Shown here: piece by piece, positions 1-64,000 of the stretch
Layout of the letters: every line of letters begins with the position of its first letter
How positions within the stretch are numbered: the stretch's first letter is position 1
Source: a virus
DNA length: 64,000 bases
IMG/VR virus record: IMGVR_UViG_3300025133_000042
Location: 1-64,000 of that record
Direction: 5' to 3' (one strand)
Position numbers and translations under genes: made by a program
Notes under the pieces: model-generated
What the model saw: the letters and a program-made list of their open reading frames with translations, nothing else
What the model was told of the DNA's origin: nothing
Databases searched by the model: none

Positions 1-42
1 CTGGTACCATTGACATATTTGATTGCCATGCTTTACCTCTGG

Positions 43-711
43 TTATTTAGTCCACTCTTTCGTAAGTCTTTCGAAAAGCAGATTGTTGCGAAATTCTAGT
101 TCTTCGGAGACAGCATATGCTTCAACTTTCTCTTCAGTTACTTCTTCCTCAAGCTCTTCCTTAATTTCCTCTAGGGTTTGCTTATAAGCAGCAAACTGCT
201 CGGGTAGCATCTCTTCAATTAATCTTTCCGCCATCTGCTGTGCTTGTTTTTTTGTAATAGACATTCGCTTGTTCTCCTTAAGTTGTCCACATTTTACTTG
301 GTCTTCGAAGTCTCTTACAAGAAAACCATTTCCAAGTAAATAGGCTTCTGCCTCCATTCTTCTCATATGGGGGTTTTTTTGTGCATATCCCGGTGATAAA
401 TTGATATTATCATTAAACTCTCCGCGACAATTTTGCGCGTGATGCACCAATTCATGTGAGAATGATCTTAACATATCTTTTACGTGCCGTTTATCAACAA
501 AAATAGTAATTTGCATCTTATTTGGGTCATAATATGCTGTTTTTCCAAAAGGATCTTTGGAATTTTCCGGATCAGACACCAAATTAACGCCAATATCGTC
601 TTTAAACCCCAATTTTCCCTTTGCATAAGGGTAAAATCTTGTTATCATGCTCTCTAGAGCAGACATATCTTGCTCAGAGGCGTTATTTATACTATAACCT
701 GCACCAGGCAT
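43..711 (-). CDS. HExxH (zincin-like) phage protein
   Basis: RSFSHELVHHAQ...EAEAY motif; start moved to ATG at 711, just past the upstream stop. Confidence 0.55.
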   Translation of the reverse strand: MPGAGYSINNASEQDMSALESMITRFYPYAKGKLGFKDDIGVNLVSDPENSKDPFGKTAYYDPNKMQITIFVDKRHVKDMLRSFSHELVHHAQNCRGEFNDNINLSPGYAQKNPHMRRMEAEAYLLGNGFLVRDFEDQVKCGQLKENKRMSITKKQAQQMAERLIEEMLPEQFAAYKQTLEEIKEELEEEVTEEKVEAYAVSEELEFRNNLLFERLTKEWTK

Positions 712-712
712 A

Positions 713-1696
713 TCAAGACCCACCAAAGCCCGCCGGGGCTGATTTACTTCTCTTATAACTAGGTTTTTGGCCGTAAGGTGTTGAATTTTTTTGACCTCCG
801 AGGGCAATTAGGCGCTTTTTCATGCGTTTATGCCGCGATCTGATCTTTTTCTGGTACTTTTCTATTTCGTTGAGCTTCATTTGGTCTGATTTTAAGTCAT
901 TTTTAACAAAAATCTTCAATTTCCTACCAAATTTGCCGTTTAGAGACCTCATTTTATCATATGACTGCACATATATGTCATCTAGCAAGCCTAAATACTC
1001 AGAATTTCTTAAAATTTTAAAAGCCAAGTTCTCAGGGGAGAATTCACCACTGTCTTCTAGGCCTGATTTGCGAAAATTTCTTATTTTTTCCTTTAATTTA
1101 TCAGAAAATTCATGCGCTAGCGCGTAATTCTCTTCTTCCAGGAAGTCTGACGCACGTTCGATCTGATCTGCAAGCATTTCAGCCTTCTTCATGACCAATT
1201 TATCATCAATTGCTATCTCTTTTCTCTCGGGTCTGATTATCCAGTCGCCGTCTTTCACCGAAAAGACGCCAGTCGAGTGGTGTAACTCCCCAGAATCTTG
1301 TATATATATCTCAATTTGGTGTCCGGCCATGAAAATATCATGCTTTCTATTCCACATTCCGGATTTAGCTCTAAAAAAATCGCTTACTAGGTCCCGATCG
1401 AAGGGAATTTTTGAGAAGTCAACAATAATATGCAAATCGATATCTGAAAAATTAGTCCAATTATAGTTTGCGATCGACCCGGTTATGGTGATGTCTTCGA
1501 TGTTAACATCATCTATCTCCAGACTTTCCCAAAACTCTTCAGCAACTTGTAATATTTTCTCCCTTACTGCCTTTTTTAGATCATCGTCGTCCCACAGGCC
1601 AGTATAAAGTGTTTCTTTTGGTAGATATCTTTTTGGATCGACCAGTTTTCTCTCATTTATATAAGTATTCCAAGATTTTTTGTTCATTAAAGTCAT
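713..1696 (-). CDS. Pol-beta-superfamily nucleotidyltransferase
   Basis: TGSIANYNWTNFSDIDLHI (GS...DxD) motif plus EIYIQD. Confidence 0.75.
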   Translation of the reverse strand: MTLMNKKSWNTYINERKLVDPKRYLPKETLYTGLWDDDDLKKAVREKILQVAEEFWESLEIDDVNIEDITITGSIANYNWTNFSDIDLHIIVDFSKIPFDRDLVSDFFRAKSGMWNRKHDIFMAGHQIEIYIQDSGELHHSTGVFSVKDGDWIIRPERKEIAIDDKLVMKKAEMLADQIERASDFLEEENYALAHEFSDKLKEKIRNFRKSGLEDSGEFSPENLAFKILRNSEYLGLLDDIYVQSYDKMRSLNGKFGRKLKIFVKNDLKSDQMKLNEIEKYQKKIRSRHKRMKKRLIALGGQKNSTPYGQKPSYKRSKSAPAGFGGS

Positions 1697-1935
1697 TATC
1701 TCTCCAATTTGCCCTCAAGTTTTCCAATCAATCGAATGATCTCAACGTTATCTTCTCTAATCTTATCGATATCGGCCTCAACGGCTTCAATTTTTGTCTC
1801 GATTCTTTCGAACTGATCATTATCCGCTCTCTGAATCCAAAAAATAACACCAGAAACAGTGGCGATAACAGCAACAGCGAAAGTAAACCAGTCTTTTACA
1901 CTACGCAATGTGTCATTATTATTTTGTTGGTGCAT
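1696..1935 (-). CDS. single-TM coiled-coil protein (holin/spanin-like possible)
   Basis: one hydrophobic helix followed by coiled coil; coupled to neighbours. Confidence 0.4.
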   Translation of the reverse strand: MHQQNNNDTLRSVKDWFTFAVAVIATVSGVIFWIQRADNDQFERIETKIEAVEADIDKIREDNVEIIRLIGKLEGKLER

Positions 1936-2170
1936 TTTTATTTTTTCCTATTCTAAGCTTATTTTCTATTCTTCTTAACTTTTTCTTAATTTCTCTTTGT
2001 TGCTTCCGTACTGCGCGCCGCACACAGTTTTCATCGTGCTTGTGATTAAATAGTACTGTAGTGCTGGTTTTATGCCCTACATGAGCTAACGCCCCAAAAC
2101 ATAAAGAAGAAATTAAAAATACTGCAGATATAATTAAAAATAATGTTCTGTTTTTCCCGTTAGGACACAC
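1919..2170 (-). CDS. hypothetical membrane protein
   Basis: N-terminal TM, basic C-terminus, AGGAG RBS. Confidence 0.5.
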   Translation of the reverse strand: MCPNGKNRTLFLIISAVFLISSLCFGALAHVGHKTSTTVLFNHKHDENCVRRAVRKQQREIKKKLRRIENKLRIGKNKNAPTK

Positions 2171-2214
2171 AATTTTATTCTCCTGTGCTTATAATTAGAT
2201 AGATAGGAGTAACC

Positions 2215-2469
2215 GTGACAGAGTTATTTAAGCCACTTTTTATGAAGCCGGGAGATTTAGTAACACTTAGAGGATTTAAAAACGCACCCGAAAAGCCAAT
2301 TGGCATGGTTGTGAAGATTATCTATGGCAAAAAAAATAAAAACTTGAAATTGGTAAAAGTTCGTTGGCTTACCGAAACATATGCAAAACGGCATGGATGC
2401 CGCTTTCCACTTCAGTCTTGTCCAGAGAAAAAAATTGAAGTCATCAGTGAGGCGGCAGTTAAATATTAA
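2215..2469 (+). CDS. KOW/SH3-like microprotein
   Basis: MKPGDLV...IGMVV...VKVRW...IEVIS; AGGAG RBS; one of very few + strand genes. Confidence 0.6.
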   Translation: MTELFKPLFMKPGDLVTLRGFKNAPEKPIGMVVKIIYGKKNKNLKLVKVRWLTETYAKRHGCRFPLQSCPEKKIEVISEAAVKY

Positions 2470-3070
2470 AAGTACGAAGTATGTTTTTTGTTTTTATTAC
2501 TAATGAAGTGTGCTCCCATGTCCATCCTTTGTATTTTTTTCCTTCATGATCTGCATCACCATGGCCATTTTTTGCCCGCAAAGAAAGATGCACCAACTCA
2601 TGCATCAATGAGGTTTCGGAAATTTTATTAACATAGCCGGCCCATATCCATGTGTAATTTCCTCCCCGAGCAAGTCCATTTACCCTAACATTGATAACTT
2701 TTTCACCTTTGAGATTGTACGCTTTTTTAACTGTTTTTTTGTTTACATCCCACTCTATCATGACGTCTTCGAGCATGCGCCGTACAGAATGATCATCATC
2801 CCCAAAATTTTCGACCCATTGCTGATAAAAAATTATCATTGATAATGATGTTTTATGCTTTTCATATAAATTGCAACTTGGAACTATTTGTGTAGCCTTC
2901 CCGAAAAAAGGTATCATAATCATTTGTGGAAATGGCCTATCGGGATCACAAAAAGATCTTTTATGTATTTTTGCAAGATCTGGATTATGAAAAAATCTAA
3001 TTTTTTCATTTCCGGCGCATGTCATAGAAAATACCATAACTATTAATAATAATATTGTTTTTTTGAACAA
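2459..3070 (-). CDS. exported HExxH protein
   Basis: signal/lipoprotein N-terminus; LMHELVHL. Confidence 0.55.
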   Translation of the reverse strand: MFKKTILLLIVMVFSMTCAGNEKIRFFHNPDLAKIHKRSFCDPDRPFPQMIMIPFFGKATQIVPSCNLYEKHKTSLSMIIFYQQWVENFGDDDHSVRRMLEDVMIEWDVNKKTVKKAYNLKGEKVINVRVNGLARGGNYTWIWAGYVNKISETSLMHELVHLSLRAKNGHGDADHEGKKYKGWTWEHTSLVIKTKNILRTFNI

Positions 3071-3082
3071 CTCATGCTTTTC

Positions 3083-3310
3083 CTAGCAGTCTGCTTTCTT
3101 CTTTGTGATCATCAATGTTTTTGTAATAACATCTGATTTAAACTCTTCCAACAAGTGTGAAAAATTTTCAATATCGGATTTTGTTATCTCATCCATCATC
3201 GCCCAAAGAGAATCAACTTCATCTTTAAGCTCTGCATTTTCTTTTTTAGCTTTTTCTATTAATTTATCGAGCTTTTTAATTTCTTCTTCTAATTCATCAA
3301 CTTTACTCAT
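3083..3310 (-). CDS. coiled-coil hypothetical protein
   Basis: heptad-rich ORF overlapping the upstream stop. Confidence 0.5.
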   Translation of the reverse strand: MSKVDELEEEIKKLDKLIEKAKKENAELKDEVDSLWAMMDEITKSDIENFSHLLEEFKSDVITKTLMITKKKADC

Positions 3311-5207
3311 TTGTTCCACCTTTACATATTTCATCAAGAATCTCCATCAAACTAGCATACATCTCAGTAGGATTGTTTGTGAGTTTATACCAAGCTCCAT
3401 TTCCAGCATTAGCAATATCTTCCCACTGTGTTGAGCCAGAAGATCTTGAGAATGTATATAGTTTAAGCTGCGGCGTGCCAGAAACAGCTGTTTTAACCTC
3501 TTCTACCTTTAATTCCGGACTCAAGTAGCTTTGAGGCTCCTCATCGCTAAAAACAATGATTATACGATCCGCGCCTGCCCGCCAACTAATATCAAAATTT
3601 TGCAAAGGCGGCGAGGATTCGATTACGCTAGTTCCTATTCCATTTGTGCCAGCTGCTCCAGACCATTGAAAATTAGACATGGGCTGAGGAAGGGTCGCCG
3701 TAATATTATGTACCGATATATAAATTGCATCAAGGAGCATTTCAAAAGCAGTACTCATCGATTGGGAGCTAGTATCCATGGCGGCCAAAGAAGCCAGGTA
3801 ATCAGAGAACCCGATTAAGTCTTGTACTAGTTCCAAACGCTCGTCATAAGTTGAAGGCAGCACAGCCACAGGCCCGCGCATAAATGCCCACTTAATAACA
3901 TCTTCGTCACTGAAATTTTGCGCAAATTGATTTAATGCTATCATTACGGCACTCATTTCATCGCCCATAGATCCAGACCAGTCAACAATGAAAAGAACAT
4001 CAGTTTCTTTCATCTCTTCGCCCCAGTCTGCTATGCCATCACAATCATCATCAAGCCCATTGCAAATTTCTGTTTGAGGTGTTATTTCGCCACTGCAATA
4101 AAATGGAATGAAGTTCTCGTCATCATCATAACTCCCCCACGCGCCGGCATCACAAGTCATTTCGCCTGGTATGCATATGCCGGTCATTATCGTTCCTTCT
4201 GGTCCGGTGTAGCATGGAGCATTGAGATCTTCATCGATTTCTTGGTTGCAGTTATCATCAAAATTATTACACTTTTCCTGGCTTAGTTCCATTCCAATCA
4301 GGGGATCACAAACACTATTTGGATCTCCAGAAGGCACCCAATAACACAAAGCATAGCATTCTGTCATCGCAAGGTCTATACAATCCGGATCTAAGCATTG
4401 ACATGTTTTATATCCCTGCCCACATAATAATGGATCATCTTGACACGGAAACAACACTCCGACATCCTGCATCGTACAAACACATTCTAGCCCTTCGTCG
4501 ATCTGACCGTCGCAGTCGTTATCTAAGCCATCGCAAACTTCATCTAATTCAGCCGGCGCAGTACAAGATACCCAGCTTCCCTCATAACACATCTCGTATC
4601 CAGCTCCGCATGCTGTGCTGCAGGGCTGAATAAGCCCTTCGTCTGTATCTCCGTCACAATCATCATCAAAACCGTTACACTGCTCGCCAGGTATTATTCC
4701 ACACTCGTCACATGCATTTAGCTGCCCTTCGTCGATTTCTCCATCGCAATCATCATCTTCATAGTTGCATAATTCTTCTTCGCAGGCTGTAGTGCAATCT
4801 GTATATTGTATCAAGCCTTTATTACAAACTTTTTCTTGAGTGCCAGGATATCCATCTGCAGTCGTACATTCAACTTCAGCAATAAGATATTGTGTTGGAT
4901 CGCACTCCATATACTGTATGCATTCAGATTCCGAATATAATACCTTGGGGTCTTCACAAATATTAAAGCATATCTCTTTTCTCCAAATTGAATCTAGTGG
5001 AGGGCAAAAATACCAATCGCACTCAATACACTCCGGATCCGGCGGAGGAGGTTCGGCTACCCAAGGAATAACTTCTATTATATCTTCTTCTTGTACATCT
5101 ACATCTTCAACTACATCTGGAATATTAGTATTATGCTCTTGTCCCGCATCGCTGCAACTAATCTGCAGAGAAATAAGCGCTACAAGAGCCAATACCAAAT
5201 TTTTCAT
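3303..5207 (-). CDS. lipoprotein with Cys/Asp metal-binding repeats (MopE-like) and C-terminal VWA domain
   Basis: lipobox-like ISC; five ExCxxxDxxCxxxxDx repeats; DVLFIVDWSGSM MIDAS motif. Confidence 0.75.
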   Translation of the reverse strand: MKNLVLALVALISLQISCSDAGQEHNTNIPDVVEDVDVQEEDIIEVIPWVAEPPPPDPECIECDWYFCPPLDSIWRKEICFNICEDPKVLYSESECIQYMECDPTQYLIAEVECTTADGYPGTQEKVCNKGLIQYTDCTTACEEELCNYEDDDCDGEIDEGQLNACDECGIIPGEQCNGFDDDCDGDTDEGLIQPCSTACGAGYEMCYEGSWVSCTAPAELDEVCDGLDNDCDGQIDEGLECVCTMQDVGVLFPCQDDPLLCGQGYKTCQCLDPDCIDLAMTECYALCYWVPSGDPNSVCDPLIGMELSQEKCNNFDDNCNQEIDEDLNAPCYTGPEGTIMTGICIPGEMTCDAGAWGSYDDDENFIPFYCSGEITPQTEICNGLDDDCDGIADWGEEMKETDVLFIVDWSGSMGDEMSAVMIALNQFAQNFSDEDVIKWAFMRGPVAVLPSTYDERLELVQDLIGFSDYLASLAAMDTSSQSMSTAFEMLLDAIYISVHNITATLPQPMSNFQWSGAAGTNGIGTSVIESSPPLQNFDISWRAGADRIIIVFSDEEPQSYLSPELKVEEVKTAVSGTPQLKLYTFSRSSGSTQWEDIANAGNGAWYKLTNNPTEMYASLMEILDEICKGGTNE

Positions 5208-5218
5208 ATGCTAAACCC

Positions 5219-5518
5219 TCATGGTCTTCTTCGTTTAAAGATGCCTCTCATGTCAATTTCTTGTGTCTCTCTGTCTGCGTCGAATGCATGGTCATGAAGC
5301 GCGCAGTACTCTGAATAAAGATCTGCCATCGCTTTTCCACACTTATAAGCGCTAGGATACTTTTTATAAAAAAATGCTTGACCCGCCGATCCAAGCCAAA
5401 AATTTGGATGCATTTTCCATTTCTGAGTAAGTACGTTTGCTCTTGCCTCGCCAATAAACTCCCCTTCAACATAAATCGCTTGAGTATATTCGTCTATTTG
5501 TTTCCAAGATATACTCAT
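5219..5518 (-). CDS. hypothetical protein
   Basis: ORF coupled to the endolysin stop. Confidence 0.5.
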   Translation of the reverse strand: MSISWKQIDEYTQAIYVEGEFIGEARANVLTQKWKMHPNFWLGSAGQAFFYKKYPSAYKCGKAMADLYSEYCALHDHAFDADRETQEIDMRGIFKRRRP

Positions 5519-6369
5519 CTGATATCCTCTAAAATCTTGTCCAACTCAAGGCCGGCACAATCTATCTTGCCCCGCGTTAAGTGATAATGACAAACGACCC
5601 CTTTATATTTTCTATTCTTTGCAGGATCGTAGACTTTTGTTATCAAATCGCCGTTTTCAGTAGGGCACTGGAGGGGTATGTCATAATGACTGCTCAAAGC
5701 TCTTAAAAGGGCCTTGTAGGCTGCAATTTGAACAGGATAGTATCCAAGGTGCGGTCCTAGCTTTCTACCATGGACGCGGCTGGTTATTACAGGGCGTTTG
5801 CCAAATTTGTGTGCCTCATACCACTTATTGTATTTTGTGTAATATGCATTAGAAAAATCTATTCCTATCGAAACGCCATTAACTCCGCCTGCATGCCAGG
5901 CGGCATGGTTAGTATCGACAAACTGATGAATAACGCCATCATTATCAATACAAAAATGAGAAGATATCCCTCTTGCATGCAAAACTCTTCTGCACTTCTC
6001 CGCTGAAGTTGTTGCGTCCCAGTGCGTAACAATCATCTTTGGCTTTCTGATGGATCTAGATTTTTTATAGCAATTAGATGGAAGGAGGCTTAACTTGACA
6101 TCCCAGTCAATCTTCATCTTGACTCCATCTACTAGTATAAAGCTACCGAATCCGCGCGCGTCAAGGTCGCGACTACTAAGAAGCCTTCTGAAGGTCTGAG
6201 GACCAACCAGTCCATCAGTTTTTAAGCTGTGTTCTGCCTGAAAAAGTTTAATCCTTGCGATTAGGTATTTATCAAATCCTTGCAGCATCGGATCAAGCCA
6301 AGTTGGATCCCAGCCAAACTTTTTGGCTGATTTTTTATTATAGTTATTTATTCTCCACTCGCTAAACAT
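5515..6369 (-). CDS. endolysin: peptidoglycan-binding domain + N-acetylmuramoyl-L-alanine amidase (Amidase_2)
   Basis: FQAEHSLKTDGLVGPQT PG-binding motif; IVTHW, SSHFCIDNDG, AWHAG, CHYH, KIDC. Confidence 0.85.
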   Translation of the reverse strand: MFSEWRINNYNKKSAKKFGWDPTWLDPMLQGFDKYLIARIKLFQAEHSLKTDGLVGPQTFRRLLSSRDLDARGFGSFILVDGVKMKIDWDVKLSLLPSNCYKKSRSIRKPKMIVTHWDATTSAEKCRRVLHARGISSHFCIDNDGVIHQFVDTNHAAWHAGGVNGVSIGIDFSNAYYTKYNKWYEAHKFGKRPVITSRVHGRKLGPHLGYYPVQIAAYKALLRALSSHYDIPLQCPTENGDLITKVYDPAKNRKYKGVVCHYHLTRGKIDCAGLELDKILEDIR

Positions 6370-6430
6370 AAAACTATTTCCTAAGTTTGCGCTATACTAT
6401 TAAATATGAAGAATAAAACGTTTTTACAAC

Positions 6431-7174
6431 TTATTCCTCGTATTTGTATTTATATGAGCCCGGCGGCGGCGACACGGTATTGCCACGAGCATATGCACTA
6501 TCACCTTTTTCAGGCTTATAGTCAGGATCTTTTACGCAGTCCCCGCCAGAGCCACCAGCGCTCTTCCAAAAGTAACCGTCAGGACAATTGCCTTCTTCAA
6601 GCTCATCCTCTTCTAACTTTCTCTTTTTTGCACTCGAAAAGCGCTCAGCATAATCTTTGTCGGCACTAACGCTCTCCGGCTCTTCGGCACCCCGAGATTT
6701 CATTTGTCTGATCGCCTGCAGCGCTGCCATGTCAACTGCCGTCTTCTTAGATTGTCCGCGCTTAGATTTTTTGCCAATGCCCTGGAGGTGCTGCTTAAAT
6801 CTCTCTCCAAAGCCCTCATCAAAGATTTTTACAATCTCCTCTTTGACAACCTGTTCAAGATCTTCTTCCTCTTTAAGAGTGCCTTGCTGTTTTTTAATTA
6901 GACTTACTACATTCATAGCGATATCATATTCATATTGGCTGACTTTTCCACTGGCCAATAGTTGCTCAAGCTCTAATTCAATATCTTCGGTACCTTGCGC
7001 AAGCTTAGACATAGGGATATCTCCTGACTCGTCATCAAAAGCTTGGTCGTATTTGCCAGAAAATTTTATATCTCCCATCGTCGGTGAGTCTTCTCCCCCC
7101 ACATCCCGCGCTTCCCGCATTGCGTCAGCTTCTTCTTTAATAATTTGCTTTAATCGTTTTTTTGTAATTTTCAT
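6431..7174 (-). CDS. MKITK-leader protein (putative virion internal protein)
   Basis: MKITKKRLKQIIKEE leader. Confidence 0.65.
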   Translation of the reverse strand: MKITKKRLKQIIKEEADAMREARDVGGEDSPTMGDIKFSGKYDQAFDDESGDIPMSKLAQGTEDIELELEQLLASGKVSQYEYDIAMNVVSLIKKQQGTLKEEEDLEQVVKEEIVKIFDEGFGERFKQHLQGIGKKSKRGQSKKTAVDMAALQAIRQMKSRGAEEPESVSADKDYAERFSSAKKRKLEEDELEEGNCPDGYFWKSAGGSGGDCVKDPDYKPEKGDSAYARGNTVSPPPGSYKYKYEE

Positions 7175-7198
7175 GTTAAGGGTCCTTTAACTCTTTCT

Positions 7199-7609
7199 TT
7201 AATTGCATCCTTCGTACTGGCATGCCTGGCACTCTCCGCCGCGACACTTCCCGCTAGCACAATCCTCCGTGCTCTTGCACTCCCCGCCGGCTTTCTTTCC
7301 AACAAATCCACCCGGAGTTTGATCTCTGCAGCATTCCCATTCAGGAAATAATTCAGGAAACCACTTGAGTTCGAGCGGCCCCGGCCGGCCGCCGCGCTTA
7401 GCTTTTGCTTCCGCCTCCCGACGCCTCCGGTCAGCTAGCACGGCTCCAGCTGCTCCTCCGTGGCTTTTAAAAGCTCCTTTCCCCGCAGCTGCTCGTTCGC
7501 GCTCAATACGATCCAAAGTACCATATCCCGGTCCGCTCCCCCATTCCTTGATTGCAGCTGCTAGCTCTTCTTTAATAATTTGCTTTAATCGTTTTTTTGT
7601 AATTTTCAT
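7199..7609 (-). CDS. MKITK-leader protein with Cys-rich C-terminus
   Basis: leader; ECKSTEDCASGKCRGGECQAC. Confidence 0.65.
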   Translation of the reverse strand: MKITKKRLKQIIKEELAAAIKEWGSGPGYGTLDRIERERAAAGKGAFKSHGGAAGAVLADRRRREAEAKAKRGGRPGPLELKWFPELFPEWECCRDQTPGGFVGKKAGGECKSTEDCASGKCRGGECQACQYEGCN

Positions 7610-8529
7610 TATTCAAAAACACCACTTTCCGTGTGTAATATTTCTGCAGCTTGTTTTAGTACGGTAGCTTCTTCTGGATTAAAACTATCGGCAACGTTGC
7701 GTAAATCTTCCGCCATTTGGAATAAGTCAGGCGTTTCAGGCAGCTCAATGTCTTCTTTTAGTCCCTCTTCAGGCAAATCAAGTTGCTGTTGTTCACCGGA
7801 TTGCATTTGCATTAAATCAGCCCATTTTTCTGGATCAGATACCTTCAGATCATCCATCATTCTTGTTAACATTCCGGCCGGCCATCTTTTTAAAGCAGCA
7901 AGAACATGATCATAAGATTCGCGTGCCTCTTTAGCTGCTGTTATCTCTTCTTCCAAAAATTGTTTTATCTGTTCTTCTGTGATTTTATCTCTTTCCAACG
8001 CCTCATGAGTAGCAAGTCCGCTCGTGCCTCCGCCAACAGTTCCTCGCGCCGGCGCGCCGGGTATGTCTCCGGCTTGTGTATATCCTGAATACTTTCCCTG
8101 ATTGATATTAAGCCACGTCAACAAGGGCTTCATTTCAGGACCATATATCCAAGAACGTAATGCACGTTGAGGGCCCGAAGCTGAAATGCCGGCCAACATC
8201 ATATCTGCAGATATTTTATTATCAACTAACTTATTCAGCGCCTCTTCGTTTGAAAATCCTGCCTTTTCGAAAATCCTGCTCCAATAATTTTTTAGGCCCT
8301 CCGGAGACAGCCTGTCTCTGGCATATTTTCTGCCCATCCCGGCATGCCCTGAAACTCCCGTTCGGCCAGCCCCGGGCACGTGATGGCCACCAGCTCCAGC
8401 CGGCCCCGATCGCGCCTCATGAAAAGTCGTCTGCAGTTCTTCTTTGATTTGTTTCAGGCCCTCTCCATTCAGAAGATGCTCTATTTCTTCTTTAATAATC
8501 TGCGCTAGCAGTTGTTTTGTAATTTTCAT
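7609..8529 (-). CDS. MKITK-leader protein
   Basis: MKITKQLLAQIIKEE plus internal copy KITEEQIKQFLEEE. Confidence 0.65.
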   Translation of the reverse strand: MKITKQLLAQIIKEEIEHLLNGEGLKQIKEELQTTFHEARSGPAGAGGHHVPGAGRTGVSGHAGMGRKYARDRLSPEGLKNYWSRIFEKAGFSNEEALNKLVDNKISADMMLAGISASGPQRALRSWIYGPEMKPLLTWLNINQGKYSGYTQAGDIPGAPARGTVGGGTSGLATHEALERDKITEEQIKQFLEEEITAAKEARESYDHVLAALKRWPAGMLTRMMDDLKVSDPEKWADLMQMQSGEQQQLDLPEEGLKEDIELPETPDLFQMAEDLRNVADSFNPEEATVLKQAAEILHTESGVFE

Positions 8530-8726
8530 TAATCTGTATCTCCATAGTGCTCATCTTCGAGCCAGTCTAGCGGGTATTCCCTCTCTTCATTCTCTTTATT
8601 CTGAATCATTTGACATACTTCCACAATATGCTCTTTCGGAATCGTATTTTTCATCTCAATCAAATTTTTCTTAGCCTCCATGGAGGTTAAAGTATTCTTA
8701 GACATCTCAACGCATATCAAGCACAT
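8529..8726 (-). CDS. small hypothetical protein (CxxC start)
   Basis: TAATG-coupled on both sides. Confidence 0.55.
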   Translation of the reverse strand: MCLICVEMSKNTLTSMEAKKNLIEMKNTIPKEHIVEVCQMIQNKENEEREYPLDWLEDEHYGDTD

Positions 8727-9250
8727 TATTCATTCTCCTTGTTTTCATATTGCGATACTAAATGTTGTCTTCTTAATTTTTCCATTTCCTCGGGATTGCC
8801 GCGGCTCCAATGCGGCGCAACGGCCCTTACATGCGCCATCTTTGCTGCTCCGAGCATAAATTCAAATCGTTGTGAGGCCTGTTCTAGTTCTTCCGGAATA
8901 TCTTGATTGCCAAATTTTCCAGCAAGACTATCTAATAATTCCATGCCTTCCTTGGCATATTTAAAAACGGCTTTCCAGCCGCCTTTCCCAGTCCTCGTCG
9001 TCCCGGTAATCTCATTCACTTCTTCTTCTGCCAGGCCAGTACTTCCATATAAGCTCAAGACTCTAGTTAGGCTCTGATCATCAGCATTAGAAAATATTGC
9101 AAAAAGAGGATGCTTTTGGCCAAGCGTTCTCCACGATCGATTTGTAACCAGATCTAAAGCTTTTTGAGCTTTGTTCGGTACTTCTTCTTGTAAAACCGCC
9201 TCAAGCTCCTCGACAATTAGTTCTCTCAGTCGTTTTTCTGTTGTTTCCAC
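8726..9250 (-). CDS. divergent MKITK-leader protein
   Basis: METTEKRLRELIVEEL. Confidence 0.6.
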   Translation of the reverse strand: METTEKRLRELIVEELEAVLQEEVPNKAQKALDLVTNRSWRTLGQKHPLFAIFSNADDQSLTRVLSLYGSTGLAEEEVNEITGTTRTGKGGWKAVFKYAKEGMELLDSLAGKFGNQDIPEELEQASQRFEFMLGAAKMAHVRAVAPHWSRGNPEEMEKLRRQHLVSQYENKENE

Positions 9251-9251
9251 T

Positions 9252-9515
9252 TTATAAATACTCCTCGCTTTCGTTTAAGAATGGATCGTTTGTTGCTTTA
9301 TTGTCCTTCAGCGCCTGATGGAGAGCGAAAATTACACCATTGTCCAAATGAGTATACCGCGGAGGATCTTGTGCAGCCTGCTCAGCAGCTTCGACCAACA
9401 TTCGATTTAACTTGCTTCTAATTCTATCAATTGTCATATAGCCATATCCAGCAACCAAAACACTTCCCAGCTCTTCTTTAATAATCTGTTTTAATTGTGA
9501 TTTTGTTATTTTCAT
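9252..9515 (-). CDS. MKITK-leader protein
   Basis: MKITKSQLKQIIKEE; start corrected to 9515 (GGAGAG RBS). Confidence 0.65.
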   Translation of the reverse strand: MKITKSQLKQIIKEELGSVLVAGYGYMTIDRIRSKLNRMLVEAAEQAAQDPPRYTHLDNGVIFALHQALKDNKATNDPFLNESEEYL

Positions 9516-9516
9516 A

Positions 9517-9825
9517 TTATTCTCTCCCACGTCCCCCAACGCTGGCCTGTTTAGCTAAATATTCTAGCTTTGCAGCCAGGTCGTATTGATTTTCGCCATA
9601 TTGCAGGTCCAGTAACTCTCTAACAGCTGCCAATACTTCAGCCGTTTTTTCATCGGCGCGCCTGGTAACATCAAACATGCTAGGAGAGTGCCCAACTTCT
9701 GATGCTGGTGAGCCGAGAGGAGTTCCTGTTGCAAAGTCAGTACCAGCGACCGGTCGAATGGCTTCAAGTGACAACTGAAGTTCTTCTTTGACAATTTGTT
9801 TTAATTTTGATTTTGTAATTTTCAT
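9517..9825 (-). CDS. MKITK-leader protein
   Basis: MKITKSKLKQIVKEE. Confidence 0.65.
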   Translation of the reverse strand: MKITKSKLKQIVKEELQLSLEAIRPVAGTDFATGTPLGSPASEVGHSPSMFDVTRRADEKTAEVLAAVRELLDLQYGENQYDLAAKLEYLAKQASVGGRGRE

Positions 9826-9829
9826 GTTT

Positions 9830-10462
9830 TTATGCCTTCTTTAATACTTCAGCAGCATGCTTGCCAGTGAAGGGTTTTCTTCCCTTAGGTGATGACCATC
9901 TGACACTAACATTTTTCGCCCCGCGGGCAGTAACTTTGCCTTTCCCCAACTCAGGCTCTTGCTTGTGAACAACGGAATCTCCTTCACGAAATCCAAATTT
10001 GGGAGCAGCTTCTTCAAGAGCACCGCCCCTCGATCCAAGTTTGGATTCTATATTTTCATTTCTTTCTTTTTCTAAAACTTTTGATAATTCGTTTGTTGCT
10101 GTTCTATAGCTAGATGAAGTCAAGCCGCCCGGCGCATCGGCCTCTTTTACATAATTTTCCACCGCCGCGCGTAAATCGTCAGACATCGCCTGATCTTTCA
10201 AAGAATCTTTGAGGCCGCTTATAAGCTGTGCAGCTTCTCTCTGGTTACGATCATATAGCGCATTGTGCGCGCGAACAAAAATATGGTTTATGTATCGCCT
10301 AGAGCGTTCTTCCGTTGGCTGCGATCCTGTTTCCGTTGGCTGTCGAATGTCAGTGAATGCTCGTACGCCGTCGGGTACTTCCCACCCACCAGGCGCTTCT
10401 TTAATTGCGCGCTGCAACTCTTCTTTAATAATCTCTTTTAGTTTTTGTTTTGTAATTTTCAT
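9830..10462 (-). CDS. MKITK-leader protein with C-terminal KOW/SH3-like domain
   Basis: leader; FREGDSVVH...GKGKV...VSVRW. Confidence 0.65.
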   Translation of the reverse strand: MKITKQKLKEIIKEELQRAIKEAPGGWEVPDGVRAFTDIRQPTETGSQPTEERSRRYINHIFVRAHNALYDRNQREAAQLISGLKDSLKDQAMSDDLRAAVENYVKEADAPGGLTSSSYRTATNELSKVLEKERNENIESKLGSRGGALEEAAPKFGFREGDSVVHKQEPELGKGKVTARGAKNVSVRWSSPKGRKPFTGKHAAEVLKKA

Positions 10463-10971
10463 GATGCCTCCTCGATGGCTTCCCCTACAAAAATCGGATT
10501 TTTTCTTACGCCGCCGCCATATTGAGCGTATTCATAAACCTTGAATTCTCCACGTCGATACCGCGGTGATGTCTCCGTCGCAGCCAAATTAATTGCTTTT
10601 TGTGGGTCGTTCACAACTCTTTTTGAATTTCTTTTGACCCTGAAAACTTTTCCATCGGGCGCCACAACAGCAAAATAGTCTATATTTTCACCCTCTTTTA
10701 AAATTGTTCTTTGAATCGTAGATAAAATATATTGAGCACTATCACTTAAAGACCAAAAATCAGATCTTTCGCCGGCAAGAATATCCCTTACTGCTTGTTG
10801 TTCCGCGGGATCAGCAAGTTTTCTAATTTCATCATCAATTTTCATTTGCGCAGCTTCTTTATCACTTGGAATATCAGCAGGATCAATTCCTGTATCAATG
10901 TGCGCCTCTTTAATAGTTTTTTTAATCTCTTCTTTAATAATCTGTTTTAATTGTTGTTTGGTAATTTTCAT
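10459..10971 (-). CDS. MKITK-leader protein
   Basis: MKITKQQLKQIIKEE; start corrected to 10971 (ATGA overlap). Confidence 0.65.
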   Translation of the reverse strand: MKITKQQLKQIIKEEIKKTIKEAHIDTGIDPADIPSDKEAAQMKIDDEIRKLADPAEQQAVRDILAGERSDFWSLSDSAQYILSTIQRTILKEGENIDYFAVVAPDGKVFRVKRNSKRVVNDPQKAINLAATETSPRYRRGEFKVYEYAQYGGGVRKNPIFVGEAIEEAS

Positions 10972-11531
10972 CCTTTTGGCTCCCATGTATATCCTGGATC
11001 CTCGGGCCTATAGCCTCGACGCTGAGCTGCTTTTCTTCGCTGATCCTTTATCCGTTGCTTATCGGACGCAGCTGCTTTTTTATCAAGATCTTTTTTGTAT
11101 TCTGATTGCTTACGTGCTCTTCGAATTTCATACTCTGTATCAACGTCTTGTACTGCTTTTTTTGCTGTTTGTCCGCGCTCATAATCAGCTCCAGCTTTAA
11201 CGTTACCTGTTTCAATATCGGCTTCTGCCATGGCGACTAGTTCATCATAGATTCTTTTCTCTAAGCGACGAATTTCTTGACTGCTTAAACCAACCCTCGG
11301 CCAATTTCCTTTTTTCAGGCCCTTAAATCTTCCAGCCACCTTATCAACAGTTGATCTAGCCTCTAGTTCTGCATTTACAATACCGCCGACTTGCCATTTC
11401 GACAAGTCTTCAGCTTCTTCTGGCGATTCTGGTGTTGGCCATTTTTTTGGATCGGTATTAAATTTAGCACCGGTAAGACCAGCGAATTCTTCTTTAATAA
11501 TCTGTTTTAATTGTTGTTTGGTAATTTTCAT
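10968..11531 (-). CDS. MKITK-leader protein
   Basis: MKITKQQLKQIIKEE. Confidence 0.65.
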   Translation of the reverse strand: MKITKQQLKQIIKEEFAGLTGAKFNTDPKKWPTPESPEEAEDLSKWQVGGIVNAELEARSTVDKVAGRFKGLKKGNWPRVGLSSQEIRRLEKRIYDELVAMAEADIETGNVKAGADYERGQTAKKAVQDVDTEYEIRRARKQSEYKKDLDKKAAASDKQRIKDQRRKAAQRRGYRPEDPGYTWEPKG

Positions 11532-11833
11532 TCCGGAGCAACACCTTTTTCAATAGCAGCCCAACGATCATCATCAACCGCATCTTCTTTTCTCGCAGAC
11601 ATAGCTATTTGCTCAATTGTTTTTAATAAAGCCTCCGCTTTGCCATAAATCAATTCTATATTACTTGGCTTGGTAATTACAGTTTGGTCAAACTGCTTAA
11701 GTATCGAATCCAGATCACCAGCCAATTCTCTAGCTTTTACTAGAAGATTGTCGTTTGATTCTATATCAAGTTCTTGAATTAATTTTAATTCTTCTTTAAT
11801 AATCTCTTTTAGTTTTTGTTTTGTAATTTTCAT
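11528..11833 (-). CDS. MKITK-leader protein
   Basis: MKITKQKLKEIIKEE. Confidence 0.65.
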   Translation of the reverse strand: MKITKQKLKEIIKEELKLIQELDIESNDNLLVKARELAGDLDSILKQFDQTVITKPSNIELIYGKAEALLKTIEQIAMSARKEDAVDDDRWAAIEKGVAPE

Positions 11834-12162
11834 TCGTCTAGTTTCCCACCAGTTCGACTGGAATTCGCTTTAAAAATTGCTTCTATCCATGCGATTTTTG
11901 CAAGGTTGAAATCTGCCGTCAATTTGAAGTTTGGATCAAAATTTAATTTTAATTCTTTTGCTTTTTTCATTAGGATTGCTTGCCCATCTCGAATCATCTT
12001 AGAGCCTTTTTGCAAATCTTCTAGGCTGGGCGCAGGTCGCGGGCCCCGACGATCCAGAGCTTGGCGCGCGACAGCAACGGCGCGCTCATCGCGATAACTC
12101 TCTTGTAGCAGCGCTAGCTCTTCTTTTAAAATCTGCTTTATCTGCTCTTTTGTAATTTTCAT
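11830..12162 (-). CDS. MKITK-leader protein
   Basis: MKITKEQIKQILKEE. Confidence 0.65.
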   Translation of the reverse strand: MKITKEQIKQILKEELALLQESYRDERAVAVARQALDRRGPRPAPSLEDLQKGSKMIRDGQAILMKKAKELKLNFDPNFKLTADFNLAKIAWIEAIFKANSSRTGGKLDE

Positions 12163-12602
12163 TTTTCACTCCTTGTAATTTCAAAGAAAGCAACGTTAAT
12201 ATTCTGCTTGCTCCAATGAAAACTCTCAATTTTCAACTCAAAAATCTTAATATTAACCTCGCCGCCGAGCTTTCGGGCCATATGCTCACCCCAAGCGATG
12301 ACCAAAAGGCGAACAGCCGTGACTTCTTCCCGCGAAGCCGGCCCGGGCCAGGCCACAACAACCAACTCATCGATCCCCATGCACTTATGGTGTCGAGCAA
12401 AATTCGCTTTAAGACGAATTGCCCTCTGGCGCAAATTATACACTTCAACCGGATTTTTACAATTTTCCAGCCCTTTGATCGATATTTTGGCGATTTTTTC
12501 CGAATGCAAGGAGCTGTTAGCGCGATTTGATACATTACCAGCGGCGCAGGCCACCAATAATACAGATAAAAACACAGTTAGGGCTAATTTTAATAAATTT
12601 TT
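12159..12602 (-). CDS. lipoprotein
   Basis: MKNLLK...LLVAC lipobox. Confidence 0.6.
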   Translation of the reverse strand, partial: KNLLKLALTVFLSVLLVACAAGNVSNRANSSLHSEKIAKISIKGLENCKNPVEVYNLRQRAIRLKANFARHHKCMGIDELVVVAWPGPASREEVTAVRLLVIAWGEHMARKLGGEVNIKIFELKIESFHWSKQNINVAFFEITRSEK

Positions 12603-14872
12603 CATTTTTTGTATTTTCTCCACTCATTAAGTATGCCTTTCCAATCGTCAAAAGAGGAAAAACTACTTTCAGCAACTCGCTGCTGCCTTCTCATCTCGCT
12701 ATATGCATAATCTTTCTTAAATTTAGGAAGAATCTCTTTCACAATCATGTTTGTAACAATGGCCTCGGCCAGGAGCCTCAACCTCTCGTGAAATTTATCA
12801 TGATCTGCCATTTTAACAAATTTTTCAATGATTTTTAAGGCTTCTGGCTCTTCATTGCCCTGCAGCTGTACATCAAGCCATACTTCAATGCGATCTGCGA
12901 ATTTATACTCGCTGGTGCCGCCACCAAGACCAGTGCCGCCAGTTCTGGCTGTCTTAAAGCCAACATTGATGTTATAATCTGGAATAGGGTGGCCTGTTTC
13001 GGCTTCAGTTTCAGCAAGATTTAGCTTTTGCTGCGAAGCGATAATCTCAAGAGCCCGATCAGTGACATCTTGCATCCTCGCGATAATTTTATCTTTAAGC
13101 TTGTGCATATTTTGTCGCAGCCCGGTATGAATAGCTGTATGCATGGCCCGCATCAATCGATTTTCTTCTGTACCCTCAGGCCCGACGCCAGATTTTACTT
13201 TTGTCAGAAGCTCCGAGGGCAAATAAAGACGAACAGGCAAAAAAGTTGTCATTGTAACCTTGTTTTCTTCCAAATCAACGTCAAAATGCTTAAGATCCAT
13301 ATCCTCAAAGCGCTGAAGATTTGCATATGTTTCCTCACTCGCGAAGAAGCCGGCCTCATCAAGCCCAGACAAAAGCGTTTCGCGAAAATTTTCATACTCT
13401 GCGTCGTATTGCGACACGCGATCGACGAAAGCCTTAAACCCGTCCCAGCCCATTTCATCATAATCAGGGTCAACCCGTATGTAAGCTCGATTGCCACTAT
13501 CCTCTTCAACGTTATCTGGGTATATGCCGGCAGCATTCAAAGCGGACGTCACATAATCTTCAAAGCTGTCAATGTCTTCTGCCAGGCCTTCGGTTTCATC
13601 CAAATCAATTAATGCGCTTGCACTATAGTGATGGCCGTCTTCAATTGGCTCATAATAAATATTAAAATTCTCAACTTGCGCATCCCTTATATATTCCTCA
13701 TAATCATCAGCCGTTGCGCCGCCCGGATTTTCAACAGCATGCTGGCCAGCTTGACCCAGAATACTCCAATGATCCTCAGAAACAAGATCCTCGAAGGCTT
13801 CATGTACATCAACCTCAGTGGGGTCACCCAGCCCAAGGCCCTTCAAAATATACATAACAGTCTGAGGGATCGCAATCCCAGAATCCTCATGACCGCCATC
13901 GGAATAATCACTCATCCATTCAGTAAACACATCTTCCACATCAGAGGACAATTCCCGGGGATTAACTTGCGCGCCCTCATGGCCAGTGAAGACTTTATCG
14001 TCCTTACCCTCTCGGCCGGAGGCCGACCTAAAAATTTTCAGAAATTCTTTCGGGTTATCTTGCCCCAAAGCATACCCTTTCATCACCAAATTGCTATATG
14101 TACCGTCTCGTAAGCCGTCAGTGCCCACTTCATCGTCAGAGACATCATACACTTCCTCTGGTTCGGGCTCGCTAGATTCTTTTGCGTCAGCGCCATAAAC
14201 GAGGGCCATTTTCTTGTTCCAATCATCATTGTGAAGATGCTTAAAGAGGACAAAATAAAATACTTTGCCTTCCTTATCCGTATATTCGTCAAACCAGTTT
14301 CGCGACTCAGTTGCTGAGATGCACCATTTCGTGCCGCGTCCATAATAGCAAGCACCATCTTCGTCGTTTGGGCGAACCATCATCCAGTTATCTGCATCAT
14401 CGATAACGTCAGAGCTTTCTTTTGCTTTCTCTTCACGCTCTTTAGCATCATGCCGAGCCTGCAGCTCTTTATACGCAACGTAGATCTGTTGCTCCCAATC
14501 ACCAAAGTCCTTAAACTTGTTAATATCTTTGTCAATCAGGTTTTTTTCAGCTAAGCGATGGTATTTTCTTATATTATTGCGAATTGTGCTAAAGCGTCGA
14601 GATGCTTCATATTTAATCTCATTGCCAGCAGCGTCGACATCGCGCTGCATGCCAGTCTCATAGTTCTTTTGCATCTTAACCAGACGTGTATTGACCATGC
14701 CGGCAGCCCACATCGCGTATTTTTGGTTTCCGCTAGGGTCATTCGCGAGGATTTCGGTCTTAAAAAGGCCTTCAACGTACTGAATGACGTCCTGGCCCTT
14801 CAATCCCTTTACAACGCGCTTAAGGGCATCGTCCTTACGCCCCTCGACGAGAATTCGCGTTAACTGTTCCAT
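12602..14872 (-). CDS. large acidic phage protein (probable virion protein)
   Basis: ILVE N-terminus; ACYYGRGTKWCIS motif of the kind seen in large-phage proteins. Confidence 0.6.
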   Translation of the reverse strand: MEQLTRILVEGRKDDALKRVVKGLKGQDVIQYVEGLFKTEILANDPSGNQKYAMWAAGMVNTRLVKMQKNYETGMQRDVDAAGNEIKYEASRRFSTIRNNIRKYHRLAEKNLIDKDINKFKDFGDWEQQIYVAYKELQARHDAKEREEKAKESSDVIDDADNWMMVRPNDEDGACYYGRGTKWCISATESRNWFDEYTDKEGKVFYFVLFKHLHNDDWNKKMALVYGADAKESSEPEPEEVYDVSDDEVGTDGLRDGTYSNLVMKGYALGQDNPKEFLKIFRSASGREGKDDKVFTGHEGAQVNPRELSSDVEDVFTEWMSDYSDGGHEDSGIAIPQTVMYILKGLGLGDPTEVDVHEAFEDLVSEDHWSILGQAGQHAVENPGGATADDYEEYIRDAQVENFNIYYEPIEDGHHYSASALIDLDETEGLAEDIDSFEDYVTSALNAAGIYPDNVEEDSGNRAYIRVDPDYDEMGWDGFKAFVDRVSQYDAEYENFRETLLSGLDEAGFFASEETYANLQRFEDMDLKHFDVDLEENKVTMTTFLPVRLYLPSELLTKVKSGVGPEGTEENRLMRAMHTAIHTGLRQNMHKLKDKIIARMQDVTDRALEIIASQQKLNLAETEAETGHPIPDYNINVGFKTARTGGTGLGGGTSEYKFADRIEVWLDVQLQGNEEPEALKIIEKFVKMADHDKFHERLRLLAEAIVTNMIVKEILPKFKKDYAYSEMRRQQRVAESSFSSFDDWKGILNEWRKYKK

Positions 14873-15152
14873 TATAAGGCTAGAGAAGGCCACTAAAAAC
14901 ACTCCAAATGGGTTTTGCTCATTGTAATTAGTTCTTACTTCATAAGAGGCAGAACTTTATGAAGTAATAATGTATCAAAAAACGCTTTTTATTTTAATCA
15001 GTTTGCAGTTTGCTATCCTTAGCTAGAGATACCGCGTGTCCCACTCGCGCGCATGCCTGTTGAAATCTGCATGTTCAACCTTATAATCTCCAAATTATAT
15101 TTGGAATTAATTTTTAGGTTATTACATTATAACCATAACATAGGAGAACGTT

Positions 15153-15347
15153 ATGTCCCCTCTCACAATTGCCCTTGTCTTAATCGGGCTAGCTTCGAAC
15201 ATCGTTTGCTTTTGCTTCGGCGTTATTCTTGGCCGTCAAACAGCATATAAGGTGCTTCAGACTTACCAACATGCCGATACAGCTGTCGATATGCGCTGCG
15301 CCAAGTCCAATTGCAGCAAAGGTGCGCGCAAATCCCCCGAAGGCTAA
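15153..15347 (+). CDS. small membrane protein
   Basis: AGGAG RBS, N-terminal TM. Confidence 0.5.
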   Translation: MSPLTIALVLIGLASNIVCFCFGVILGRQTAYKVLQTYQHADTAVDMRCAKSNCSKGARKSPEG

Positions 15348-15438
15348 AATCTGAGAAATTTCCGTGTGTGCAGCGAAGGTATCTAGTCCCGCTATTGCCT
15401 AATGCTTAGTAGGAATATACATTCCGGGCAGGGGGGTA

Positions 15439-15450
15439 GGGGGTACCCCC
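15439..15450. repeat. perfect palindrome GGGGGTACCCCC within G-tracts
   Basis: direct reading; lies between convergent genes. Confidence 0.7.
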
Positions 15451-15603
15451 TTGAATTTAAAGGTTTTTACGCTCGCTTGTTTTTGCGCTCGATAGGCGCT
15501 TTGTCTTCTCCTAGTGAGTTTAGCACACAATATACCGCGCGTTAAGTTCTATCGCGCCTAGGCGGAAGTTAAACTAAGTGTGCGGAACTATTGAACTTAT
15601 TAT

Positions 15604-15789
15604 TTAGTCGATTTTGCCAACCATGGGCCAACCATCGATGAATTCTATCGATAAGTCGCCTGTTAGGTATCCATTGAGGGCCTCGACCATCTGCCGGGCT
15701 AGCTCAACCTCGCCTGACTCCGCAGTCTCTTCGATTATGCGGTGCATGCGGAACTCTATGAAATCAATGATGTTATCGTTGTCTTCCAT
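15604..15789 (-). CDS. hypothetical protein
   Basis: acidic ORF with NIIDF motif. Confidence 0.5.
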   Translation of the reverse strand: MEDNDNIIDFIEFRMHRIIEETAESGEVELARQMVEALNGYLTGDLSIEFIDGWPMVGKID

Positions 15790-15951
15790 GGTTTGGAATT
15801 CCCTTTACTTGTGTGAATGGGTGGCTAGGGTACTTGATTCCTCACTGTTTCCAGCCACTTACGCTCACTATATCTATATAGGCTTGAAATCGTTATGTTT
15901 TCTTTTTTCCTTCCCCTGACCTAGCGTCACCGGGTCGGGGCATGTGTTTAT

Positions 15952-16203
15952 CTACCCAGTTTTAGACAGTTGCTTCAGGTGCTGCTTCAGGAGGCTTTGA
16001 GCTTCGGTGATAAGCGGGTTGCTTCCGTTCTGAATTGAGAGGTTCCTCATGAGCCACCTAACGTTAGATTCGATTGAAATATCCTTTCTCATGTTAGGAA
16101 TATTCATGTCCTCCAGAACATCGCTCAGTCGGCTGCTCACGAAGAGACTAAAGCCATCCGTTAAGATGCCGAGTTGATTATTGTTTTTTGTGACCTCGGA
16201 CAT
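15952..16203 (-). CDS. hypothetical protein
   Basis: ORF with NVRWLMRNL segment. Confidence 0.5.
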   Translation of the reverse strand: MSEVTKNNNQLGILTDGFSLFVSSRLSDVLEDMNIPNMRKDISIESNVRWLMRNLSIQNGSNPLITEAQSLLKQHLKQLSKTG

Positions 16204-16298
16204 TTTACACCATCCAGCCAATTGTCATGAAGGTCGAAGTGAGAAGTGAGAGCAGAAACATCACAGTGCTATCAGGTGATTCAGGACATACTTTCATC

Positions 16299-17132
16299 TT
16301 AGAAACTCCTCGAAATCATTGCGGAAACGCCCTCGGTGCCAAACTGGCGGGTGAAGTGGGCGGCGAGCTTGCCGCGCAAGTCCTTCTCAATTTGGCCGCA
16401 GCGCTGCTTGGTCACTCCGAAAGAATCGGCCGAAACACGCTCTTCGCCGCGCAACTCGTTGATAATACGACCGTTCAGGATGTCACGCTGTCGGGGCTTT
16501 AGGCTGTCAGCGAAAGCGGTCACTGCGGCCTGAATATTCGCAGAATTCTGCGTTCGCTCCATCGCGACATCTTGCGGCATGCTGCCGTCACCGATGAGCG
16601 TGGCAATCGTGCCACCGTCGGCGGAGAGGGGTGCATCCATCGAGGCACCGCGCGCGGTCATGTACTTCAGGCATGCAGCGGTGTCGGTGGCGTCGAGGTC
16701 GAGGTGTGCCGCAATCGCTTCGGGCGTTGCGTCCTGGCCGATGACCTTGCGCGCCTTCTGGAGCGAAGACCATAGCTTCTTGCTGGTGCGGCTCCCGCAG
16801 TGGACCAGCCCAGCGTTTGCCTGGACGTGCTCTTGACACTTTGCTGTCATCCACTGCCGGGCGTAGGTGGTGAAGCTCGCGCCCTTCGTCGGGTCGAACT
16901 TGTTAATTGCGGTCAGGATGCCCTCGACGCATGCGCTCATGAGGTCATCGAATTGAAGACCCTTGCGCTGGTGACGCTTGGCGACCTTGAAGGCTAGCCG
17001 GATGTTGGATTGCACGAGGTCGCGGCGGGCTTGCTCGTCGCCTGTCTTCTGTGCCAGGACTACAAGCTCGCTCTGAGCGGACTTGCTAAGGATGATTGCG
17101 GTGGCGGCTAGGTTGGTCAGTGCGTTGCTCAT
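16299..17132 (-). CDS. RNA polymerase sigma70-family factor (RpoD/RpoH-like)
   Basis: region 2: LVQSNIRLAFKVAKR, DDLM, AINKFDPTKG, FTTYARQW; region 4: FGVTKQRCGQIE. Confidence 0.9.
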   Translation of the reverse strand: MSNALTNLAATAIILSKSAQSELVVLAQKTGDEQARRDLVQSNIRLAFKVAKRHQRKGLQFDDLMSACVEGILTAINKFDPTKGASFTTYARQWMTAKCQEHVQANAGLVHCGSRTSKKLWSSLQKARKVIGQDATPEAIAAHLDLDATDTAACLKYMTARGASMDAPLSADGGTIATLIGDGSMPQDVAMERTQNSANIQAAVTAFADSLKPRQRDILNGRIINELRGEERVSADSFGVTKQRCGQIEKDLRGKLAAHFTRQFGTEGVSAMISRSF

Positions 17133-17194
17133 ATTTTTGGAGTCTCTCCGGTGTGTTTCGTTGGCTACAGGTAAACAGTAAGAACCGTTTCGGG

Positions 17195-17332
17195 CTAGAC
17201 AAGGGGCAGGGTGAAGTTTTTTTCACTTTTCCTGGCCTCGACCAGAAACTGAATCATTCCAGCAATATAGCCTGTCATAAAGCTGCAAGTGAATGAAATG
17301 ATTGCGATTTCGGTGATTTCTGCTGCTGTCAT
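17195..17332 (-). CDS. 45-aa single-TM peptide (not in ORF track)
   Basis: MTAAEITEIAIISFTCSFMTGYIAGMIQFLVEARK...; GGAGG RBS; directly below the sigma54 promoter. Confidence 0.55.
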   Translation of the reverse strand: MTAAEITEIAIISFTCSFMTGYIAGMIQFLVEARKSEKNFTLPLV

Positions 17333-17373
17333 CTAGGGTGCCCTCCGGCGTCGTTAATTCTTACCCCTATATA

Positions 17374-17391
17374 TTGCAAGCTGCGTGCCAA
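17374..17391 (-). promoter_or_regulatory. sigma54 (-24/-12) promoter
   Basis: TTGGCACGCAGCTTGCAA matches TGGCACRNNNNTTGCW. Confidence 0.8.
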
Positions 17392-17408
17392 GTCCTGAAT
17401 TTACGTGA

Positions 17409-17421
17409 TATCAAGGAGTTA
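17409..17421 (+). promoter_or_regulatory. IHF binding site
   Basis: TATCAAGGAGTTA matches WATCAANNNNTTR, just upstream of the -24 box. Confidence 0.7.
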
Positions 17422-17523
17422 GGTCACATAACTGTGCAAGTATTGCCGTGTTCTCGCCACTTCTTGCATAGCGTTGCGTGCAGCGTTTAGGCATGAATCG
17501 CGCATTTATTGCGCGGTGTCTAA

Positions 17524-17853
17524 CTACTTGACATCGTTAGCTTTCTCGCCCCAACCGTAGTAGTCGAGTGACGCCTGCATAGCGGCCGAGCGCTCCGGGT
17601 CGGCCTGCGGATAGTACCGGTAGACCATCACCCACTCAGCGCAGCGCTCGGAGTAGACCGAGCCATCACCCTCGACGTAGCTATCATGCTTCCAGCTGGG
17701 CCGGGCGTACATCAGAGAGAGCGTCTTGTCTTCGTCAACGAACTGCGACCAAAACGATGAACGGCTCCAGAAGCACTCAGCTTGCTTCTCGGTGATAGCA
17801 CCGTAGCGGCTTGGCGCGGTGTAGGTCTCGGTGACAATGCTTCCGTATCGCAT
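17524..17853 (-). CDS. hypothetical early protein
   Basis: own promoter and AGGAG RBS. Confidence 0.55.
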   Translation of the reverse strand: MRYGSIVTETYTAPSRYGAITEKQAECFWSRSSFWSQFVDEDKTLSLMYARPSWKHDSYVEGDGSVYSERCAEWVMVYRYYPQADPERSAAMQASLDYYGWGEKANDVK

Positions 17854-17925
17854 ATGCTGGGCTCCTATTCCCTGGGTACACTTATATCATAGGAACGGCA
17901 AAGAGAGGGTAAAGGGTTTTTTTAA

Positions 17926-18129
17926 TTATGCCTTTGTGCCCTCGTTTGGGAGGCCAAAGAGGTGGGACAACTCCGCCTTGAGCAGCAGGCTATGGTAGAG
18001 GTCGATTTCCTGCTGGTGCGTGAAGTAAGGCGTCAGGTCGTCTTCGGTGGGGTTGAGGCAATACTGGGCTCGCGGCGAGAGCTTGTTCGCCATCCTCATA
18101 AGTTCGTATAATGCTTCCATCTTTTCCAT
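17926..18129 (-). CDS. hypothetical protein
   Basis: ORF with GAGG RBS. Confidence 0.5.
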   Translation of the reverse strand: MEKMEALYELMRMANKLSPRAQYCLNPTEDDLTPYFTHQQEIDLYHSLLLKAELSHLFGLPNEGTKA

Positions 18130-18273
18130 TTTGTCCTCTCACGTATGTAGTGCGTGAGCATAAAATTATGCACGTGTGTGCGAGCAAAAAATTCTAGCTA
18201 GTCGCCTGCGTCGTTCAGGTAGTCTATGAAGAACCAGAGCGCTAGCGCTGCCAATATCGCAGACATGGCGAGC

Positions 18274-18429
18274 TTAGCAGCCACACGCTTTGACGAATCG
18301 AACGATGTCAAAGCGTGGATTCTCGCCGCGCAGAGCATGAGCGAAGTCCATTGCGACTTGCTGCCGGGTGTCCTTGTTCTCGATGCCGCCAACGATGGCT
18401 GCAATCATTTGAAAGTGCTTGCGAGTCAT
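18274..18429 (-). CDS. small phage protein (MTRKHF...NPRFD...RF...AC type)
   Basis: promoter + AGGAG RBS; familiar small phage protein pattern. Confidence 0.6.
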   Translation of the reverse strand: MTRKHFQMIAAIVGGIENKDTRQQVAMDFAHALRGENPRFDIVRFVKACGC

Positions 18430-18690
18430 GTCCGTTCTCCTGTTTCGGGGGACAACTAGATGATAGGAACAGTTTTTAGGGAGTAAAGGAAATGCTTTGA
18501 GAATCAAGCTGGATAATCAGCGCAGAGAGCATTTTGCTAGCAACATCGAGGGACTCCACCATTTCCATCGATGAGTTTCGGTCAGAAAACAAGTGATTCT
18601 GGGCAAGTTTGTCAATGTTATCGCGGTGTTCGATAAGTTCTTCTAGGGTCATCATTTTTAGCTTCCTCCTACAGACAGCCAATTTCTACT

Positions 18691-18837
18691 TTATATCCGT
18701 GACGTTAAGAGATCAGCGGGCATATGGTAACGCCGACCGTTTCGCAGCACAGTCACCTGATTTGTGCCTTCCCACACTTCCAGCACAATAACGATTTCAG
18801 CCTCGTGCTTGATTCGTGCGATGTCGCCTGCTTTCAT
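18691..18837 (-). CDS. KOW/SH3-like microprotein (48 aa, not in ORF track)
   Basis: MKAGDIARIKHEAEIVIVLEVWEG... Confidence 0.6.
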   Translation of the reverse strand: MKAGDIARIKHEAEIVIVLEVWEGTNQVTVLRNGRRYHMPADLLTSRI

Positions 18838-19094
18838 TAGAGCACCACAAGGTTGCGAGTGGCGCAGTCTTGCGTCCTGCTAGGGAAAGAAACAACCGGG
18901 TCAAGGCCCTGTGTGTCGATGACGAGACCAATCTCGAACATATGCGGCAGGTGCTTTCTCGCATAACGCTCTTGAGCGGCGATTCCGGCTGCGCTGACCT
19001 GCGTGCTAGGGACCGGGCGCTCGAATCGAACGAGGTCGCCTAGCTTAATTCGGTTTTTCCAAGGTCGGGCGGCGTGTGTCCAGGATTGGTACAT
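18837..19094 (-). CDS. KOW/SH3-like protein
   Basis: IKLGDLVRF...IGLVI. Confidence 0.55.
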   Translation of the reverse strand: MYQSWTHAARPWKNRIKLGDLVRFERPVPSTQVSAAGIAAQERYARKHLPHMFEIGLVIDTQGLDPVVSFPSRTQDCATRNLVVL

Positions 19095-19126
19095 CGTGTG
19101 GGCTCCTTCTGCCAGGTACGTTTAAA

Positions 19127-19324
19127 CTATAGGGACGCTTTATCGTTAGTAAGTAGAAAAAGAAAACCGGCGCGATAAAGGTTGTCATTCCGGCAGGTTA
19201 AGTTGGGCTTAGACCAATGCACCTTGACCATGCCAGGGTCAGGGATGCCGATACAGGGTAGAAATTCTATAATGATACCAGGAACTTTGTCCAGGTGGTG
19301 GATCACCAAATCACCGACTTTCAT
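19127..19324 (-). CDS. KOW/SH3-like microprotein
   Basis: MKVGDLV...GIII...VKVHW. Confidence 0.65.
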   Translation of the reverse strand: MKVGDLVIHHLDKVPGIIIEFLPCIGIPDPGMVKVHWSKPNLTCRNDNLYRAGFLFLLTNDKASL

Positions 19325-19530
19325 TTCACTTTTCTCAAGTCTTGGACCAGATAACGGCGCACTGTGCCGTTTAGCTTTGTCTTCGTCGTAAGCTGAACGT
19401 GGTACACAGGATATGCCTCGGGGTGACCCTCGGGGTGACCAGCTGGCTTTGCCATAACGATTAGGCCGATTGTGTTCTTTGGGACACCAATGGAAGCCCT
19501 CGTAATCCTTACCAAATCACCCGGCTGCAC
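19321..19530 (-). CDS. KOW/SH3-like microprotein
   Basis: MQPGDLV...IGLIV. Confidence 0.65.
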   Translation of the reverse strand: MQPGDLVRITRASIGVPKNTIGLIVMAKPAGHPEGHPEAYPVYHVQLTTKTKLNGTVRRYLVQDLRKVK

Positions 19531-19723
19531 GACTTAGCACCTCCAAGACGCCTCTTTCGGGCCTCGTAGTGGTATCGCCATGCCAGCGCACGATGCATCG
19601 GGTGCCTTCACACCGAATAACAACACCGGCTCGGCCGGTTTCGAGACCATGATAGCCGCGTTCAGCTTGTGCTAAGTCGTCGAGCATGACGAGATCTCCG
19701 ACCTTTGGCTTTTTGCTAGGCAT
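19517..19723 (-). CDS. KOW/SH3-like microprotein
   Basis: MPSKKPKVGDLV...GVVI...IVRW...LEVLS. Confidence 0.6.
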   Translation of the reverse strand: MPSKKPKVGDLVMLDDLAQAERGYHGLETGRAGVVIRCEGTRCIVRWHGDTTTRPERGVLEVLSRAAG

Positions 19724-19784
19724 TTCATGCCCTTGTGTGTGTGCATGTGAGGGAAAAATTTTGGCGCAGCGCTTCGCGCTGCTG

Positions 19785-20108
19785 CTAAAAGCCTCGAACC
19801 GCGCGAGCGGTAGCGTCACACCACGCCATGGCTCTCTCTTCGCCGCCGCCGTAGCAAAATTCTACAGGCTTGCCGATGACCTCCTCCCTCACATCGAACC
19901 GGGCAGCGATATAGTGGTCATTAACGCGCGCCACCGCAACTTGCGTGCCATCGGCTAGCCAAGCCTTGTGGATAATCGTTGCTGGCATATTGGCTGACGA
20001 TGGTCGACGCGGGCCGCGATATCCTCGCTTGTCACCGTTCGGTGCGGTGCGGTGGGACTTGTTGCTGACTTTCATATGACGCGAAAAGGTTCGATTCTTG
20101 GTCGCCAC
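19785..20108 (-). CDS. hypothetical early protein
   Basis: promoter, AGGAG RBS, GTG start. Confidence 0.5.
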   Translation of the reverse strand: MATKNRTFSRHMKVSNKSHRTAPNGDKRGYRGPRRPSSANMPATIIHKAWLADGTQVAVARVNDHYIAARFDVREEVIGKPVEFCYGGGEERAMAWCDATARAVRGF

Positions 20109-20270
20109 GTGGGCTCCTATTGCTTGAGACACCTAAAACATAGGCACCTAGGTTGAACAGTAAAGCATTTTTTAAACCCACCCTAACCCGCTAACATTAC
20201 TACTTAAATTGAAGGAGGATAAGATATATTCTTATCAAGAAGTTAATGTAAGCACACTCGCAACTATCAC

Positions 20271-20504
20271 TTAATGAAGACGCTTGCGCCTCCATTTAGT
20301 GCTTTTATTCAATAAGAAGTGCTCGCACCTCCCCGAATCGATTGAATCGTAAATTGTTTTCTTCTTTTCTCTGAAAAGGTCGCCGGGGCCACCTGAATGG
20401 GCTGTGTAATATTGAACTGACTTGCCTGATAGCTTTGTTATCACGCCAGTCTTCACCCCATCGACGACAATCATGTCACCGACCTTTAGCGTCCACCTGC
20501 CCAT
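20271..20504 (-). CDS. KOW/SH3-like protein
   Basis: LKVGDMIV...GVIT. Confidence 0.55.
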   Translation of the reverse strand: MGRWTLKVGDMIVVDGVKTGVITKLSGKSVQYYTAHSGGPGDLFREKKKTIYDSIDSGRCEHFLLNKSTKWRRKRLH

Positions 20505-20728
20505 CAGTCCTCGTTACAAGGCGGGTGCGACCAGTTCTCATATTGCCAATCGCTGATGATGCCACTCTTGCAAAGGCTATCCGTCCAATTGTTCCAAGCC
20601 TCGCAGCGCGCGCAGGTGTCGGGTCTGCCGTCTTGCTCATAAGTGCGCTGAACTATTGGCAAAATCAGGTTAGTGAACTCGTCAACAGCATCTTGCCAGA
20701 GCATCGGGTTGTCAATGTCGCGGGCCAT
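20504..20728 (-). CDS. hypothetical early protein
   Basis: promoter + GGAGG RBS; EAWNNWTDSLCKSG. Confidence 0.6.
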   Translation of the reverse strand: MARDIDNPMLWQDAVDEFTNLILPIVQRTYEQDGRPDTCARCEAWNNWTDSLCKSGIISDWQYENWSHPPCNED

Positions 20729-20790
20729 GATGGGCCTCCTCTGTTTGGGACGTCTTAACTATAGGCACGTATGAGCGTGAGTAAAAAATT

Positions 20791-21090
20791 TTAAAAGCTC
20801 CCGTTGTATTCCCAGCAAATATCATTGCCCCATCGACAATACTCCTCGAACCAATCATCAACATACCAAACGCAGCAAGTCGAGCCGTCGTCATACCAAT
20901 CGCACCACTCCGGTACATAATGATACGGTTCATCCCAGCACCCTCCAGCATAATAGTGCTCGATGGGCACATCCTGCGTCAGTGCGGTGGAGTGTGTGGT
21001 GCTAAAATCAAAACGTGGGGTCTTCGCCTCGAACGCGCAGGATGCCATGATCAGCGCTGCTAGTGTAAGAATCGTGACAATCTTTTTCAT
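20791..21090 (-). CDS. Cys/Trp-rich lipoprotein
   Basis: MASC lipobox; ATG 6 nt below the -10 box. Confidence 0.55.
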   Translation of the reverse strand: MKKIVTILTLAALIMASCAFEAKTPRFDFSTTHSTALTQDVPIEHYYAGGCWDEPYHYVPEWCDWYDDGSTCCVWYVDDWFEEYCRWGNDICWEYNGSF

Positions 21091-21126
21091 GCTTGAATCG
21101 CAGGGACGGAGGCTAAGAAGTAAAAA

Positions 21127-22410
21127 TTATTTTTCATCGATTGCGATAACTCGCTCATTCGTCTGGAAGTAAGGCCGAGCGGCGTGTCGCTTGGTAGTCA
21201 TCCACATGCGCTGACATTTACTAGCTTTTGGCTTTGGAGCTTCCATATCTGTCAGGACAATGTGCCCGTCAAACTTATGAGCGTTGACATACTCAGTCGG
21301 GGCATTGAAGCACGTGCCGCCATAGCAGTAGCGTATTTTGGGATGGCTTTGGCCCTTTTTCCAAATAAAAACAGAATCTTTCGCGACCTGGGTGTCAAAC
21401 GGGATGACTGTAAACGTAGCGATATCAGCGAGCTTGTTCAGTTCCGCATAAAAAGCAGCCAGCATGCCGTCAGACACAGAGCCAGACTGGTCAATACTCA
21501 CTGCGATGTTCGCAGTCCGGTTAACTTTGCGACCGGGATGAATGTAGGGATAGCGACGATTCAGGCGTTTGGGTGTACTGCGCTTGTCGGCGCGTTGCGA
21601 CGTCTTGACGAAGTAGCGAAGCACCTTGCGCCAGTCGACCTTAGATGTCAGACGTTCAACAATTTCTTTGCGGCAAGAGGCGGAGACAGAGCCCCATCCT
21701 CGGCTAGAAGCCTCGTTAGCAGCGTCTCGGAGAGCCTCCTTAACACGCTCTTTCGCAATATCAACAGCTTGCTGTTGCTCAGGGGTCATCTCTCCCTGTC
21801 CCCACTCCGAGTGGTCGTCAAACTGACCACAATTATCAGGGTCAAAAGTGTTGGATGACCCTTGGCTCGAACCATCGTCGTCGCCTTCACCTGGCTGTCC
21901 GGCTTGCCCATCGGCGCCGGAATCGTCGTCTTCGTCAGCCTTCTTCTTCAGCATATCAAAGTAAACTTCTGCGGCGAGACCTCCCTCGAAGTCCTCGAAC
22001 ATCTTGCCACCTGGGATACAACAACTTTCAGGCAGCTTGTCAGCGCCGATATGCCAATTAATGGCAAGATCAGTAGCGATATTCCAGAGCTTGAATTCCT
22101 TCATCTGCTCGCTAGTAGGGTTCTTGGTTTGCATGACGCCTGCAAGGCTGTCTGGCAAGCGACCAGTGAGGTGCTCGTAAACAAGATGGCTGAATTCATG
22201 AATCAGCACGCCTTGGCGTTGCTGGTCGTTTAGCTCCTCGAAGAACTTGGCGTTGTAAGAAAGCTCAAGACGCCCATCGTCATTGATACGCACGCCAGCA
22301 GTCGGAATTGAATCATTCCGCTTCTTCTCAATCCGCCGAGAGAGCGCAGCATAAAAAGGCTCGCTCATCAGCAGACGGTAAACATGGTCATTGAGATTGA
22401 AGTCGGACAT
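21127..22410 (-). CDS. DUF2201-type metallopeptidase + VWA-like domain protein
   Basis: VLIHEFSH, WNIATDLAIN, FDDHSEW, SIDQSGSV, GGTCF, LTDME. Confidence 0.85.
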   Translation of the reverse strand: MSDFNLNDHVYRLLMSEPFYAALSRRIEKKRNDSIPTAGVRINDDGRLELSYNAKFFEELNDQQRQGVLIHEFSHLVYEHLTGRLPDSLAGVMQTKNPTSEQMKEFKLWNIATDLAINWHIGADKLPESCCIPGGKMFEDFEGGLAAEVYFDMLKKKADEDDDSGADGQAGQPGEGDDDGSSQGSSNTFDPDNCGQFDDHSEWGQGEMTPEQQQAVDIAKERVKEALRDAANEASSRGWGSVSASCRKEIVERLTSKVDWRKVLRYFVKTSQRADKRSTPKRLNRRYPYIHPGRKVNRTANIAVSIDQSGSVSDGMLAAFYAELNKLADIATFTVIPFDTQVAKDSVFIWKKGQSHPKIRYCYGGTCFNAPTEYVNAHKFDGHIVLTDMEAPKPKASKCQRMWMTTKRHAARPYFQTNERVIAIDEK

Positions 22411-22659
22411 CGATGTCCTCCGTTCTTCCGGGGTACACATAAACTATAAGTACCGTCGTCAAAAGGTAAAGGGGAAAAAGCGGGGGGGAGTAAGGGGCGG
22501 ATTTTATTCACAGAGCCGCCGTGCTATCTTGTTTTTCTAGTTTCGCGACTGTCAACAAGCAAACCCAGTAGTCATAAACTATACAATCGCCCTGCTATAC
22601 GACTCTCACAATCAATACTCCTGCCCCTAAGCAGTATAAAACTCAACAATACTCAAACC

Positions 22660-23718
22660 TTACTCGGTCGCAGCACCGAGTACCTGAACCAACTTGTCAG
22701 CCACGCCAGTACCGTCGGCGCTGCGAGACTGATGGAACCCAGTAACATTCTTGATGTCTCCAGTGCCCAGAGCAGTCCAGAGCTTCATCGTAGCCTCAGA
22801 TGGCAGCGAGACAAAGTAGGTTGCCAGGTTAGCCAACTGATCAGCAGTCAGCACTTCCTTGAAGCACTCGCTAGACTCCATCTTCTCAATCAAAGCGCAG
22901 TGGTCAGTGATGGTGAATTCAGAGGTCTTTTCAACCTTGCCCTGGTCAAGAATCATCTCAGGGGTAACCTGTCGGTCATAATTCTGGAAGAAATCGTTGA
23001 AAGCTACTGCGGCCTCGAAGCCGACAAAGCCACCACAAAGGTGAAAAATGGCGGGAGTGTGCTCGATGAGCATGTCGGCCGAATCCAGGCAGTCATTCAG
23101 ACGCTTCCAGGAGCGCCGCGACGGGTAAACCTTGTTAGGCTCGAAATCTCCGCCATGCTCAAGGTGCGAGCGATTTTGGTTGATGAAGTCCCAGACAACA
23201 TCCGTAACATTTTCCTTGGCCCAGTTAAGCCAGTCCTCGGCGGTCGGCTCCACGTCGAACACAGTCCAGCGGTCAAGCTCGGCGGGATCCATCTCACCAA
23301 CCTGATACTGCGAGCCATGCTCACCACCGTTGACGGCAGCGACGACGACAGTATCCTCGTGCAAGAAGTTGCCAAAGATCTTGCGAGAATCAGTCAGTTC
23401 AAAAATGCCTTGACGGACTTCAGGAATAGCCCGGTCGACCTCATCGAGAAAGAGGAGCACCGGACGGGCGCAGGCATCTGCCAGCCAGTCAGGCGCACAG
23501 AAACTAGTCACGTCGCCATCGGTACGAGGCAGACCAACGAGGTCGCCCTCGGTCATCTGAGACGCTCTGCGCTCGACGACGGGGAGGCGCATGTCGCTGG
23601 CAATTTGATAGACAAGCTCGGACTTGCCAATGCCGTGACGACCACGGAGCATAAGAGGCTTGCGTACACGCAGAACGTGGGGAGCAACGGAAACAAATGT
23701 TTTGAAATCGAGAGCCAT
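22660..23718 (-). CDS. MoxR-like AAA+ ATPase
   Basis: Walker A GRHGIGKS, Walker B LFLDEVDR, MDPAELDRW, PSRRSW. Confidence 0.9.
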   Translation of the reverse strand: MALDFKTFVSVAPHVLRVRKPLMLRGRHGIGKSELVYQIASDMRLPVVERRASQMTEGDLVGLPRTDGDVTSFCAPDWLADACARPVLLFLDEVDRAIPEVRQGIFELTDSRKIFGNFLHEDTVVVAAVNGGEHGSQYQVGEMDPAELDRWTVFDVEPTAEDWLNWAKENVTDVVWDFINQNRSHLEHGGDFEPNKVYPSRRSWKRLNDCLDSADMLIEHTPAIFHLCGGFVGFEAAVAFNDFFQNYDRQVTPEMILDQGKVEKTSEFTITDHCALIEKMESSECFKEVLTADQLANLATYFVSLPSEATMKLWTALGTGDIKNVTGFHQSRSADGTGVADKLVQVLGAATE

Positions 23719-23799
23719 GGTGAAAACCTCTTAATGGCGGGGTGTTTGTATTACAAATAAACTATAGGGACAGAGCCCCTATAGTAAATAGTTTTCTTT

Positions 23800-23871
23800 T
23801 TAGGGAAGGACAGTAATACGAATAGCGAGAGCAGCGACAGTCATTAGACCATAAGCAAGATATAGAACCAT
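23800..23871 (-). CDS. 23-aa hydrophobic peptide
   Basis: MVLYLAYGLMTVAALAIRITVLP; own promoter and GGAG RBS. Confidence 0.45.
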   Translation of the reverse strand: MVLYLAYGLMTVAALAIRITVLP

Positions 23872-23967
23872 TTTTGTCTCCAAGGGAGCCAGAGTAAACA
23901 ACGAAGCCAAGACTGCCCTGGCTACGAACAAAGAATAAGAACCCTTTTAGGTGGGTAAAGACCTTTC

Positions 23968-24636
23968 TTAAATTTTCTTAGCGCGTTTGAGGTATCGCTC
24001 TTCTGTCTTGAAGGGTTTGGCGCCTCCAACTGGCAGCACAGTGTACTTTCTAGCGCCTTTGGTCGCGCTCAAGCTATTATCCGAAACATCAATGATTACA
24101 ACCATCTTGCCGCGATGGCGAGATGACTCGCCTGCAACGTTTTTTCCGTCGCGGATTTGAGCCATCGCGCCCGGTGCAAAGAGCGGAGGTGTCTCGGAAT
24201 TCGTCATGGCGCGTTGGACGTATTTGTTTTCCACCATCTTGCGGTAGAGCTTTTCAGAAGGAATGTAACTAGAATCATTAAGGATTCGATCAGACGCATC
24301 GCTAAAGTACGGCGGGTTCGCCTTGTAGTATCGCGCAGCGAACTCAGACTTTTGACGCTTGTCATCGTCAAAGCTCGCGCGCCATTCGCTAGCAGCCTTT
24401 ACGTTCTTCGGGTCGCTCTTTTTTTCAATTCGCTGAAAGATTTCATGCTGTTTGGAGGTGAGTCGACCCCACTTCTTAGCATTGTCTAGCAAAGAAGACA
24501 GGAAATTGCGTTCCCAGTCGGTCAGAGTAGTTACGCCGCGTGCTGCGACCCTCTCAATCCTTGAGATGAGATTCTTTGTCTCAGATGGATCAGTTGTCGC
24601 AGGTCGTCGAGAATATCGTCGTCGCGGGTAGCCCAT
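23968..24636 (-). CDS. hypothetical protein with C-terminal SH3-like domain
   Basis: LTDWERNFLSSL...LTSKQ; FAPGAMAQI...ERYLK. Confidence 0.6.
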   Translation of the reverse strand: MGYPRRRYSRRPATTDPSETKNLISRIERVAARGVTTLTDWERNFLSSLLDNAKKWGRLTSKQHEIFQRIEKKSDPKNVKAASEWRASFDDDKRQKSEFAARYYKANPPYFSDASDRILNDSSYIPSEKLYRKMVENKYVQRAMTNSETPPLFAPGAMAQIRDGKNVAGESSRHRGKMVVIIDVSDNSLSATKGARKYTVLPVGGAKPFKTEERYLKRAKKI

Positions 24637-24693
24637 GAGCCTCTCCGTGTCTTGGGTACATCTAAACTATAGATACCAAGTTTCTTGAGTAAA

Positions 24694-25107
24694 CTAAAAA
24701 TATATCGAGCGTGAGACGCCAATACCATCGAAGGCGCAGCCTTCCTTGCGGATATCATTAGTGTCTTCGCCAATTCTCAAGAAAGAAAAGAATTCTTCCC
24801 ATGCGCGCTCGTAGGTTGTGCCGTCGCGGTGCTTTCCTGGCGGAGCTTCATCAAGACCATACTCAGACATATCATCACTAGCGAGAGCATCGATGAAATC
24901 GTTGATTGGGTCAATGTCTTCGTAGCCTTCGTACCACTTGATACTTGACCAATACACTAGCCAATCGCCAGAATTCTCATAGCCTGACTGGAAGGTGTCA
25001 GCGTTTTGACACATCTCCATGGACTTAGGATTCTTTGCGAGCATCGCCATAAAGGCAGGGGCAGCTTCGGGTGTAATAGCTAGCACAACTTCAGATCGAT
25101 AGCCCAT
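24694..25107 (-). CDS. conserved phage hypothetical protein
   Basis: MGYRSEV...KWYE...FLRIGED pattern. Confidence 0.6.
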   Translation of the reverse strand: MGYRSEVVLAITPEAAPAFMAMLAKNPKSMEMCQNADTFQSGYENSGDWLVYWSSIKWYEGYEDIDPINDFIDALASDDMSEYGLDEAPPGKHRDGTTYERAWEEFFSFLRIGEDTNDIRKEGCAFDGIGVSRSIYF

Positions 25108-25376
25108 TACTGACGAGCCTCCCACAAACGCCAGCCTGCTGTGCTAACTGACTGCTCCGTGGCGCCATCGATTTCTCGTCGCTTCGCGTGTGATGCGAAA
25201 ACTTCAGTGCCGTCTGGCATGCGAATGAGGTACTGTGAGCCTCTAATGTGCTCAAGCACGAGGGCGCCCTCGAAGCCTTTCTGTGTAATTACGGAGCCTT
25301 CGACGGCTCGACGTTCACGAGCGAATCTTGCTCGGTCTTCTGGCGAGAGTCCGTGACGGTTTTGTCGACGACCCAT
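25107..25376 (-). CDS. hypothetical early protein
   Basis: promoter + GGAGAG RBS. Confidence 0.5.
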   Translation of the reverse strand: MGRRQNRHGLSPEDRARFARERRAVEGSVITQKGFEGALVLEHIRGSQYLIRMPDGTEVFASHAKRREIDGATEQSVSTAGWRLWEARQ

Positions 25377-25449
25377 TTTACTCTCCGTTGTACGGGTTGT
25401 TGTCTTCTTCAACTATAGGGACATTATCATGTAAGGTAAAATAATTTAT

Positions 25450-25629
25450 CTATCTACTTGAAATTAAAGTAGTATCCTCTGCTGACTGCCAGAACGTCAT
25501 ACCGTCGACATGACTCAAGTATTTGAAGCCTATCCAAATTTTGCTTGAGCCCAGCGAATCCGCATCAACAGCCATGACTATTCCAACCCGGCCACTGTTG
25601 TTATCCTCAATCAAATCACCGACTTGCAC
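25450..25629 (-). CDS. KOW/SH3-like microprotein (59 aa, not in ORF track)
   Basis: MQVGDLIEDNNSGRVGIVM...LISSR. Confidence 0.65.
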   Translation of the reverse strand: MQVGDLIEDNNSGRVGIVMAVDADSLGSSKIWIGFKYLSHVDGMTFWQSAEDTTLISSR

Positions 25630-25801
25630 TGATAAGCTCCAAGGCGTATCGGGCGCAGCTTCCCGGCTCGCGGTCTGGCATTGTCGACCACTTGACCCGG
25701 CATCGTCTGGCCTGAGCCTCTACCGAGATAATGATTCCAATACCATACATTTGCGGTGGTGCAACGGCTGGCCTCATTCGTACCAAGTCACCGACTTGCA
25801 T
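25616..25801 (-). CDS. KOW/SH3-like microprotein
   Basis: MQVGDLV...GIGIII...VKW...LELISASR. Confidence 0.65.
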   Translation of the reverse strand: MQVGDLVRMRPAVAPPQMYGIGIIISVEAQARRCRVKWSTMPDREPGSCARYALELISASR

Positions 25802-25941
25802 TAGTCTCTCCAGCGAAGATGCTTCGCAACCTGACGTTTTGGCTTGCGCCTGCGACCCTTGCGGAAGTCATCGGCTCGCTTGTGATGGGCGCCAGCCTTG
25901 CCTGCATGCATCACTCGTGCGTCTATGCTTGCGTGTTTCAT
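25801..25941 (-). CDS. 46-aa basic peptide
   Basis: MKHASIDARVMHAGKAGAHHKR...; coupled on both sides. Confidence 0.45.
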   Translation of the reverse strand: MKHASIDARVMHAGKAGAHHKRADDFRKGRRRKPKRQVAKHLRWRD

Positions 25942-26135
25942 CTCCATCGCTCCAAATAAAGTGTGTTCGCCAGATAGGTGCTGCCCTCGGTATCCATGAC
26001 GCGAACAAAAGCCCGGTCGGTGGCGCCCGTGTCAACGAAGGACATAATCAAAGCCGGAACAATCTCGTTGTCGCGAGACATGGCCTTCACTAAAGCACCG
26101 GGCTTGATTTCATCTTGTCGAAGATATATGTTCAT
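25938..26135 (-). CDS. KOW/SH3-like microprotein
   Basis: IKPGALVKA. Confidence 0.5.
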   Translation of the reverse strand: MNIYLRQDEIKPGALVKAMSRDNEIVPALIMSFVDTGATDRAFVRVMDTEGSTYLANTLYLERWR

Positions 26136-26168
26136 GCCTACACTATAGGAACGAAAAAAAATAATTAA

Positions 26169-26342
26169 CTAATCTTCTGCCCATTCGCAACGAATAATAC
26201 GGCTGCTCCCACATGCGTGACAGTTGCTGCCGACGGCATGCCGGGTCGCACGAGGCTTTGTGTGGTATTTGCAACCACATGAGCCGCAGTAGTAGTTGTA
26301 CTCTGCTTTCTTCTTCTCAGGTGGCTTCATCGCTGCAAACAT
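26169..26342 (-). CDS. 57-aa zinc-ribbon protein (not in ORF track)
   Basis: YYCGSCG...CHACGS; GAGG RBS. Confidence 0.55.
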   Translation of the reverse strand: MFAAMKPPEKKKAEYNYYCGSCGCKYHTKPRATRHAVGSNCHACGSSRIIRCEWAED

Positions 26343-26479
26343 CTTCTTCCTCTGTTGCTACTATTATAGAGACATTCCCAGGATTAGAAAGGACGCCATC
26401 ATCATCACGAACCAAATCCCCTCTAGAATCTCGTATTTGTTCATCTTTTTTGCTCCCATTGGCAATGAAAAACCATTCG

Positions 26480-26749
26480 CTATTTGACATGAGAAACCAC
26501 CATAATTTCCCAACTTTGATGTTTCCGAACTCTTGGCTTTGGCGTTGCCTCGTGAGGCAGGCTCTTCAGCCAATGCACAACGACATCGTATCGTTCTTCT
26601 TTCCATGCCCCAAGCATATTCGCCTTGTGGCGCTCGACGACGTGCTCTTTTGCCAGCACAAATCCGTACCATTCCGGCCCAGAGCTAGGGAGCCAAGCCT
26701 CGCGGACGACGGCGCCGGGCTGGAGCTTTTTAGCTTCCTTCAATTTCAT
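26480..26749 (-). CDS. KOW/SH3-like protein
   Basis: LQPGAVV...GFVL...VVHW...IMVVS. Confidence 0.55.
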   Translation of the reverse strand: MKLKEAKKLQPGAVVREAWLPSSGPEWYGFVLAKEHVVERHKANMLGAWKEERYDVVVHWLKSLPHEATPKPRVRKHQSWEIMVVSHVK

Positions 26750-26928
26750 GGAGCCATAAACCTTTCCTTGTCTTCAGAAAAAGTATCGGTGGAGGCGTCA
26801 TCATTCTCTCTGTTGAGATTTGAGAGCAGGGCTTCAAGCACCTCAGCGCGCTCTTGCGCGGTATCCAGGCATTTAGAGCATTGCTCTTCCAGGGTTTGAG
26901 AAATAATGTCTTTCAAATTAGGATTCAT
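26746..26928 (-). CDS. small helical protein (probable paralog of 28434-28622)
   Basis: C...LD...E...V pattern. Confidence 0.5.
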   Translation of the reverse strand: MNPNLKDIISQTLEEQCSKCLDTAQERAEVLEALLSNLNRENDDASTDTFSEDKERFMAP

Positions 26929-27115
26929 TTAGAGCCTCCAGCCATCGTTCGCTGTTCCATGAATAGTCAGCGCAGCCACGGGGCGCGTCGAACCAGTATA
27001 CCCTGTAAGGACAGCCATTCGGGTTCGTAAGTTGTGGCCTGCTTACTTCTATTATAATCCCCAAGCTGTTGTGGTCAAGGGCATGATTGTTTTTTACCAA
27101 ATCACCGACTTTCAC
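26918..27115 (-). CDS. KOW/SH3-like microprotein
   Basis: MKVGDLV. Confidence 0.7.
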   Translation of the reverse strand: MKVGDLVKNNHALDHNSLGIIIEVSRPQLTNPNGCPYRVYWFDAPRGCADYSWNSERWLEALNES

Positions 27116-27348
27116 TTATCACCTGTACAGACTTTTGAGATTATTTTTACCAGACCTTCAGTCAGGGCATCTTCGCCTATGTCGCAGACGTAAGGAATAC
27201 TCGGCCACTTTATCTTCCATGAGGGCATCATGCCATCTGGGTATTCCGCTAATTCTCCAACTACGCCTACTTTGTAGCCTGGGCCGATAGCCACCACGAG
27301 ACCTATCTCGCCATCAGTATGGTCTTGAATTAAATCACCGACTTTCAC
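27112..27348 (-). CDS. KOW/SH3-like microprotein
   Basis: MKVGDLI. Confidence 0.7.
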   Translation of the reverse strand: MKVGDLIQDHTDGEIGLVVAIGPGYKVGVVGELAEYPDGMMPSWKIKWPSIPYVCDIGEDALTEGLVKIISKVCTGDK

Positions 27349-27523
27349 TGAAAACCTTTAGTTCTAGTGCGTCGTACCACATACGACCGATTTCCTCAAA
27401 GTCGTCGAACCACTGTACCTCAAAGTAGACGGCGCCTTCGGCGCTCTCGTGGGAGTCCAGTACAATGCCTTTTCCTGGTGGATGTAGCCGATTGTTACGG
27501 ACAACCAAATCACCGACTTTCAC
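27335..27523 (-). CDS. KOW/SH3-like microprotein
   Basis: MKVGDLV...SESR; start corrected to the GTG in the junction. Confidence 0.7.
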   Translation of the reverse strand: MKVGDLVVRNNRLHPPGKGIVLDSHESAEGAVYFEVQWFDDFEEIGRMWYDALELKVFSESR

Positions 27524-27701
27524 TGACAATCTCCAGATCTTCTTCTTCATACCACAGAAAGTCTTCAGGCCACTGGACGCATATGCTTAGCGCGGAGTGC
27601 CTCGACGACTCTATCATTATTACAATGCCGATGCCAGAGTCAATGTCCGACCCAAAAACTAGGCTTCCCTCTTTGCACCTTACCAAATCACCGATTTTCA
27701 C
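27510..27701 (-). CDS. KOW/SH3-like microprotein
   Basis: MKIGDLV...SESR. Confidence 0.7.
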   Translation of the reverse strand: MKIGDLVRCKEGSLVFGSDIDSGIGIVIMIESSRHSALSICVQWPEDFLWYEEEDLEIVSESR

Positions 27702-27855
27702 TGAGTATTACCAACTGAGATTCCGGCCATTGTATTCGTTCGTCGCCACAAATAACTGTATACCAGCCACGCCAGGCCTCCGACGAAGAAACTATTAAGC
27801 CGAGCCTCTCGTCAGAAAACGAACCAATCAGCTTAACAATATCACCGACTTTCAT
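27688..27855 (-). CDS. KOW/SH3-like microprotein (55 aa, not in ORF track)
   Basis: MKVGDIVKLIGSFSDERLGLIV...LSENR. Confidence 0.7.
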   Translation of the reverse strand: MKVGDIVKLIGSFSDERLGLIVSSSEAWRGWYTVICGDERIQWPESQLVILSENR

Positions 27856-28024
27856 TTAGCAACTCCAAAAGTTCATGCTCGATGGGGTAAAGCCCGCTAT
27901 GCTCAGGGCTACCAAACCAATGAATAATAGCCTGGTCTCCATACTTATCGCCGTCGATGTCCAAGATAATGCCGATATCTTTCGCGTGTGGATGTGTCCA
28001 CTTAACCAAATCACCGACTTTCAT
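27842..28024 (-). CDS. KOW/SH3-like microprotein
   Basis: MKVGDLV...NESR; leaderless, 6 nt from the -10 box. Confidence 0.7.
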   Translation of the reverse strand: MKVGDLVKWTHPHAKDIGIILDIDGDKYGDQAIIHWFGSPEHSGLYPIEHELLELLNESR

Positions 28025-28044
28025 GTCTTAATCATAGGTACGGA

Positions 28045-28251
28045 TTACGAGGAGTAAAGAGTGTCGATTTGATTTTCGAGGACAGAGTGTCTGTACGGGT
28101 CATGGTTCGGACAATGGTTCCACTGAACGAAGTACCATGGTGTGTATTCTTTATCGGGCTGACCTTTGTCAATGCAGACGAGGAGACCAATACTCCCCGC
28201 GTCCCATATACGACCCTCTTCGAGGGCTATTACAATATCACCTGCTTTCAC
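28045..28251 (-). CDS. KOW/SH3-like microprotein
   Basis: MKAGDIV. Confidence 0.7.
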   Translation of the reverse strand: MKAGDIVIALEEGRIWDAGSIGLLVCIDKGQPDKEYTPWYFVQWNHCPNHDPYRHSVLENQIDTLYSS

Positions 28252-28447
28252 TAATTAACTCCAGTTCTTCAGGGTCGTGCCACAAAAAATCATCGTTCCA
28301 TTGAACGCGAAAACTCTTCCACGGTTCGGTCTCGCAGTCGCCGTCGATATAGGTGCCCTCGTCCATCATAGTAATGACGCCGGGGCCATAGTAAACACCT
28401 GATACCTGCCAGTTCTCTTTGAGCAGTGCAATATCACCGACTTTCAT
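28238..28447 (-). CDS. KOW/SH3-like microprotein
   Basis: MKVGDIA...SESR; start corrected. Confidence 0.7.
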   Translation of the reverse strand: MKVGDIALLKENWQVSGVYYGPGVITMMDEGTYIDGDCETEPWKSFRVQWNDDFLWHDPEELELISESR

Positions 28448-28622
28448 TGTTACACTTTCCCAGTCGACGCATACGGCATCCACACCGATTGTCAATCCAC
28501 CGTTCGACTGTATTCCCAATGACTTCCATCACGGCCTCAAAATCTTCTTTGTTATCTAGGGAACGAGCATCGCACTTCTGTGCTAGCATATGTTCGATTT
28601 CTTTTACAAGATCATGCTTCAC
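28434..28622 (-). CDS. small helical protein
   Basis: non-KOW gene ending NESR. Confidence 0.5.
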   Translation of the reverse strand: MKHDLVKEIEHMLAQKCDARSLDNKEDFEAVMEVIGNTVERWIDNRCGCRMRRLGKCNNESR

Positions 28623-28812
28623 TGATTAACTCCAGTTCATGTGTTCCGTGAAAAGAAAAATCATCGATCCACTGTATTCTGTGAGAAACAAATCCCTCTT
28701 CGGGGTAGTCATCTTCGGGGTAGTCAGTTATAGATGTAATAACGCCAGGGCCATAGTAAACACCTTTTATCTGGTATTCCTCTTTGAGCAGAACGATATC
28801 ACCGACTTTCAC
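28612..28812 (-). CDS. KOW/SH3-like microprotein (close paralog of 28238-28447)
   Basis: shared LLKE..GVYYGPGVIT..QW.DDF..H..ELELISE. Confidence 0.7.
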   Translation of the reverse strand: MKVGDIVLLKEEYQIKGVYYGPGVITSITDYPEDDYPEEGFVSHRIQWIDDFSFHGTHELELISEA

Positions 28813-28990
28813 TGACGACCTCTAAGTCATTGATATTAAATGTGTATTCAGTATCGAAAACTGCCTTAACAAAAGTAAAGTTGACCGCATCAGCCGGGTA
28901 TACCTGCGTGACTACGCCTATCGTGTCTTCGTATGCTCGACCCTTGCGGGTCTTCCGCATGGACAACCTTACCAAGTCACCGACTTTCAT
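28799..28990 (-). CDS. KOW/SH3-like microprotein
   Basis: MKVGDLV...SESR. Confidence 0.7.
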   Translation of the reverse strand: MKVGDLVRLSMRKTRKGRAYEDTIGVVTQVYPADAVNFTFVKAVFDTEYTFNINDLEVVSESR

Positions 28991-29282
28991 TGACTTTCTC
29001 CAGAATTATCTTGTCGTAAAAACCGCCGGTGGTCTCGCGCTTGTCCATTGCGACGTTCTCCACCACTTCCATGCAAAGAGCATGTTCGAGACACAAAGCT
29101 CGCAACACTTCCCATATATCTGCTGCCTCTTCATAGCTAGGATTTTCAATAAATTCATTGAGTTCTTCATGCATCTTTTCGTACAAGCGAGCCCTGTATT
29201 CCTCGTCGTCTGCAATGTAATACTCGCATGTCCTGCCACTTTCCTCAATGATTCTGGGGATACCATCTCTAACCAGCTTCAT
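28977..29282 (-). CDS. MazG/PRA-PH-like NTP pyrophosphohydrolase
   Basis: KLVRDGIPRII, KMHEELNEF, EEAADIWEVL, KRETTGGF. Confidence 0.8.
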   Translation of the reverse strand: MKLVRDGIPRIIEESGRTCEYYIADDEEYRARLYEKMHEELNEFIENPSYEEAADIWEVLRALCLEHALCMEVVENVAMDKRETTGGFYDKIILEKVNESR

Positions 29283-29518
29283 TGTCTTGGCCTCTCGAAG
29301 CACGACATTTTCTGCCTCTTCGATACCTGCCCGCAGCGGGGACCGGACAGAGCAACAACGTCGATGGCGGACGCATAAACACCAGCATGTTCACCCATGC
29401 CGCATCGCTCCATCTCGTAGTCTTGCCCCTCCATAAAGCGTGCGGTGTACTCCCCACGAATAACATGATACAGAATTTTGTGATTGCCCTTGAGGCAAAC
29501 CAAATCACCGACTTTCAC
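29279..29518 (-). CDS. KOW/SH3-like microprotein
   Basis: MKVGDLV. Confidence 0.6.
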   Translation of the reverse strand: MKVGDLVCLKGNHKILYHVIRGEYTARFMEGQDYEMERCGMGEHAGVYASAIDVVALSGPRCGQVSKRQKMSCFERPRQ

Positions 29519-29705
29519 TTATGACCTCAACCCATCCGTTGCGTACCGCAGTCAATATCAATCTCTGTGGGCTCTCATACAAGCTCCACTTGACCATAAC
29601 ATATTCTCCGTCTGGCCCTTCAACAGTACCATAGGAACGAACCTCGGACAAGACAAGGCCTAAATCACCGTCTCCTTTATCTTTAATCAAATCACCGACT
29701 TTCAC
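29505..29705 (-). CDS. KOW/SH3-like microprotein
   Basis: MKVGDLI...SESR. Confidence 0.7.
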   Translation of the reverse strand: MKVGDLIKDKGDGDLGLVLSEVRSYGTVEGPDGEYVMVKWSLYESPQRLILTAVRNGWVEVISESR

Positions 29706-29880
29706 TAAAGTGCCCCTTCAAAATTTCTTCCATGGCGTCATGGATTCGATTTTCAAGCTCAATGGCGCGGGGTTTGTCCAAGTCTAAATCGAATGGAATA
29801 TCTACTCGACACTCAACAATATTTGGCCCGATTGCAATATGATATTGCGCGCCTGGAGTTTGGCATTTACGTTCCTTCAC
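29692..29880 (-). CDS. hypothetical protein
   Basis: non-KOW gene ending SESR. Confidence 0.5.
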   Translation of the reverse strand: MKERKCQTPGAQYHIAIGPNIVECRVDIPFDLDLDKPRAIELENRIHDAMEEILKGHFSESR

Positions 29881-30055
29881 TTACAACCTCGATGTATTCC
29901 TCCGACATAGGGCCTCCCATGTCAAAGCTAGCTTTGCATACGGGAGCAAGATTCCAATAGGCCGGGCCACCGATGTGGCCGCGTTCGGCCTCTGTGGTAA
30001 TAATATAGTAACCAATCTTTGCTGGTAAAACTTGAACTAAATCACCAACTTTCAT
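29867..30055 (-). CDS. KOW/SH3-like microprotein
   Basis: MKVGDLV. Confidence 0.65.
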   Translation of the reverse strand: MKVGDLVQVLPAKIGYYIITTEAERGHIGGPAYWNLAPVCKASFDMGGPMSEEYIEVVSEGT

Positions 30056-30264
30056 GCTCTGCTCATAATATGAAACATATCGTCCTCAGTGCAGTAATCT
30101 TGCGATTTCCAAGGATCCGTTAAAATCTTACCTGAGTTCCAAGCGACTTCAACCATCAGCTCGTCGTCATTGTAATGACTTATATAAGTAGAAAGCACTA
30201 TTCCTATGTCGCCATCTGAGCAAGCAAGCACGTCTCCTACTTTTGGAGCATTTTCGCTTTTCAT
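30052..30264 (-). CDS. KOW/SH3-like microprotein
   Basis: PKVGDVL...IGIVL...VEVAW. Confidence 0.6.
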   Translation of the reverse strand: MKSENAPKVGDVLACSDGDIGIVLSTYISHYNDDELMVEVAWNSGKILTDPWKSQDYCTEDDMFHIMSRA

Positions 30265-30500
30265 TCTTGACCAAGCCTACTTGCGCTTATAATTTCCAAC
30301 TCGTGCGGCAGGTAGAGGCGCGCGAGTCTTTTGTGAGCCCACTGCACGCAAACAAGGGCTACATCACGGCTAGGTAGCATTACTGCGGTAACAATGCCGC
30401 CCCAATGGCAGCCAGCGCGATGTGCCACCAAATCACCAATTTCAGGGTGCCTTGCTGACTGTCTTAATTTCTGAGTAGCGGACACTTCTCTCGCTCCCAT
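30261..30500 (-). CDS. KOW/SH3-like protein, start uncertain
   Basis: EIGDLV...GGIV...VQW...LEIIS; no ATG/GTG at the usual junction. Confidence 0.45.
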   Translation of the reverse strand: MGAREVSATQKLRQSARHPEIGDLVAHRAGCHWGGIVTAVMLPSRDVALVCVQWAHKRLARLYLPHELEIISASRLGQE

Positions 30501-30618
30501 CTGATAAGCTGAGTAGCCTGTATTCTTGTTCGCCGGATCCGCGTCTCGGAAGGGCCTTGAGAACAATATAGTAACGAGTTGTCTCGTATAAAACAGAAAC
30601 TAAATCGCCTACCTTCAT
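30442..30618 (-). CDS. KOW/SH3-like microprotein
   Basis: MKVGDLV; start corrected. Confidence 0.65.
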   Translation of the reverse strand: MKVGDLVSVLYETTRYYIVLKALPRRGSGEQEYRLLSLSDGSERSVRYSEIKTVSKAP

Positions 30619-30622
30619 GCGG

Positions 30623-30808
30623 CTAGGGAGCATACTCCTCGTCTGCCATGGGTGTGATAGTGACAACATTCTCCCACGTCATTGAGCCTTCGGGCCACAG
30701 AACCTTAAAGTCGACTGCGACGAGTGAGTCTGTGTGTGCTTCGCTTACGCGGGTGATGACTCCCATTGAGCCAGTATCAATGCACTTTACCAAATCGCCT
30801 GTAATCAT
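30623..30808 (-). CDS. KOW/SH3-like microprotein
   Basis: MITGDLV; GGAGGA RBS. Confidence 0.65.
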   Translation of the reverse strand: MITGDLVKCIDTGSMGVITRVSEAHTDSLVAVDFKVLWPEGSMTWENVVTITPMADEEYAP

Positions 30809-30844
30809 CGAATCCTCCTCGATTCAGATACATTCAAACTATAG

Positions 30845-31324
30845 TTACGCTGCTTCCTTAGACAAGAGCATATCCAACAAAGATTCCCTCCTAGCCTCTC
30901 CGTCGCCTACTCGGATAGAGAAAATCTTCTCACCGCCATAAGGCGAATAGACTCTTGTGCCTACCTCTGACAATACAGCAATAACCTCATGGATTTCAAC
31001 TTCGTAGAGGCTATAGCCACTACTATCATCCTCGAACTCCTGATGAGCAGGGCCTCCCTTTTCTGTGAGAAGAACCATCATGTTTTCAGTCAGTTGCTCA
31101 GGGGTGATTGGGTCTTCCTCAAATGACATCTCGGTGAAATGATCACTGTGCTCCTCGGGATAAGCCTCTAGTGTTAACCAACCTTCATGTTCCGAGTCGA
31201 CTTTTCTAATGTCCCAGCTATAGCCATTGTCATGCCAGTATAGATAATCGTTAATAAAACATCCAAGCACTTTCCTAATGATTTCAATACCATATTTGGG
31301 CTTAAATATGAAACTAGTCTGCAT
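30845..31324 (-). CDS. acidic hypothetical protein
   Basis: ORF in operon. Confidence 0.5.
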   Translation of the reverse strand: MQTSFIFKPKYGIEIIRKVLGCFINDYLYWHDNGYSWDIRKVDSEHEGWLTLEAYPEEHSDHFTEMSFEEDPITPEQLTENMMVLLTEKGGPAHQEFEDDSSGYSLYEVEIHEVIAVLSEVGTRVYSPYGGEKIFSIRVGDGEARRESLLDMLLSKEAA

Positions 31325-31612
31325 TTAAAATCCTATAAACCAGAACAATGAATGATATACGAAAACCATCGAGTAGATGGCCGTGACCGGGACGAGTATC
31401 TTCGGTCTCTTAAAGTATAAGAACACGGCAGCAACAGTAAATAAAGAAATTTTAACTGCTAGAAAAAAAGAAGGCCCATACGAAAGAGCATAGGCCATCA
31501 ATGGGTTCGCCTCCAAGACTCCGAGGCTTATAGCACACAAGGTCAGGCCCGCGTCTACTACATTCAACAGCAAGCAGGCAACAAGCAACCAAGCATATGT
31601 CTTCTCGTTCAC
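31325..31612 (-). CDS. DUF5658-like membrane protein
   Basis: LNVVDAGLT...EANPLM...K; three TM segments. Confidence 0.65.
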   Translation of the reverse strand: MNEKTYAWLLVACLLLNVVDAGLTLCAISLGVLEANPLMAYALSYGPSFFLAVKISLFTVAAVFLYFKRPKILVPVTAIYSMVFVYHSLFWFIGF

Positions 31613-31714
31613 TTCTCATTATATAACTATTGAGAATCGCTTAAAAAAGAAGAATAATTAATAAACCCACCACTTACCCGCATACCTTGAAAGGCAGCTC
31701 AAACCAAATTCTTA

Positions 31715-32518
31715 CTAACTATACAGGCACCTGCCATCAGGAATATTTCCGTCATCAGTAAGCTCAGTAGCTAGTTGCTTGATAACTCTGTCGCCAGGCT
31801 GCTCAATCACAGGGGCATCAAGGGGGCCAACAATCGCCTTAATGAAGCCATTTGTGTTCGTCCTGTGTTCTGAGGGGCTGATAGCAGCACCCATGAAGTT
31901 GTGGACCTGCAAGGGAAGCTGGGCGCCGATCTGGGCAACTGAGCGCGTTTGCCCCCAGCTTTCATGCTCAACAGGACGGCAGAGCGTCACATTGACAATC
32001 GAAGGACTGCCGTAATAGTGTGTCTCGCTAGCGTCCAGATCCTGATGAGAACGCAGTTCATGAATACGAACACCGGTGACCAGAGCAAGGTGGGGCTGCT
32101 GGTTATACATAACCTCAACTAGCGTGCCGATGCCAAAACCCTGTTCGACCATGCTGCGAGTATATCGCTCGTGCTGACGCTTGATTGCTGCGGTCCAGTT
32201 GACAATCTTTTGCTTGCGGTCTGGACAGGTGCGCTTTGTGTGACCAGGCTCGTGGCAATGAGAACACTTACGATTCTTGCCACGCTTGGCAGACACTTTA
32301 AGCGCAGCCTTGTGGCTTTCAAGATTCCGCTTTGCATAATTGCGCTCCCAGTCGTCAGTAAAGTTGTCTTCTGCGATTTGCTTTTCGTAGCCAGCAATCT
32401 GATCTTTGTGGTTCTGCGTCTTTGCCTTGCATGAACTCTTGTTGTGTCCCTGCTCATAGCAATAGCCGCATGTCACTGTGCGAACATACTTTCCATTCTC
32501 ATCTAGTCTATAAGCCAC
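31715..32518 (-). CDS. double zinc-knuckle (CCHC) protein
   Basis: CGYCYEQGHNKSSC and CSHCHEPGHTKRTC; GGAGG + GTG start. Confidence 0.65.
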   Translation of the reverse strand: MAYRLDENGKYVRTVTCGYCYEQGHNKSSCKAKTQNHKDQIAGYEKQIAEDNFTDDWERNYAKRNLESHKAALKVSAKRGKNRKCSHCHEPGHTKRTCPDRKQKIVNWTAAIKRQHERYTRSMVEQGFGIGTLVEVMYNQQPHLALVTGVRIHELRSHQDLDASETHYYGSPSIVNVTLCRPVEHESWGQTRSVAQIGAQLPLQVHNFMGAAISPSEHRTNTNGFIKAIVGPLDAPVIEQPGDRVIKQLATELTDDGNIPDGRCLYS

Positions 32519-32587
32519 AATACCCTCCAGTATAATTATCAGACTTGCATAAAACATAGCCACTTTTCTGGGCTAGTAAAATATATT

Positions 32588-32663
32588 TGGTGCCCCCTGT
32601 CCGGGTCGAACGGACGACCTATCGGTTAAAAGCCGAGTGCTCTACCAACTGAGCTAAGGAGGC
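32588..32663 (-). tRNA. tRNA-Lys(UUU)
   Basis: cloverleaf; loop CTTTTAA; encoded CCA. Confidence 0.9.
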
Positions 32664-32702
32664 GAAATGTGAACTGGCGAGGCCCAGCCTACGCCCCCAG
32701 AG

Positions 32703-32774
32703 CCCGCATGACAGGATTCGAACCTGCAACCTCTAGCCTAAAGCTAGCGCTCGATCCTAGTGAGCTACACGCGA
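32703..32774 (-). ncRNA. tRNA-like element with aberrant anticodon arm
   Basis: acceptor, D and T arms (GGTTCGAATCC) intact; anticodon arm CTAGC-TTTAG-GCTAG. Confidence 0.6.
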
Positions 32775-32849
32775 GATGGGCTGCGATGCGGGGAGTTGAA
32801 CCCCGTCGCCAGTGATACAACTATAAGAGCCGAGCGCGCAGAGTAAAGA

Positions 32850-33170
32850 CTAATCTTCCATTATCTTGCTAAGGGCTTCCAATGTCTTTTCCAAGACCTG
32901 TAGCGCTGCGATGTCTTTAACGGTCTCAAGAGTGCTTGAGGCTGCATCATTGTGGAGCGATAAGAAATCTTGGGAACTCATCTGGGCCGGCTGATAGAAC
33001 TTGTCTTGAGAATCAGAACTTATAGAAGTGTTTTTCTCTTCTGCGTTCTTCCCCGCAGCCTTGTTCTGCTCTTGCCCTTGAGCACCGTTTGTGCCAACAG
33101 ATTGGCCTTGACCAACAGCGGCGGGGCGTATCATGCCGCTGGACGCGGGTGATACTGAACCAACTTTCAT
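32850..33170 (-). CDS. hypothetical low-complexity protein
   Basis: ORF preceded by CTAGTTA motif. Confidence 0.5.
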   Translation of the reverse strand: MKVGSVSPASSGMIRPAAVGQGQSVGTNGAQGQEQNKAAGKNAEEKNTSISSDSQDKFYQPAQMSSQDFLSLHNDAASSTLETVKDIAALQVLEKTLEALSKIMED

Positions 33171-33406
33171 ATTTTTGCCTTTTTCTCTTTCTACTAACCT
33201 CTTTTGTCCTGTAAGTGGTAAGTACATAATATAACTAGGCAAAAAATATGAAAATCTCTATACATATATGCAGGCAAGCATAAAATTATCTAATAACATG
33301 CATGATAAGCAACTACCAGCGCGACGAGGAGCACAACATCGATCATGAACCATTCTAAACTCGGGCGAAATTCTTTCATACAAATAACTAGATGCCGAAT
33401 ATGTTA

Positions 33407-33688
33407 TCAACTATCTTCTTTCGGTACGAAGTCAATATAAGAGCCAGCTTCAAATAAACAAGAATTTTTTTCGACCTTGCTTACAACCTGTAGTTGATCG
33501 ATCAAAAAACTCATTACCCTTTCTTCAGGATAAAGAAAAACGGCGACACACACGTTGGCCTCTCTTCGTATGACGAGGCCAATTTCATCGTATGGTATAT
33601 CTCGGATGTCAGCGGGGAGATTCCCAAGACTATAAGCAGAAAATCTTACTTTTACTAAATCACCAACGCATATTTCTTTTTCAGGCAT
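33407..33688 (-). CDS. KOW/SH3-like protein
   Basis: VGDLVKV...IGLVI...LQVVS. Confidence 0.6.
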   Translation of the reverse strand: MPEKEICVGDLVKVRFSAYSLGNLPADIRDIPYDEIGLVIRREANVCVAVFLYPEERVMSFLIDQLQVVSKVEKNSCLFEAGSYIDFVPKEDS

Positions 33689-33706
33689 CGGCCGCGAAAA
33701 ACCTTG

Positions 33707-34270
33707 TCAAAAAATCTCCTCCGCATAAGAGACTTTTCTTGCATCTAACTTAATTTGCGGATATTTCTCTTGTAAGCGCCTAACGCAATCAACATTGGCG
33801 CGAGAATCATCTAAAAACAATATGTCTTTGTGACCTCTAAGAATCTTTTTCTCGATCCAGTCTGCTTTGGCTTGACTATCAGAATCATCCAAAGTAACCA
33901 ACTCTATCGTATTTGTCATATCGAAGCCTAAATCTTCTAAATATGTGATGATAGCCATTCGTGCGGCGTTCTGACGAGCGGTCAAAATAACAACTTTCTC
34001 GTCTGTACCAGCGTCACATGATTCTCTAAGCAAGCTGGTCACCTGTGTAATCTCGCGAGGGTTGACGACGTTTTCAAAATCTGAAAAATCGTACTCATTG
34101 CGCGAGTTTTTATTGTGAAGCTTAAAATCTGAAGTTGAAATATTTTCCTCGCGGCCATTTGGATAAGTTACGTTTACCACGCAATCTGTCTTGACCAGAG
34201 TGTCATCAAAATCAAATACGCACAGCTTTTCTTTTAGCTGGCGAGCTTTATAATTATACCATTTTCTCAT
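33707..34270 (-). CDS. HAD-superfamily phosphatase
   Basis: FDFDDTL, ILTAR, K, FLDDS..N. Confidence 0.8.
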   Translation of the reverse strand: MRKWYNYKARQLKEKLCVFDFDDTLVKTDCVVNVTYPNGREENISTSDFKLHNKNSRNEYDFSDFENVVNPREITQVTSLLRESCDAGTDEKVVILTARQNAARMAIITYLEDLGFDMTNTIELVTLDDSDSQAKADWIEKKILRGHKDILFLDDSRANVDCVRRLQEKYPQIKLDARKVSYAEEIF

Positions 34271-34286
34271 ACTATGAGTATAAGAA

Positions 34287-35144
34287 CTATTTTGTTGTGA
34301 GTAAAACTTCTTTTGCGGGCTTTGCTACAAAGCCGTTCTCCGTCTTCTTTCTGCGGCCGGCTGTGTAGGTTACATCAAAGTATTTGATCTTGTCGGCGTC
34401 CCATCGATCTTCAAAAAAATTATCGCCTGAATCGCGGTTGGATAGCCAGCCTGTTGCTCCTACTTCGCCACAATGTTGTAGGCAACCGATGACTCTCTCT
34501 TGCTCGGAATCATTAAAATCAGTGTTATACTGAGTAAAAGAATCGCGATAAGGAGGATCCATAAATACAAAGCTATTTTGACTTGCGTACTCTCTCACAA
34601 CGGGCTCAAAATCATTGCAAAAAATAACGGTGTTCTGAAGTGCATCATGCCACCACTTTACAATCTCTCTGTCATACACCTTGTCTTTCTGCTTCCCCAA
34701 GCCAAACGGAGTTCCAAATCGATTATTGGTGTTCTTGTTGATCTGCCAAATGCCATTAAAGGCCGTCTTCATCATAAAATAAAGAGTGGCTGCTTCCTCG
34801 GTTTTGGACCACTTTTCATAGTCATAAGCGTGCTCGTGACGAAGGGCATAAAACCAGATCTTTCTGTCAGCATGACTGAGAGGAAGATATTGCTTCTCTA
34901 GTTCGTCGAGCCTAAGCTGAAAGGACACAAGATTATGCTTTATTTCTCGATAAACAGAGACAATGCTAGGATTGCTATCGTTGATAATGAACTGTGCCTT
35001 TGGGTTCTTTTTATATGCCCAAATGAACATTGCTCCGCCTCCGAAGAAAGGCTCAATATACTTATCAAAATTCTCCGGCAAACAAGGCATATACTTTTTG
35101 AGCATTTTGTTTTTGCCGCCGGCCCAAATGAATAATGGCTTCAT
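34287..35144 (-). CDS. Dam-family (D12 class) DNA N6-adenine methyltransferase
   Basis: WAGGK, YIEPFFGGG, FNG, DPPY. Confidence 0.9.
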   Translation of the reverse strand: MKPLFIWAGGKNKMLKKYMPCLPENFDKYIEPFFGGGAMFIWAYKKNPKAQFIINDSNPSIVSVYREIKHNLVSFQLRLDELEKQYLPLSHADRKIWFYALRHEHAYDYEKWSKTEEAATLYFMMKTAFNGIWQINKNTNNRFGTPFGLGKQKDKVYDREIVKWWHDALQNTVIFCNDFEPVVREYASQNSFVFMDPPYRDSFTQYNTDFNDSEQERVIGCLQHCGEVGATGWLSNRDSGDNFFEDRWDADKIKYFDVTYTAGRRKKTENGFVAKPAKEVLLTTK

Positions 35145-35677
35145 ACAATCTCCATGATCTGTTTAGCCACCTTATCAATATTGGAGTTTTCTCTATCAAG
35201 AATAGCGTAGTTCTCCCCAGCTAAAAATAAAGAAAATTCATCTTGGTAGTGCTGAGGATTGACCAAATACGGCTTCTTGTCCTTTCGTGCAACGTAGAAG
35301 GGCTCACCCGAAAACGTTTTACCCGCAAAGACCAAAAAGAAAGGTTGCGTTGGCGTATCGTATAGCAACTTTATTTTTTGCTTAAGTCCTGGTGATAAAT
35401 ACCTATACGCGCGCTCATGAGCATTGCCGCCTTTATTGCCTGTTTTGTTCTCAACAAAAAGATGTTTTCGCGTCTTTAAATTAAAAATACAGCAATCGGG
35501 TTTGATGCCCCTGCCGTCGTCATATATTTCAATTTTTTTAAATTTTGTCCTAACTTCATAAAAATCAGGCAAATGTGTTGCTATTTTAACAGCAAAAGTT
35601 TGTTCGCCTGCGGTACCTATCACCTTCGCGTGCGCGACCCAGCTAGAATTCCTTGCAGATAATGCTGCACTTCCCAT
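35141..35677 (-). CDS. PD-(D/E)xK restriction endonuclease, MunI-like
   Basis: IKPDCCI...FVENKTG...GNAHERA; coupled to the MTase. Confidence 0.65.
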   Translation of the reverse strand: MGSAALSARNSSWVAHAKVIGTAGEQTFAVKIATHLPDFYEVRTKFKKIEIYDDGRGIKPDCCIFNLKTRKHLFVENKTGNKGGNAHERAYRYLSPGLKQKIKLLYDTPTQPFFLVFAGKTFSGEPFYVARKDKKPYLVNPQHYQDEFSLFLAGENYAILDRENSNIDKVAKQIMEIV

Positions 35678-35696
35678 AATAATCTCCTGTCTAGAC

Positions 35697-35724
35697 AACA
35701 TAGGAATGGTCGCGTGTCAGTCAA
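35697..35724 (-). promoter_or_regulatory. sigma70 promoter TTGAC-N17-TATGTT for the R-M pair
   Basis: direct reading. Confidence 0.6.
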
Positions 35725-36349
35725 GAACTATTTTGGAAAGAGCTTTAGCAGCCATGCGCTCTAATCGGCTCAATGATTTCAGGGTCTCAAGGCCTTCGGA
35801 GAATGTGAATGGCCGGCCTTGGACGCGCGTCATAAACTCTGATTCTTCGCCCATCTTGAGATTCCCAACTTCGATTTTCTGGTCTAGACCAGGAAATTCA
35901 CTATTGTTTGTGCCATACAAATAGGCGCCTTGACCACCCATGGGAATTATCAAAACTGAATCTTGACAGAACTTTTTGCCTAACATTATTATATTATTAA
36001 TAAAGTTTGAATCTTCCTCAAGGTTGACTACGATTAGGCTCTGCTCACCGACCTCGACGGCATCAGGGGTCTCAAAGTCCTCGATATAACTGCCCTTCGC
36101 CTTTGTTACTCCATACTTTAAAGACAGCAACGCAGCCTTTAAATTGCGATTTCTAAGCATGTTTGACCCCGAGATGCCCCCATGGTCGTCGGAAGCTGTC
36201 GGATCCGGGGAAGAGCACTTAGAGAGGTCAGCTGGGTCATCCCTGAAGGCAGTTATAACTGCAACATCAGTCTTCCCGATAAAATGGTAGACCCTCGAAA
36301 GAGAAGACTCATTGAGAAAGGACTTCCACTTTTCAGGCCCCGAACTCAT
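35717..36349 (-). CDS. conserved large-phage protein with WKSFLNE leader
   Basis: ESSLSRV, ITAFR, GSYIE, FCQDSVL. Confidence 0.55.
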   Translation of the reverse strand: MSSGPEKWKSFLNESSLSRVYHFIGKTDVAVITAFRDDPADLSKCSSPDPTASDDHGGISGSNMLRNRNLKAALLSLKYGVTKAKGSYIEDFETPDAVEVGEQSLIVVNLEEDSNFINNIIMLGKKFCQDSVLIIPMGGQGAYLYGTNNSEFPGLDQKIEVGNLKMGEESEFMTRVQGRPFTFSEGLETLKSLSRLERMAAKALSKIVLD

Positions 36350-36621
36350 TGGGCCACCTCGGCGCGGCGCAGGCAGGCTTTCAGTGTTCTAATTTCCTTA
36401 CCGGCGTTAATAACTCTAACCTCATCAGTGCGATATTCTGTTTTAGACAGATCTGTGCCGCGCAGTAACTTTAAGTGTGCCATGGCAGAAATATATTTAT
36501 CGTCGCTAACCCAATCAATGCCGGCATATGACCAGCCATCTTCTTTAATTTCAACTTTCTTGATCACCCCGTATCTTCGGATGCCTTGATAGTCTTGAAA
36601 CACTACATCATCAATCTTCAT
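36346..36621 (-). CDS. KOW/SH3-like protein
   Basis: MKIDDVV...YGVI...IDW. Confidence 0.5.
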   Translation of the reverse strand: MKIDDVVFQDYQGIRRYGVIKKVEIKEDGWSYAGIDWVSDDKYISAMAHLKLLRGTDLSKTEYRTDEVRVINAGKEIRTLKACLRRAEVAQ

Positions 36622-37136
36622 TTTGTCTCCTTGCGAACTTCAATTGGCTCAAACCATACAACGATGTCTAAGCCTGATGTGTTATAATATGCACCCTTGT
36701 AGGGGGAGCCTTTCGGAAGTAGGCTCTCAGGTGGTGGGCCATATTTTGATTGTCTTGGCTTGTTGCCTAAACTTCTTAATATTCTATCATAATCTGGAGT
36801 GACTCTGTAGGGGGAAATAGACTTTTGTTTCAATTCCAGGGGATCTTCAGACAAATTATAAATCTGAGATGCAAGCACTTCAACAGAATACAAAGTTGCG
36901 CTCTGAGATACTTGATCTTCTGCTTGGTCTAAGTTGGTGTAAAAAAATATCCTTGGCATATCAGAAACATTATAGTCATTGCGAGAATAGGGTTGTCTTT
37001 TATCCAGAAAATACCCTGGGTCGAGAAAAAGACTTTCTTCGTCTGCGCCGGAAAAATGATACAAAGTCACGTTGCCAGATAAGCCGACAGACTCTACTAG
37101 GGTAAAATTCTTCCATTTTTTAAAAAGATCTTTCAT
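36618..37136 (-). CDS. hypothetical protein, possible ADP-ribosyltransferase-like fold
   Basis: WKNFTLVE leader; TLYHFS...RIFFYT...VVWFEP. Confidence 0.4.
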   Translation of the reverse strand: MKDLFKKWKNFTLVESVGLSGNVTLYHFSGADEESLFLDPGYFLDKRQPYSRNDYNVSDMPRIFFYTNLDQAEDQVSQSATLYSVEVLASQIYNLSEDPLELKQKSISPYRVTPDYDRILRSLGNKPRQSKYGPPPESLLPKGSPYKGAYYNTSGLDIVVWFEPIEVRKETK

Positions 37137-37149
37137 TCTAAATAAATAG

Positions 37150-37539
37150 TCACCCCTCGTAATGTTTCGCCTTTACATGTTCAGCAATGGGAATCGCCTC
37201 GCCATCGCCGTCGACTCTAACGAATTTAATGTTAGTCTGACAAACGACTCTCTCTGTCCCGTTATAGACGCTATATCTTCTAGCCTGTATACTGACAGTA
37301 CATGATGTTCTCCCAAAATTTACCAATTCGCCATAAATTTTAATAACTTGGCCGGGACGAACGGGCTTCAAAAATTCAACCTTGTCCATGGAAACCGTAA
37401 CCATCCTGGGCGTATCGGACAACTCGCTGGCAAAAGCCACGGCGGCCTCGTCGAGCCAAGCTAACATCAGGCCGCCGAATAAATTTCCGTGGTACCCACA
37501 GTCGCCCTCTTTGCACATATGTGTTGATATTAGTTTCAT
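37150..37539 (-). CDS. acyl-CoA thioesterase (hotdog fold)
   Basis: HGNLFGGLMLAWLDEAA, VEFLKPV, GRTS. Confidence 0.85.
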   Translation of the reverse strand: MKLISTHMCKEGDCGYHGNLFGGLMLAWLDEAAVAFASELSDTPRMVTVSMDKVEFLKPVRPGQVIKIYGELVNFGRTSCTVSIQARRYSVYNGTERVVCQTNIKFVRVDGDGEAIPIAEHVKAKHYEG

Positions 37540-37560
37540 AGTATTCACTCAAATATATAG

Positions 37561-37634
37561 CGCGCCCGGCAGGATTCGAACCTGCGGCCCTCGGCTTAGA
37601 AGGCCGATGCTCTATCCAGCTGAGCTACGGGCGC
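37561..37634 (-). tRNA. tRNA-Arg(UCU)
   Basis: cloverleaf; loop CTTCTAA; no encoded CCA. Confidence 0.9.
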
Positions 37635-37639
37635 AGAGA

Positions 37640-37714
37640 TGGAGCTGGCGGTCAGATTCGAACTGACAACATTCACGTTGGCAACGTGACACTCTGCCAT
37701 TGAGCTACGCCAGC
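37640..37714 (-). tRNA. tRNA-Gly(GCC)
   Basis: loop TTGCCAA; CCA. Confidence 0.9.
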
Positions 37715-37831
37715 AAATTATAGTCCAAATAGCACAAAAATTACAGTACCAATGGTCAAGCCAATCATAATCCTTGTAAAGAACTTATCGCTTTCTAGGT
37801 GATGCAAATTATTCATAACTTCTCCTTTTGT

Positions 37832-38089
37832 TTATTTAAAATCTGGTGTGGGGATGCACGTTTCAGGATCGATTGTGACCTGGCCTTCTTTGTGCGCGCT
37901 AACAAACCTCTCCGCTGCTTTCTTGTTGCGAAAATTAGTAAGGTACGTCATTCTTTCGGCTTCGCGAAGTAATACTTCGTAGCATCCATGGCGTGCATGA
38001 TTGATAATATAGTTACATACTTCTTTATTCTCTTTGAGTCTCTTAAAATTTCTAGGGTTCTTACGAAACTTTTTAGATCTGGTAGCCAT
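37832..38089 (-). CDS. basic hypothetical protein
   Basis: AGGAG RBS. Confidence 0.5.
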   Translation of the reverse strand: MATRSKKFRKNPRNFKRLKENKEVCNYIINHARHGCYEVLLREAERMTYLTNFRNKKAAERFVSAHKEGQVTIDPETCIPTPDFK

Positions 38090-38109
38090 ATTCTTCTCCT
38101 TTTCGTGAA

Positions 38110-38185
38110 TGGTGGGCTCTCTCGGATTCGAACCGAGGACTAACCGGTTATGAGCCGGCGACTCTAACCGCTGAGTTAAGAGCCC
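38110..38185 (-). tRNA. tRNA with CAU anticodon (probably Ile2)
   Basis: loop CTCATAA; lacks initiator features; CCA. Confidence 0.85.
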
Positions 38186-38189
38186 GGGC

Positions 38190-38242
38190 TGGCAGCCGAG
38201 GCGGGACTCGAACCCGCAAGCCCTAAGGGGCGACAGATTTTA
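38190..38242 (-). pseudogene. 3' half of a class II tRNA (Leu-like)
   Basis: TAAAATCTGT + variable arm + GCGGGTTCGAGTCCCGC + CCA; no 5' half. Confidence 0.7.
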
Positions 38243-38494
38243 CTTTGTAACAAACCACCCTCAACTTGTGGCCTTGAACTCAATATTATTGATATTCACT
38301 CTATCATTTATTTTCATTTCTTATATCCTCAGTATCAGTGTTGGGATCTTTATTCTTTTTAAATAAGTCCTCATTCGTTTCTGATTTACCCATCTTAAAG
38401 ACCATCGATATTACAACGAGCGTCCAAATATTTAAACATAAAAGAAAGCAGAGCCAAAACATCATTTTATAAAGTATAAGACATATAAGTTACT

Positions 38495-38580
38495 TGGTAG
38501 CCTCGGAGGGACTCGAACCCTCAAGTCCATTAGGACGTCAGATTTTAAGTCTGATGCGTATGCCATTCCGCCACAAGGCC
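38495..38580 (-). tRNA. tRNA-Leu(UAA)
   Basis: long variable arm; loop CTTAAAA; CCA. Confidence 0.9.
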
Positions 38581-38605
38581 AAAATGGGCGCAAAGCGCCC
38601 GCGGG

Positions 38606-38941
38606 CTAAGGAACAAATGGTGCAGGAATAAATGCAGCAGAAAAAGCATCCGCGCCGAAACGAGTGGGATCCTCGTCTAGCGGGGGCTCATCTTCTTCAT
38701 TAACATCTGCAAATTCTTCGACGTCAGGCAAAACAGCCGACGACGCGTCATCACTTAGCTGCTCCGAATCCAATGTAGAAACATCTTCTTCAGAGTCAAC
38801 ATCCAAGCCCAAAACTACAGCATCAGACTTGCCCACATTCGACACAATGTCAGGCGTGGGTTCTAGCACAACGACTTCGCTGGGGTCGCTGCAGCCAACC
38901 ATAACCAGCATCAATACCGGCATTAAAAATACATTCTTCAT
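38606..38941 (-). CDS. acidic lipoprotein
   Basis: MVGC lipobox. Confidence 0.55.
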   Translation of the reverse strand: MKNVFLMPVLMLVMVGCSDPSEVVVLEPTPDIVSNVGKSDAVVLGLDVDSEEDVSTLDSEQLSDDASSAVLPDVEEFADVNEEDEPPLDEDPTRFGADAFSAAFIPAPFVP

Positions 38942-38969
38942 TAACACTCCTTTTAAAGATAATAAAAAA

Positions 38970-39042
38970 CTGCGTAGACAGGACTCGAACCTGTGACCCG
39001 GCGGCTAACAGCCGCCTGCTCTACCAACTGAGCTACTGCGCA
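38970..39042 (-). tRNA. tRNA-Asn(GUU)
   Basis: loop CTGTTAG. Confidence 0.85.
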
Positions 39043-39175
39043 CTAACAGTTGAATTCTTCTTTAAGAAGAAGAAGAACCTCTTCCAGTTCTTCAAATATT
39101 TCTTCCTCGTCGTACCCTTGATCTAAAAGGGCAACGATCTCTGGCTTGAGTATGCTCTGCAGCTCTTCTTGCAAA

Positions 39176-39367
39176 CTAAGTGACATCTTCTGGCGCCTCT
39201 TGTTCATTCTGCAGTAGCATGCGCAACTTATCTCTAATTTGATCGACCATGCCAATCCTGCTATCTGGCGTGCCAGTATTGTAGTCGATCGCCTTTTTCA
39301 ACATATATAAGTCTTTAAGCACCTCGTTGATCACGTCCTCTTCCTTGTTCGGGACATAAACTCTCAT
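39176..39367 (-). CDS. hypothetical protein
   Basis: AGGAGG RBS. Confidence 0.5.
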   Translation of the reverse strand: MRVYVPNKEEDVINEVLKDLYMLKKAIDYNTGTPDSRIGMVDQIRDKLRMLLQNEQEAPEDVT

Positions 39368-39531
39368 TACTTCTTCCTCCTAGAGCTGAATAATAATGAC
39401 TCTTTCTTCCTCTTCTGGATCCCCCCAAGTTTCCCAGCCTTTTTTCTTGTCTGGGTTTAATTTTTCAGGATCTTCCAAGGGTATATAGTCTGGTACGGGT
39501 ATTTCCAGCCATGGCCGTTGGTCTTGGCCGC

Positions 39532-39714
39532 TCAACGGCCTTGACCCCTGTATGGCTTGCGTCGTCGCCTGGCCTTGGATGGCCGAGTGCCGGCGCGCTT
39601 TCCTTCGTGAAAGGTCTCTCCGCCAGCAGCTGGCTTCTTGCTGTAAAGCCCATTACCCACGGTGGTCTTCTTCTTCGGAGAAGACCAAACATAATCTGTA
39701 TTTTTCTTAGCCAT
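39532..39714 (-). CDS. small basic protein
   Basis: C-terminal KPYRGQGR. Confidence 0.55.
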   Translation of the reverse strand: MAKKNTDYVWSSPKKKTTVGNGLYSKKPAAGGETFHEGKRAGTRPSKARRRRKPYRGQGR

Positions 39715-40153
39715 CAAATAACTCCTTGTCTACGGCTCGATCAAACATCGTAACTCCATTCAAATGATCTATTTCGTGTTGCACACATACGCACTCCAGC
39801 GCATCGTCCTTAAACGAAAAGAATAATTGATTTTTATGATTATCAGAAGCGACGACGATGTCTGTCCATCGTTCAGTTAGAACATAGTCACCTTTAAAAG
39901 AAAGACAACCTTCTTGAAAGAAACTTTTACCAAACTTGCCTACGATCTTTGGATTGATTAAAATTGTAGGCTTTCGAACTCTAATAACACATACAGCATA
40001 GTCAATGCCAACTTGGTTGGCGGCTAGGCCGGCGCCGTCGGGCTGGTCAGATAAGATCTCCAATAATCGATTTCCGATCTCCAGGCCGACGGGAACACTG
40101 GCGCAAGGCTTGCATGGTCTGCTAAGCTGTTTTATGTCGGTAACGAAATCCAC
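39707..40153 (-). CDS. def: peptide deformylase
   Basis: GAGLAANQVG, EGCLS, QHEIDHLNG. Confidence 0.95.
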   Translation of the reverse strand: MDFVTDIKQLSRPCKPCASVPVGLEIGNRLLEILSDQPDGAGLAANQVGIDYAVCVIRVRKPTILINPKIVGKFGKSFFQEGCLSFKGDYVLTERWTDIVVASDNHKNQLFFSFKDDALECVCVQHEIDHLNGVTMFDRAVDKELFDG

Positions 40154-40205
40154 AAGCTCCTCCGTCTTATATAAATATGTCGACGGAGGAGCAACGGCAA
40201 GTCAA

Positions 40206-40634
40206 TCACTTGATGCTGACGTTAATTGCCTGGGTCTCCGGGCGCTGTGGAACAACAAGACGCAGCAGGCCATTTTCAAAATCGGCTGTGGCGGCGTTGA
40301 GATCCAAGTTGCTGTCATAATTGACATATGTCTTGGAAAAGTTCCGGCGGGCGACTCGTCGGCCGCGTTCTTCAGCGGTGATGTTCTCAGAGTTTGCCGA
40401 GACCGTGATCGACTTCTTCTCTGGTTTGATTTCAATTGAAAGGTCTTCTTTTCGAAAGCCAGCCAAAGCGAACTCCATCACAGTATCGCCATTGTCTTCT
40501 CGATAAATATCGGCCACGGGGTACCCCTGTGTTGTCTTTTGCATCAACTGTGGGAAATCCAACATGGTGTCAAAGATATCGTTAAAAACGCCTCGACCCA
40601 AGACACTTGGGCGGTAAGTAGTTAAAGTAGTCAT
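40206..40634 (-). CDS. small heat-shock protein Hsp20
   Basis: YPVADI, FALAGF, ARRNF, FENGLL. Confidence 0.92.
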   Translation of the reverse strand: MTTLTTYRPSVLGRGVFNDIFDTMLDFPQLMQKTTQGYPVADIYREDNGDTVMEFALAGFRKEDLSIEIKPEKKSITVSANSENITAEERGRRVARRNFSKTYVNYDSNLDLNAATADFENGLLRLVVPQRPETQAINVSIK

Positions 40635-40692
40635 AACAATTTTCTCCTATTATAGCAAGTTATGTTTTGGCGACCTCGATGAGCGTCGCCAA
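40632..40692 (-). promoter_or_regulatory. ROSE-like RNA thermometer in the hsp20 5'UTR
   Basis: CATAAC-TTGCT-ATAAT-AGGAG-...-GTTATG hairpin; upstream TTGGCGAC/GTCGCCAA hairpin. Confidence 0.7.
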
Positions 40693-40696
40693 GGAA

Positions 40697-40724
40697 ATAA
40701 TACGCACCCCTCTTCGAGAGTCAA
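40697..40724 (-). promoter_or_regulatory. sigma70 promoter TTGAC-N17-TATTAT
   Basis: direct reading; similar promoters at 44144-44171 (groEL), 53501-53528 (dnaE), 56407-56434, 59677-59704. Confidence 0.7.
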
Positions 40725-40727
40725 GTG

Positions 40728-41075
40728 TTATTTCCAAAAAAATTGTATATACATTATTAAGCATGCAAGAAAAAAGCACACTAATGTCTTGGCAGTGAAC
40801 ATGCTTTCGTTTAAATAATACCACGTCATCACAGGGAAAACAGCGTATGACGCTCCAAAGCCAAGAAACCTAGTGTACCATAACTCGCCTGATTCAGCCA
40901 TTAATAATCTTGTGCCATAAGCAAAACAAATTCCAGTCGGTGTTGCCAACAGTGCAACTGAAAATAATAAATTATTTCTTGGCCAAGGCCAGACAAACTG
41001 AGAATTGACTTGATACCAAGCCAATACATGGCCCAGCGAATAAAGCACCAAGGCTAGAAATATTCTTTGGCTCAT
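40728..41075 (-). CDS. four-TM membrane protein (DMT/SMR-like)
   Basis: four hydrophobic helices; YYLNESM. Confidence 0.55.
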   Translation of the reverse strand: MSQRIFLALVLYSLGHVLAWYQVNSQFVWPWPRNNLLFSVALLATPTGICFAYGTRLLMAESGELWYTRFLGFGASYAVFPVMTWYYLNESMFTAKTLVCFFLACLIMYIQFFWK

Positions 41076-41438
41076 TTAATTTAATTTTGCTGATATCGAT
41101 AGATTGCGCAATTGACTTTCGCAATATACCTGAGAAAGCGCTATTGTCTCTAAAAGATACATATCTTCTTCTACTATCATGATTTTTTCAGGATTATCTT
41201 CCACGAAAACTGGCTCTTCCATGGCCTCGTCGGCGAGGGCCATCATTTGGCAAGAAAGAGTCAGCCCTTGGCACAACAAAGAAAGAACGGGCATGGACTG
41301 AAGTCGTGGATCCTTAGCCAAATAACCTTCTATAAGATCCGCATATATCGCAGCCTTTTCTTCAGATTCCATTGCAAAATCTTCCAAAGATGACAACTGC
41401 ATTGCATATGCCATTTTAGGCTTGCCTTCTTTACTCAT
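41076..41438 (-). CDS. hypothetical protein
   Basis: ORF in operon. Confidence 0.5.
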   Translation of the reverse strand: MSKEGKPKMAYAMQLSSLEDFAMESEEKAAIYADLIEGYLAKDPRLQSMPVLSLLCQGLTLSCQMMALADEAMEEPVFVEDNPEKIMIVEEDMYLLETIALSQVYCESQLRNLSISAKLN

Positions 41439-41697
41439 CGGACAACATATTTTTTAAATCTGTATATCCGCCTATGAACTTAGTCGTATCGATAGGGTTA
41501 TCGCTGTCACACTGGAAGACCATTGGCACTGTCTCGTGGGACCAAGCAGACTTCATCTCCTTCAAAACTCCAGGTGAATCGTCAAGCGAGATAGTATAGA
41601 ACTCCTTTTCATAAATAGAAAGGAGTTCTCTTGCCTTAATACAAAAAGGGCATTTTTCTTTTATATAGAGAATGTATTTTTTATCTTGCTCTTCCAT
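41431..41697 (-). CDS. glutaredoxin
   Basis: CPFC, TVP, IGGYTDL. Confidence 0.9.
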   Translation of the reverse strand: MEEQDKKYILYIKEKCPFCIKARELLSIYEKEFYTISLDDSPGVLKEMKSAWSHETVPMVFQCDSDNPIDTTKFIGGYTDLKNMLSDE

Positions 41698-41698
41698 G

Positions 41699-42010
41699 CT
41701 ACTTCTCTTGTAGCCTCCTAGCAACCTGCTCAGTGGTGGCCACGATTGTCATGCTTGTCGACGGGCCGTGCTTAAAAAACACTCTTGTGTAGGACGCGTC
41801 CTTATTTAAATCTAGTTGGGAGCAAATATTTTCTCTGTTTGTTTCTGCCTTCTCGTCAATACAAAAATGACTAATATTTGTTGAATCTACAAAAACTTCG
41901 CGAAGGGTCCAGCCATAAATTAGTTTGCCCTTTTGTCCAGTGTTGGAATTGACCACATTTGGATCATAGTACCCTGAATCCTCTTTAATTTCAATAAACT
42001 TAACAATCAT
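41699..42010 (-). CDS. hypothetical protein
   Basis: ORF in operon. Confidence 0.5.
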   Translation of the reverse strand: MIVKFIEIKEDSGYYDPNVVNSNTGQKGKLIYGWTLREVFVDSTNISHFCIDEKAETNRENICSQLDLNKDASYTRVFFKHGPSTSMTIVATTEQVARRLQEK

Positions 42011-42013
42011 TTT

Positions 42014-42238
42014 CTAAAACTCCTTTTTAATATATTTGTTCATTACCCACGCGTGGGCGCCATTATAGATAATGGTAGTCACGCCGGATTCCATCCACGC
42101 TCTCGCAGGGCCTTCTCTCTGCTCGCAAACAACATAGTATCCCGGCTTATCGGGGTAAAGCACTTCCCAGCTTAAACCATCGTTACTAAGGATGGGGGCG
42201 TTCGACGGAACGTACACCAAATCACCGGGTTTGCTCAT
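42014..42238 (-). CDS. KOW/SH3-like protein
   Basis: MSKPGDLVYVP; AGGAGG RBS. Confidence 0.5.
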   Translation of the reverse strand: MSKPGDLVYVPSNAPILSNDGLSWEVLYPDKPGYYVVCEQREGPARAWMESGVTTIIYNGAHAWVMNKYIKKEF

Positions 42239-42557
42239 CTTCGGCCTCCTGCGAGGGCGCCTGCAGGTCATCAGCAGGGGCGCCTTGTTGGGCTTCAGAC
42301 GCGTGCTGATAGAGCTTGTCAATCACGCTGGAGATTTGTTCCATGGACTGATCAACGGCATACAGTTCTCTTCTTAGAGCGTGGATATTGTCTTTTATGT
42401 TGAGCAGGTTCACTACGCGTAGTTGAAAGCAGTTTGATAAGTTATTCGAAGACTCTAGAGCTGCGGACAACATCTTCAGCGCATGATCTACTTGCTCTCC
42501 AATATCCTCTCTTATCTCGTCATATGTATATTCTTTTGTTAATTTCATAATTTCCAT
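42222..42557 (-). CDS. coiled-coil hypothetical protein
   Basis: ORF in operon. Confidence 0.5.
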   Translation of the reverse strand: MEIMKLTKEYTYDEIREDIGEQVDHALKMLSAALESSNNLSNCFQLRVVNLLNIKDNIHALRRELYAVDQSMEQISSVIDKLYQHASEAQQGAPADDLQAPSQEAEDEQTR

Positions 42558-42560
42558 TTA

Positions 42561-44126
42561 TTATTCCTCTATCACTGCAGCTGCAGTAGTTATCAGAGTC
42601 GAAGAAACGCTAACAGCGTTAGCCAAAGCATTTCTTGTCACCTTCACAGGATCAATGATTCCAGCATCATACATGTTAACTAGGTCGTTTCTAGCGAAAT
42701 CCCACCCAACGTCTAAGTCTGTAGAATCAAGCTTGTTGAGGATGACCTCGTAGCTAAGATTTGCATTATTTGACATCTGCTTAAGAGGCGCGATGAGGCC
42801 ATTTCTGACGATTAAAGCGCCCGTCAGGCGGTCACCGGACAGATCGTCTGTGGCAAAGTGCCGGCAGCGCAAGAGCGCGACGCCTCCGCCGGGGACGACG
42901 CCTTCTTCCTGCGCGGCTGTGACGGCTTCGAGAGCGTCCTCAATCCTATGTTTTTTCTCTACCATTTCAACATCTGTTGAAGCGCCGACTTTAATAACAG
43001 CGACTCCAGAAGCTAATCTGGTGATTCTTTGTTGCGTCCTTTCACACTCAACAATATCGTCAATCTGTCTAACCAGCTCTTTGAGCATTTCAATTCTTTC
43101 TTGAATCACGTCGTTGTTGCCCAAGCCGCCGACAAAAGTAGTTTTGTTCTTTAGAATTTCAACGCTCTTACATGTTCCCAGGTCAGACATTTGCACATCT
43201 GCCAAGAGTTTGTCTTTCTTCGCGGAGACAAAAGTAGCGCCAATAGACAGTGCCAAGTCTTCCAAGGCTTCAGTTCTCTGCTCTCCGTAGCCGGGAGCTT
43301 TTACTGCAGCGACACGCATGGAGCCACGGACGGTATTCATGATAAGCGCTGCGAGAGCCTGGCCCTCAATTTGCTCGGCAACAACAACGAAGGGCCGGCC
43401 GTCGCGGGCGGCTAATTCCAGCACTGGGAGGATTTGAGCCACTTGGTCTATCTTATGATCTGTGACCAGGACCAAGCACTCGTCGTACTCAACGGCCGCT
43501 CGTCGTTGGTTTGTAATAAAAGAAGTAGAAAAGTATCCAGAATCAAACTGAAATCCCTCGATAACATCAAGGGAGGTGTCAAGCGATTTGGCTTCTTCAA
43601 CTGCGATGGCTCCGTTGTTACCAACCATCTCTACAGCCTCGGCAATGAGCCGGCCAATAGTTTCGTCGCCATTTGCTGAAATAGTCGCGACGCTCTCAAT
43701 CTCCTCCAGAGACTCAACATGCCGGGCCATTCCTTTGAGTTCTTCGAGGACGCGGCGTAGAGCCATATCCATGCCGCGCTTAAGTTCGACAGTACTCGCG
43801 CCCGCAAGAATATATTTCTGTGCTTCGTTGAGAAGCTCGCGGGCCAGGACGGTCGAAGTAGTAGTGCCGTCTCCAGCATTGGTGTTTGTCTGTGACGAAG
43901 CCTGCTTTAAAATCTGTGCTCCAGTATTTTCAATCGGGTCATCCAAATCGACAAACCTAGAGACTGTCACACCATCTTTGGTAATAATGGGCATGCCATC
44001 TTTTTGTTTTAAAATGACGTTGTTCCCGCGAGGACCCAGCGTGCACGCAACCAAATCAGCCAGCTTATTCGCGCCGGCTAATACTCTAGAATTAAGCTCC
44101 TGGCCGGAGCTACATATCTTTGACAT
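42561..44126 (-). CDS. groEL: chaperonin GroEL
   Basis: TLGPRG, ITKDGVTV, AGDGTTT, KAPGYG, GVVPGGG, IIDPVKV. Confidence 0.97.
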   Translation of the reverse strand: MSKICSSGQELNSRVLAGANKLADLVACTLGPRGNNVILKQKDGMPIITKDGVTVSRFVDLDDPIENTGAQILKQASSQTNTNAGDGTTTSTVLARELLNEAQKYILAGASTVELKRGMDMALRRVLEELKGMARHVESLEEIESVATISANGDETIGRLIAEAVEMVGNNGAIAVEEAKSLDTSLDVIEGFQFDSGYFSTSFITNQRRAAVEYDECLVLVTDHKIDQVAQILPVLELAARDGRPFVVVAEQIEGQALAALIMNTVRGSMRVAAVKAPGYGEQRTEALEDLALSIGATFVSAKKDKLLADVQMSDLGTCKSVEILKNKTTFVGGLGNNDVIQERIEMLKELVRQIDDIVECERTQQRITRLASGVAVIKVGASTDVEMVEKKHRIEDALEAVTAAQEEGVVPGGGVALLRCRHFATDDLSGDRLTGALIVRNGLIAPLKQMSNNANLSYEVILNKLDSTDLDVGWDFARNDLVNMYDAGIIDPVKVTRNALANAVSVSSTLITTAAAVIEE

Positions 44127-44179
44127 AGAAACCTCTCTAATATAGAATAATCACATTATATATCAAGTCAATACTATAT

Positions 44180-45604
44180 TTAACTTTGATCCGAATATCT
44201 TGGATCTTTTTCGAGCACGTCAGTAATCTTTTCACTACTCTCTAGAGCTGTGACTGCTGATGCTTGTGCCTTTGCTCTTCGCTTTTCTCTGTAATAAGAT
44301 CCAATATTATCAGCTAAGTTTTTTGTTTCAGTCAACAAAGTCATGACGTCGCCTTTGAGCTTTTCGGTATAGATTTCAGCTAGTTGGTCAATTCTATCTT
44401 GTGAGAGTTCAAGCGATCCGAAAGTGTGAAGGCCAATTTCAGCATGCAAGTCTTTAATCTGCTTCCACGTGGCTTTCCACTGCGTCCCGGCGTCTTTGCC
44501 TTCTACTAAAAGCTCTTCTTTCATGAGTCTTTTTTCTCTGGCGTGGAAACTCTCTGCCATTTCGTTCTCGCGGTCCATAAACGCCGCCATGTCTCTCTCG
44601 CCTCCCGCTTTTTTCCTATCGAGTTCCGTGCGCTTCTTGAGGGCTTTCTTTTCCGCTGCAGCGATTTCTTCCGGGGTCCTAAACTGCTCAGCTTCTTTTG
44701 GGTTGTAGCCGCCAGCTTTCAAGAAAGCAGGAATCATTCCTCTTCCATAGCCAGGAGTCTGCATTATGGCGGCACCTGCTCGCATTCTATTTTCTTTAGA
44801 ACCGTCAGCGGCCATGGCAGCAAAAGAGTTTTCAAGCTCTGTAGTGCGCATGCGACCTAGCAGCCCTTCACCACCGCCGACGCCTTCAATAAACGTCAAA
44901 AAGTTAGATCTATTGATTTCAAACTCCCAAAGCTGAAGCTGGTCTACGTTCTCACTTGGAGTGTACTTGAATGCAATTAGATACTTAATCATTGGTTCGC
45001 CGCGAACAATAAGATAATCGACTAAGTTTGTATAGCTTCCTTTGGTAACTCCCTGAAGGGTTAGCAGCTTCAGACTAACCGGAACTCCGCCACCGTAGTC
45101 CGAGAAGGCGACAAAATCTTCGATTGGAAGAGTGCCGCCGACCTTGCCAGCTATTTGCTTGCCACCTGTTAAGGCGGCCATGAAGCCCTCAAACACAAAG
45201 CCTGCGGCAGACTCGTTAAAATCGTTTAATGTTGCCTGCAGGGCCTCGATGACCAACATCATGTTAATGATCACGCCAGGAGATCGTTTTCTGGCTGCGG
45301 CCTTAGGGTCGAGAAACTTATTAAGGTCTAGTAGCTTCGCCTTGATGTCTCTACCACCACGAACAACAGAAAATATTTTCATTATCTGTTCTCTATCTTG
45401 AGAGTTGGGATCTCCCCAGGCCTCAGAAGGAGTCCAGGAAGGAAGATCAACGTGCATACTGAATCGTCCGCCAGTGGATTCTTTGGCCTCTGTTAATAAG
45501 CCAGCGCCCGACAGCTCGGCTTCAACCAGCTTAGCCAAGTCATTTAAATTAAACTTCTCTGCATAAAAATCTTCAACGTACTTTTCCATGATGTAACTCC
45601 TCAA
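44180..45604 (-). CDS. large hypothetical protein (probable virion protein; possible PD-(D/E)xK-like core)
   Basis: LLTE/LLVE sites; FE...IED...SLK. Confidence 0.5.
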   Translation of the reverse strand: MRSYIMEKYVEDFYAEKFNLNDLAKLVEAELSGAGLLTEAKESTGGRFSMHVDLPSWTPSEAWGDPNSQDREQIMKIFSVVRGGRDIKAKLLDLNKFLDPKAAARKRSPGVIINMMLVIEALQATLNDFNESAAGFVFEGFMAALTGGKQIAGKVGGTLPIEDFVAFSDYGGGVPVSLKLLTLQGVTKGSYTNLVDYLIVRGEPMIKYLIAFKYTPSENVDQLQLWEFEINRSNFLTFIEGVGGGEGLLGRMRTTELENSFAAMAADGSKENRMRAGAAIMQTPGYGRGMIPAFLKAGGYNPKEAEQFRTPEEIAAAEKKALKKRTELDRKKAGGERDMAAFMDRENEMAESFHAREKRLMKEELLVEGKDAGTQWKATWKQIKDLHAEIGLHTFGSLELSQDRIDQLAEIYTEKLKGDVMTLLTETKNLADNIGSYYREKRRAKAQASAVTALESSEKITDVLEKDPRYSDQS

Positions 45605-45631
45605 CTTATAAATAGATTCAAGCTGCTAGAA

Positions 45632-46312
45632 TCAGACGATAATATCTGCGATTCCCAAATCAACTGCTTGCTGGGCGTCGAGATATACATTTGTCTTCTT
45701 GGCCATCAACTTTTTGATGTAGGCAGGAGTCATGTCTGTCTCGGCGGCGAGGGCGAGGGCATATTGTTTCTGTGTGAACTTCGTCTCAGCAAACTCGTTC
45801 TCCATATCAGCAATATGCCCGCTGTGGCCTGAGTTGACTCCATGAATCATGACGCGGCAATGCTTGCCAATCTTCCTCTGTCCTTTCGTGCCTGCAGCAA
45901 GAAGAAGCACGCCGGCGGACATGACCTTGCCAATGCCACAAGTAACGACTGGGATTGTTTCTCTCACGTATCTTATCACGTCGTATACTGAAAACATCTC
46001 CGAGGCTTGTCCGCCATAGGTACTAACATAAAACTCAATGGGGCCAGGCTCTTCTTCAGCTGGGTCTTGCATGATGTCCTTCTGAAAGAGGAGGAGGCTA
46101 AAAACAGCTTCCTGGGCCTTGATTTCGTTGACATCTCCATAAATACCCGTCATATGCACTGGCCTCGGAGCCGCGGCTAGCATATCCATGATCATGCCCT
46201 TGTCTTCTTCGGGTGGATTTTCAGCGGTATCCGGGACGTGCGGGCCAGGGTCCGAGTCCGAGTCCGAGTCCTTGGTGCCTCGACGGCTGGGCTTGGTTGT
46301 CTTGGTAATCAT
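45632..46312 (-). CDS. clpP: ClpP-like protease
   Basis: STYGG, GKVMSAGVLLL, RVMIHG, AVDLGIAD. Confidence 0.9.
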   Translation of the reverse strand: MITKTTKPSRRGTKDSDSDSDPGPHVPDTAENPPEEDKGMIMDMLAAAPRPVHMTGIYGDVNEIKAQEAVFSLLLFQKDIMQDPAEEEPGPIEFYVSTYGGQASEMFSVYDVIRYVRETIPVVTCGIGKVMSAGVLLLAAGTKGQRKIGKHCRVMIHGVNSGHSGHIADMENEFAETKFTQKQYALALAAETDMTPAYIKKLMAKKTNVYLDAQQAVDLGIADIIV

Positions 46313-46680
46313 TTCATCTCCTCGTCTATGATTCTCATTGCGCTATTCCAATCTTTAAATTTCAGATTTCTCATTATGTGTTTGGGCAGTGCAGCTAATA
46401 ACGAATTAATCGCTATTATTCTCCATAACTTAGACATCTCCTCGTCTTGATTCTTTATGGAATCTAGTTCTAATATAGGCATGCCCGACTCTTCTAACAA
46501 GGTGTATTTTATATTTTCCGACATTTTCTTAGTTTCGTCGGCAATTCTCATAGCTCCTATGCAATTTTTAATTGTTGTGTTATAAACTTCAATTGATTTG
46601 CCTACGTCAAAAAGCCCAGACAAAAACTTATAACTAATTACACCAGCCAAAAAATAGAATAAGGCCTCGTATTGCTCCAT
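46309..46680 (-). CDS. membrane-anchored hypothetical protein
   Basis: N-terminal TM. Confidence 0.5.
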   Translation of the reverse strand: MEQYEALFYFLAGVISYKFLSGLFDVGKSIEVYNTTIKNCIGAMRIADETKKMSENIKYTLLEESGMPILELDSIKNQDEEMSKLWRIIAINSLLAALPKHIMRNLKFKDWNSAMRIIDEEMK

Positions 46681-46690
46681 AAAACACCAT

Positions 46691-46721
46691 AAAAAAAGGC
46701 AGGGGGATACCCTGCCTTTTT
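46691..46721. terminator. bidirectional intrinsic terminator
   Basis: AAAAAAAGGCAGGG-GGATA-CCCTGCCTTTTT. Confidence 0.8.
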
Positions 46722-46743
46722 AGTTAAAAATCTCTTTTTATTC

Positions 46744-47271
46744 TTACTGCCCTGCCAAAATTCTTTTTGCGACGCGGCGGGCGACCATGTTGACCACCTC
46801 GTCGAGAGTCTCCTCTGACTCTTCCAAGTTATTTTCCTTCTCTTCAAGAGTCTCCTCTGACTCTTCCAAGTTATTTTCCTTCTCTTCGAGCGGGTGCTTG
46901 GACTGCTCCATCATCTCCTCCTCAGGCTCAGGAGGAGGGCCTTCTTCCTCAGGAACAGGGACTTCTTCTTCGGCGGGGCCGGCGTCATCTTCGACTTCAA
47001 TGTCGGCGCCGGTGTGCTGCTCAATAACAGCTGCCAGATCCCGGACCAAAGCCTCGACATCGACGGAGCCGTCTGCTGGTGCCTCCATCTCATCTTCGGG
47101 TCCGGGGGAGAGGTCGACCGGCGCTTCTTCGGGCTCGGGGCCCATGTCCAGCTCATCGTCCTCAGACACGTACTCCTCTGTTAAGCGAGTAACAAAGCCA
47201 TCAGCCAGCTTATTCATGTTGGCATATTTCATCATATTGCGAATTTCATTTTCTGTAAGAAGGTTTTTCAT
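46744..47271 (-). CDS. very acidic protein (prohead scaffold/core-like)
   Basis: LLTENE start; E/P-rich; tandem LEEKENNLEESEET x2; own late-type motif and terminator. Confidence 0.5.
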   Translation of the reverse strand: MKNLLTENEIRNMMKYANMNKLADGFVTRLTEEYVSEDDELDMGPEPEEAPVDLSPGPEDEMEAPADGSVDVEALVRDLAAVIEQHTGADIEVEDDAGPAEEEVPVPEEEGPPPEPEEEMMEQSKHPLEEKENNLEESEETLEEKENNLEESEETLDEVVNMVARRVAKRILAGQ

Positions 47272-47330
47272 AAACACAGTACTCCTAGCGTCTTTTATAA
47301 ATAGTAGTTAAGTTTTTATAAAGCAAATTT

Positions 47331-47564
47331 TTAATCACGGTCAAAATGCTTCTTTATTTTGTGCAAGATCTTGTCTTCTAGCTGCTTTATTCTAACATAG
47401 CTCAAGCCCAAGCGATCTCCGATTTCGCGAAGAGTCATTGGCCCGTTGATGTTAACACTTTCAAGCGTACAGTTTAAATCTTTACTATAGCTTATCCAGT
47501 ATCTGCATTCTTCTACCGGGCATTCTACGTTTAATCTTTTGCATGTTTCTAGGCACTTTCTCAT
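47331..47564 (-). CDS. Cys-rich protein with sigma70 region-4 HTH
   Basis: MTLREIGDRLGLSYVRIKQLE. Confidence 0.75.
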   Translation of the reverse strand: MRKCLETCKRLNVECPVEECRYWISYSKDLNCTLESVNINGPMTLREIGDRLGLSYVRIKQLEDKILHKIKKHFDRD

Positions 47565-47914
47565 AATTCGGGGTGCTCCATTTCAATTATATCAAAAATA
47601 TCATCTAGCTCGTCCTTGTCCAAGCCAAAATTAAGTGAGGCTTCTGTTGACGCGGCGTGCATCTTCTTTATATATTCTCTCTTGGGCTTGCCCTGTATCA
47701 CGTGCAGCTCTTTGAAATTCTCTATAAAAGACAAGATATTTGAATCACTTTCTAGATATCCTGTAATCATCATTCTAAAGAACTGAGATTGGCTTAAGTT
47801 GTCGTACTGACATCTTATTCGCAGCTGCGCTTGGCGGTCTTCCGAATCATAAAACATGAACTTCTTTCTGGTTTTTGGATCGGGCCTTGTGGGATCTTTC
47901 AACCGTTCCTCCAA
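47561..47914 (-). CDS. hypothetical protein (possible RHH-like)
   Basis: LSQSQFFRMMI. Confidence 0.45.
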   Translation of the reverse strand: MEERLKDPTRPDPKTRKKFMFYDSEDRQAQLRIRCQYDNLSQSQFFRMMITGYLESDSNILSFIENFKELHVIQGKPKREYIKKMHAASTEASLNFGLDKDELDDIFDIIEMEHPEL

Positions 47915-48921
47915 AGAATGTGCGTGTTACTTTCTAATTGTGCTGCGCTTGACTGTAAGATGAAATGTCTCTTACTTTGAAGTTCTTTAATGCTTCGCAC
48001 GCCTGTATAAGACAAGCCGCTACGAATGCCACCATCGATATCTTTAAGGATATCATCAACGGACCCCTTATAAGGCACCATAGTTGCGACGCCTTCTGGA
48101 GTGGAGCTTTTCCCCCTCCAATCTCGTTGGGCCTCCTTCGACGCCATGCCTCTGTATTCCTTGTACTTTTCGCCCTTCGCACCCACTAGGACCTCGCCGG
48201 GTGTTTCGTCCGTGCCTGAAAGCATTGAGCCGATCATTATAAAATCAGCGCCTGCTGCTAGGGCCTTCACCATGTCACCTGTTGTTTTAATGCCGCCATC
48301 AGCAATGATTTTGGTATCATAACTAGTCTTCGAGCACTCCAAAACACTTTGAAACGTGGGTACCCCGTGGCCGGTCACGATTCTCGTAGAACAAATAGAG
48401 CCGCCGCCGATGCCGACGCGGATTGAGTCCGCGCCCCACTCTGACAGAGTCTCGAAGGCCTCAAGTGTCGCGACATTCCCAGCCATAACATGGACAGCCT
48501 CCCCAAACAAATCTTTAAGTTTCTTAAGACAGCCTTCCATCATCTTGTGGTGGCCGTGGGCAACATCGACACAAAGAATACTTGCGCCGGCAGAATAAAG
48601 AGCAACAGCGCGGTCCTGATAGTCTCCTGACATTCCGATGGCTGCAGCAATCTTTTCTTGACGCGATACATCTTTGATATACGACACCATCTCCACTTGC
48701 TCAGGAATGGTGTTGTATCTGTGTATTATCGCTAGGCCGCTGTTCTTATCCATCGCCAGGGCCATCATCGTTCCTGAGACAGTGTCCATGGGCGAAGCAA
48801 TCACCGGAAGTCTAAAATTGTGTTTACCCAACTGGGAGCTGGTATTCACCTCGCGCCTGGACTTAATATCACTCAGCTGCGGGACCAGCAGTATATCATC
48901 AAACGAATATGTTTGTTTCAC
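47899..48921 (-). CDS. IMP dehydrogenase / GMP reductase (no CBS domains)
   Basis: [39 protein letters not shown]. Confidence 0.92.
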
Positions 48922-49265
48922 TTTAAAGTCTCCAAATATCTCTGCAAGTACCAAATCGCCTTTTCTATATCTTTTTTCGGCTCGCCCTTCATGTTGTGCC
49001 GTGCGACGTATTTAATCACGTTGCCGCAATGAAAGCCTAGGCCCCAATCTTCAATAATATCAATAACTTCGTGCTGGCCTTGGTTGTAGTGTTTTGGGTG
49101 GTCAACTTTCGAAGCGGGCGCAGGGGCCGGATCTCTAAACTGCAAGTCCTTATAGGGGTCCTGGTTATATACAATGTCAGGCTCGCTAGGCATGGAGCCT
49201 TGATGGGGCCAAGGACTTTTGACCTTCTTAACTAGCTCTCTCCACTCTTCTTTGCTTATCTTCAT
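48918..49265 (-). CDS. DUF3310 protein
   Basis: VDHPKHY, GNVIKY, DIEKAIWYL. Confidence 0.85.
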   Translation of the reverse strand: MKISKEEWRELVKKVKSPWPHQGSMPSEPDIVYNQDPYKDLQFRDPAPAPASKVDHPKHYNQGQHEVIDIIEDWGLGFHCGNVIKYVARHNMKGEPKKDIEKAIWYLQRYLETLK

Positions 49266-49268
49266 TTA

Positions 49269-49778
49269 TTAAAATCCGTGCCCGATGCCATCATTGAGGG
49301 GGTTCTCGCTGGCCGGCTTGATATCCGTACTTCCCAAAGCACCGTGGCCTCGGTCGCTCATAGTAATAGGATACCAATCATAAAGACCGCCATCGACGCG
49401 CTCAAGGGCTCTAAAGTGAACGACGGGGACCATAACTAGCTGTGCAATCTTATCGCCGGCGGCGATGTGTTGCACCTCAGTTCCAACATTGTGTAAGTCG
49501 ATGAAGACTTCTCCATCATAGCCGCTGTCGATGATGTGGGCTCCGACAACAAGAGAGCGCTTGGCGCCCATGCTAGAACGATTACATACTTGCAACATAT
49601 AGCCATGTGGAATTCCAAATGTCAATCCCGTTGATAGAAGCTGGCTTTCGCCCGGCTTAATCGTCGCCACGGAGACGTTTGGGTCTCTAGGACAATAAAA
49701 AACGTCCAGCCCAGCATCGCTGGGGTTCGAGCGCATCGGTGGCCTTGCATCAGGCCTCATTTTATATTCTAAAATCAT
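49269..49778 (-). CDS. dut: trimeric dUTPase
   Basis: AGLD, RSS, IIDSGYDGE, IAQL, RGHGALGST. Confidence 0.93.
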   Translation of the reverse strand: MILEYKMRPDARPPMRSNPSDAGLDVFYCPRDPNVSVATIKPGESQLLSTGLTFGIPHGYMLQVCNRSSMGAKRSLVVGAHIIDSGYDGEVFIDLHNVGTEVQHIAAGDKIAQLVMVPVVHFRALERVDGGLYDWYPITMSDRGHGALGSTDIKPASENPLNDGIGHGF

Positions 49779-50053
49779 TATAATACTCCATTTTCTTTCT
49801 CTACTTGTTCGATAATTGATTGAGCTTTGTTCCAGCAATCTGGACAATATAGTCTTACAACTTTTTGCTCCTCTCTCACGATCACATTCCATGTCGTTAC
49901 GTGCTCTTTCGATTTTTTATCAAAAGGCGCAGCACACGCTGCACATTCGTCGTCAAGCATATCAAACATCATTAGCTTCTTGGCCATTTGCTTTTCTGCT
50001 TTCTTCTGCTTTTTTAAGACGTTGCGCGCCATTTTTCTTTTTAAGCTTCCCAC
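49778..50053 (-). CDS. zinc-finger hypothetical protein
   Basis: CAAC...YCPDC. Confidence 0.55.
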   Translation of the reverse strand: MGSLKRKMARNVLKKQKKAEKQMAKKLMMFDMLDDECAACAAPFDKKSKEHVTTWNVIVREEQKVVRLYCPDCWNKAQSIIEQVEKENGVL

Positions 50054-53000
50054 TAGCCTAGCATCCTAAACGTGTGGCGAATTGATCGGGTGCTAAACCC
50101 CCAGTCTTCGCTATATTGAAGCTTTGCGGCATAAGGCCTGTTGATGTAAATATGATCATCATCTTTAATCCCCCAGCACTTAATAGAGCTTGTCGTTGAA
50201 GTGTCGTCGATGACCTTGACAATCCAATAAAGCTTGTCATTTTTAGTTTTCTTGGGAATGATTTCTCTCGGTATGAACCAAGAGATGCCCAAATCCTCAT
50301 CGTAGTTGCCCAGCGGCGGGACCATGTTTCTGTTGATGGCCTCTCGGATTCTCTTAGTCAGGACCAAATCGAAAGGAAACATACCAGTAAGAGAAGAGAC
50401 AAAATCAATCTTCTCTTCTCTCGTAAAATCCTCTTCTGGGGCGTATAAATTAATGTTTTCTTCCAGCTTCTTCTGACTCTTTGGCTTGTCTTGGATGCAT
50501 GACATCCAAAAATGCTTGCAGCCAGTAAACCTCTCGTCGACTAATGAATCTAAAGCACCGCTGCGACAGAGCACATCTAGTGCTTTTTTGTTCAATTTTG
50601 AATATACGATCTCTTCATTATATAGCAACTCCTCGACAGTGGTAAAAGGACGATTGTTGAGAATCTGCTCAACAGCCTTTTCGCCTAGGCCCTTGATGGA
50701 GCTGAAAGGCTGGATGAGGGTCTTCCCATCGCCTGCAATCTCCCATTGTTCAGTCGAGGTGTTGATGTTGATCTGCTCAATATTAAACCCATGTTTCTGA
50801 GCAAGGCTAATAGCTGCCTCTTTGCGAGATTCTGGCTCTTTGTCAAGGAAAGCTGCAGCCCAGCACTCAGGATAGTAGTTAAGAAGCCAGGCGCACTGGA
50901 AAGACAAGATTGAGTATGATACCGCATGCGACTTGTTAAAGCCATAGCCAGAGAAGTACTCAAATTTCTGCCAAAGGCCTTGTGCCGTTGACCGATCGAT
51001 GCCCTTCTCGACGCAGCCGGCAATAAACTTATCATAAATCTTGTTTTTTGCCTGTGCCCCCTTACCTGTACCTTTCTTGGTAAGGAGCTTGCGCAGCGCG
51101 TTGCCTTCATCCATTGTCAAATCCTTACCCAGCTTGTGAGCAAGAAGCGCAATCTGCTCTTGGAAAATCAAGAACCCTGCAGTTTCTTCGGTCACTCCTT
51201 TATCTAAGTCATTGAGATAATTAATCTCCTCAGGGCTGTGCTTGGCCTTAACATACCGCTTGTCCACTCCTGCGCTCAGGGGGCCTGGTCGATAAATAGA
51301 AGTAATGGCCGAGATATCAATAATATCTTTTGGCTTTGCGCGCTTGCAAAACTTTTGGGCTCCAGCGTTTGTAAACTGAAAAACGCCCATGAAATTTCCC
51401 TTTTGGAAAATGTTCTCATATACTTTTTGATCACTGAGATCGATCTTATCTGGGTGGAGCTTGGAATCATAATACTCCTTAATATCTTGGAAGGAGGGAT
51501 TCTCGTTTCCATGGTATCGTTTTAAAACATGCCCGACTGCAGATTGGATCATCTCCAGGGTAGAGAGGCCGAGCAGATCAAACTTAATAAAACCCAAAGG
51601 CTCAAGGTGTCTAACGTTCTGGCCTTCCGACCAGGGCGTCTGGACAACCCCCTTCGAGCAGATAAGAGGCATGTGCCTGTCAAGATCTTCTCCAATCACG
51701 ACGCCGCCGGCGTGGCGGCTCGTGGACCTCACTTGTCCTACTAGTGCTTCGACATGGGTCTTGATATCGGGATACTTGTCTAGAAACTTAATCAGCGAAT
51801 CGGAATACTTCATCACCTCCTCGAAAGTTGGAATGTACATTCCTGCGCGAATGCCATGATCTGCCTTTGCTTTTGGGGTTGCCTCCCTCACCATTCTTCC
51901 GGTGACAGAGTTGACCTCGACGAAAGGTACGTCGTAGAGCTTGCTAATATCCTTAATCAACGAACGCAACTGAAGTGTGTTGAAGTTTGAAATGGGCACG
52001 ACAGTTGTGTCTCCCCATTCCTTGGCAAGAATTTCTTTAAGCCCGAATGCATCGCTAACATCGTAATCAATATCAGGATAGTCGGTCGCATCCGAGCGCA
52101 GAAAGCGGCTGAACAGAAGGCCATACTTAATCGGATCTACCTGAGTAATCCCAAGCGCGTACGCGACAAGAGAGCCCGCAGCGGAGCCGCGGCCGGGTCC
52201 GGAGAGCATGTGCTTGTTTGCCATGTCGCTAATCGCCTTCATGGTTAGGAAGTATTTGCTAAACCCCCTCTCGTTAATAACTGTAAGTTCATGCTTAAGA
52301 CGGTCAATATATTCTTTGTTGTTGTCGAAGCCAAGCTTGCGAAGGGCAGCGATGGACTCTTTGATGAGCGTCTCCTCTGCATCAGCGCCGGAAGGGACAA
52401 CGAATCCAGGCAAGCGTACTGTGTCGTCTGGCATAAAAGCCTCAATTCGCTCATTCGCAATCCAGTGGGTTTTCACGAGAGAGTCATAAATCAAGTCATC
52501 ATCATACTCAACGCCACACTCTTTGGAATACTTCTTATAGGACTCCCACATCTGATCGCCGTTCTTGGGGTATAGCTCCATGCCCATCTCGTCAACGTCA
52601 ACTGGAAGTTCAGACTTGAGATATTCGGGCTTGTTCTTCGATTTACCAAGCCAACCTAAGCGCTTATAAAGCTCTCGGTCTTTCCAGGCAGCGGCGCTTG
52701 GGTAATGTGAATCAGCAGTAGAGATAAGGTCAATGTCAAACTCCTCATGCATCTGGATGACATATTTATTTAGCTCGTGCTGCTCTGGTACATTGTTCCA
52801 TTGCAGCTCGCCATACCAGCGGTCTCCAAGACAATCCATCATCTTGCGTGTGGTGGCCCTCATGGCGCCCAGGACTGCTTCAGGGCCGTCGTCGCGATTG
52901 TTCCAATAGTCTTTGGCGTAAACGCCGCCAAGACACGCAGAAGAGGCAATAACTCCCTCGCCATGCTCCTTTAAGAGCTTGTAGTCTAGCCTAGGCTTGC

Positions 53001-53484
53001 GATAGAAGTTATCACCCTGGTGAGAGTCAGAAACTATCTTGAAGATATTGTTCAAGCCAGTCTGATTCATAGCTAGCAACACAAGATGACCGCTATTATT
53101 AAGTTTGCTGGACTTGCCCTTAGAAGCCGTTTCGTCTTCTGCTTCGACTTTATCTGTGTCGTTGATGACCTTACGTGCTTGCTTCTTATCTTCTTTAATT
53201 CGATCGTACTCTCCCCTCCACTCCTCGATGGAGGCAATAAAATAGGCCTCGACGCCGAAGATTGGCTTAAAGGTCTTGCCTTGGGACTGCATCTTCTTTG
53301 CATGCAGAACCTGATAAGACAGACCATTCATGTTCCCATGGTCTGTCAAAGCAAGGGCCTCCATGCCATTTTCATATGCAAAGTCCATATGGTCTTGCGG
53401 ATATCCAAAACCATCGAAGACCGAACCAGCAACGCTGTGTGCGTGCAAACCCACGAAGGGAATCTTACTCTCTTTTCTATTCAT
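50053..53484 (-). CDS. dnaE: DNA polymerase III alpha subunit (family C)
   Basis: PHP: LHAHS, LTDHG, ADSHY; GRGSAAGS; PDIDYD; HAGG; KFDLLGL; YGFNKSH; start at 53484 below promoter. Confidence 0.97.
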   Translation of the reverse strand: MNRKESKIPFVGLHAHSVAGSVFDGFGYPQDHMDFAYENGMEALALTDHGNMNGLSYQVLHAKKMQSQGKTFKPIFGVEAYFIASIEEWRGEYDRIKEDKKQARKVINDTDKVEAEDETASKGKSSKLNNSGHLVLLAMNQTGLNNIFKIVSDSHQGDNFYRKPRLDYKLLKEHGEGVIASSACLGGVYAKDYWNNRDDGPEAVLGAMRATTRKMMDCLGDRWYGELQWNNVPEQHELNKYVIQMHEEFDIDLISTADSHYPSAAAWKDRELYKRLGWLGKSKNKPEYLKSELPVDVDEMGMELYPKNGDQMWESYKKYSKECGVEYDDDLIYDSLVKTHWIANERIEAFMPDDTVRLPGFVVPSGADAEETLIKESIAALRKLGFDNNKEYIDRLKHELTVINERGFSKYFLTMKAISDMANKHMLSGPGRGSAAGSLVAYALGITQVDPIKYGLLFSRFLRSDATDYPDIDYDVSDAFGLKEILAKEWGDTTVVPISNFNTLQLRSLIKDISKLYDVPFVEVNSVTGRMVREATPKAKADHGIRAGMYIPTFEEVMKYSDSLIKFLDKYPDIKTHVEALVGQVRSTSRHAGGVVIGEDLDRHMPLICSKGVVQTPWSEGQNVRHLEPLGFIKFDLLGLSTLEMIQSAVGHVLKRYHGNENPSFQDIKEYYDSKLHPDKIDLSDQKVYENIFQKGNFMGVFQFTNAGAQKFCKRAKPKDIIDISAITSIYRPGPLSAGVDKRYVKAKHSPEEINYLNDLDKGVTEETAGFLIFQEQIALLAHKLGKDLTMDEGNALRKLLTKKGTGKGAQAKNKIYDKFIAGCVEKGIDRSTAQGLWQKFEYFSGYGFNKSHAVSYSILSFQCAWLLNYYPECWAAAFLDKEPESRKEAAISLAQKHGFNIEQININTSTEQWEIAGDGKTLIQPFSSIKGLGEKAVEQILNNRPFTTVEELLYNEEIVYSKLNKKALDVLCRSGALDSLVDERFTGCKHFWMSCIQDKPKSQKKLEENINLYAPEEDFTREEKIDFVSSLTGMFPFDLVLTKRIREAINRNMVPPLGNYDEDLGISWFIPREIIPKKTKNDKLYWIVKVIDDTSTTSSIKCWGIKDDDHIYINRPYAAKLQYSEDWGFSTRSIRHTFRMLG

Positions 53485-53524
53485 ATTTGCCTCTGCAGAC
53501 ATTATAGAGACACAAAAGAGGAAA

Positions 53525-53725
53525 TCAAACAGAAAGTGAATTATCTTTTTCAAAGAGGTAGAGACCAGTCTCTTCTAGGTTCAGCCTCTTTGGGATGGCT
53601 GCAAGCGGAAGAAGGCCATGAATGACAAAGACCAGGCCGGTGAGAAGCAGGCGCGCTCCAATTCCGCATGCAAAAAGTAAATGCTCCAGATATGACATAT
53701 TTTTCTCTTGTAAGTGTTTAAACAT
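53525..53725 (-). CDS. DUF6356-like small protein
   Basis: HL...MSYLEHL.FA...IHG. Confidence 0.6.
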   Translation of the reverse strand: MFKHLQEKNMSYLEHLLFACGIGARLLLTGLVFVIHGLLPLAAIPKRLNLEETGLYLFEKDNSLSV

Positions 53726-54494
53726 CGTCTTCTACTCCTATACCGCTTAACTCGTTTTTCGGTATTAACGCGGGCTTTTGCAATGACTGCGAAAGAGCCT
53801 CTAAGTAAGTATCCCAACAAACAATACTGTCATAAGTTTTTATCTCTATCTTTTTAAAATTATTTACTTCTTCAAATATTCTTATGTCTTGGTCATTGTA
53901 CCTATCATGAGAATATTTTTTTATAATCACATCCAAAGTTGAAGGGGGGAAGCTGGCGCCCAAGAAATCATTAGTCGCTATTGACTTGCCCTCAGAAGAG
54001 AGAGATATGCTTTCGCCTGAGCTTATTTCAGATCGGTATGGCTGTATGCAGCTTGGGTCGTATACCCCGCAAGGAAATGAAACATAGTAGCTTGTGGGCT
54101 TGAGCCATTTGCTCATCCCAGCTGATATCTTCTTCGATGTCAAGCCGCCGGCTAGAATTGAAAGCCAAGTGTTCTTCTGTTTGTAGAACCTTACGCCAAC
54201 AGGAACATAGTATATCTTTATAAGCTTTCGATGCTCGTCAGGATATCTAGCTCTTGTTCTATTAAAGTAAACAGGATCATAGACGTAATCGCCGATTGCG
54301 TGGCGGACCAGCGGCTTGGTGTCGTCGTCGCACACTAGCCAGATTGTATTACATCCAGCATATGCGCACTCTATTACAGCGCGTTCGATGGCCAAGTAAT
54401 TTAATGATATTGGCAACAAGGCGGGCCCGACAGGGCTGGTGATTTCAGACTCAATGCCTGAAACAGGGATTATTCCGGCTATATGTCGTATCAT
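53718..54494 (-). CDS. nucleotidyltransferase-fold (NTP transferase-like) protein
   Basis: GIIPVSG...LLPI...IE...AGC..I. Confidence 0.55.
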   Translation of the reverse strand: MIRHIAGIIPVSGIESEITSPVGPALLPISLNYLAIERAVIECAYAGCNTIWLVCDDDTKPLVRHAIGDYVYDPVYFNRTRARYPDEHRKLIKIYYVPVGVRFYKQKNTWLSILAGGLTSKKISAGMSKWLKPTSYYVSFPCGVYDPSCIQPYRSEISSGESISLSSEGKSIATNDFLGASFPPSTLDVIIKKYSHDRYNDQDIRIFEEVNNFKKIEIKTYDSIVCWDTYLEALSQSLQKPALIPKNELSGIGVEDDV

Positions 54495-54504
54495 TAAGAA
54501 CCTT

Positions 54505-55155
54505 TCAGGAAGTTAATTCTACCACATGATAAAGTTGTTTTTCAATTGGGTAGACATCTCTCTTCCAGAGATTCATCTTGGTCTCTACTCCAGCAGAGGA
54601 GAAAAGCTTTTCTAACTTCTGTCTTATAGTTGTGTCCGAATACTCTAGATCTTGAAGGTCTTCGGAAGTGAGATGCTGTTCGACGAGAACATCCCTCTTG
54701 TCGTTCTTTTGATCTATTCTTGTAGAAGGAAATGTCTTAATTGATTTAACCTTGCCCCAAGTATGGTACTGGACTTCCAGGGTCTCTGATGAGCCTCGTA
54801 CATCAAGCCAGTCTATGACCCTGTAATAGTCTACTTCGCTATCTACTTCCGAACAAGCGACGTTCGACGCGCTGAAGAGATGCACCCTGGGACAAACAAT
54901 GCTTGTCTTAACTCGGGGATGATGCACTATCATTCCGTCACGCAAATCAATAGCGACGGGCGGGGTGGTAAAAGGCGTACGCCCTTCAAGGGCGGCGTTC
55001 CAGAGCATGCTAGCTGCCATTTCTTCTTCTGGTTCATATGAGTGATATTTTAACCTAGAGTTGAGGATGATGTTTAAGCCGCACTCATCTGCGAACTGCA
55101 TAGCGGCCATGGTGTGGCCAATAACAACATCCTCTTCCAGATTTAAAACTAGCAT
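54505..55155 (-). CDS. hypothetical protein
   Basis: ORF in operon. Confidence 0.5.
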   Translation of the reverse strand: MLVLNLEEDVVIGHTMAAMQFADECGLNIILNSRLKYHSYEPEEEMAASMLWNAALEGRTPFTTPPVAIDLRDGMIVHHPRVKTSIVCPRVHLFSASNVACSEVDSEVDYYRVIDWLDVRGSSETLEVQYHTWGKVKSIKTFPSTRIDQKNDKRDVLVEQHLTSEDLQDLEYSDTTIRQKLEKLFSSAGVETKMNLWKRDVYPIEKQLYHVVELTS

Positions 55156-55817
55156 CCAGGCACAAAGTTTCTTTCTACTTTAATAAGGCGATGCCATTTT
55201 TTGAGCAAGGATAGGTGCAACGGCTTTTCTCGGCAACGGCCGTCGGCTTTTGGGGCTCTGATTGCGGTGACCCATGCAGCAACCCACCGTCGTTCCGGAG
55301 TTTTGTATCTGCAAAGACTTTTGACTTTTGGCAACCTCTTTATTATGTGCTGCATCCAAGCATGGGCCGCGGCCACGTGGTCGGATCGATCGATCCCGTA
55401 TCCCCTCTTCTTATTTTCCCACCATGGCCACATCTGTAGAATGCCGAGTGCCATGGGCTTCCTTTTCGATTTGCTGAATTTATGATCCCCCTTGGCATTG
55501 GGATTGTATCCGCTCTCCTTGCAGGCGGCTGCAAGGAGCATCCCGCGAAGTGACGCAGGAACTGAATATTGTTTTTCAATTTCAATCAAATCATTAATTA
55601 TGCCTTCACTTGCTAGCGACACGTTCTTCACGTTCCTGCAGTTGATAATGGCCTGCTCTCTTATTTCTTCATAAGTTACAGGGCCGTCGACGTCATTTGA
55701 GATGGGGTTGACGAACGCCGGCGCCTCAGTCTCATAAAGATTAATCAAGCTGACATAAGGATTCGTGTCTCCAGGAGCCAGCGCTTGCATCACAAGGATA
55801 GGTAATATATACTTCAT
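55149..55817 (-). CDS. lytic transglycosylase (SLT-like)
   Basis: AACKESGYNPNA, ALGILQ; N-terminal signal. Confidence 0.75.
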   Translation of the reverse strand: MKYILPILVMQALAPGDTNPYVSLINLYETEAPAFVNPISNDVDGPVTYEEIREQAIINCRNVKNVSLASEGIINDLIEIEKQYSVPASLRGMLLAAACKESGYNPNAKGDHKFSKSKRKPMALGILQMWPWWENKKRGYGIDRSDHVAAAHAWMQHIIKRLPKVKSLCRYKTPERRWVAAWVTAIRAPKADGRCREKPLHLSLLKKWHRLIKVERNFVPGC

Positions 55818-55852
55818 ACTTAAAGAGATCTCCAAAGCTCCATATAAGTAGT

Positions 55853-56125
55853 TTACTTATCAGAATCAACAAAAGCAATTACACTATTTTCTGGAATAAT
55901 ATGAAATACTTGGCCGTCATACTGGACTTCTTCTAAAAGGTGAGCATGAACCAATAGTCGTGAACCTCTGACAAGGTCAGTGTAGTCATTAGGCTGTACA
56001 AGCTTAACAAATACATAAGGCTGGTCTCTTTCCTTAAAATTATCAGGAACCAACACAAGATTTTTTTGCTCCTGTGCTGATTCCACTGGCGTAACTATTA
56101 AATATTTATTAACTGGGTGTAACAT
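55853..56125 (-). CDS. groES: GroES-like co-chaperonin
   Basis: LHPVNKYLIV, LVP mobile loop, IIPENSVIAFV. Confidence 0.7.
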   Translation of the reverse strand: MLHPVNKYLIVTPVESAQEQKNLVLVPDNFKERDQPYVFVKLVQPNDYTDLVRGSRLLVHAHLLEEVQYDGQVFHIIPENSVIAFVDSDK

Positions 56126-56126
56126 T

Positions 56127-56375
56127 TCACACCTTTTTATCGTTTAGTTCGTTAAAATAGCTAGTAAACTGAGTAATATCATCGCCCTTGCGAAGCATTC
56201 TATAAGCTCGAACAGCTTGCCTCATCTCATCTCGGGAGAGCCACCCATTTCGAGCATAGTTTGTACGCAAATCGCGCTTATGCTCCTTATATGGCTCCAT
56301 CTCATCTTCAATCGCCTTCAGGGCCCGAACATACTCAACAACATAATCTTCTTTCGACATATAATCAGTAGACAT
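56127..56375 (-). CDS. small DNA-binding protein (GapR/T4 DsbA-like)
   Basis: helical IEDE...K.DL...Y...MRQAVR pattern; own promoter. Confidence 0.5.
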   Translation of the reverse strand: MSTDYMSKEDYVVEYVRALKAIEDEMEPYKEHKRDLRTNYARNGWLSRDEMRQAVRAYRMLRKGDDITQFTSYFNELNDKKV

Positions 56376-56443
56376 ATCAACCTCCGTGTGTCATAACTGC
56401 ACTACAATAATAAACACATTAGTTTTCTTGTCAAGGCATTATA

Positions 56444-58300
56444 CTAAATAACCTCGCAAGACCCTCCCGAACAGGCCAGCTCGCCAGTTAAATTAGTATT
56501 GTCATCAAACTCAACAACTTTTGCGATATCAACTTCGCGCAGAGAGCATGCGAGATTTTCGTACTCTTCCTTTGTACAGTCTTCAAATGGCGCCTGCTTG
56601 TACGTGTGGTCCGAAAAAGGCAAAACAGATAGGCCGTTATAAGTCGCTCTGTTCTCCCACATCCATTCACGAACAACATCCCATTCGTCCTCTCTGATAG
56701 AAACAGTCGCAGATACATTATGTGTATTCTGGCCGCGGCCATGGCCGGGGCGGACCCAATCAGAAGATATTTTCTTAATCCGACGAAGCAAATCCAAGCA
56801 CCCTTCCTGTCTTGTAATCGCATTCTCTGGGGCCCTCTGGGGAACGGAAATAACAGCTGTATCATGGGGCCTAAAAAATTCATCCTCAACCAAATCGGCG
56901 TTATGAATAGCCAAATGCGTATAGATGGCTTCATTCTTGCCAACACGTAGTCGACGAATATAATAGTCGTTATGCCATGCATGGATACCACTAGATGTCC
57001 CCAGCGTTAAAGATGTTGTTCCTGCAGGCTTAACACAGGTTGTCCGAGTGGCCGGCCGAATGTTGATTAAGGACGCGACGCGTCGGTTTTCTCTCCTAAC
57101 AACGGAAGAAGCCGATTTCATATTTAAATCCAAAACGCGGCCGGAGGCAATACCAGTCATGGAGACCCCAATAAGCGCATCCTTTTCTGTTGTCCGGCGC
57201 CACACGTCGCGGAGATAATGAAAATCAGTATATCCTGCTTGCAAGGTTGCAATGAAGCTGGCTGCGCGGCAGCGGCTCTCATAGTCCTCTTGGCCGGTAA
57301 GATCAGAAGCGTTAACCTCGACCAAGTTGCAAAATTGATATGGCCTGAGGGCGATCTCGCAACACGGATTCGTGCCCCAGTCTTTGTCGTTTGAAAAATA
57401 GAACCCGGGCTCGCCGGCGCCGCTTGCTCTCACTCTTTCCCAAATTGAATTGAAGAAATCTTTTGTTATAAGGTGTCGCATGAGGACAACTGAGTTGTTG
57501 GCTCTTCCTCGCTGAGGATTTGTCTCCCACCAATCTCCTGTCTTTGCTGCAAGCATTTCTTCATCTTCTGCGGAAAAAAGTGAAATAAGAGCAGCCCGAC
57601 GGATCCCCCCGGCAAGAACAGCATCAGCAATATGACAAATGATATCATGCACTTCGATAGGCTCAAGCTTGTCACCGCTCTCCTTCGCATCAAGAATTCC
57701 TCGTATCTTAAGGAGGCATTCTTTCAACGGTTGAGGGCCGGGAGCTTTGCCTCCAGATGTAACTAGTCTGCTGCCTTTCGGACGGATGTCAGAAAAATCA
57801 AATTTTAATTTTGATCCGCCTTTAAAGTATGAGTTAACTAAAACCTTTACTGCGTCGGCCCATCCTTCGATCGAATCACCGATAAGATATCGCCTAGAGC
57901 GCTTTGCACTCGGCATCTGAAGTTCCGGGAGCTTATCAACATGGTGCCTTTGAACAGAATATCCAACACCAGTGCCGCCAAGAAGGAGAAACATGCACTC
58001 AGAAAAAGAAGCGACATGATCGATAGGCATATAAGCACAGTTGTATATCCTGTTAGGTGCCACTTCAATCGGCTTGCCCCCGAATTGCATGGAGCGCATG
58101 GATGGTAAAACTTTTTTCGCATAGACGTAATTATAAGCCTCTTCGACTTCAGTCCTTAAATTCGGATACTTCTTAAGGTGCATGGCCTTGTTGCGATCGA
58201 CTAATTCCTCCCAGGTTTCACGTCTGTCTTCCTGCTTCAGATATCTTGCATATTTCATATAAACAGTGATATCTGACAAAATTTTACTAGCTAGGTCCAT
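56444..58300 (-). CDS. nrdJ: class II (B12-dependent) ribonucleotide reductase
   Basis: YNC, GIRRAA, TNPCCEI, VKPAGT, C-terminal CSGGSCEV. Confidence 0.9.
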   Translation of the reverse strand: MDLASKILSDITVYMKYARYLKQEDRRETWEELVDRNKAMHLKKYPNLRTEVEEAYNYVYAKKVLPSMRSMQFGGKPIEVAPNRIYNCAYMPIDHVASFSECMFLLLGGTGVGYSVQRHHVDKLPELQMPSAKRSRRYLIGDSIEGWADAVKVLVNSYFKGGSKLKFDFSDIRPKGSRLVTSGGKAPGPQPLKECLLKIRGILDAKESGDKLEPIEVHDIICHIADAVLAGGIRRAALISLFSAEDEEMLAAKTGDWWETNPQRGRANNSVVLMRHLITKDFFNSIWERVRASGAGEPGFYFSNDKDWGTNPCCEIALRPYQFCNLVEVNASDLTGQEDYESRCRAASFIATLQAGYTDFHYLRDVWRRTTEKDALIGVSMTGIASGRVLDLNMKSASSVVRRENRRVASLINIRPATRTTCVKPAGTTSLTLGTSSGIHAWHNDYYIRRLRVGKNEAIYTHLAIHNADLVEDEFFRPHDTAVISVPQRAPENAITRQEGCLDLLRRIKKISSDWVRPGHGRGQNTHNVSATVSIREDEWDVVREWMWENRATYNGLSVLPFSDHTYKQAPFEDCTKEEYENLACSLREVDIAKVVEFDDNTNLTGELACSGGSCEVI

Positions 58301-59660
58301 TTTTTCTTTCCTTCTTGAATTGTTTGTAGTGTTCTGTTAGGCTTTTTGCTAACTGCCGTGGTGAGCTACTCTGGTTTATAACAGAAGGATCAATAGGTTC
58401 CAATACTTGGAGTGTAACATTGCTTGTGTCGATATGCATAGGGAACACTAGGCCGTCGGGGCCGTTGCGATTTTTTGCAACAAACATTCTTGCAGTATTC
58501 GCATTTTTGTCCCTGATTGTCCTTGAAATAGAACAAATAAAGTCCGCTACAAAACACTTGTTAAACGCCTCCGAAATAGATTCCATAGTTACAACTTCTG
58601 CGTTCAATCCAGTCCTGTTTGTTTGGGATGCCGTCCACAGCGGGCACTTGTTTTCTTGCGCAATTGCCCTAAGGTCTTCATAAATAGACTCTAGTTCATT
58701 CCTTTTCTCCTTGAAGTTTGTGCAGCTTCGGAGCAAATCAGCGTAATCTACTATAATCATGTCGATTTTTTGATTTTGTTTTTTTAATTTTTCTATATGA
58801 GATCTGATAGTATTGGGCGAGGCCGTTTTGGTCGGATACTCTTTAATAATCAATCGACCTGGAATATCAGCAATGGCCTCCATGACCTCGTCCTTTCTAT
58901 TAAAAAGAGTCGACAGAGGAATTCCGGATATGCAACTATCATATCTCTGACCAGTAATTTCTTCGGAAAGCTCTAATGTGTAGTGCACTACATTTTTTCC
59001 AGTCTTAACGGCTTGGACGCCGAGGTGCGCTAGCGCCATAGATTTGCCGGCGCCCGTTGGTGCAATAACAACTCCCAGCTCGCCGGTCCCTAAGCCGCTC
59101 TTTGTCAATTTATCAATTCTGCTCCATCCAGTGGTAATCGGATTTCGTATTTTAATTTCATATCGGCGCTCAAAGTCTTTAATAAAGTCATGACCAAAGT
59201 CATTGTCCATGCCAAGCTTAAGTGCGTTGTCAATCACATTCTTGACTTCATCATAAGATGAATTTTGAACCAGATCAACAGATTGTACCAAGGCCTCTTT
59301 CAGCTTTTGCCTCTTGCAGAAATCAAGAGAAGTAGATTTAATATACTTCTCGTCTGGAATACTGTTCTTTATCAACAGTCGGGCAAAATAATCTCGAACC
59401 TGCTTTTGGGTCGATTCATTCTCGTTATCCATCTCGGTGCGCAAAATCGTTGCCAATGTCTGCTTCGTTGGATGGACGCCATATTCATTACGATAATCAA
59501 ACAGCTTCTTGATAAACACCCTCAGGTATTTAAGCTCGAAAAAGTTAATATCTACAATTTCTTCCATTTGATCCGCGAATGGACGATCTTCAATTATTAG
59601 ATGAAGAAGGTCCTCTTGGAATCTCTTTCCATATTTTGAAAAGTCCGCTTCTAGTTTCAT
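58287..59660 (-). CDS. DnaB/gp41-like replicative helicase
   Basis: APTGAGKS, TLE, IVDYADL, TASQTNR, KNRNG. Confidence 0.92.
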   Translation of the reverse strand: MKLEADFSKYGKRFQEDLLHLIIEDRPFADQMEEIVDINFFELKYLRVFIKKLFDYRNEYGVHPTKQTLATILRTEMDNENESTQKQVRDYFARLLIKNSIPDEKYIKSTSLDFCKRQKLKEALVQSVDLVQNSSYDEVKNVIDNALKLGMDNDFGHDFIKDFERRYEIKIRNPITTGWSRIDKLTKSGLGTGELGVVIAPTGAGKSMALAHLGVQAVKTGKNVVHYTLELSEEITGQRYDSCISGIPLSTLFNRKDEVMEAIADIPGRLIIKEYPTKTASPNTIRSHIEKLKKQNQKIDMIIVDYADLLRSCTNFKEKRNELESIYEDLRAIAQENKCPLWTASQTNRTGLNAEVVTMESISEAFNKCFVADFICSISRTIRDKNANTARMFVAKNRNGPDGLVFPMHIDTSNVTLQVLEPIDPSVINQSSSPRQLAKSLTEHYKQFKKERKNGPS

Positions 59661-59693
59661 TTCCTACCTCTTAAACAGAATAGCTACATTTTA

Positions 59694-60659
59694 TTAGTTG
59701 TCTAGACACATCTTGTTGAAGTGTGCAAATAGATCAATAAAGTTTGATTCGCCAAAGCTATCCTTGGCCATCATCGTGATAAGCTTGGTTTTTGAGTACT
59801 CAAAAGAAAACCCCTTAACAACCTCCCGAATGTGCTTTTTGGCGCCAATGGTCAACAAAGGGGCGTACAGCTGCATCATTTGGTAGTTTCTATCCAGAAT
59901 GTGCTGCTTATCCAGCACAGTCTGGTAGATTTTCACATTAGATTTTCTAGATGTTTCCTCAGCGAAATCCAACACATCGCTAAGTGTTGCTGACTTGTCT
60001 TCACAAAGAAAAGGAAATCGCTTAGCCACGGTCTTCAGTCCAGCGCCTCCGATACCCTCAAGATTGTCCGATTTGTCGCCGGCCATTGCACGGGCCATGG
60101 CAAAATTGCAAGGGTGAATGTCGAACTTTTCAACAATTTTGTTTTTATTAAGAATTTCTTTCTGGATTGGCCGGTAAAGCACAGTCTTGTCATCCAAGAG
60201 TTGAAAGAAATCTTTATCGCTCGATACAATAATTTTCTGATGATCTGAAAGCTCCGGCATTTGGCAGAGATGCGCAATGATATCGTCAGCTTCAGTTGAC
60301 TTAAATTTAAATTGCACTATTGGCATCTCATTATAAAATTCAATAATCCTAGTTTGCTGCCAGAGCTTGTTCTCAAACTCTTCTTGCTCAGAAAGATTTC
60401 TAATTGCTCGATTCAAGCGGATTGCTTTACGGCCGGCTTTGTAGTCTTTCTTGATAGATTTTCTTTTCGCGGAGCCGCCTTCGCCATCCCAACAGATGTA
60501 AATTTCATCTGGCTTCGTCTCTCGAACTAGCTTTTGAAGCGACTGTATGCACCCCTTTAGGCCGCCGATGGGGTTGCCATTAGTTGAAATGCTGGGGTTA
60601 ACAATATAGTTGCGAAAAAAAAGATTTAGCTGATCAATTATCAGCACTCTTTGTGTCAT
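59694..60659 (-). CDS. 5'-3' exonuclease / T4 RNase H-like
   Basis: LIID, WDG, YKAGR, EADD, SSDKDF, GDKSDN. Confidence 0.92.
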   Translation of the reverse strand: MTQRVLIIDQLNLFFRNYIVNPSISTNGNPIGGLKGCIQSLQKLVRETKPDEIYICWDGEGGSAKRKSIKKDYKAGRKAIRLNRAIRNLSEQEEFENKLWQQTRIIEFYNEMPIVQFKFKSTEADDIIAHLCQMPELSDHQKIIVSSDKDFFQLLDDKTVLYRPIQKEILNKNKIVEKFDIHPCNFAMARAMAGDKSDNLEGIGGAGLKTVAKRFPFLCEDKSATLSDVLDFAEETSRKSNVKIYQTVLDKQHILDRNYQMMQLYAPLLTIGAKKHIREVVKGFSFEYSKTKLITMMAKDSFGESNFIDLFAHFNKMCLDN

Positions 60660-60999
60660 TGAGGTCCTCTCTGTAAATTCTACTTTTAAACTGTTTTGCA
60701 CGGGTGACCAGGAACGAATATACGCCATCAATTTTTAGCGCTTCGGCTGACATCCTGCTGATGTGCCTTTTTAATGTAGGCTCCAAGATAAAAAATTTAA
60801 CCTTTAAAATAGTTCTTTCTACTGTTTCAGAAACAGGCTTCGCTGGTTCAACAACCGTCGTTGTTGTGATACCGCAAACGCCTCTTAGATTGTCAGTCAG
60901 AACTGTTAAATTCTTAGATCGATCGGACCTTAAAACGACAGTAGCTACATAGAGTTGGTCTCTAAAGACTTCTAATATGAGATCTTTCAAATTCTGCAT
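60634..60999 (-). CDS. hypothetical protein
   Basis: DLILE start; late-type motif upstream. Confidence 0.5.
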   Translation of the reverse strand: MQNLKDLILEVFRDQLYVATVVLRSDRSKNLTVLTDNLRGVCGITTTTVVEPAKPVSETVERTILKVKFFILEPTLKRHISRMSAEALKIDGVYSFLVTRAKQFKSRIYREDLNDTKSADN

Positions 61000-61026
61000 T
61001 TTTTTCCCTCGCATATTAATTAGTCT

Positions 61027-61488
61027 TTAAAGTTTGTACATCTCTATTCCACCGTAATTTGTAGTATAAAAAACTCGTTTAATCCCCGCAGACTTCATAA
61101 TTGAATGGCACATCTTACATGGCTTGCTCATTCTGAACTCGCCTTGGTTATTGATCCGGCAAACAAAAATATCTGCGCCGGCGGTTTGTTCCTTCGACAA
61201 TCCAGAAACGCATTCAGTCTCCGCGTGTCTTGTTGCAGGGCCGCAGCCTTGCGGTCGAAAGCGATCAGCGAAAGAAGTAAAATCATCTTTGTTGTAAGCC
61301 GATCTAATAACTGAGCCGCCTTTGACTAAAACTGCGCCATGGCGGAGCTTTCCGTAATCGCTATTCGCCGCTTGGGCTCGTGCCGCTTCAAAATATCTGT
61401 TAATTCTACCAGACATCCGAACAGCGGTGCCGGCAATAGAGGTGCGATTTGTATTTTCCGTTGCCACTTTAAAAATATCGTCGCGCAA
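61027..61488 (-). CDS. cytidine/dCMP deaminase-like zinc protein
   Basis: HGAVL, HAE, SKPCKMC. Confidence 0.8.
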   Translation of the reverse strand: MRDDIFKVATENTNRTSIAGTAVRMSGRINRYFEAARAQAANSDYGKLRHGAVLVKGGSVIRSAYNKDDFTSFADRFRPQGCGPATRHAETECVSGLSKEQTAGADIFVCRINNQGEFRMSKPCKMCHSIMKSAGIKRVFYTTNYGGIEMYKL

Positions 61489-61780
61489 TCTTTCGGCGCT
61501 TCTTGGGCCGGGTGGGAACTGGAGGGCCGGCCCTAAGGCGCGTCATGGCGTTGTGGAGGCGAATACGAGTAAGCGAATTCATATCACTGTGGCGCTGGGC
61601 GCTTTCAAGCGATAAGTTAGAGGCATTCGAATTCGCAGAATAGTGTGGGACGCCTAGGGAATAAGAAGAACGATAAGAAGGCAGATCATGGCCCGGGCCA
61701 ACGTTGATGGTAATCGGCGTACATGCTGTAGCTGCGGTAGCCATCGCTATGGCCAGAATGATTCCCCTATAATACTTCAT
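61469..61780 (-). CDS. lipoprotein-like hypothetical protein
   Basis: ATAC lipobox-like. Confidence 0.45.
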   Translation of the reverse strand: MKYYRGIILAIAMATAATACTPITINVGPGHDLPSYRSSYSLGVPHYSANSNASNLSLESAQRHSDMNSLTRIRLHNAMTRLRAGPPVPTRPKKRRKIARRYF

Positions 61781-61783
61781 TTA

Positions 61784-62893
61784 TTATTCCTCTTTATCAA
61801 TATCATAAAAGCTAGATGCATCTGCCTCTCTCTTTTCAAACTTTAATATAACCTCGTCGTCCATCAAAGTCAATACGCGGGTCCTAAATTTCTCACTTTT
61901 TAGCTTTTCCATCCATCTAGAAGCTTGAAATTTCTCAGAAGTTCCATCTTCATAGATCAGGTTGTACCATGCGCCTTTCTGTTCGACGCTTTTAGAGCCT
62001 TTAATCGCCTCGAACCAGCTTTCTTCATCTTGAATGCCGATTCTGCTCCCCCACATAATCTTGAAAGTGCATTGGCGGCCTTCGGTGCCAAAGCGACTCT
62101 TTTTAAGTGTCACTTTTACTTCCGAACCCACCCTAAAGCCATTCTCATCCAACAAAAAGCTGGCCTTGGCTTTACGCTTGGTCAGCCAAATGCGCAGAGA
62201 ATAAGCATAATGCATTGCTTTCCCGCCCGGGGTTACGTAGGGCTCGACCATAGCCTCCGAAGGACTTCTTGTGATATTCGTCTTAAGCTGATTAAGCACG
62301 AGCAACGTTGATTTGCTATCGGCAATCGGAATCGCCAATTTGGACATTCCCTTTGCCAGAATACGAGCCTTGACTGCCATGGACGACTGTGGATTAAAAT
62401 CTCCCTCGACGTCGCTAATGGCAGGCGTTAAGGCAAGGCTATCCCAAATAAATAGCATTCTGTTGTCATTTGACCCTAGAAGCTCTTCGACGGTCTCCAG
62501 AACAAACTCCACACTTTGCGCCTGCACGTACAACAAATTATCTAAGTCGCAGCCCGCGTTACTCAAAAAAGTGGGATCGATGGCGGACTCAGAATCAAAA
62601 TAAATGACATCAATACCCATCTTTTGGGCGTTTGCAGCAACTTGTGCTGCCATATAAGACTTTCCAGACCCTTCGAGGCCTGCAATTTCAACAATTTTGC
62701 CGAGTGGGACGCCTGCGAGGCGGCCCCTGCAAATCATTGAATCGAGCCAACGAGATCCAGTACCAATCCAATCGGTTACTTCTGTTGGATTTTCTTCTTT
62801 CAAATCGTAGGCAACATGCATGCCTGCTTTCTTGTTGATGAGAGTCCTCATCTCATCTAAATTCAACTTACCAAGTTTCTTTCTCTTCGCCAT
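61784..62893 (-). CDS. recA: RecA/UvsX recombinase
   Basis: GKIVEIAGLEGSGKS, DSE, WDSL, NQL, TPGG. Confidence 0.93.
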   Translation of the reverse strand: MAKRKKLGKLNLDEMRTLINKKAGMHVAYDLKEENPTEVTDWIGTGSRWLDSMICRGRLAGVPLGKIVEIAGLEGSGKSYMAAQVAANAQKMGIDVIYFDSESAIDPTFLSNAGCDLDNLLYVQAQSVEFVLETVEELLGSNDNRMLFIWDSLALTPAISDVEGDFNPQSSMAVKARILAKGMSKLAIPIADSKSTLLVLNQLKTNITRSPSEAMVEPYVTPGGKAMHYAYSLRIWLTKRKAKASFLLDENGFRVGSEVKVTLKKSRFGTEGRQCTFKIMWGSRIGIQDEESWFEAIKGSKSVEQKGAWYNLIYEDGTSEKFQASRWMEKLKSEKFRTRVLTLMDDEVILKFEKREADASSFYDIDKEE

Positions 62894-63161
62894 TGGAGCC
62901 TCTTATTTCCGGTATTTCCATTGTCTGATCAGGGTCTTGGACCGGGAGATCAAACGGTGTATAATTAATATAATCACGTTTTAGCTGGTCGGCAAGAGAA
63001 ATCAGCAAGGGCTCTACTCGATCCACCTTGGTGACTATTTCCTCGTGCTGTGCGTGGTGTCGCTGGCGTGAGCTGAACATCTTACTTTCCAAAATAGCCC
63101 CAGTTCCCAGGCCAAGACAAAATAAACTTATTCCGAACCCAGTATATAATAAAGCTTCCAT
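62868..63161 (-). CDS. membrane-anchored hypothetical protein
   Basis: N-terminal TM. Confidence 0.5.
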   Translation of the reverse strand: MEALLYTGFGISLFCLGLGTGAILESKMFSSRQRHHAQHEEIVTKVDRVEPLLISLADQLKRDYINYTPFDLPVQDPDQTMEIPEIRGSNGEEKETW

Positions 63162-63195
63162 AGCTATTACTAACTAGTGCTAAGTATTTGAAAAT

Positions 63196-63238
63196 AAGGC
63201 CTCTGTAAACCCAGGCCTTCCTGTGGGATATAGCTACT
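63196..63238 (-). repeat. 43-nt structured repeat, copy 1
   Basis: 42/43 identical to 63684-63726. Confidence 0.9.
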
Positions 63239-63659
63239 CTAGCTCGACCAGCTCGACTTCGAAGTTAAGATGTTTCCCCGCAAGGGGATGATTGTGATCT
63301 AACACAACTGTATCTTCCTCTACAGAAGCAATCGTCGCGGCCATCGGAGCACCGGTGTCGGTGGCGCCATAGACCGTCTCGCCGACATTGAAATCGAAAT
63401 CACCAGGAAACATGTTCTTTGAAGTTGGCACTAAAGCGCTAGGGTTCACGGGGCCATAGGCTTCTTCAAGCCTAAACGTCTTTTTCTCGCCTACCGACAT
63501 TCCAACCACTGCAGACTCAAAATCTGGCAAGAGCATGCTCGAACCAATCTCGAAATCAAGAGTCTCGTCGCGATAATGCGAATTGTCGAACTCCGTTCCA
63601 TCATCTAGGGTGCCTCGGTAGTGTACCTTGACTTTCTGTCCATTTTTTGCTTTAAGCAT
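63234..63659 (-). CDS. FKBP-type peptidyl-prolyl isomerase (SlyD/FkpB-like)
   Basis: VHYRGTLDDGTEFDNS, AYG, DHNHPLAGK. Confidence 0.93.
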   Translation of the reverse strand: MLKAKNGQKVKVHYRGTLDDGTEFDNSHYRDETLDFEIGSSMLLPDFESAVVGMSVGEKKTFRLEEAYGPVNPSALVPTSKNMFPGDFDFNVGETVYGATDTGAPMAATIASVEEDTVVLDHNHPLAGKHLNFEVELVELE

Positions 63660-63683
63660 AATATAATCCTTATTTTTAAGTTC

Positions 63684-63726
63684 AAGGCCTCTGTAAACCC
63701 AGGCCTTCCTGCGGGATATAGCTACT
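63684..63726 (-). repeat. 43-nt structured repeat, copy 2
   Basis: AGTAGCTATATCCCRCAGGAAGGCCTGGGTTTACAGAGGCCTT. Confidence 0.9.
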
Positions 63727-64000
63727 TGCCTAGAATATCTTCTAGTTCGTCAATATAAGACTTGAAAATTTTATTAAAAGCCCTCTTGGAGATTTGGTGG
63801 TCCTTGCACGTGCTCTGAAAATGCTTCAAAAATCCAACGGCAATAGACTCTGCGGCCCTGTTGGTCACATTGCCACCCTCTCTCTTATAATGTGTGGTAA
63901 AACTCCTTGCGTTCTTATGGTAGTTGACCGCACCATCAAAATAGGAAATAAAAGCCTCTTTCGCATTGGAGCGGCTATGCAGATCGGTGTTTTTGTAGAT
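63722..64000 (-). CDS. partial hypothetical protein (3' end)
   Basis: open frame from the window edge to TAG. Confidence 0.5.
   Translation of the reverse strand: MYKNTDLHSRSNAKEAFISYFDGAVNYHKNARSFTTHYKREGGNVTNRAAESIAVGFLKHFQSTCKDHQISKRAFNKIFKSYIDELEDILGK

Follow-up and report, generated by a model that had tools for sequence, protein, structure and literature searches.

In phage T4, the proteins IPI, IPII, IPIII and Alt carry a capsid-targeting sequence (CTS) that is removed by the prohead protease gp21 (PMC9026906, PMC3012670). The CTS reads MKTYQEFIAE (PMC8442874), and the protease, whose specificity is L/I-x-E, also removes 65 residues from gp23 (PMC9026906). According to a proposal made in reviews, the CTS is an evolutionary means of bringing diverse proteins into T4-like heads (PMC9026906, PMC3012670). 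In the phiKZ-like giant phages phiKZ, 201phi2-1 and SPN3US, a diverged homologue of gp21 cuts ejection and inner-body proteins after S/A-x-E (PMC9026906, PMC5694885). As to gene exchange, modular shuffling in T-even phages has been described for PeSLs, which are non-coding promoter and stem-loop units located between genes (Comeau et al. 2014, PMC4122927), and the IP palette has long been proposed to be shuffled between related phages (Repoila et al. 1994, as cited in PMC4122927).

Here, we report the analysis of a locus found in a window of 64,000 nucleotides (positions 1 to 64,000 of the IMG/VR record IMGVR_UViG_3300025133_000042, a contig of 104,857 bp). Its minus strand is filled, from 6431 to 12162, by twelve consecutive and tightly coupled genes (Table 1). 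The leader MKITKxx[LI]K[QE]I[ILV]KEE opens 10 of them; g8 has a divergent copy and g9x is leaderless. This bears out an earlier note on this DNA, which had counted the leader on eleven of twelve coupled genes, one of them divergent. The junctions among g1 to g5 are four ATGA overlaps in which the ATGA of the leader itself provides the stop of the preceding gene, and the other junctions are three TAATG overlaps and gaps of 1-24 nt. The array of this uncultured T4-like phage is remote from its head genes and adjoins the endolysin gene.

Table 1. Features of the locus and of the contig; a vertical bar within a sequence marks a candidate or aligned cut site, and positions beyond 64,000 lie outside the window.
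Feature	Position	Strand	Description
Endolysin	5515..6369	-	Amidase_2 + PG_binding_1 domain; directly downstream of the array
g12	6431..7174	-	247 aa; acidic body; final array gene, just upstream of the endolysin gene
g11	7199..7609	-	136 aa; C-terminus Cys-rich (8 Cys)
g10	7609..8529	-	306 aa; composite, about three modules
g9x	8529..8726	-	65 aa; without leader; N-terminus MCLICVE (CxxC)
g8	8726..9250	-	174 aa; GTG start; N-terminus METTEKRLRELIVEE; divergent leader METTEKRLRELIVEELEAVLQE|E; leader HMM E = 3.6e-4
g7	9252..9515	-	87 aa; sole cargo family widely conserved among relatives
g6	9517..9825	-	102 aa; leader MKITKSKLKQIVKEE
g5	9830..10462	-	210 aa; leader + linker + helical bundle + C-terminal module
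g4	10459..10971	-	170 aa; two cargo modules fused
g3	10968..11531	-	187 aa; leader MKITKQQLKQIIKEE
g2	11528..11833	-	101 aa; leader MKITKQKLKEIIKEE; ATGA overlap with g1
g1	11830..12162	-	110 aa; leader MKITKEQIKQILKEE, then LALLQE|S; basic body; leader HMM E = 1.3e-9
Predicted lipoprotein	12159..12623	-	154 aa; between the 766-aa anchor gene and g1
766-aa protein	12602..14902	-	unknown function; anchors the array on the upstream side
g12/g11 leader pair	7131-7174/7566-7609		DNA 44/45 identical
g5/g2 leader pair	10419-10462/11790-11833		DNA 44/45 identical
g4/g3 leader pair	10928-10971/11488-11531		DNA 44/45 identical
Additional tagged gene	66913-67260		leader MSMTKKRLKQIIKEE
Gp23-type capsid protein	86.4-88.0 kb		PF07068 E = 5e-60
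Peptidase_S77 (gp21) homologue	90757-91212		PF03420 E = 2.2e-27; phrog_207 E = 6e-56

The tag is present on exactly 12 genes of the contig. Indeed, a leader HMM trained solely on the leaders of other contigs retrieved exactly the 11 array genes and the additional gene beyond the window (E <= 3.6e-4), with the next match at E = 0.71. A degenerate DNA pattern encoding MKITK was matched 10 times in the window, versus 0.02 expected from shuffles. The consensus, MKITKSQLKQIIKEELEKVLEE, describes an amphipathic helix of about 22 residues. While the shared N-terminus was correctly recognised in the earlier note, its proposed length of 15 aa is too short: conservation reaches about residue 22, with hydrophobic residues at 16 and 19-20 and Glu at 21-22. 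AlphaFold predicts the leader to be helical (residues 5-16 and 5-22 in two models) and followed by a linker. The cargo behind it is unrelated from gene to gene, as had been claimed, since the best match among the bodies stripped of their leader is at E = 0.059 in an all-against-all BLASTP. Cys-rich (g11) and helical bodies were also rightly announced, but the AlphaFold model gave no confirmation of the SH3-like end attributed to g5 (pLDDT < 50 in that part). A candidate cut site, [ILV]-[KV]-E, occupies residues 12-14 in 12/12 leaders (K in 11, V in g8), and a second hydrophobic-x-E is matched at 19-22 in eight of the twelve. The mature proteins have a predicted pI below 6 in 7/12 cases here and in 79% of 190 proteins from relatives.

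Judged from the gene contents compared, the cargo genes behave as cassettes, related phages differing by their gain, loss, splitting and fusion. Among about 190 related loci, homologues were found for g7, g4 and g9x only. The g7 family combines an invariant leader, a linker and a small alpha/beta core, and its insertions of 0-30 residues sit exactly between leader and core. The relative G011 lacks g1-g3; there, a 749-aa homologue of the 766-aa anchor is directly followed by the g4 orthologue and then by two different tagged genes, the gene of the 154-aa predicted lipoprotein being missing from the corresponding place. In G012, g9x is conserved, there too directly upstream of leader genes, which again differ from those of the array. 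This comparison of array content among relatives, which the earlier note had called for, agrees with the exchangeable payload that it proposed: content differs in the nearest relatives and modules occur in other combinations. The closest g7 and g5 orthologues sit on short contigs.

The fused genes can be decomposed in the same way. The first module of g4 has as orthologue a 97-aa gene in G011, and the second (ILKE|GENIDYF...) stands behind a full leader in the metagenome protein P0019. In the AlphaFold model of g5, the leader helix (5-22) is followed by a disordered linker and a helical bundle (51-145); its C-terminal module recurs behind different leaders and middles (P0018-P0020) and, at E = 0.13, is unrelated to the array of microproteins at 25-31 kb. 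The middle and C-terminal modules of g10 are separate genes in P0024 and in P0022/P0023, with a leader that is clear in P0022 and P0023 and degenerate in P0024, and g10 itself has a weak leader-like internal stretch at residues 182-202 and a junction EGLKE|D. Several bodies contain additional internal [LI]-x-E motifs. As a cleavable L-K-E linker is preserved where modules are fused, the protease could still separate the modules of a fused gene, and these fusions with preserved cut sites suggest an ability of head proteases to resolve polyprotein cargo, which is undescribed for T4.

Searches for known counterparts returned little. No family was matched by ten array proteins in Pfam and PHROGs, the latter including T-even proteins. 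Foldseek with the g7 model gave no PDB match at E <= 0.001, and a protein atlas returned only unnamed viral clusters. In 50,697 GenBank phage records, no leader match was obtained with blastn (array) and tblastn (g7), a result that is not decisive given the shortness of such a match and the active low-complexity filter. In viral contigs, a peptide pattern taken from the 766-aa anchor protein gave no match. Finally, no paper on an MKITK-type leader was found in our literature search; while the kind of system is known, the leader itself appears undescribed in the literature searched.

The three near-identical leader pairs noticed earlier are confirmed, at 44/45 nt each, and their 45-nt flanks are identical at only 9-15/45 positions, which is the random level. 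Each pair also has private synonymous codons in common (ACC Thr, CTA Leu, AAG/CAA), and one homology breakpoint falls exactly at an ATG. Homology breakpoints at leaders are 3.2-fold enriched versus random positions; as ordinary gene starts are equally enriched, we dropped this figure as evidence for a handle and used a conditioned breakpoint test instead, which favours leader genes. The proposal that the leader acts as a recombination handle thus receives moderate support from these sequence comparisons: the identical pairs, the breakpoint at the ATG and the conditioned test speak for it, whereas in the simpler test leaders did no better than ordinary gene starts.

We also examined the head genes. 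In addition to the protease and the capsid protein, the contig encodes a portal (phrog_213) and a large terminase. The catalytic residues of the protease are intact, His87 and Ser140/141 matching ELNHP and GVSSRG, respectively, in an alignment with a T-even gp21. When the capsid protein is aligned with a T-even gp23, the T4 site FLTE|A (E65|A66) falls opposite KQLLKE59|ASS, and the leader's KQIIKE14|E resembles this predicted maturation site KQLLKE|A. Peptidase_S77 is present in nine of the ten other leader-bearing contigs tested, the tenth being a fragment with an estimated completeness of 20%. In relatives, tagged genes adjoin the protease gene, upstream of the terminase and portal genes. 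The leader DNA pattern was found in more than 117 IMG/VR contigs versus 1 contig among 185,579 prokaryotic genomes, a virus-restricted distribution. Behind the protease gene lies a conserved 141-aa protein whose N-terminus has a weak likeness to the leader (hhalign P = 2.3e-4 over 10 columns; HMM E = 8.4); considered as a gp68 counterpart, it was rejected because it has no homology to T-even gp68. Upstream of the array, no T4 late promoter (TATAAATA) was found, and scans for sigma-70 promoters and terminators gave nothing useful for expression timing.

With a probability of roughly 70%, we propose that the N-terminus common to these proteins is a capsid-targeting propeptide like that of T4. 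During prohead assembly, the leader helix would attach the nascent protein to the scaffolding core. The gp21-type prohead protease would then remove the leader after Glu at [ILV]-K-E14, and most members would be cut a second time, at [LIVM]-x-E near residue 21-22. The freed variable body would stay inside the head and probably exit with the DNA at infection, where the delivered cargo may have an anti-host role. By analogy with T4, the head-packaging tag suggested in the earlier note has strong circumstantial support in the T4-type head genes, the cut-site match, the co-occurrence with the protease and the gene neighbourhood. Against a propeptide, homology between the leader and the T4 CTS does not appear demonstrable from their sequences, the cargo is mostly acidic by prediction, and the array is distant from the head genes, with no T4-type late promoter found upstream. 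Also against it, a motif as short as [ILV]-x-E readily appears in Lys/Glu-rich helices, and the small protein behind the protease gene resembles the leader only weakly. By eye, the leader and the CTS have only M-K-(x)-T and the hydrophobic-x-E end in common, and at 14-22 versus 10 residues they are too short for statistics. A basic body is no strict requirement, as T4 Alt and CTS fusions also load.

Alternatively, tagged proteins could be components of the prohead core that are later discarded, as are gp22, gp67 and gp68 of T4. The leader would bring them into the scaffold, the protease would degrade them and the fragments would exit before DNA entry, so that nothing is delivered to the host. 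T4 core proteins are cut to fragments that exit the head (PMC9026906), and mostly acidic bodies, as in scaffold proteins, internal [LI]-x-E motifs, cleavable fusion joints and the small conserved protein encoded behind the protease, whose N-terminus is similar, are in line with such a role. However, we consider it unlikely: a structural core should be conserved, whereas homologues were found for three array genes only and array content differs even among the nearest relatives, and the DnaJ or LRR domains of some relatives' cargo fit host-directed roles better. Less likely again is a docking or regulatory helix unrelated to the head, whether for a cytoplasmic partner, as a degradation tag or for neck or tail attachment. 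While the placement of the proteins in heads rests on analogy and the array stands here beside lysis and unknown genes and not head genes, such a helix leaves unexplained the strict co-occurrence with a gp21-type protease, the invariant [ILV]-K-E-E that mirrors the aligned cut site of the capsid protein, the tagged genes beside the protease gene in relatives and the L-K-E kept at fusion joints.

The conservation might instead serve the DNA or RNA, the peptide being incidental to an element of translation coupling or initiation or to a site used purely for recombination. The leaders of this genome differ little in their DNA, three pairs being identical; at four junctions the start of the leader contains the stop of the upstream gene, and A-rich first codons favour initiation. 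Across phages, however, synonymous codons vary freely (ATC/ATT/ATA, CTT/CTA/TTA, AAA/AAG) while the residues are fixed, which argues for selection on the amino-acid sequence rather than on an RNA element, and leaders of one locus are only modestly more alike at synonymous positions (identity 0.68-0.79) than leaders of different loci (0.57). On the free synonymous variation we rejected the RNA element, and we hold any such DNA or RNA role to be highly improbable. A RiPP leader was rejected as well, the bodies being folded or helical proteins of 70-290 aa; searches of the array and its neighbours gave no modifying enzyme of the RiPP type.

Returning to the capsid-targeting propeptide, a more ambitious and rather doubtful extension would make the leader the unit of a cassette system that needs no integrase, in an abundant uncultured T4-like clade, whose delivered set could be read from sequence. 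The coding leader would double as homology for inserting, deleting and fusing cargo modules; the nested pairs g2[g3 g4]g5 and g11/g12 would be the expected remnant of single-crossover insertion of circular cassettes, and fused modules would be polyproteins resolved by the head protease at the kept L-K-E joints. Were this true, the tag would give a list of the effectors that hundreds of uncultured phages deliver, and new anti-defence proteins would probably be frequent among them.

If the tag does load the capsid, proteins delivered by the virion would be recognisable from their sequence in hundreds of uncultured T4-like phages. We gathered 341 distinct tagged proteins, almost none of which has a known domain. 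Virion-delivered proteins act before the expression of any phage gene. As those of T4 include an anti-restriction protein, the tagged set would be a focused place for seeking new counter-defence functions. The leader could also become a portable loading tag for phage engineering beyond the T-even group.

Compared with the T4 CTS, the leader is likewise a short N-terminal putative propeptide with a hydrophobic-x-Glu end on otherwise unrelated proteins, in a phage that encodes gp20, gp21 and gp23 homologues, and the locus is polymorphic between relatives, as is the T4 IP locus. It differs by its sequence, its length (about 22 residues versus 10-19), its helical character and two candidate cut sites, by the number of tagged genes (12 per genome versus a handful), by cargo that is mostly acidic, unlike the basic IPII and IPIII, and by the fusion and splitting of cargo modules. 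The family comprises hundreds of uncultured contigs, and no cultured member was found. The phiKZ-like phages offer a second parallel, with many head-internal proteins whose N-terminal propeptides are cut after Glu by a gp21-related protease, and with paralogous, variable cargo delivered to the host that can be likened to the cargo here. However, they have no single uniform portable leader, use another cut motif and belong to another head lineage, the phage studied here having a T4-type gp23 capsid protein. Finally, as in PeSL shuffling, unrelated genes have short conserved repeats in common that mark points of exchange within a hypervariable region, but the sole repeat here is the coding leader itself, a candidate crossover site.

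The array consists of twelve consecutive genes, of which ten start with MKITKxx[LI]K[QE]I[ILV]KEE; g8, opening with GTG, has a divergent copy of this leader and g9x has none. The earlier note had placed the leader on 11 of 12 coupled genes, and this holds, as ten regular copies and one divergent, with the degenerate DNA pattern of MKITK occurring 10 times against 0.02 expected. A profile built from the leaders of other contigs alone recovers these 11 genes and one more, outside the window (all E ≤ 3.6e-4; next best E = 0.71). Coupling is tight, since at four junctions the leader's opening ATGA doubles as the stop of the upstream gene. The cargo is indeed unrelated, as had been proposed: once the leader is removed, the best body-to-body match has E = 0.059, and Pfam and PHROGs gave no match for the ten array proteins compared. 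We also recovered the three leader pairs with abrupt ends; 44/45 nt are identical within a pair, down to private synonymous codons common to both members, and the 45 nt flanking them on each side agree at the random level (9-15/45).

Coordinates of the features discussed (positions on the 104,857-bp contig unless another locus is named)
Feature	Positions	Strand	Remarks
Leader array	6431-12162	-	
g4	10459-10971	-	
g5	9830-10462	-	
g7	9252-9515	-	
g8	8726-9250	-	leader METTEKRLRELIVEE
g9x	8529-8726	-	65 aa, MCLICVE...
g10	7609-8529	-	
Tagged gene outside window	66913-67260		leader profile match; start MSMTKKRLKQIIKEEISGLLEAE
Predicted lipoprotein	3303-5207	-	634 aa
Microprotein array	25450-30808		
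tRNA, anticodon UUA	32702-32774	-	
Gp23-type major capsid protein	86380-88197	-	605 aa
Candidate scaffold	88199-89329		
Conserved protein behind protease gene	90202-90627	-	141 aa; outside window; start MNKTELKKILKPLIKECIKE
Prohead protease	90652-91296		Peptidase_S77 (T4 gp21)
g9x orthologue in G012	L200:16332-16520	+	
Tandem small genes in G011	L198:10830-11987	-	57-83 aa
DnaJ-domain cargo	L089:6893-7471	-	
Prokaryotic leader match	L205 (PBSV01000031.1):1163-1207	-	15.9-kb contig, Opitutia MAG

Conservation extends to about residue 22 in a set of 190 leader proteins from other contigs, with hydrophobic residues at 16 and 19-20 and Glu at 21-22. Across phages the synonymous codons vary freely and the residues are fixed, indicating that selection acts on the peptide. 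In AlphaFold models a helix holds the leader (residues 5-16 in g7, 5-22 in g5) and is followed by a linker, and members of the g7 family carry insertions of 0-30 residues exactly at the leader/core boundary. The g7 model has no match in the PDB at E ≤ 0.001. The leaderless g9x begins with CxxC, and its orthologue in G012, a related contig, is again followed immediately by leader genes; the protein could serve the array as a small zinc-binding partner or as a regulator.

The contig, of which the window covers the initial 64 kb, has a CheckV completeness of 58%. In the window, almost every gene is on the minus strand, and DNA polymerase, ribonucleotide reductase, DnaB helicase, GroEL and seven tRNAs are encoded; one tRNA of the phage cluster has an anticodon that reads the UAA stop. 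Downstream of the endolysin gene a predicted lipoprotein is encoded whose Cys/Asp metal-binding repeats are of the MopE type (PF11617, E = 1e-12) and which matches VWA weakly; DNA homologous to its gene was found in G012 and G003. The nearest relative, G011, has tandem genes whose products start with M-x-V-G-D-[IL]-V and which resemble the window's microprotein array, so that this array is conserved there. Portal, large terminase, capsid protein and prohead protease (Pfam E = 2e-27; PHROG head maturation protease E = 6e-56) are encoded on the same contig, and the protease motifs ELDHP and GISSRG, with His and Ser retained, align with ELNHP and GVSSRG of a T-even gp21. Identity of the capsid protein to gp23 of T-even phages and cyanophages is only about 30%; within the GenBank phage collection searched, its top match (38%) comes from an uncultured phage of 484 kb. 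Compared with T-even gp23, the capsid proteins of this contig and G003 have an insertion of about 200 residues after the conserved FMDF segment (alignment A1, columns ~150-400), which may be an extra surface domain.

In T4, internal proteins are brought into the scaffolding core by an N-terminal capsid targeting sequence (CTS) of 10-19 residues, which gp21 cuts off after L/I-x-E; according to reviews, this sequence is the sole common feature of a diverse set of T-even internal proteins (PMC9026906, PMC3012670). Here, [ILV]-[KV]-E stands at residues 12-14 of all 12 leaders (K in 11, V in g8), and a second hydrophobic-x-E is present in eight of them at 19-22. Moreover, in an alignment with a T-even gp23 the T4 maturation site FLTE|A, where 65 residues are removed, falls on KQLLKE59|ASS of the capsid protein, almost the leader's KQIIKE14|E. 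Asp at P1 blocks cutting in T4. Peptidase_S77 is present in 9/10 other leader-bearing contigs tested, the tenth being a fragment (20% complete), and in relatives the tagged genes directly adjoin the protease gene or sit just upstream of the terminase-portal block. The pattern occurs on more than 117 viral contigs among the matches listed, and on 206 stretches in a second search, against one contig in 185,579 prokaryotic genomes. This sole match may derive from a phage whose contig was binned into the Opitutia genome, in which case it would be a weak host clue. Cut motif, capsid-site match, protease co-occurrence, gene position and virus-biased distribution together tie the leader to the T4 mechanism, and a T4-style capsid-targeting tag removed by cutting is our best reading, with a probability of about 70%. 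That the tagged proteins are delivered to the host is held with lower confidence than the tag-and-cut mechanism.

Some points fit this reading poorly. Acidic cargo prevails (pI < 6 in 79% of 190 proteins and in 7/12 tagged proteins of this contig), unlike T4 IPII and IPIII; the array adjoins the endolysin gene, distant from the head genes; and homology of the leader with the T4 CTS MKTYQEFIAE is not demonstrable. All six phages compared (alignment A4) have, shortly behind the protease gene, a gene for a conserved protein of some 130-143 aa; in four it comes next, and in G005 and G002 one further gene lies between the two. The family N-terminus, M-x-K-[ST]-[EQ]-L-K-K-x-[IL]-K-P-[LV]-[VI]-K-E-C-I-x-E, has two [LIV]-K-E motifs, and the start of the 141-aa member resembles the leader in a way that is suggestive only (P = 2.3e-4 over ten columns; leader HMM E = 8.4). 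We found no homology of this protein with T-even gp68.

As for the cargo, among the tagged proteins of relatives the 100 longest include two with LRR repeats and one with a DnaJ domain (E = 1e-14), all three in alignment A7, and one with DUF2115; no further cargo domain was recognised. Bodies also turn over: when thirteen bodies (the 12 array genes and the tagged gene outside the window) were compared with about 190 loci of relatives, only g7 (12 matches), g4 (1) and g9x (1) had homologues. In G011, the homologue of the 766-aa protein encoded upstream of the array is directly followed by the g4 orthologue and then two different tagged genes, g1-g3 and the gene of a 154-aa predicted lipoprotein upstream of g1 being missing, and DNA homology with our contig (87%) begins exactly at the g4 ATG. 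In G012, different tagged genes follow the g9x orthologue. Array content, which the earlier note had proposed to compare, therefore differs in both. Modules are also fused. The C-terminal half of g4 (ILKEGENIDYF...) stands behind a complete leader in the metagenome protein P0019, so g4 is a fusion in which the start of the next cassette was lost and L-K-E|G retained. The C-terminal module of g5 stands behind three different arrangements elsewhere, one with a second, internal leader. In g10, where a joint reads EGLKE|D, the last module is a separate small leader-tagged gene in P0022 and P0023, and the middle one lies behind a degenerate leader in P0024. We infer that the cut-site-like linkers kept at such joints would be a requirement of cargo resolved by the protease.

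The leader had further been proposed as a recombination handle, which is sustained in part. Of the identical pairs, g3/g4 lies within g2/g5, giving g2[g3 g4]g5, and the third is formed by the neighbours g11/g12; with their exact boundaries, the pairs fit insertion or conversion via leader homology. Breakpoints of inter-contig homology are 3.2-fold enriched at leaders over random positions, but equally so at ordinary gene starts; this enrichment is thus not leader-specific and was rejected as evidence. A conditioned test is the more informative one: when only homologies covering a gene's 5′ body are counted, they end at the start in 0.83 of cases for leader genes (n = 70) versus 0.43 for other genes (n = 1277), the data points being non-independent, and the difference may merely reflect residence in a hypervariable region. 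Given both caveats, support for a handle is moderate.

Tag-dependent loading belongs to a mechanism class already described in T4 and, more loosely, in phiKZ-like phages. Compared with the T4 CTS, the leader has a different sequence and is longer; it is carried by many more genes, with mostly acidic products and module fusion, and is spread across hundreds of uncultured contigs. No mention of it was found in the literature searched.

Follow-up and report, generated by a model that had tools for sequence, protein, structure and literature searches.

In the usual description, phage sigma factors belong to a fixed clock, set going by the host housekeeping polymerase. A sigma54 promoter cannot fire without an ATP-dependent activator, and what these activators normally report is the status of nitrogen, carbon, motility or stress; the sigma54 holoenzyme is able to form stable, silent closed complexes. 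The sigma factor of Bacillus phage SPO1 (PMC13401047) and gp55 of phage T4 capture the host core polymerase for later gene classes, as the phage sigma factor considered here would. In both phages, the host housekeeping sigma transcribes the sigma gene as an early or middle gene, and the circuits described for them have no enhancer-dependent sigma54 input. Phage use of host sigma54 is rare and has been documented for the Pseudomonas aeruginosa phage YuA, the development of which is reported to depend on host sigma54 (Ceyssens et al. 2008, as cited in PMC5053324 and bioRxiv 10.1101/2023.10.13.562163). YuA resembles the phage analysed here in being tailed, in having no activator of its own, and in carrying a sigma54-like promoter, which in YuA is among the mapped promoters. 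It differs in being a cultured 58-kb siphovirus with experimental evidence, whereas the evidence here is comparative. No sigma54 promoter of YuA is reported to precede a phage sigma-factor gene, while here the predicted target is the phage's own sigma.

Two cellular systems are also close in layout. In the Rrp2-RpoN-RpoS cascade of Borrelia burgdorferi, a sigma54 promoter and an NtrC-type activator directly drive a sigma70-family gene (PMC3037356, PMC2940757). The likeness lies in a sigma70-family factor behind a sigma54 promoter that then switches on a large programme; however, the Borrelia cascade is wholly cellular, while here the downstream sigma is viral, and sigma54 and the activator would be those of the host. 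At the enterobacterial glmY and glmZ genes, several GlrR activator sites and IHF sites lie upstream of a -24/-12 promoter (PMC3045617), and in some of the related genomes a sigma70 promoter overlaps the sigma54 promoter or has taken its place, as in the phages described below. The GlrR sites (TGTC-N10-GACA) are unlike the phage palindromes, the products there are small RNAs, and turnover is gradual, whereas in these phages whole cassettes are exchanged by recombination. A search of the literature found no paper that places the sigma gene of a phage behind an enhancer-dependent sigma54 promoter.

The locus lies in the first 64 kb (the window, which is the whole stretch of DNA that was analysed) of a 104,857-base IMG/VR virus record, for which a completeness of 58% is estimated. 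Among the genes of the record are those for a DnaE-type polymerase, DnaB, ribonucleotide reductase, UvsX and GroEL. A nucleotide search with the window returned zero matches among GenBank phages, protein searches found no close cultured relative of the phage, and among public sequencing runs no RNA run is listed as containing the window's DNA, whereas at least six DNA runs have 72% or more of the sampled words in common with it. The genes and motifs of the sigma locus are on the minus strand, with the IHF consensus given as read on the plus strand, and are listed here in their order along the minus strand:

23718-22660, minus strand, MoxR/CobS-like AAA+ ATPase gene (AAA_5), ~5 kb upstream in the direction of transcription
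17913-17886, minus strand, promoter TTTACC-N16-TATGAT of the same class as P2, preceding the 109-aa gene
17853-17524, minus strand, 109-aa gene, with its stop codon at 17524
17514-17500, minus strand, palindrome 1, GCGCA-N5-TGCGC, centred at ~-143, candidate activator (enhancer) site
17490-17478, minus strand, block CTAAACGCTGCAC, centred at ~-120, in which TAAACG is invariant in an alignment of type-B relatives
17472-17454, minus strand, conserved block GCTATGCAAGAAGTGGCGA, centred at ~-99, candidate activator site
17446-17436, minus strand, palindrome 2, GCAA-N3-TTGC, centred at ~-77, candidate activator site
17409-17421, plus strand, exact IHF consensus TATCAAGGAGTTA, centred at ~-51, downstream of the palindromes and upstream of the -24 box
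17390-17375, minus strand, -24/-12 core promoter P1, TGGCACGCAGCTTGCA, an exact TGGCAC-N5-TTGCW (here TGGCAC-N5-TTGCA)
17374-17364, minus strand, ATATATA followed by GGGG, conserved positions outside the core box
17332-17195, minus strand, 45-aa membrane peptide with a single hydrophobic span, its Shine-Dalgarno sequence being GGAGGG
17204-17175, minus strand, promoter P2, CCTTGTCT-N..-GGTTCTTACTGT, with TTGTCT-N16-TACTGT at 17202-17175 and an A-rich tract before it
17132-16299, minus strand, phage sigma70-family sigma factor, 277 aa

A preliminary description of the window had named a consensus -24/-12 box, a consensus IHF site at 17409-17421, a 45-aa transmembrane peptide and, downstream, a sigma70-family gene, and each of these four was recovered: the box and the IHF site as exact matches, the peptide with its Shine-Dalgarno sequence, hydrophobic span and homologues, and the sigma gene by profile search. 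The sigma protein matches Pfam Sigma70_r2 with an E-value of 3.8e-14, and its score against the NCBIfam sigma-70 superfamily profile TIGR02937 (68.4 bits) passes the cut-off of 42.9. Region 2 and regions 3-4 are present in the single protein. The best NCBIfam profiles are those of RpoH and RpoS, which are covered at nearly full length by residues 14-262; since the scores are below the equivalog cut-offs of both, the protein is not a true RpoH or RpoS. Its 287 homologues come nearly always from marine metagenomes, Tara among them, and no close homologue was found among the cellular proteins searched. The phage group that has this sigma gene, with its predicted host-dependent promoter, is marine, uncultured and widespread. 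K-mer enrichment of the record's intergenic regions yielded no motif that could be a promoter for the phage sigma factor.

In the P1 box the GG (17389-17388) and GC (17377-17376) elements are spaced by exactly 10 nt. The preliminary description had suggested scanning the full genome for further -24/-12 boxes; the exact TGGCAC-N5-TTGCW match is present as a single copy both in the window and in the 105 kb of the record. With up to one mismatch allowed, 7 matches are found in the window against 2.55 expected. The one-mismatch box at 19950-19935 was dismissed, since it falls within an ORF and is no more than chance would give. By the usual sigma54 geometry, from which the start position was derived, the melted segment would be ATATATA, and transcription would start 12 nt downstream of the C in the GC element, near G17364. 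When this C is numbered -12, the conserved A/T run extends from -10 to -4 and the conserved G run lies over the predicted start site, which would be the arrangement expected of a promoter that is melted and then started.

To identify related promoters, IMG/VR was scanned with the extended box TTGGCAC-N5-TTGCAATATATA, which returned 11 loci. Five of them, on four contigs (one contig contributing two), are directly upstream of a homologue from the same sigma family, and one more, on a fifth contig, is upstream of a weak sigma-like match (28% identity). Sigma loci were then gathered from viral and metagenome contigs, giving 93 including the window, 78 of which have sufficient upstream DNA. The extended-form box is present in 43 of the 78, on the sense strand and 41-476 nt upstream of the start codon. 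The antisense and downstream sequence used as control, 464 kb in all, contains the same pattern twice, so that ~0.15 chance matches are expected in the upstream regions. For the box, the conservation in relatives that the preliminary description had put forward as a check is evident. By this count, an apparently complete sigma54 promoter stands before the phage's own sigma gene in about half of the relatives, an arrangement that very few phages are known to have.

After removal of redundancy, 33 box copies remained, with sigma identities in the range 43-91%. Their N5 spacer occurs in 10 forms, TGGCA and TGCA are invariant, and conservation extends beyond the search pattern to aaGT upstream and gGGta downstream. 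The number of copies per genome is one each in G000, G003 and G004, and two in G001; the second G001 box was set aside as a promoter because it is within a long ORF. P1 thus appears as a single-copy device dedicated to the sigma gene.

The conserved block might instead be read by something other than sigma54, either by sigma70 with ATATATA as its -10 element or by another phage factor. TTGCA-ATATATA does look like an extended -10 region, and overlapping sigma70 and sigma54 promoters occur at the enterobacterial glmY and glmZ genes (PMC3045617). However, the best-conserved part is TGGCAC at -24, which serves no sigma70 role, and the sole -35-like hexamer, TTGGCA, is 12 nt from TATATA and so is too close for sigma70. 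Moreover, those relatives that use sigma70 carry a very different module, TGnTATACT with a CTCTA..TAGAG palindrome. We consider this explanation very improbable. Recognition by sigma54 is the reading retained below, and P1 is real as a promoter and probably functional.

Upstream of the box, one core promoter is accompanied by two types of region. Type B, that of the window, is common to nine other loci and retains the two palindromes, both of GCA-N5-TGC style, and two blocks listed above: the yGCA-N5-TGCr dyad of palindrome 1 is conserved in 10 type-B relatives, and GCAAnAnnTGC of palindrome 2 is kept in type-B relatives. Type A has 20-bp dyads, GTGyGwAA-N4-TTwCrCAC, mostly at ~-100 and ~-152, and is found beside the box of the complete genome G001 in the same overall layout. 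A search of IMG/VR for the type-B enhancer block found this arrangement at the sigma locus only; nine other matches were rejected as chance matches within coding DNA. The preliminary description had proposed the dyads TGCAAG...CTTGCA and CGCGCA-N5-TGCGCG. Both sequences are present, the first as TGCAAG at 17468-17463 and CTTGCA at 17440-17435, the second at 17515-17499, but comparison with relatives indicates that TGCAAG-N22-CTTGCA is not the conserved unit, which is formed by the shorter palindromes and the blocks.

The conserved palindromes lie at typical enhancer distances (~-77 to -150) and are candidate activator sites. They match no activator site that could be verified. The palindromes may resemble LuxO and NtrC sites, a weak lead; the order of the half-sites differs. 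The first 8 bases of the block at 17472-17454 are those that begin the Escherichia coli AtoC sites (PMC3118216, Table 5); the agreement is 8/8 at the start and about 14/20 overall, and is a weak lead only.

An exact match to the IHF consensus WATCAANNNNTTR lies between the enhancer region and the core promoter. This consensus is over-represented in the window (12 matches against 4.2 expected), so that a lone match means little by itself. Among the 33 non-redundant loci, an IHF-like motif with at most one mismatch is found in 15, at two fixed offsets from the box, compared to a background of 5.7% per equal stretch; its usual form in relatives is TTTCAAGGGGTTA, one mismatch from the consensus. 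The motif is found again at further promoters in the clade, so that it may be the site of a different protein.

Classified by promoter type, the 78 loci comprise 43 with the sigma54 box, 24 with a sigma70-type module, 9 with P2 only and 2 with none of these. In the 24 relatives this position is taken by TGnTATACT followed by the CTCTA..TAGAG palindrome, with two inverted IHF-like motifs before the module and the membrane peptide immediately after it; the module is an extended -10 promoter of sigma70 type, and probably includes an operator. It was assigned by a strict pattern, as a looser motif matched the window by chance. Because 35 of the 78 lack the box, the sigma54 input is dispensable for the clade.

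A tree of the sigma proteins shows at least 14 changes of promoter type. The enhancer-plus-box region of the window is 86% identical to that of locus L033, with sigma factors that are 67% identical; the corresponding values for L025 are 65% and 90%. These discordant identities indicate that the regulatory cassette recombines independently of the sigma gene. The clade has at least three regulatory cassettes that can replace one another at the sigma locus, and the enhancer-promoter unit appears to be among them.

The preliminary description had noted that no activator is encoded in the window, and had suggested scanning the full genome for NtrC-family genes. Profile searches extended that observation: the sigma54-activator domain PF00158 was found neither in the window or the whole record nor in the complete relatives G001 (180.7 kb, with terminal repeats) and G004 (189.6 kb). 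A six-frame search found no GAFTGA motif, no RpoN DNA-binding domain was found among the phage genes, and neither HU/IHF nor Fis-type HTH_8 was found in the record or the two complete relatives. A self-contained phage sigma54 system, with its own PF00158 and GAFTGA activator, is thus not what the searches recovered, and all of the trans factors would be supplied by the host.

It could still be that host sigma54 is used while the activator is an unrecognised phage product, either an early protein or the AAA+ protein encoded at 23718-22660, in which case the promoter would be a timer and not a sensor of host state. Consistent with this, the unrelated enhancer types A and B share one core promoter, the enhancer module moves independently of the sigma gene, as co-evolution of the sites with a phage protein would predict, and the AAA_5 ATPase gene is near by. 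Against it, PF00158, GAFTGA and HTH_8 are missing from the record and the two complete relatives, and the best profiles of the AAA_5 protein are of the CobS, RFC and MoxR types, which it matches weakly. To our knowledge, the sigma54 activators described so far are all AAA+ proteins with PF00158. We therefore judge a phage-encoded activator unlikely, and return to a host-encoded one.

The layout that the preliminary description had put forward, an enhancer, an IHF site and a sigma54 promoter before the phage sigma gene, is strongly supported, with an IHF-like motif in place of a definite IHF site, by the box, the palindromes, the recurrence of the bend motif and the lack of phage trans factors. 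We consider it likely that P1 is a working promoter for host sigma54 RNA polymerase, acting with a host NtrC-family activator and an IHF-type bend and supplemented by P2 or read-through. The following steps are drawn from established sigma54 biology. Host sigma54 holoenzyme would form a closed complex on the -24/-12 box at 17390-17375, and a host NtrC-family activator would bind the palindromes and blocks centred at ~-77, ~-99 and ~-143. An IHF-type bend at ~-51 would allow the activator to meet the polymerase; ATP hydrolysis would then melt ATATATA, with the start within GGGG near 17364. The P1 mRNA would carry the genes of the 45-aa membrane peptide and of the phage sigma factor, and the latter would redirect host polymerase to later phage genes. 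Part of the phage gene programme thus probably waits for a host activator protein.

If the prediction for P1 holds, the physiology of the host would be a direct input to a phage transcription switch, and the swapping of cassettes among relatives would show how phages retune this host input. More tentatively, and with less than even confidence, we hypothesize that this widespread clade of large marine phages times its own sigma factor, and hence the later stages of infection, by host signalling through a borrowed sigma54 enhancer-promoter with lineage-specific sensor cassettes (two enhancer types, or the sigma70 module and its operator). If true, lytic development in the ocean would have an input for host state that is modular and can be exchanged.

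The 45-aa peptide would be the first gene of the predicted P1 transcript. It has at least 16 distinct homologues, with the consensus M..E(I/L)AIIS.AFG..LGYLIGI, and is also found behind the sigma70-type module in relatives. P2 lies 40-70 nt before the start codon of the sigma gene and, as a sigma70-like promoter, probably of an early class, would give activator-independent expression; P1 would then add a conditional, host-dependent input and not an absolute gate. A search for terminator-like sites on the gene strand found none between 18.6 and 15.8 kb, including between the promoter at 17913-17886 and P1, so that read-through into the sigma gene is possible. Strict gating of the sigma factor by P1 is thus doubtful. 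The preliminary description had proposed a host-state switch that gates the sigma gene, and this proposal is weakened by the conservation of the P2 class, by the lack of an upstream terminator, and by the relatives (24 with the sigma70-type module and 9 with P2 only) that have no sigma54 module.

The same features bear on whether the box binds sigma54 holoenzyme without giving a transcript, as a roadblock or insulator against early read-through or as a sink for sigma54, with the sigma factor made from P2. Widespread binding of sigma54 that gives no obvious transcription is reported (PMC4591121), and stable silent closed complexes are established for its holoenzyme; P2 is downstream of the box, and between the upstream promoters and the sigma gene no terminator was found. 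On the other hand, palindromes at enhancer distance and a bend motif are unneeded for mere binding, the conserved A/T melt segment and G start suggest initiation, and in G001-type relatives the distance from the box to the sigma start codon is 41 nt, an interval that contains no P2. Silent binding is accordingly a poor candidate, and an active P1 alongside P2 remains our preferred reading.

P2 had been described as a weak promoter near 17176-17203 that could give basal expression. The element is present and conserved, in relatives as TTGACC-N16-TATTAT following an A-rich tract. Its hexamers fall within a 16-18 nt spacing and recur upstream of genes, and by sequence P2 is a weaker member of a conserved sigma70-like promoter class of the phage. 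The class recurs in the early region, on the same strand and before small genes upstream of the sigma gene, with copies at 17915, 18489 and 22472. The members at 17913-17886 and 18487-18460 score 9/12, and a plain sigma70 scan flags two members. The class more probably represents early host-sigma70 promoters than targets of the phage sigma; if the latter, P2 would be an autoregulatory amplifier. P2-class promoters also occur in G003 and G004, in clusters of about 15 each.

The 45-aa membrane peptide encoded between the predicted sigma54-type box (P1) and the sigma gene is conserved across at least 16 distinct sequences. Its placement is constant, with the distal promoter, whether of the sigma54 or the sigma70 type, on one side and the sigma70-like element P2 on the other.

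Window 17195-17332, minus strand: single-span membrane peptide, 45 aa

An alternative cassette was found upstream of the sigma gene in 24 relatives (the loci L041, L031, L045 and others), located ~260-340 nt before the sigma ATG. This cassette, which is probably a repressible sigma70 promoter, comprises the following elements:

Conserved block TTAGCGATGTCGATTT
TGnTATACT, an extended -10
Palindrome CTCTAnnnTAGAG, at the predicted start site
CCCATTGAWATCA, two inverted copies, upstream

In the loci L122, L085, L098, L100 and L101, the promoter region of the sigma gene is immediately preceded by a small Cys-rich gene, the product of which (~75 aa) carries the motifs CDxDxxCVTPGQRRKLNVH and CKGC. 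The Cys-rich gene has its own promoter of the P2 class, and its 3' end is overlapped by the type-A enhancer dyads (the 20-bp dyads upstream of the box in some relatives).

L122: positions 179900-180711 of the complete genome G001

In the contig of an unrelated jumbo phage (L012 in G002, 344,580 bases), one strand harbours four or more exact sigma54 boxes inside a 16-kb stretch, and one of these boxes precedes a sigma-like gene. The contig further contains a 918-aa ORF showing weak matches to the sigma54-activator domain (E 2e-10). The extended box TTGGCAC-N5-TTGCAATATATA is also present in IMG/VR contigs of further unrelated phages (L005, L007, L008 and L009), where it is apparently intergenic, as judged by eye, and a sigma homologue is absent nearby. 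Among uncultured phages, sigma54-type promoters may thus be commoner than published work indicates.

L012 in G002, ~190.6-206.8 kb, one strand: cluster of exact sigma54 boxes

In the window, the sigma gene and the sigma70-like promoter class fall within a stretch (16000-26000) with a G+C content of 50-54%, compared to 37-46% for most of the remaining sequence. The same stretch includes a MoxR/CobS-like AAA+ gene with its DUF2201 VWA partner, and looks like a mosaic module shared with relatives of higher G+C content.

A second, near-consensus box in the window was rejected: it is within chance expectation and lies inside an ORF.

Window 19935-19950, minus strand: TGGCACGCAAGTTGCG, one mismatch, inside a 115-aa ORF (20132-19785)

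The motif WATCAANNNNTTR occurs 12 times across the whole window (4.2 expected), with 10 of these occurrences on the plus strand, antisense to almost all genes.
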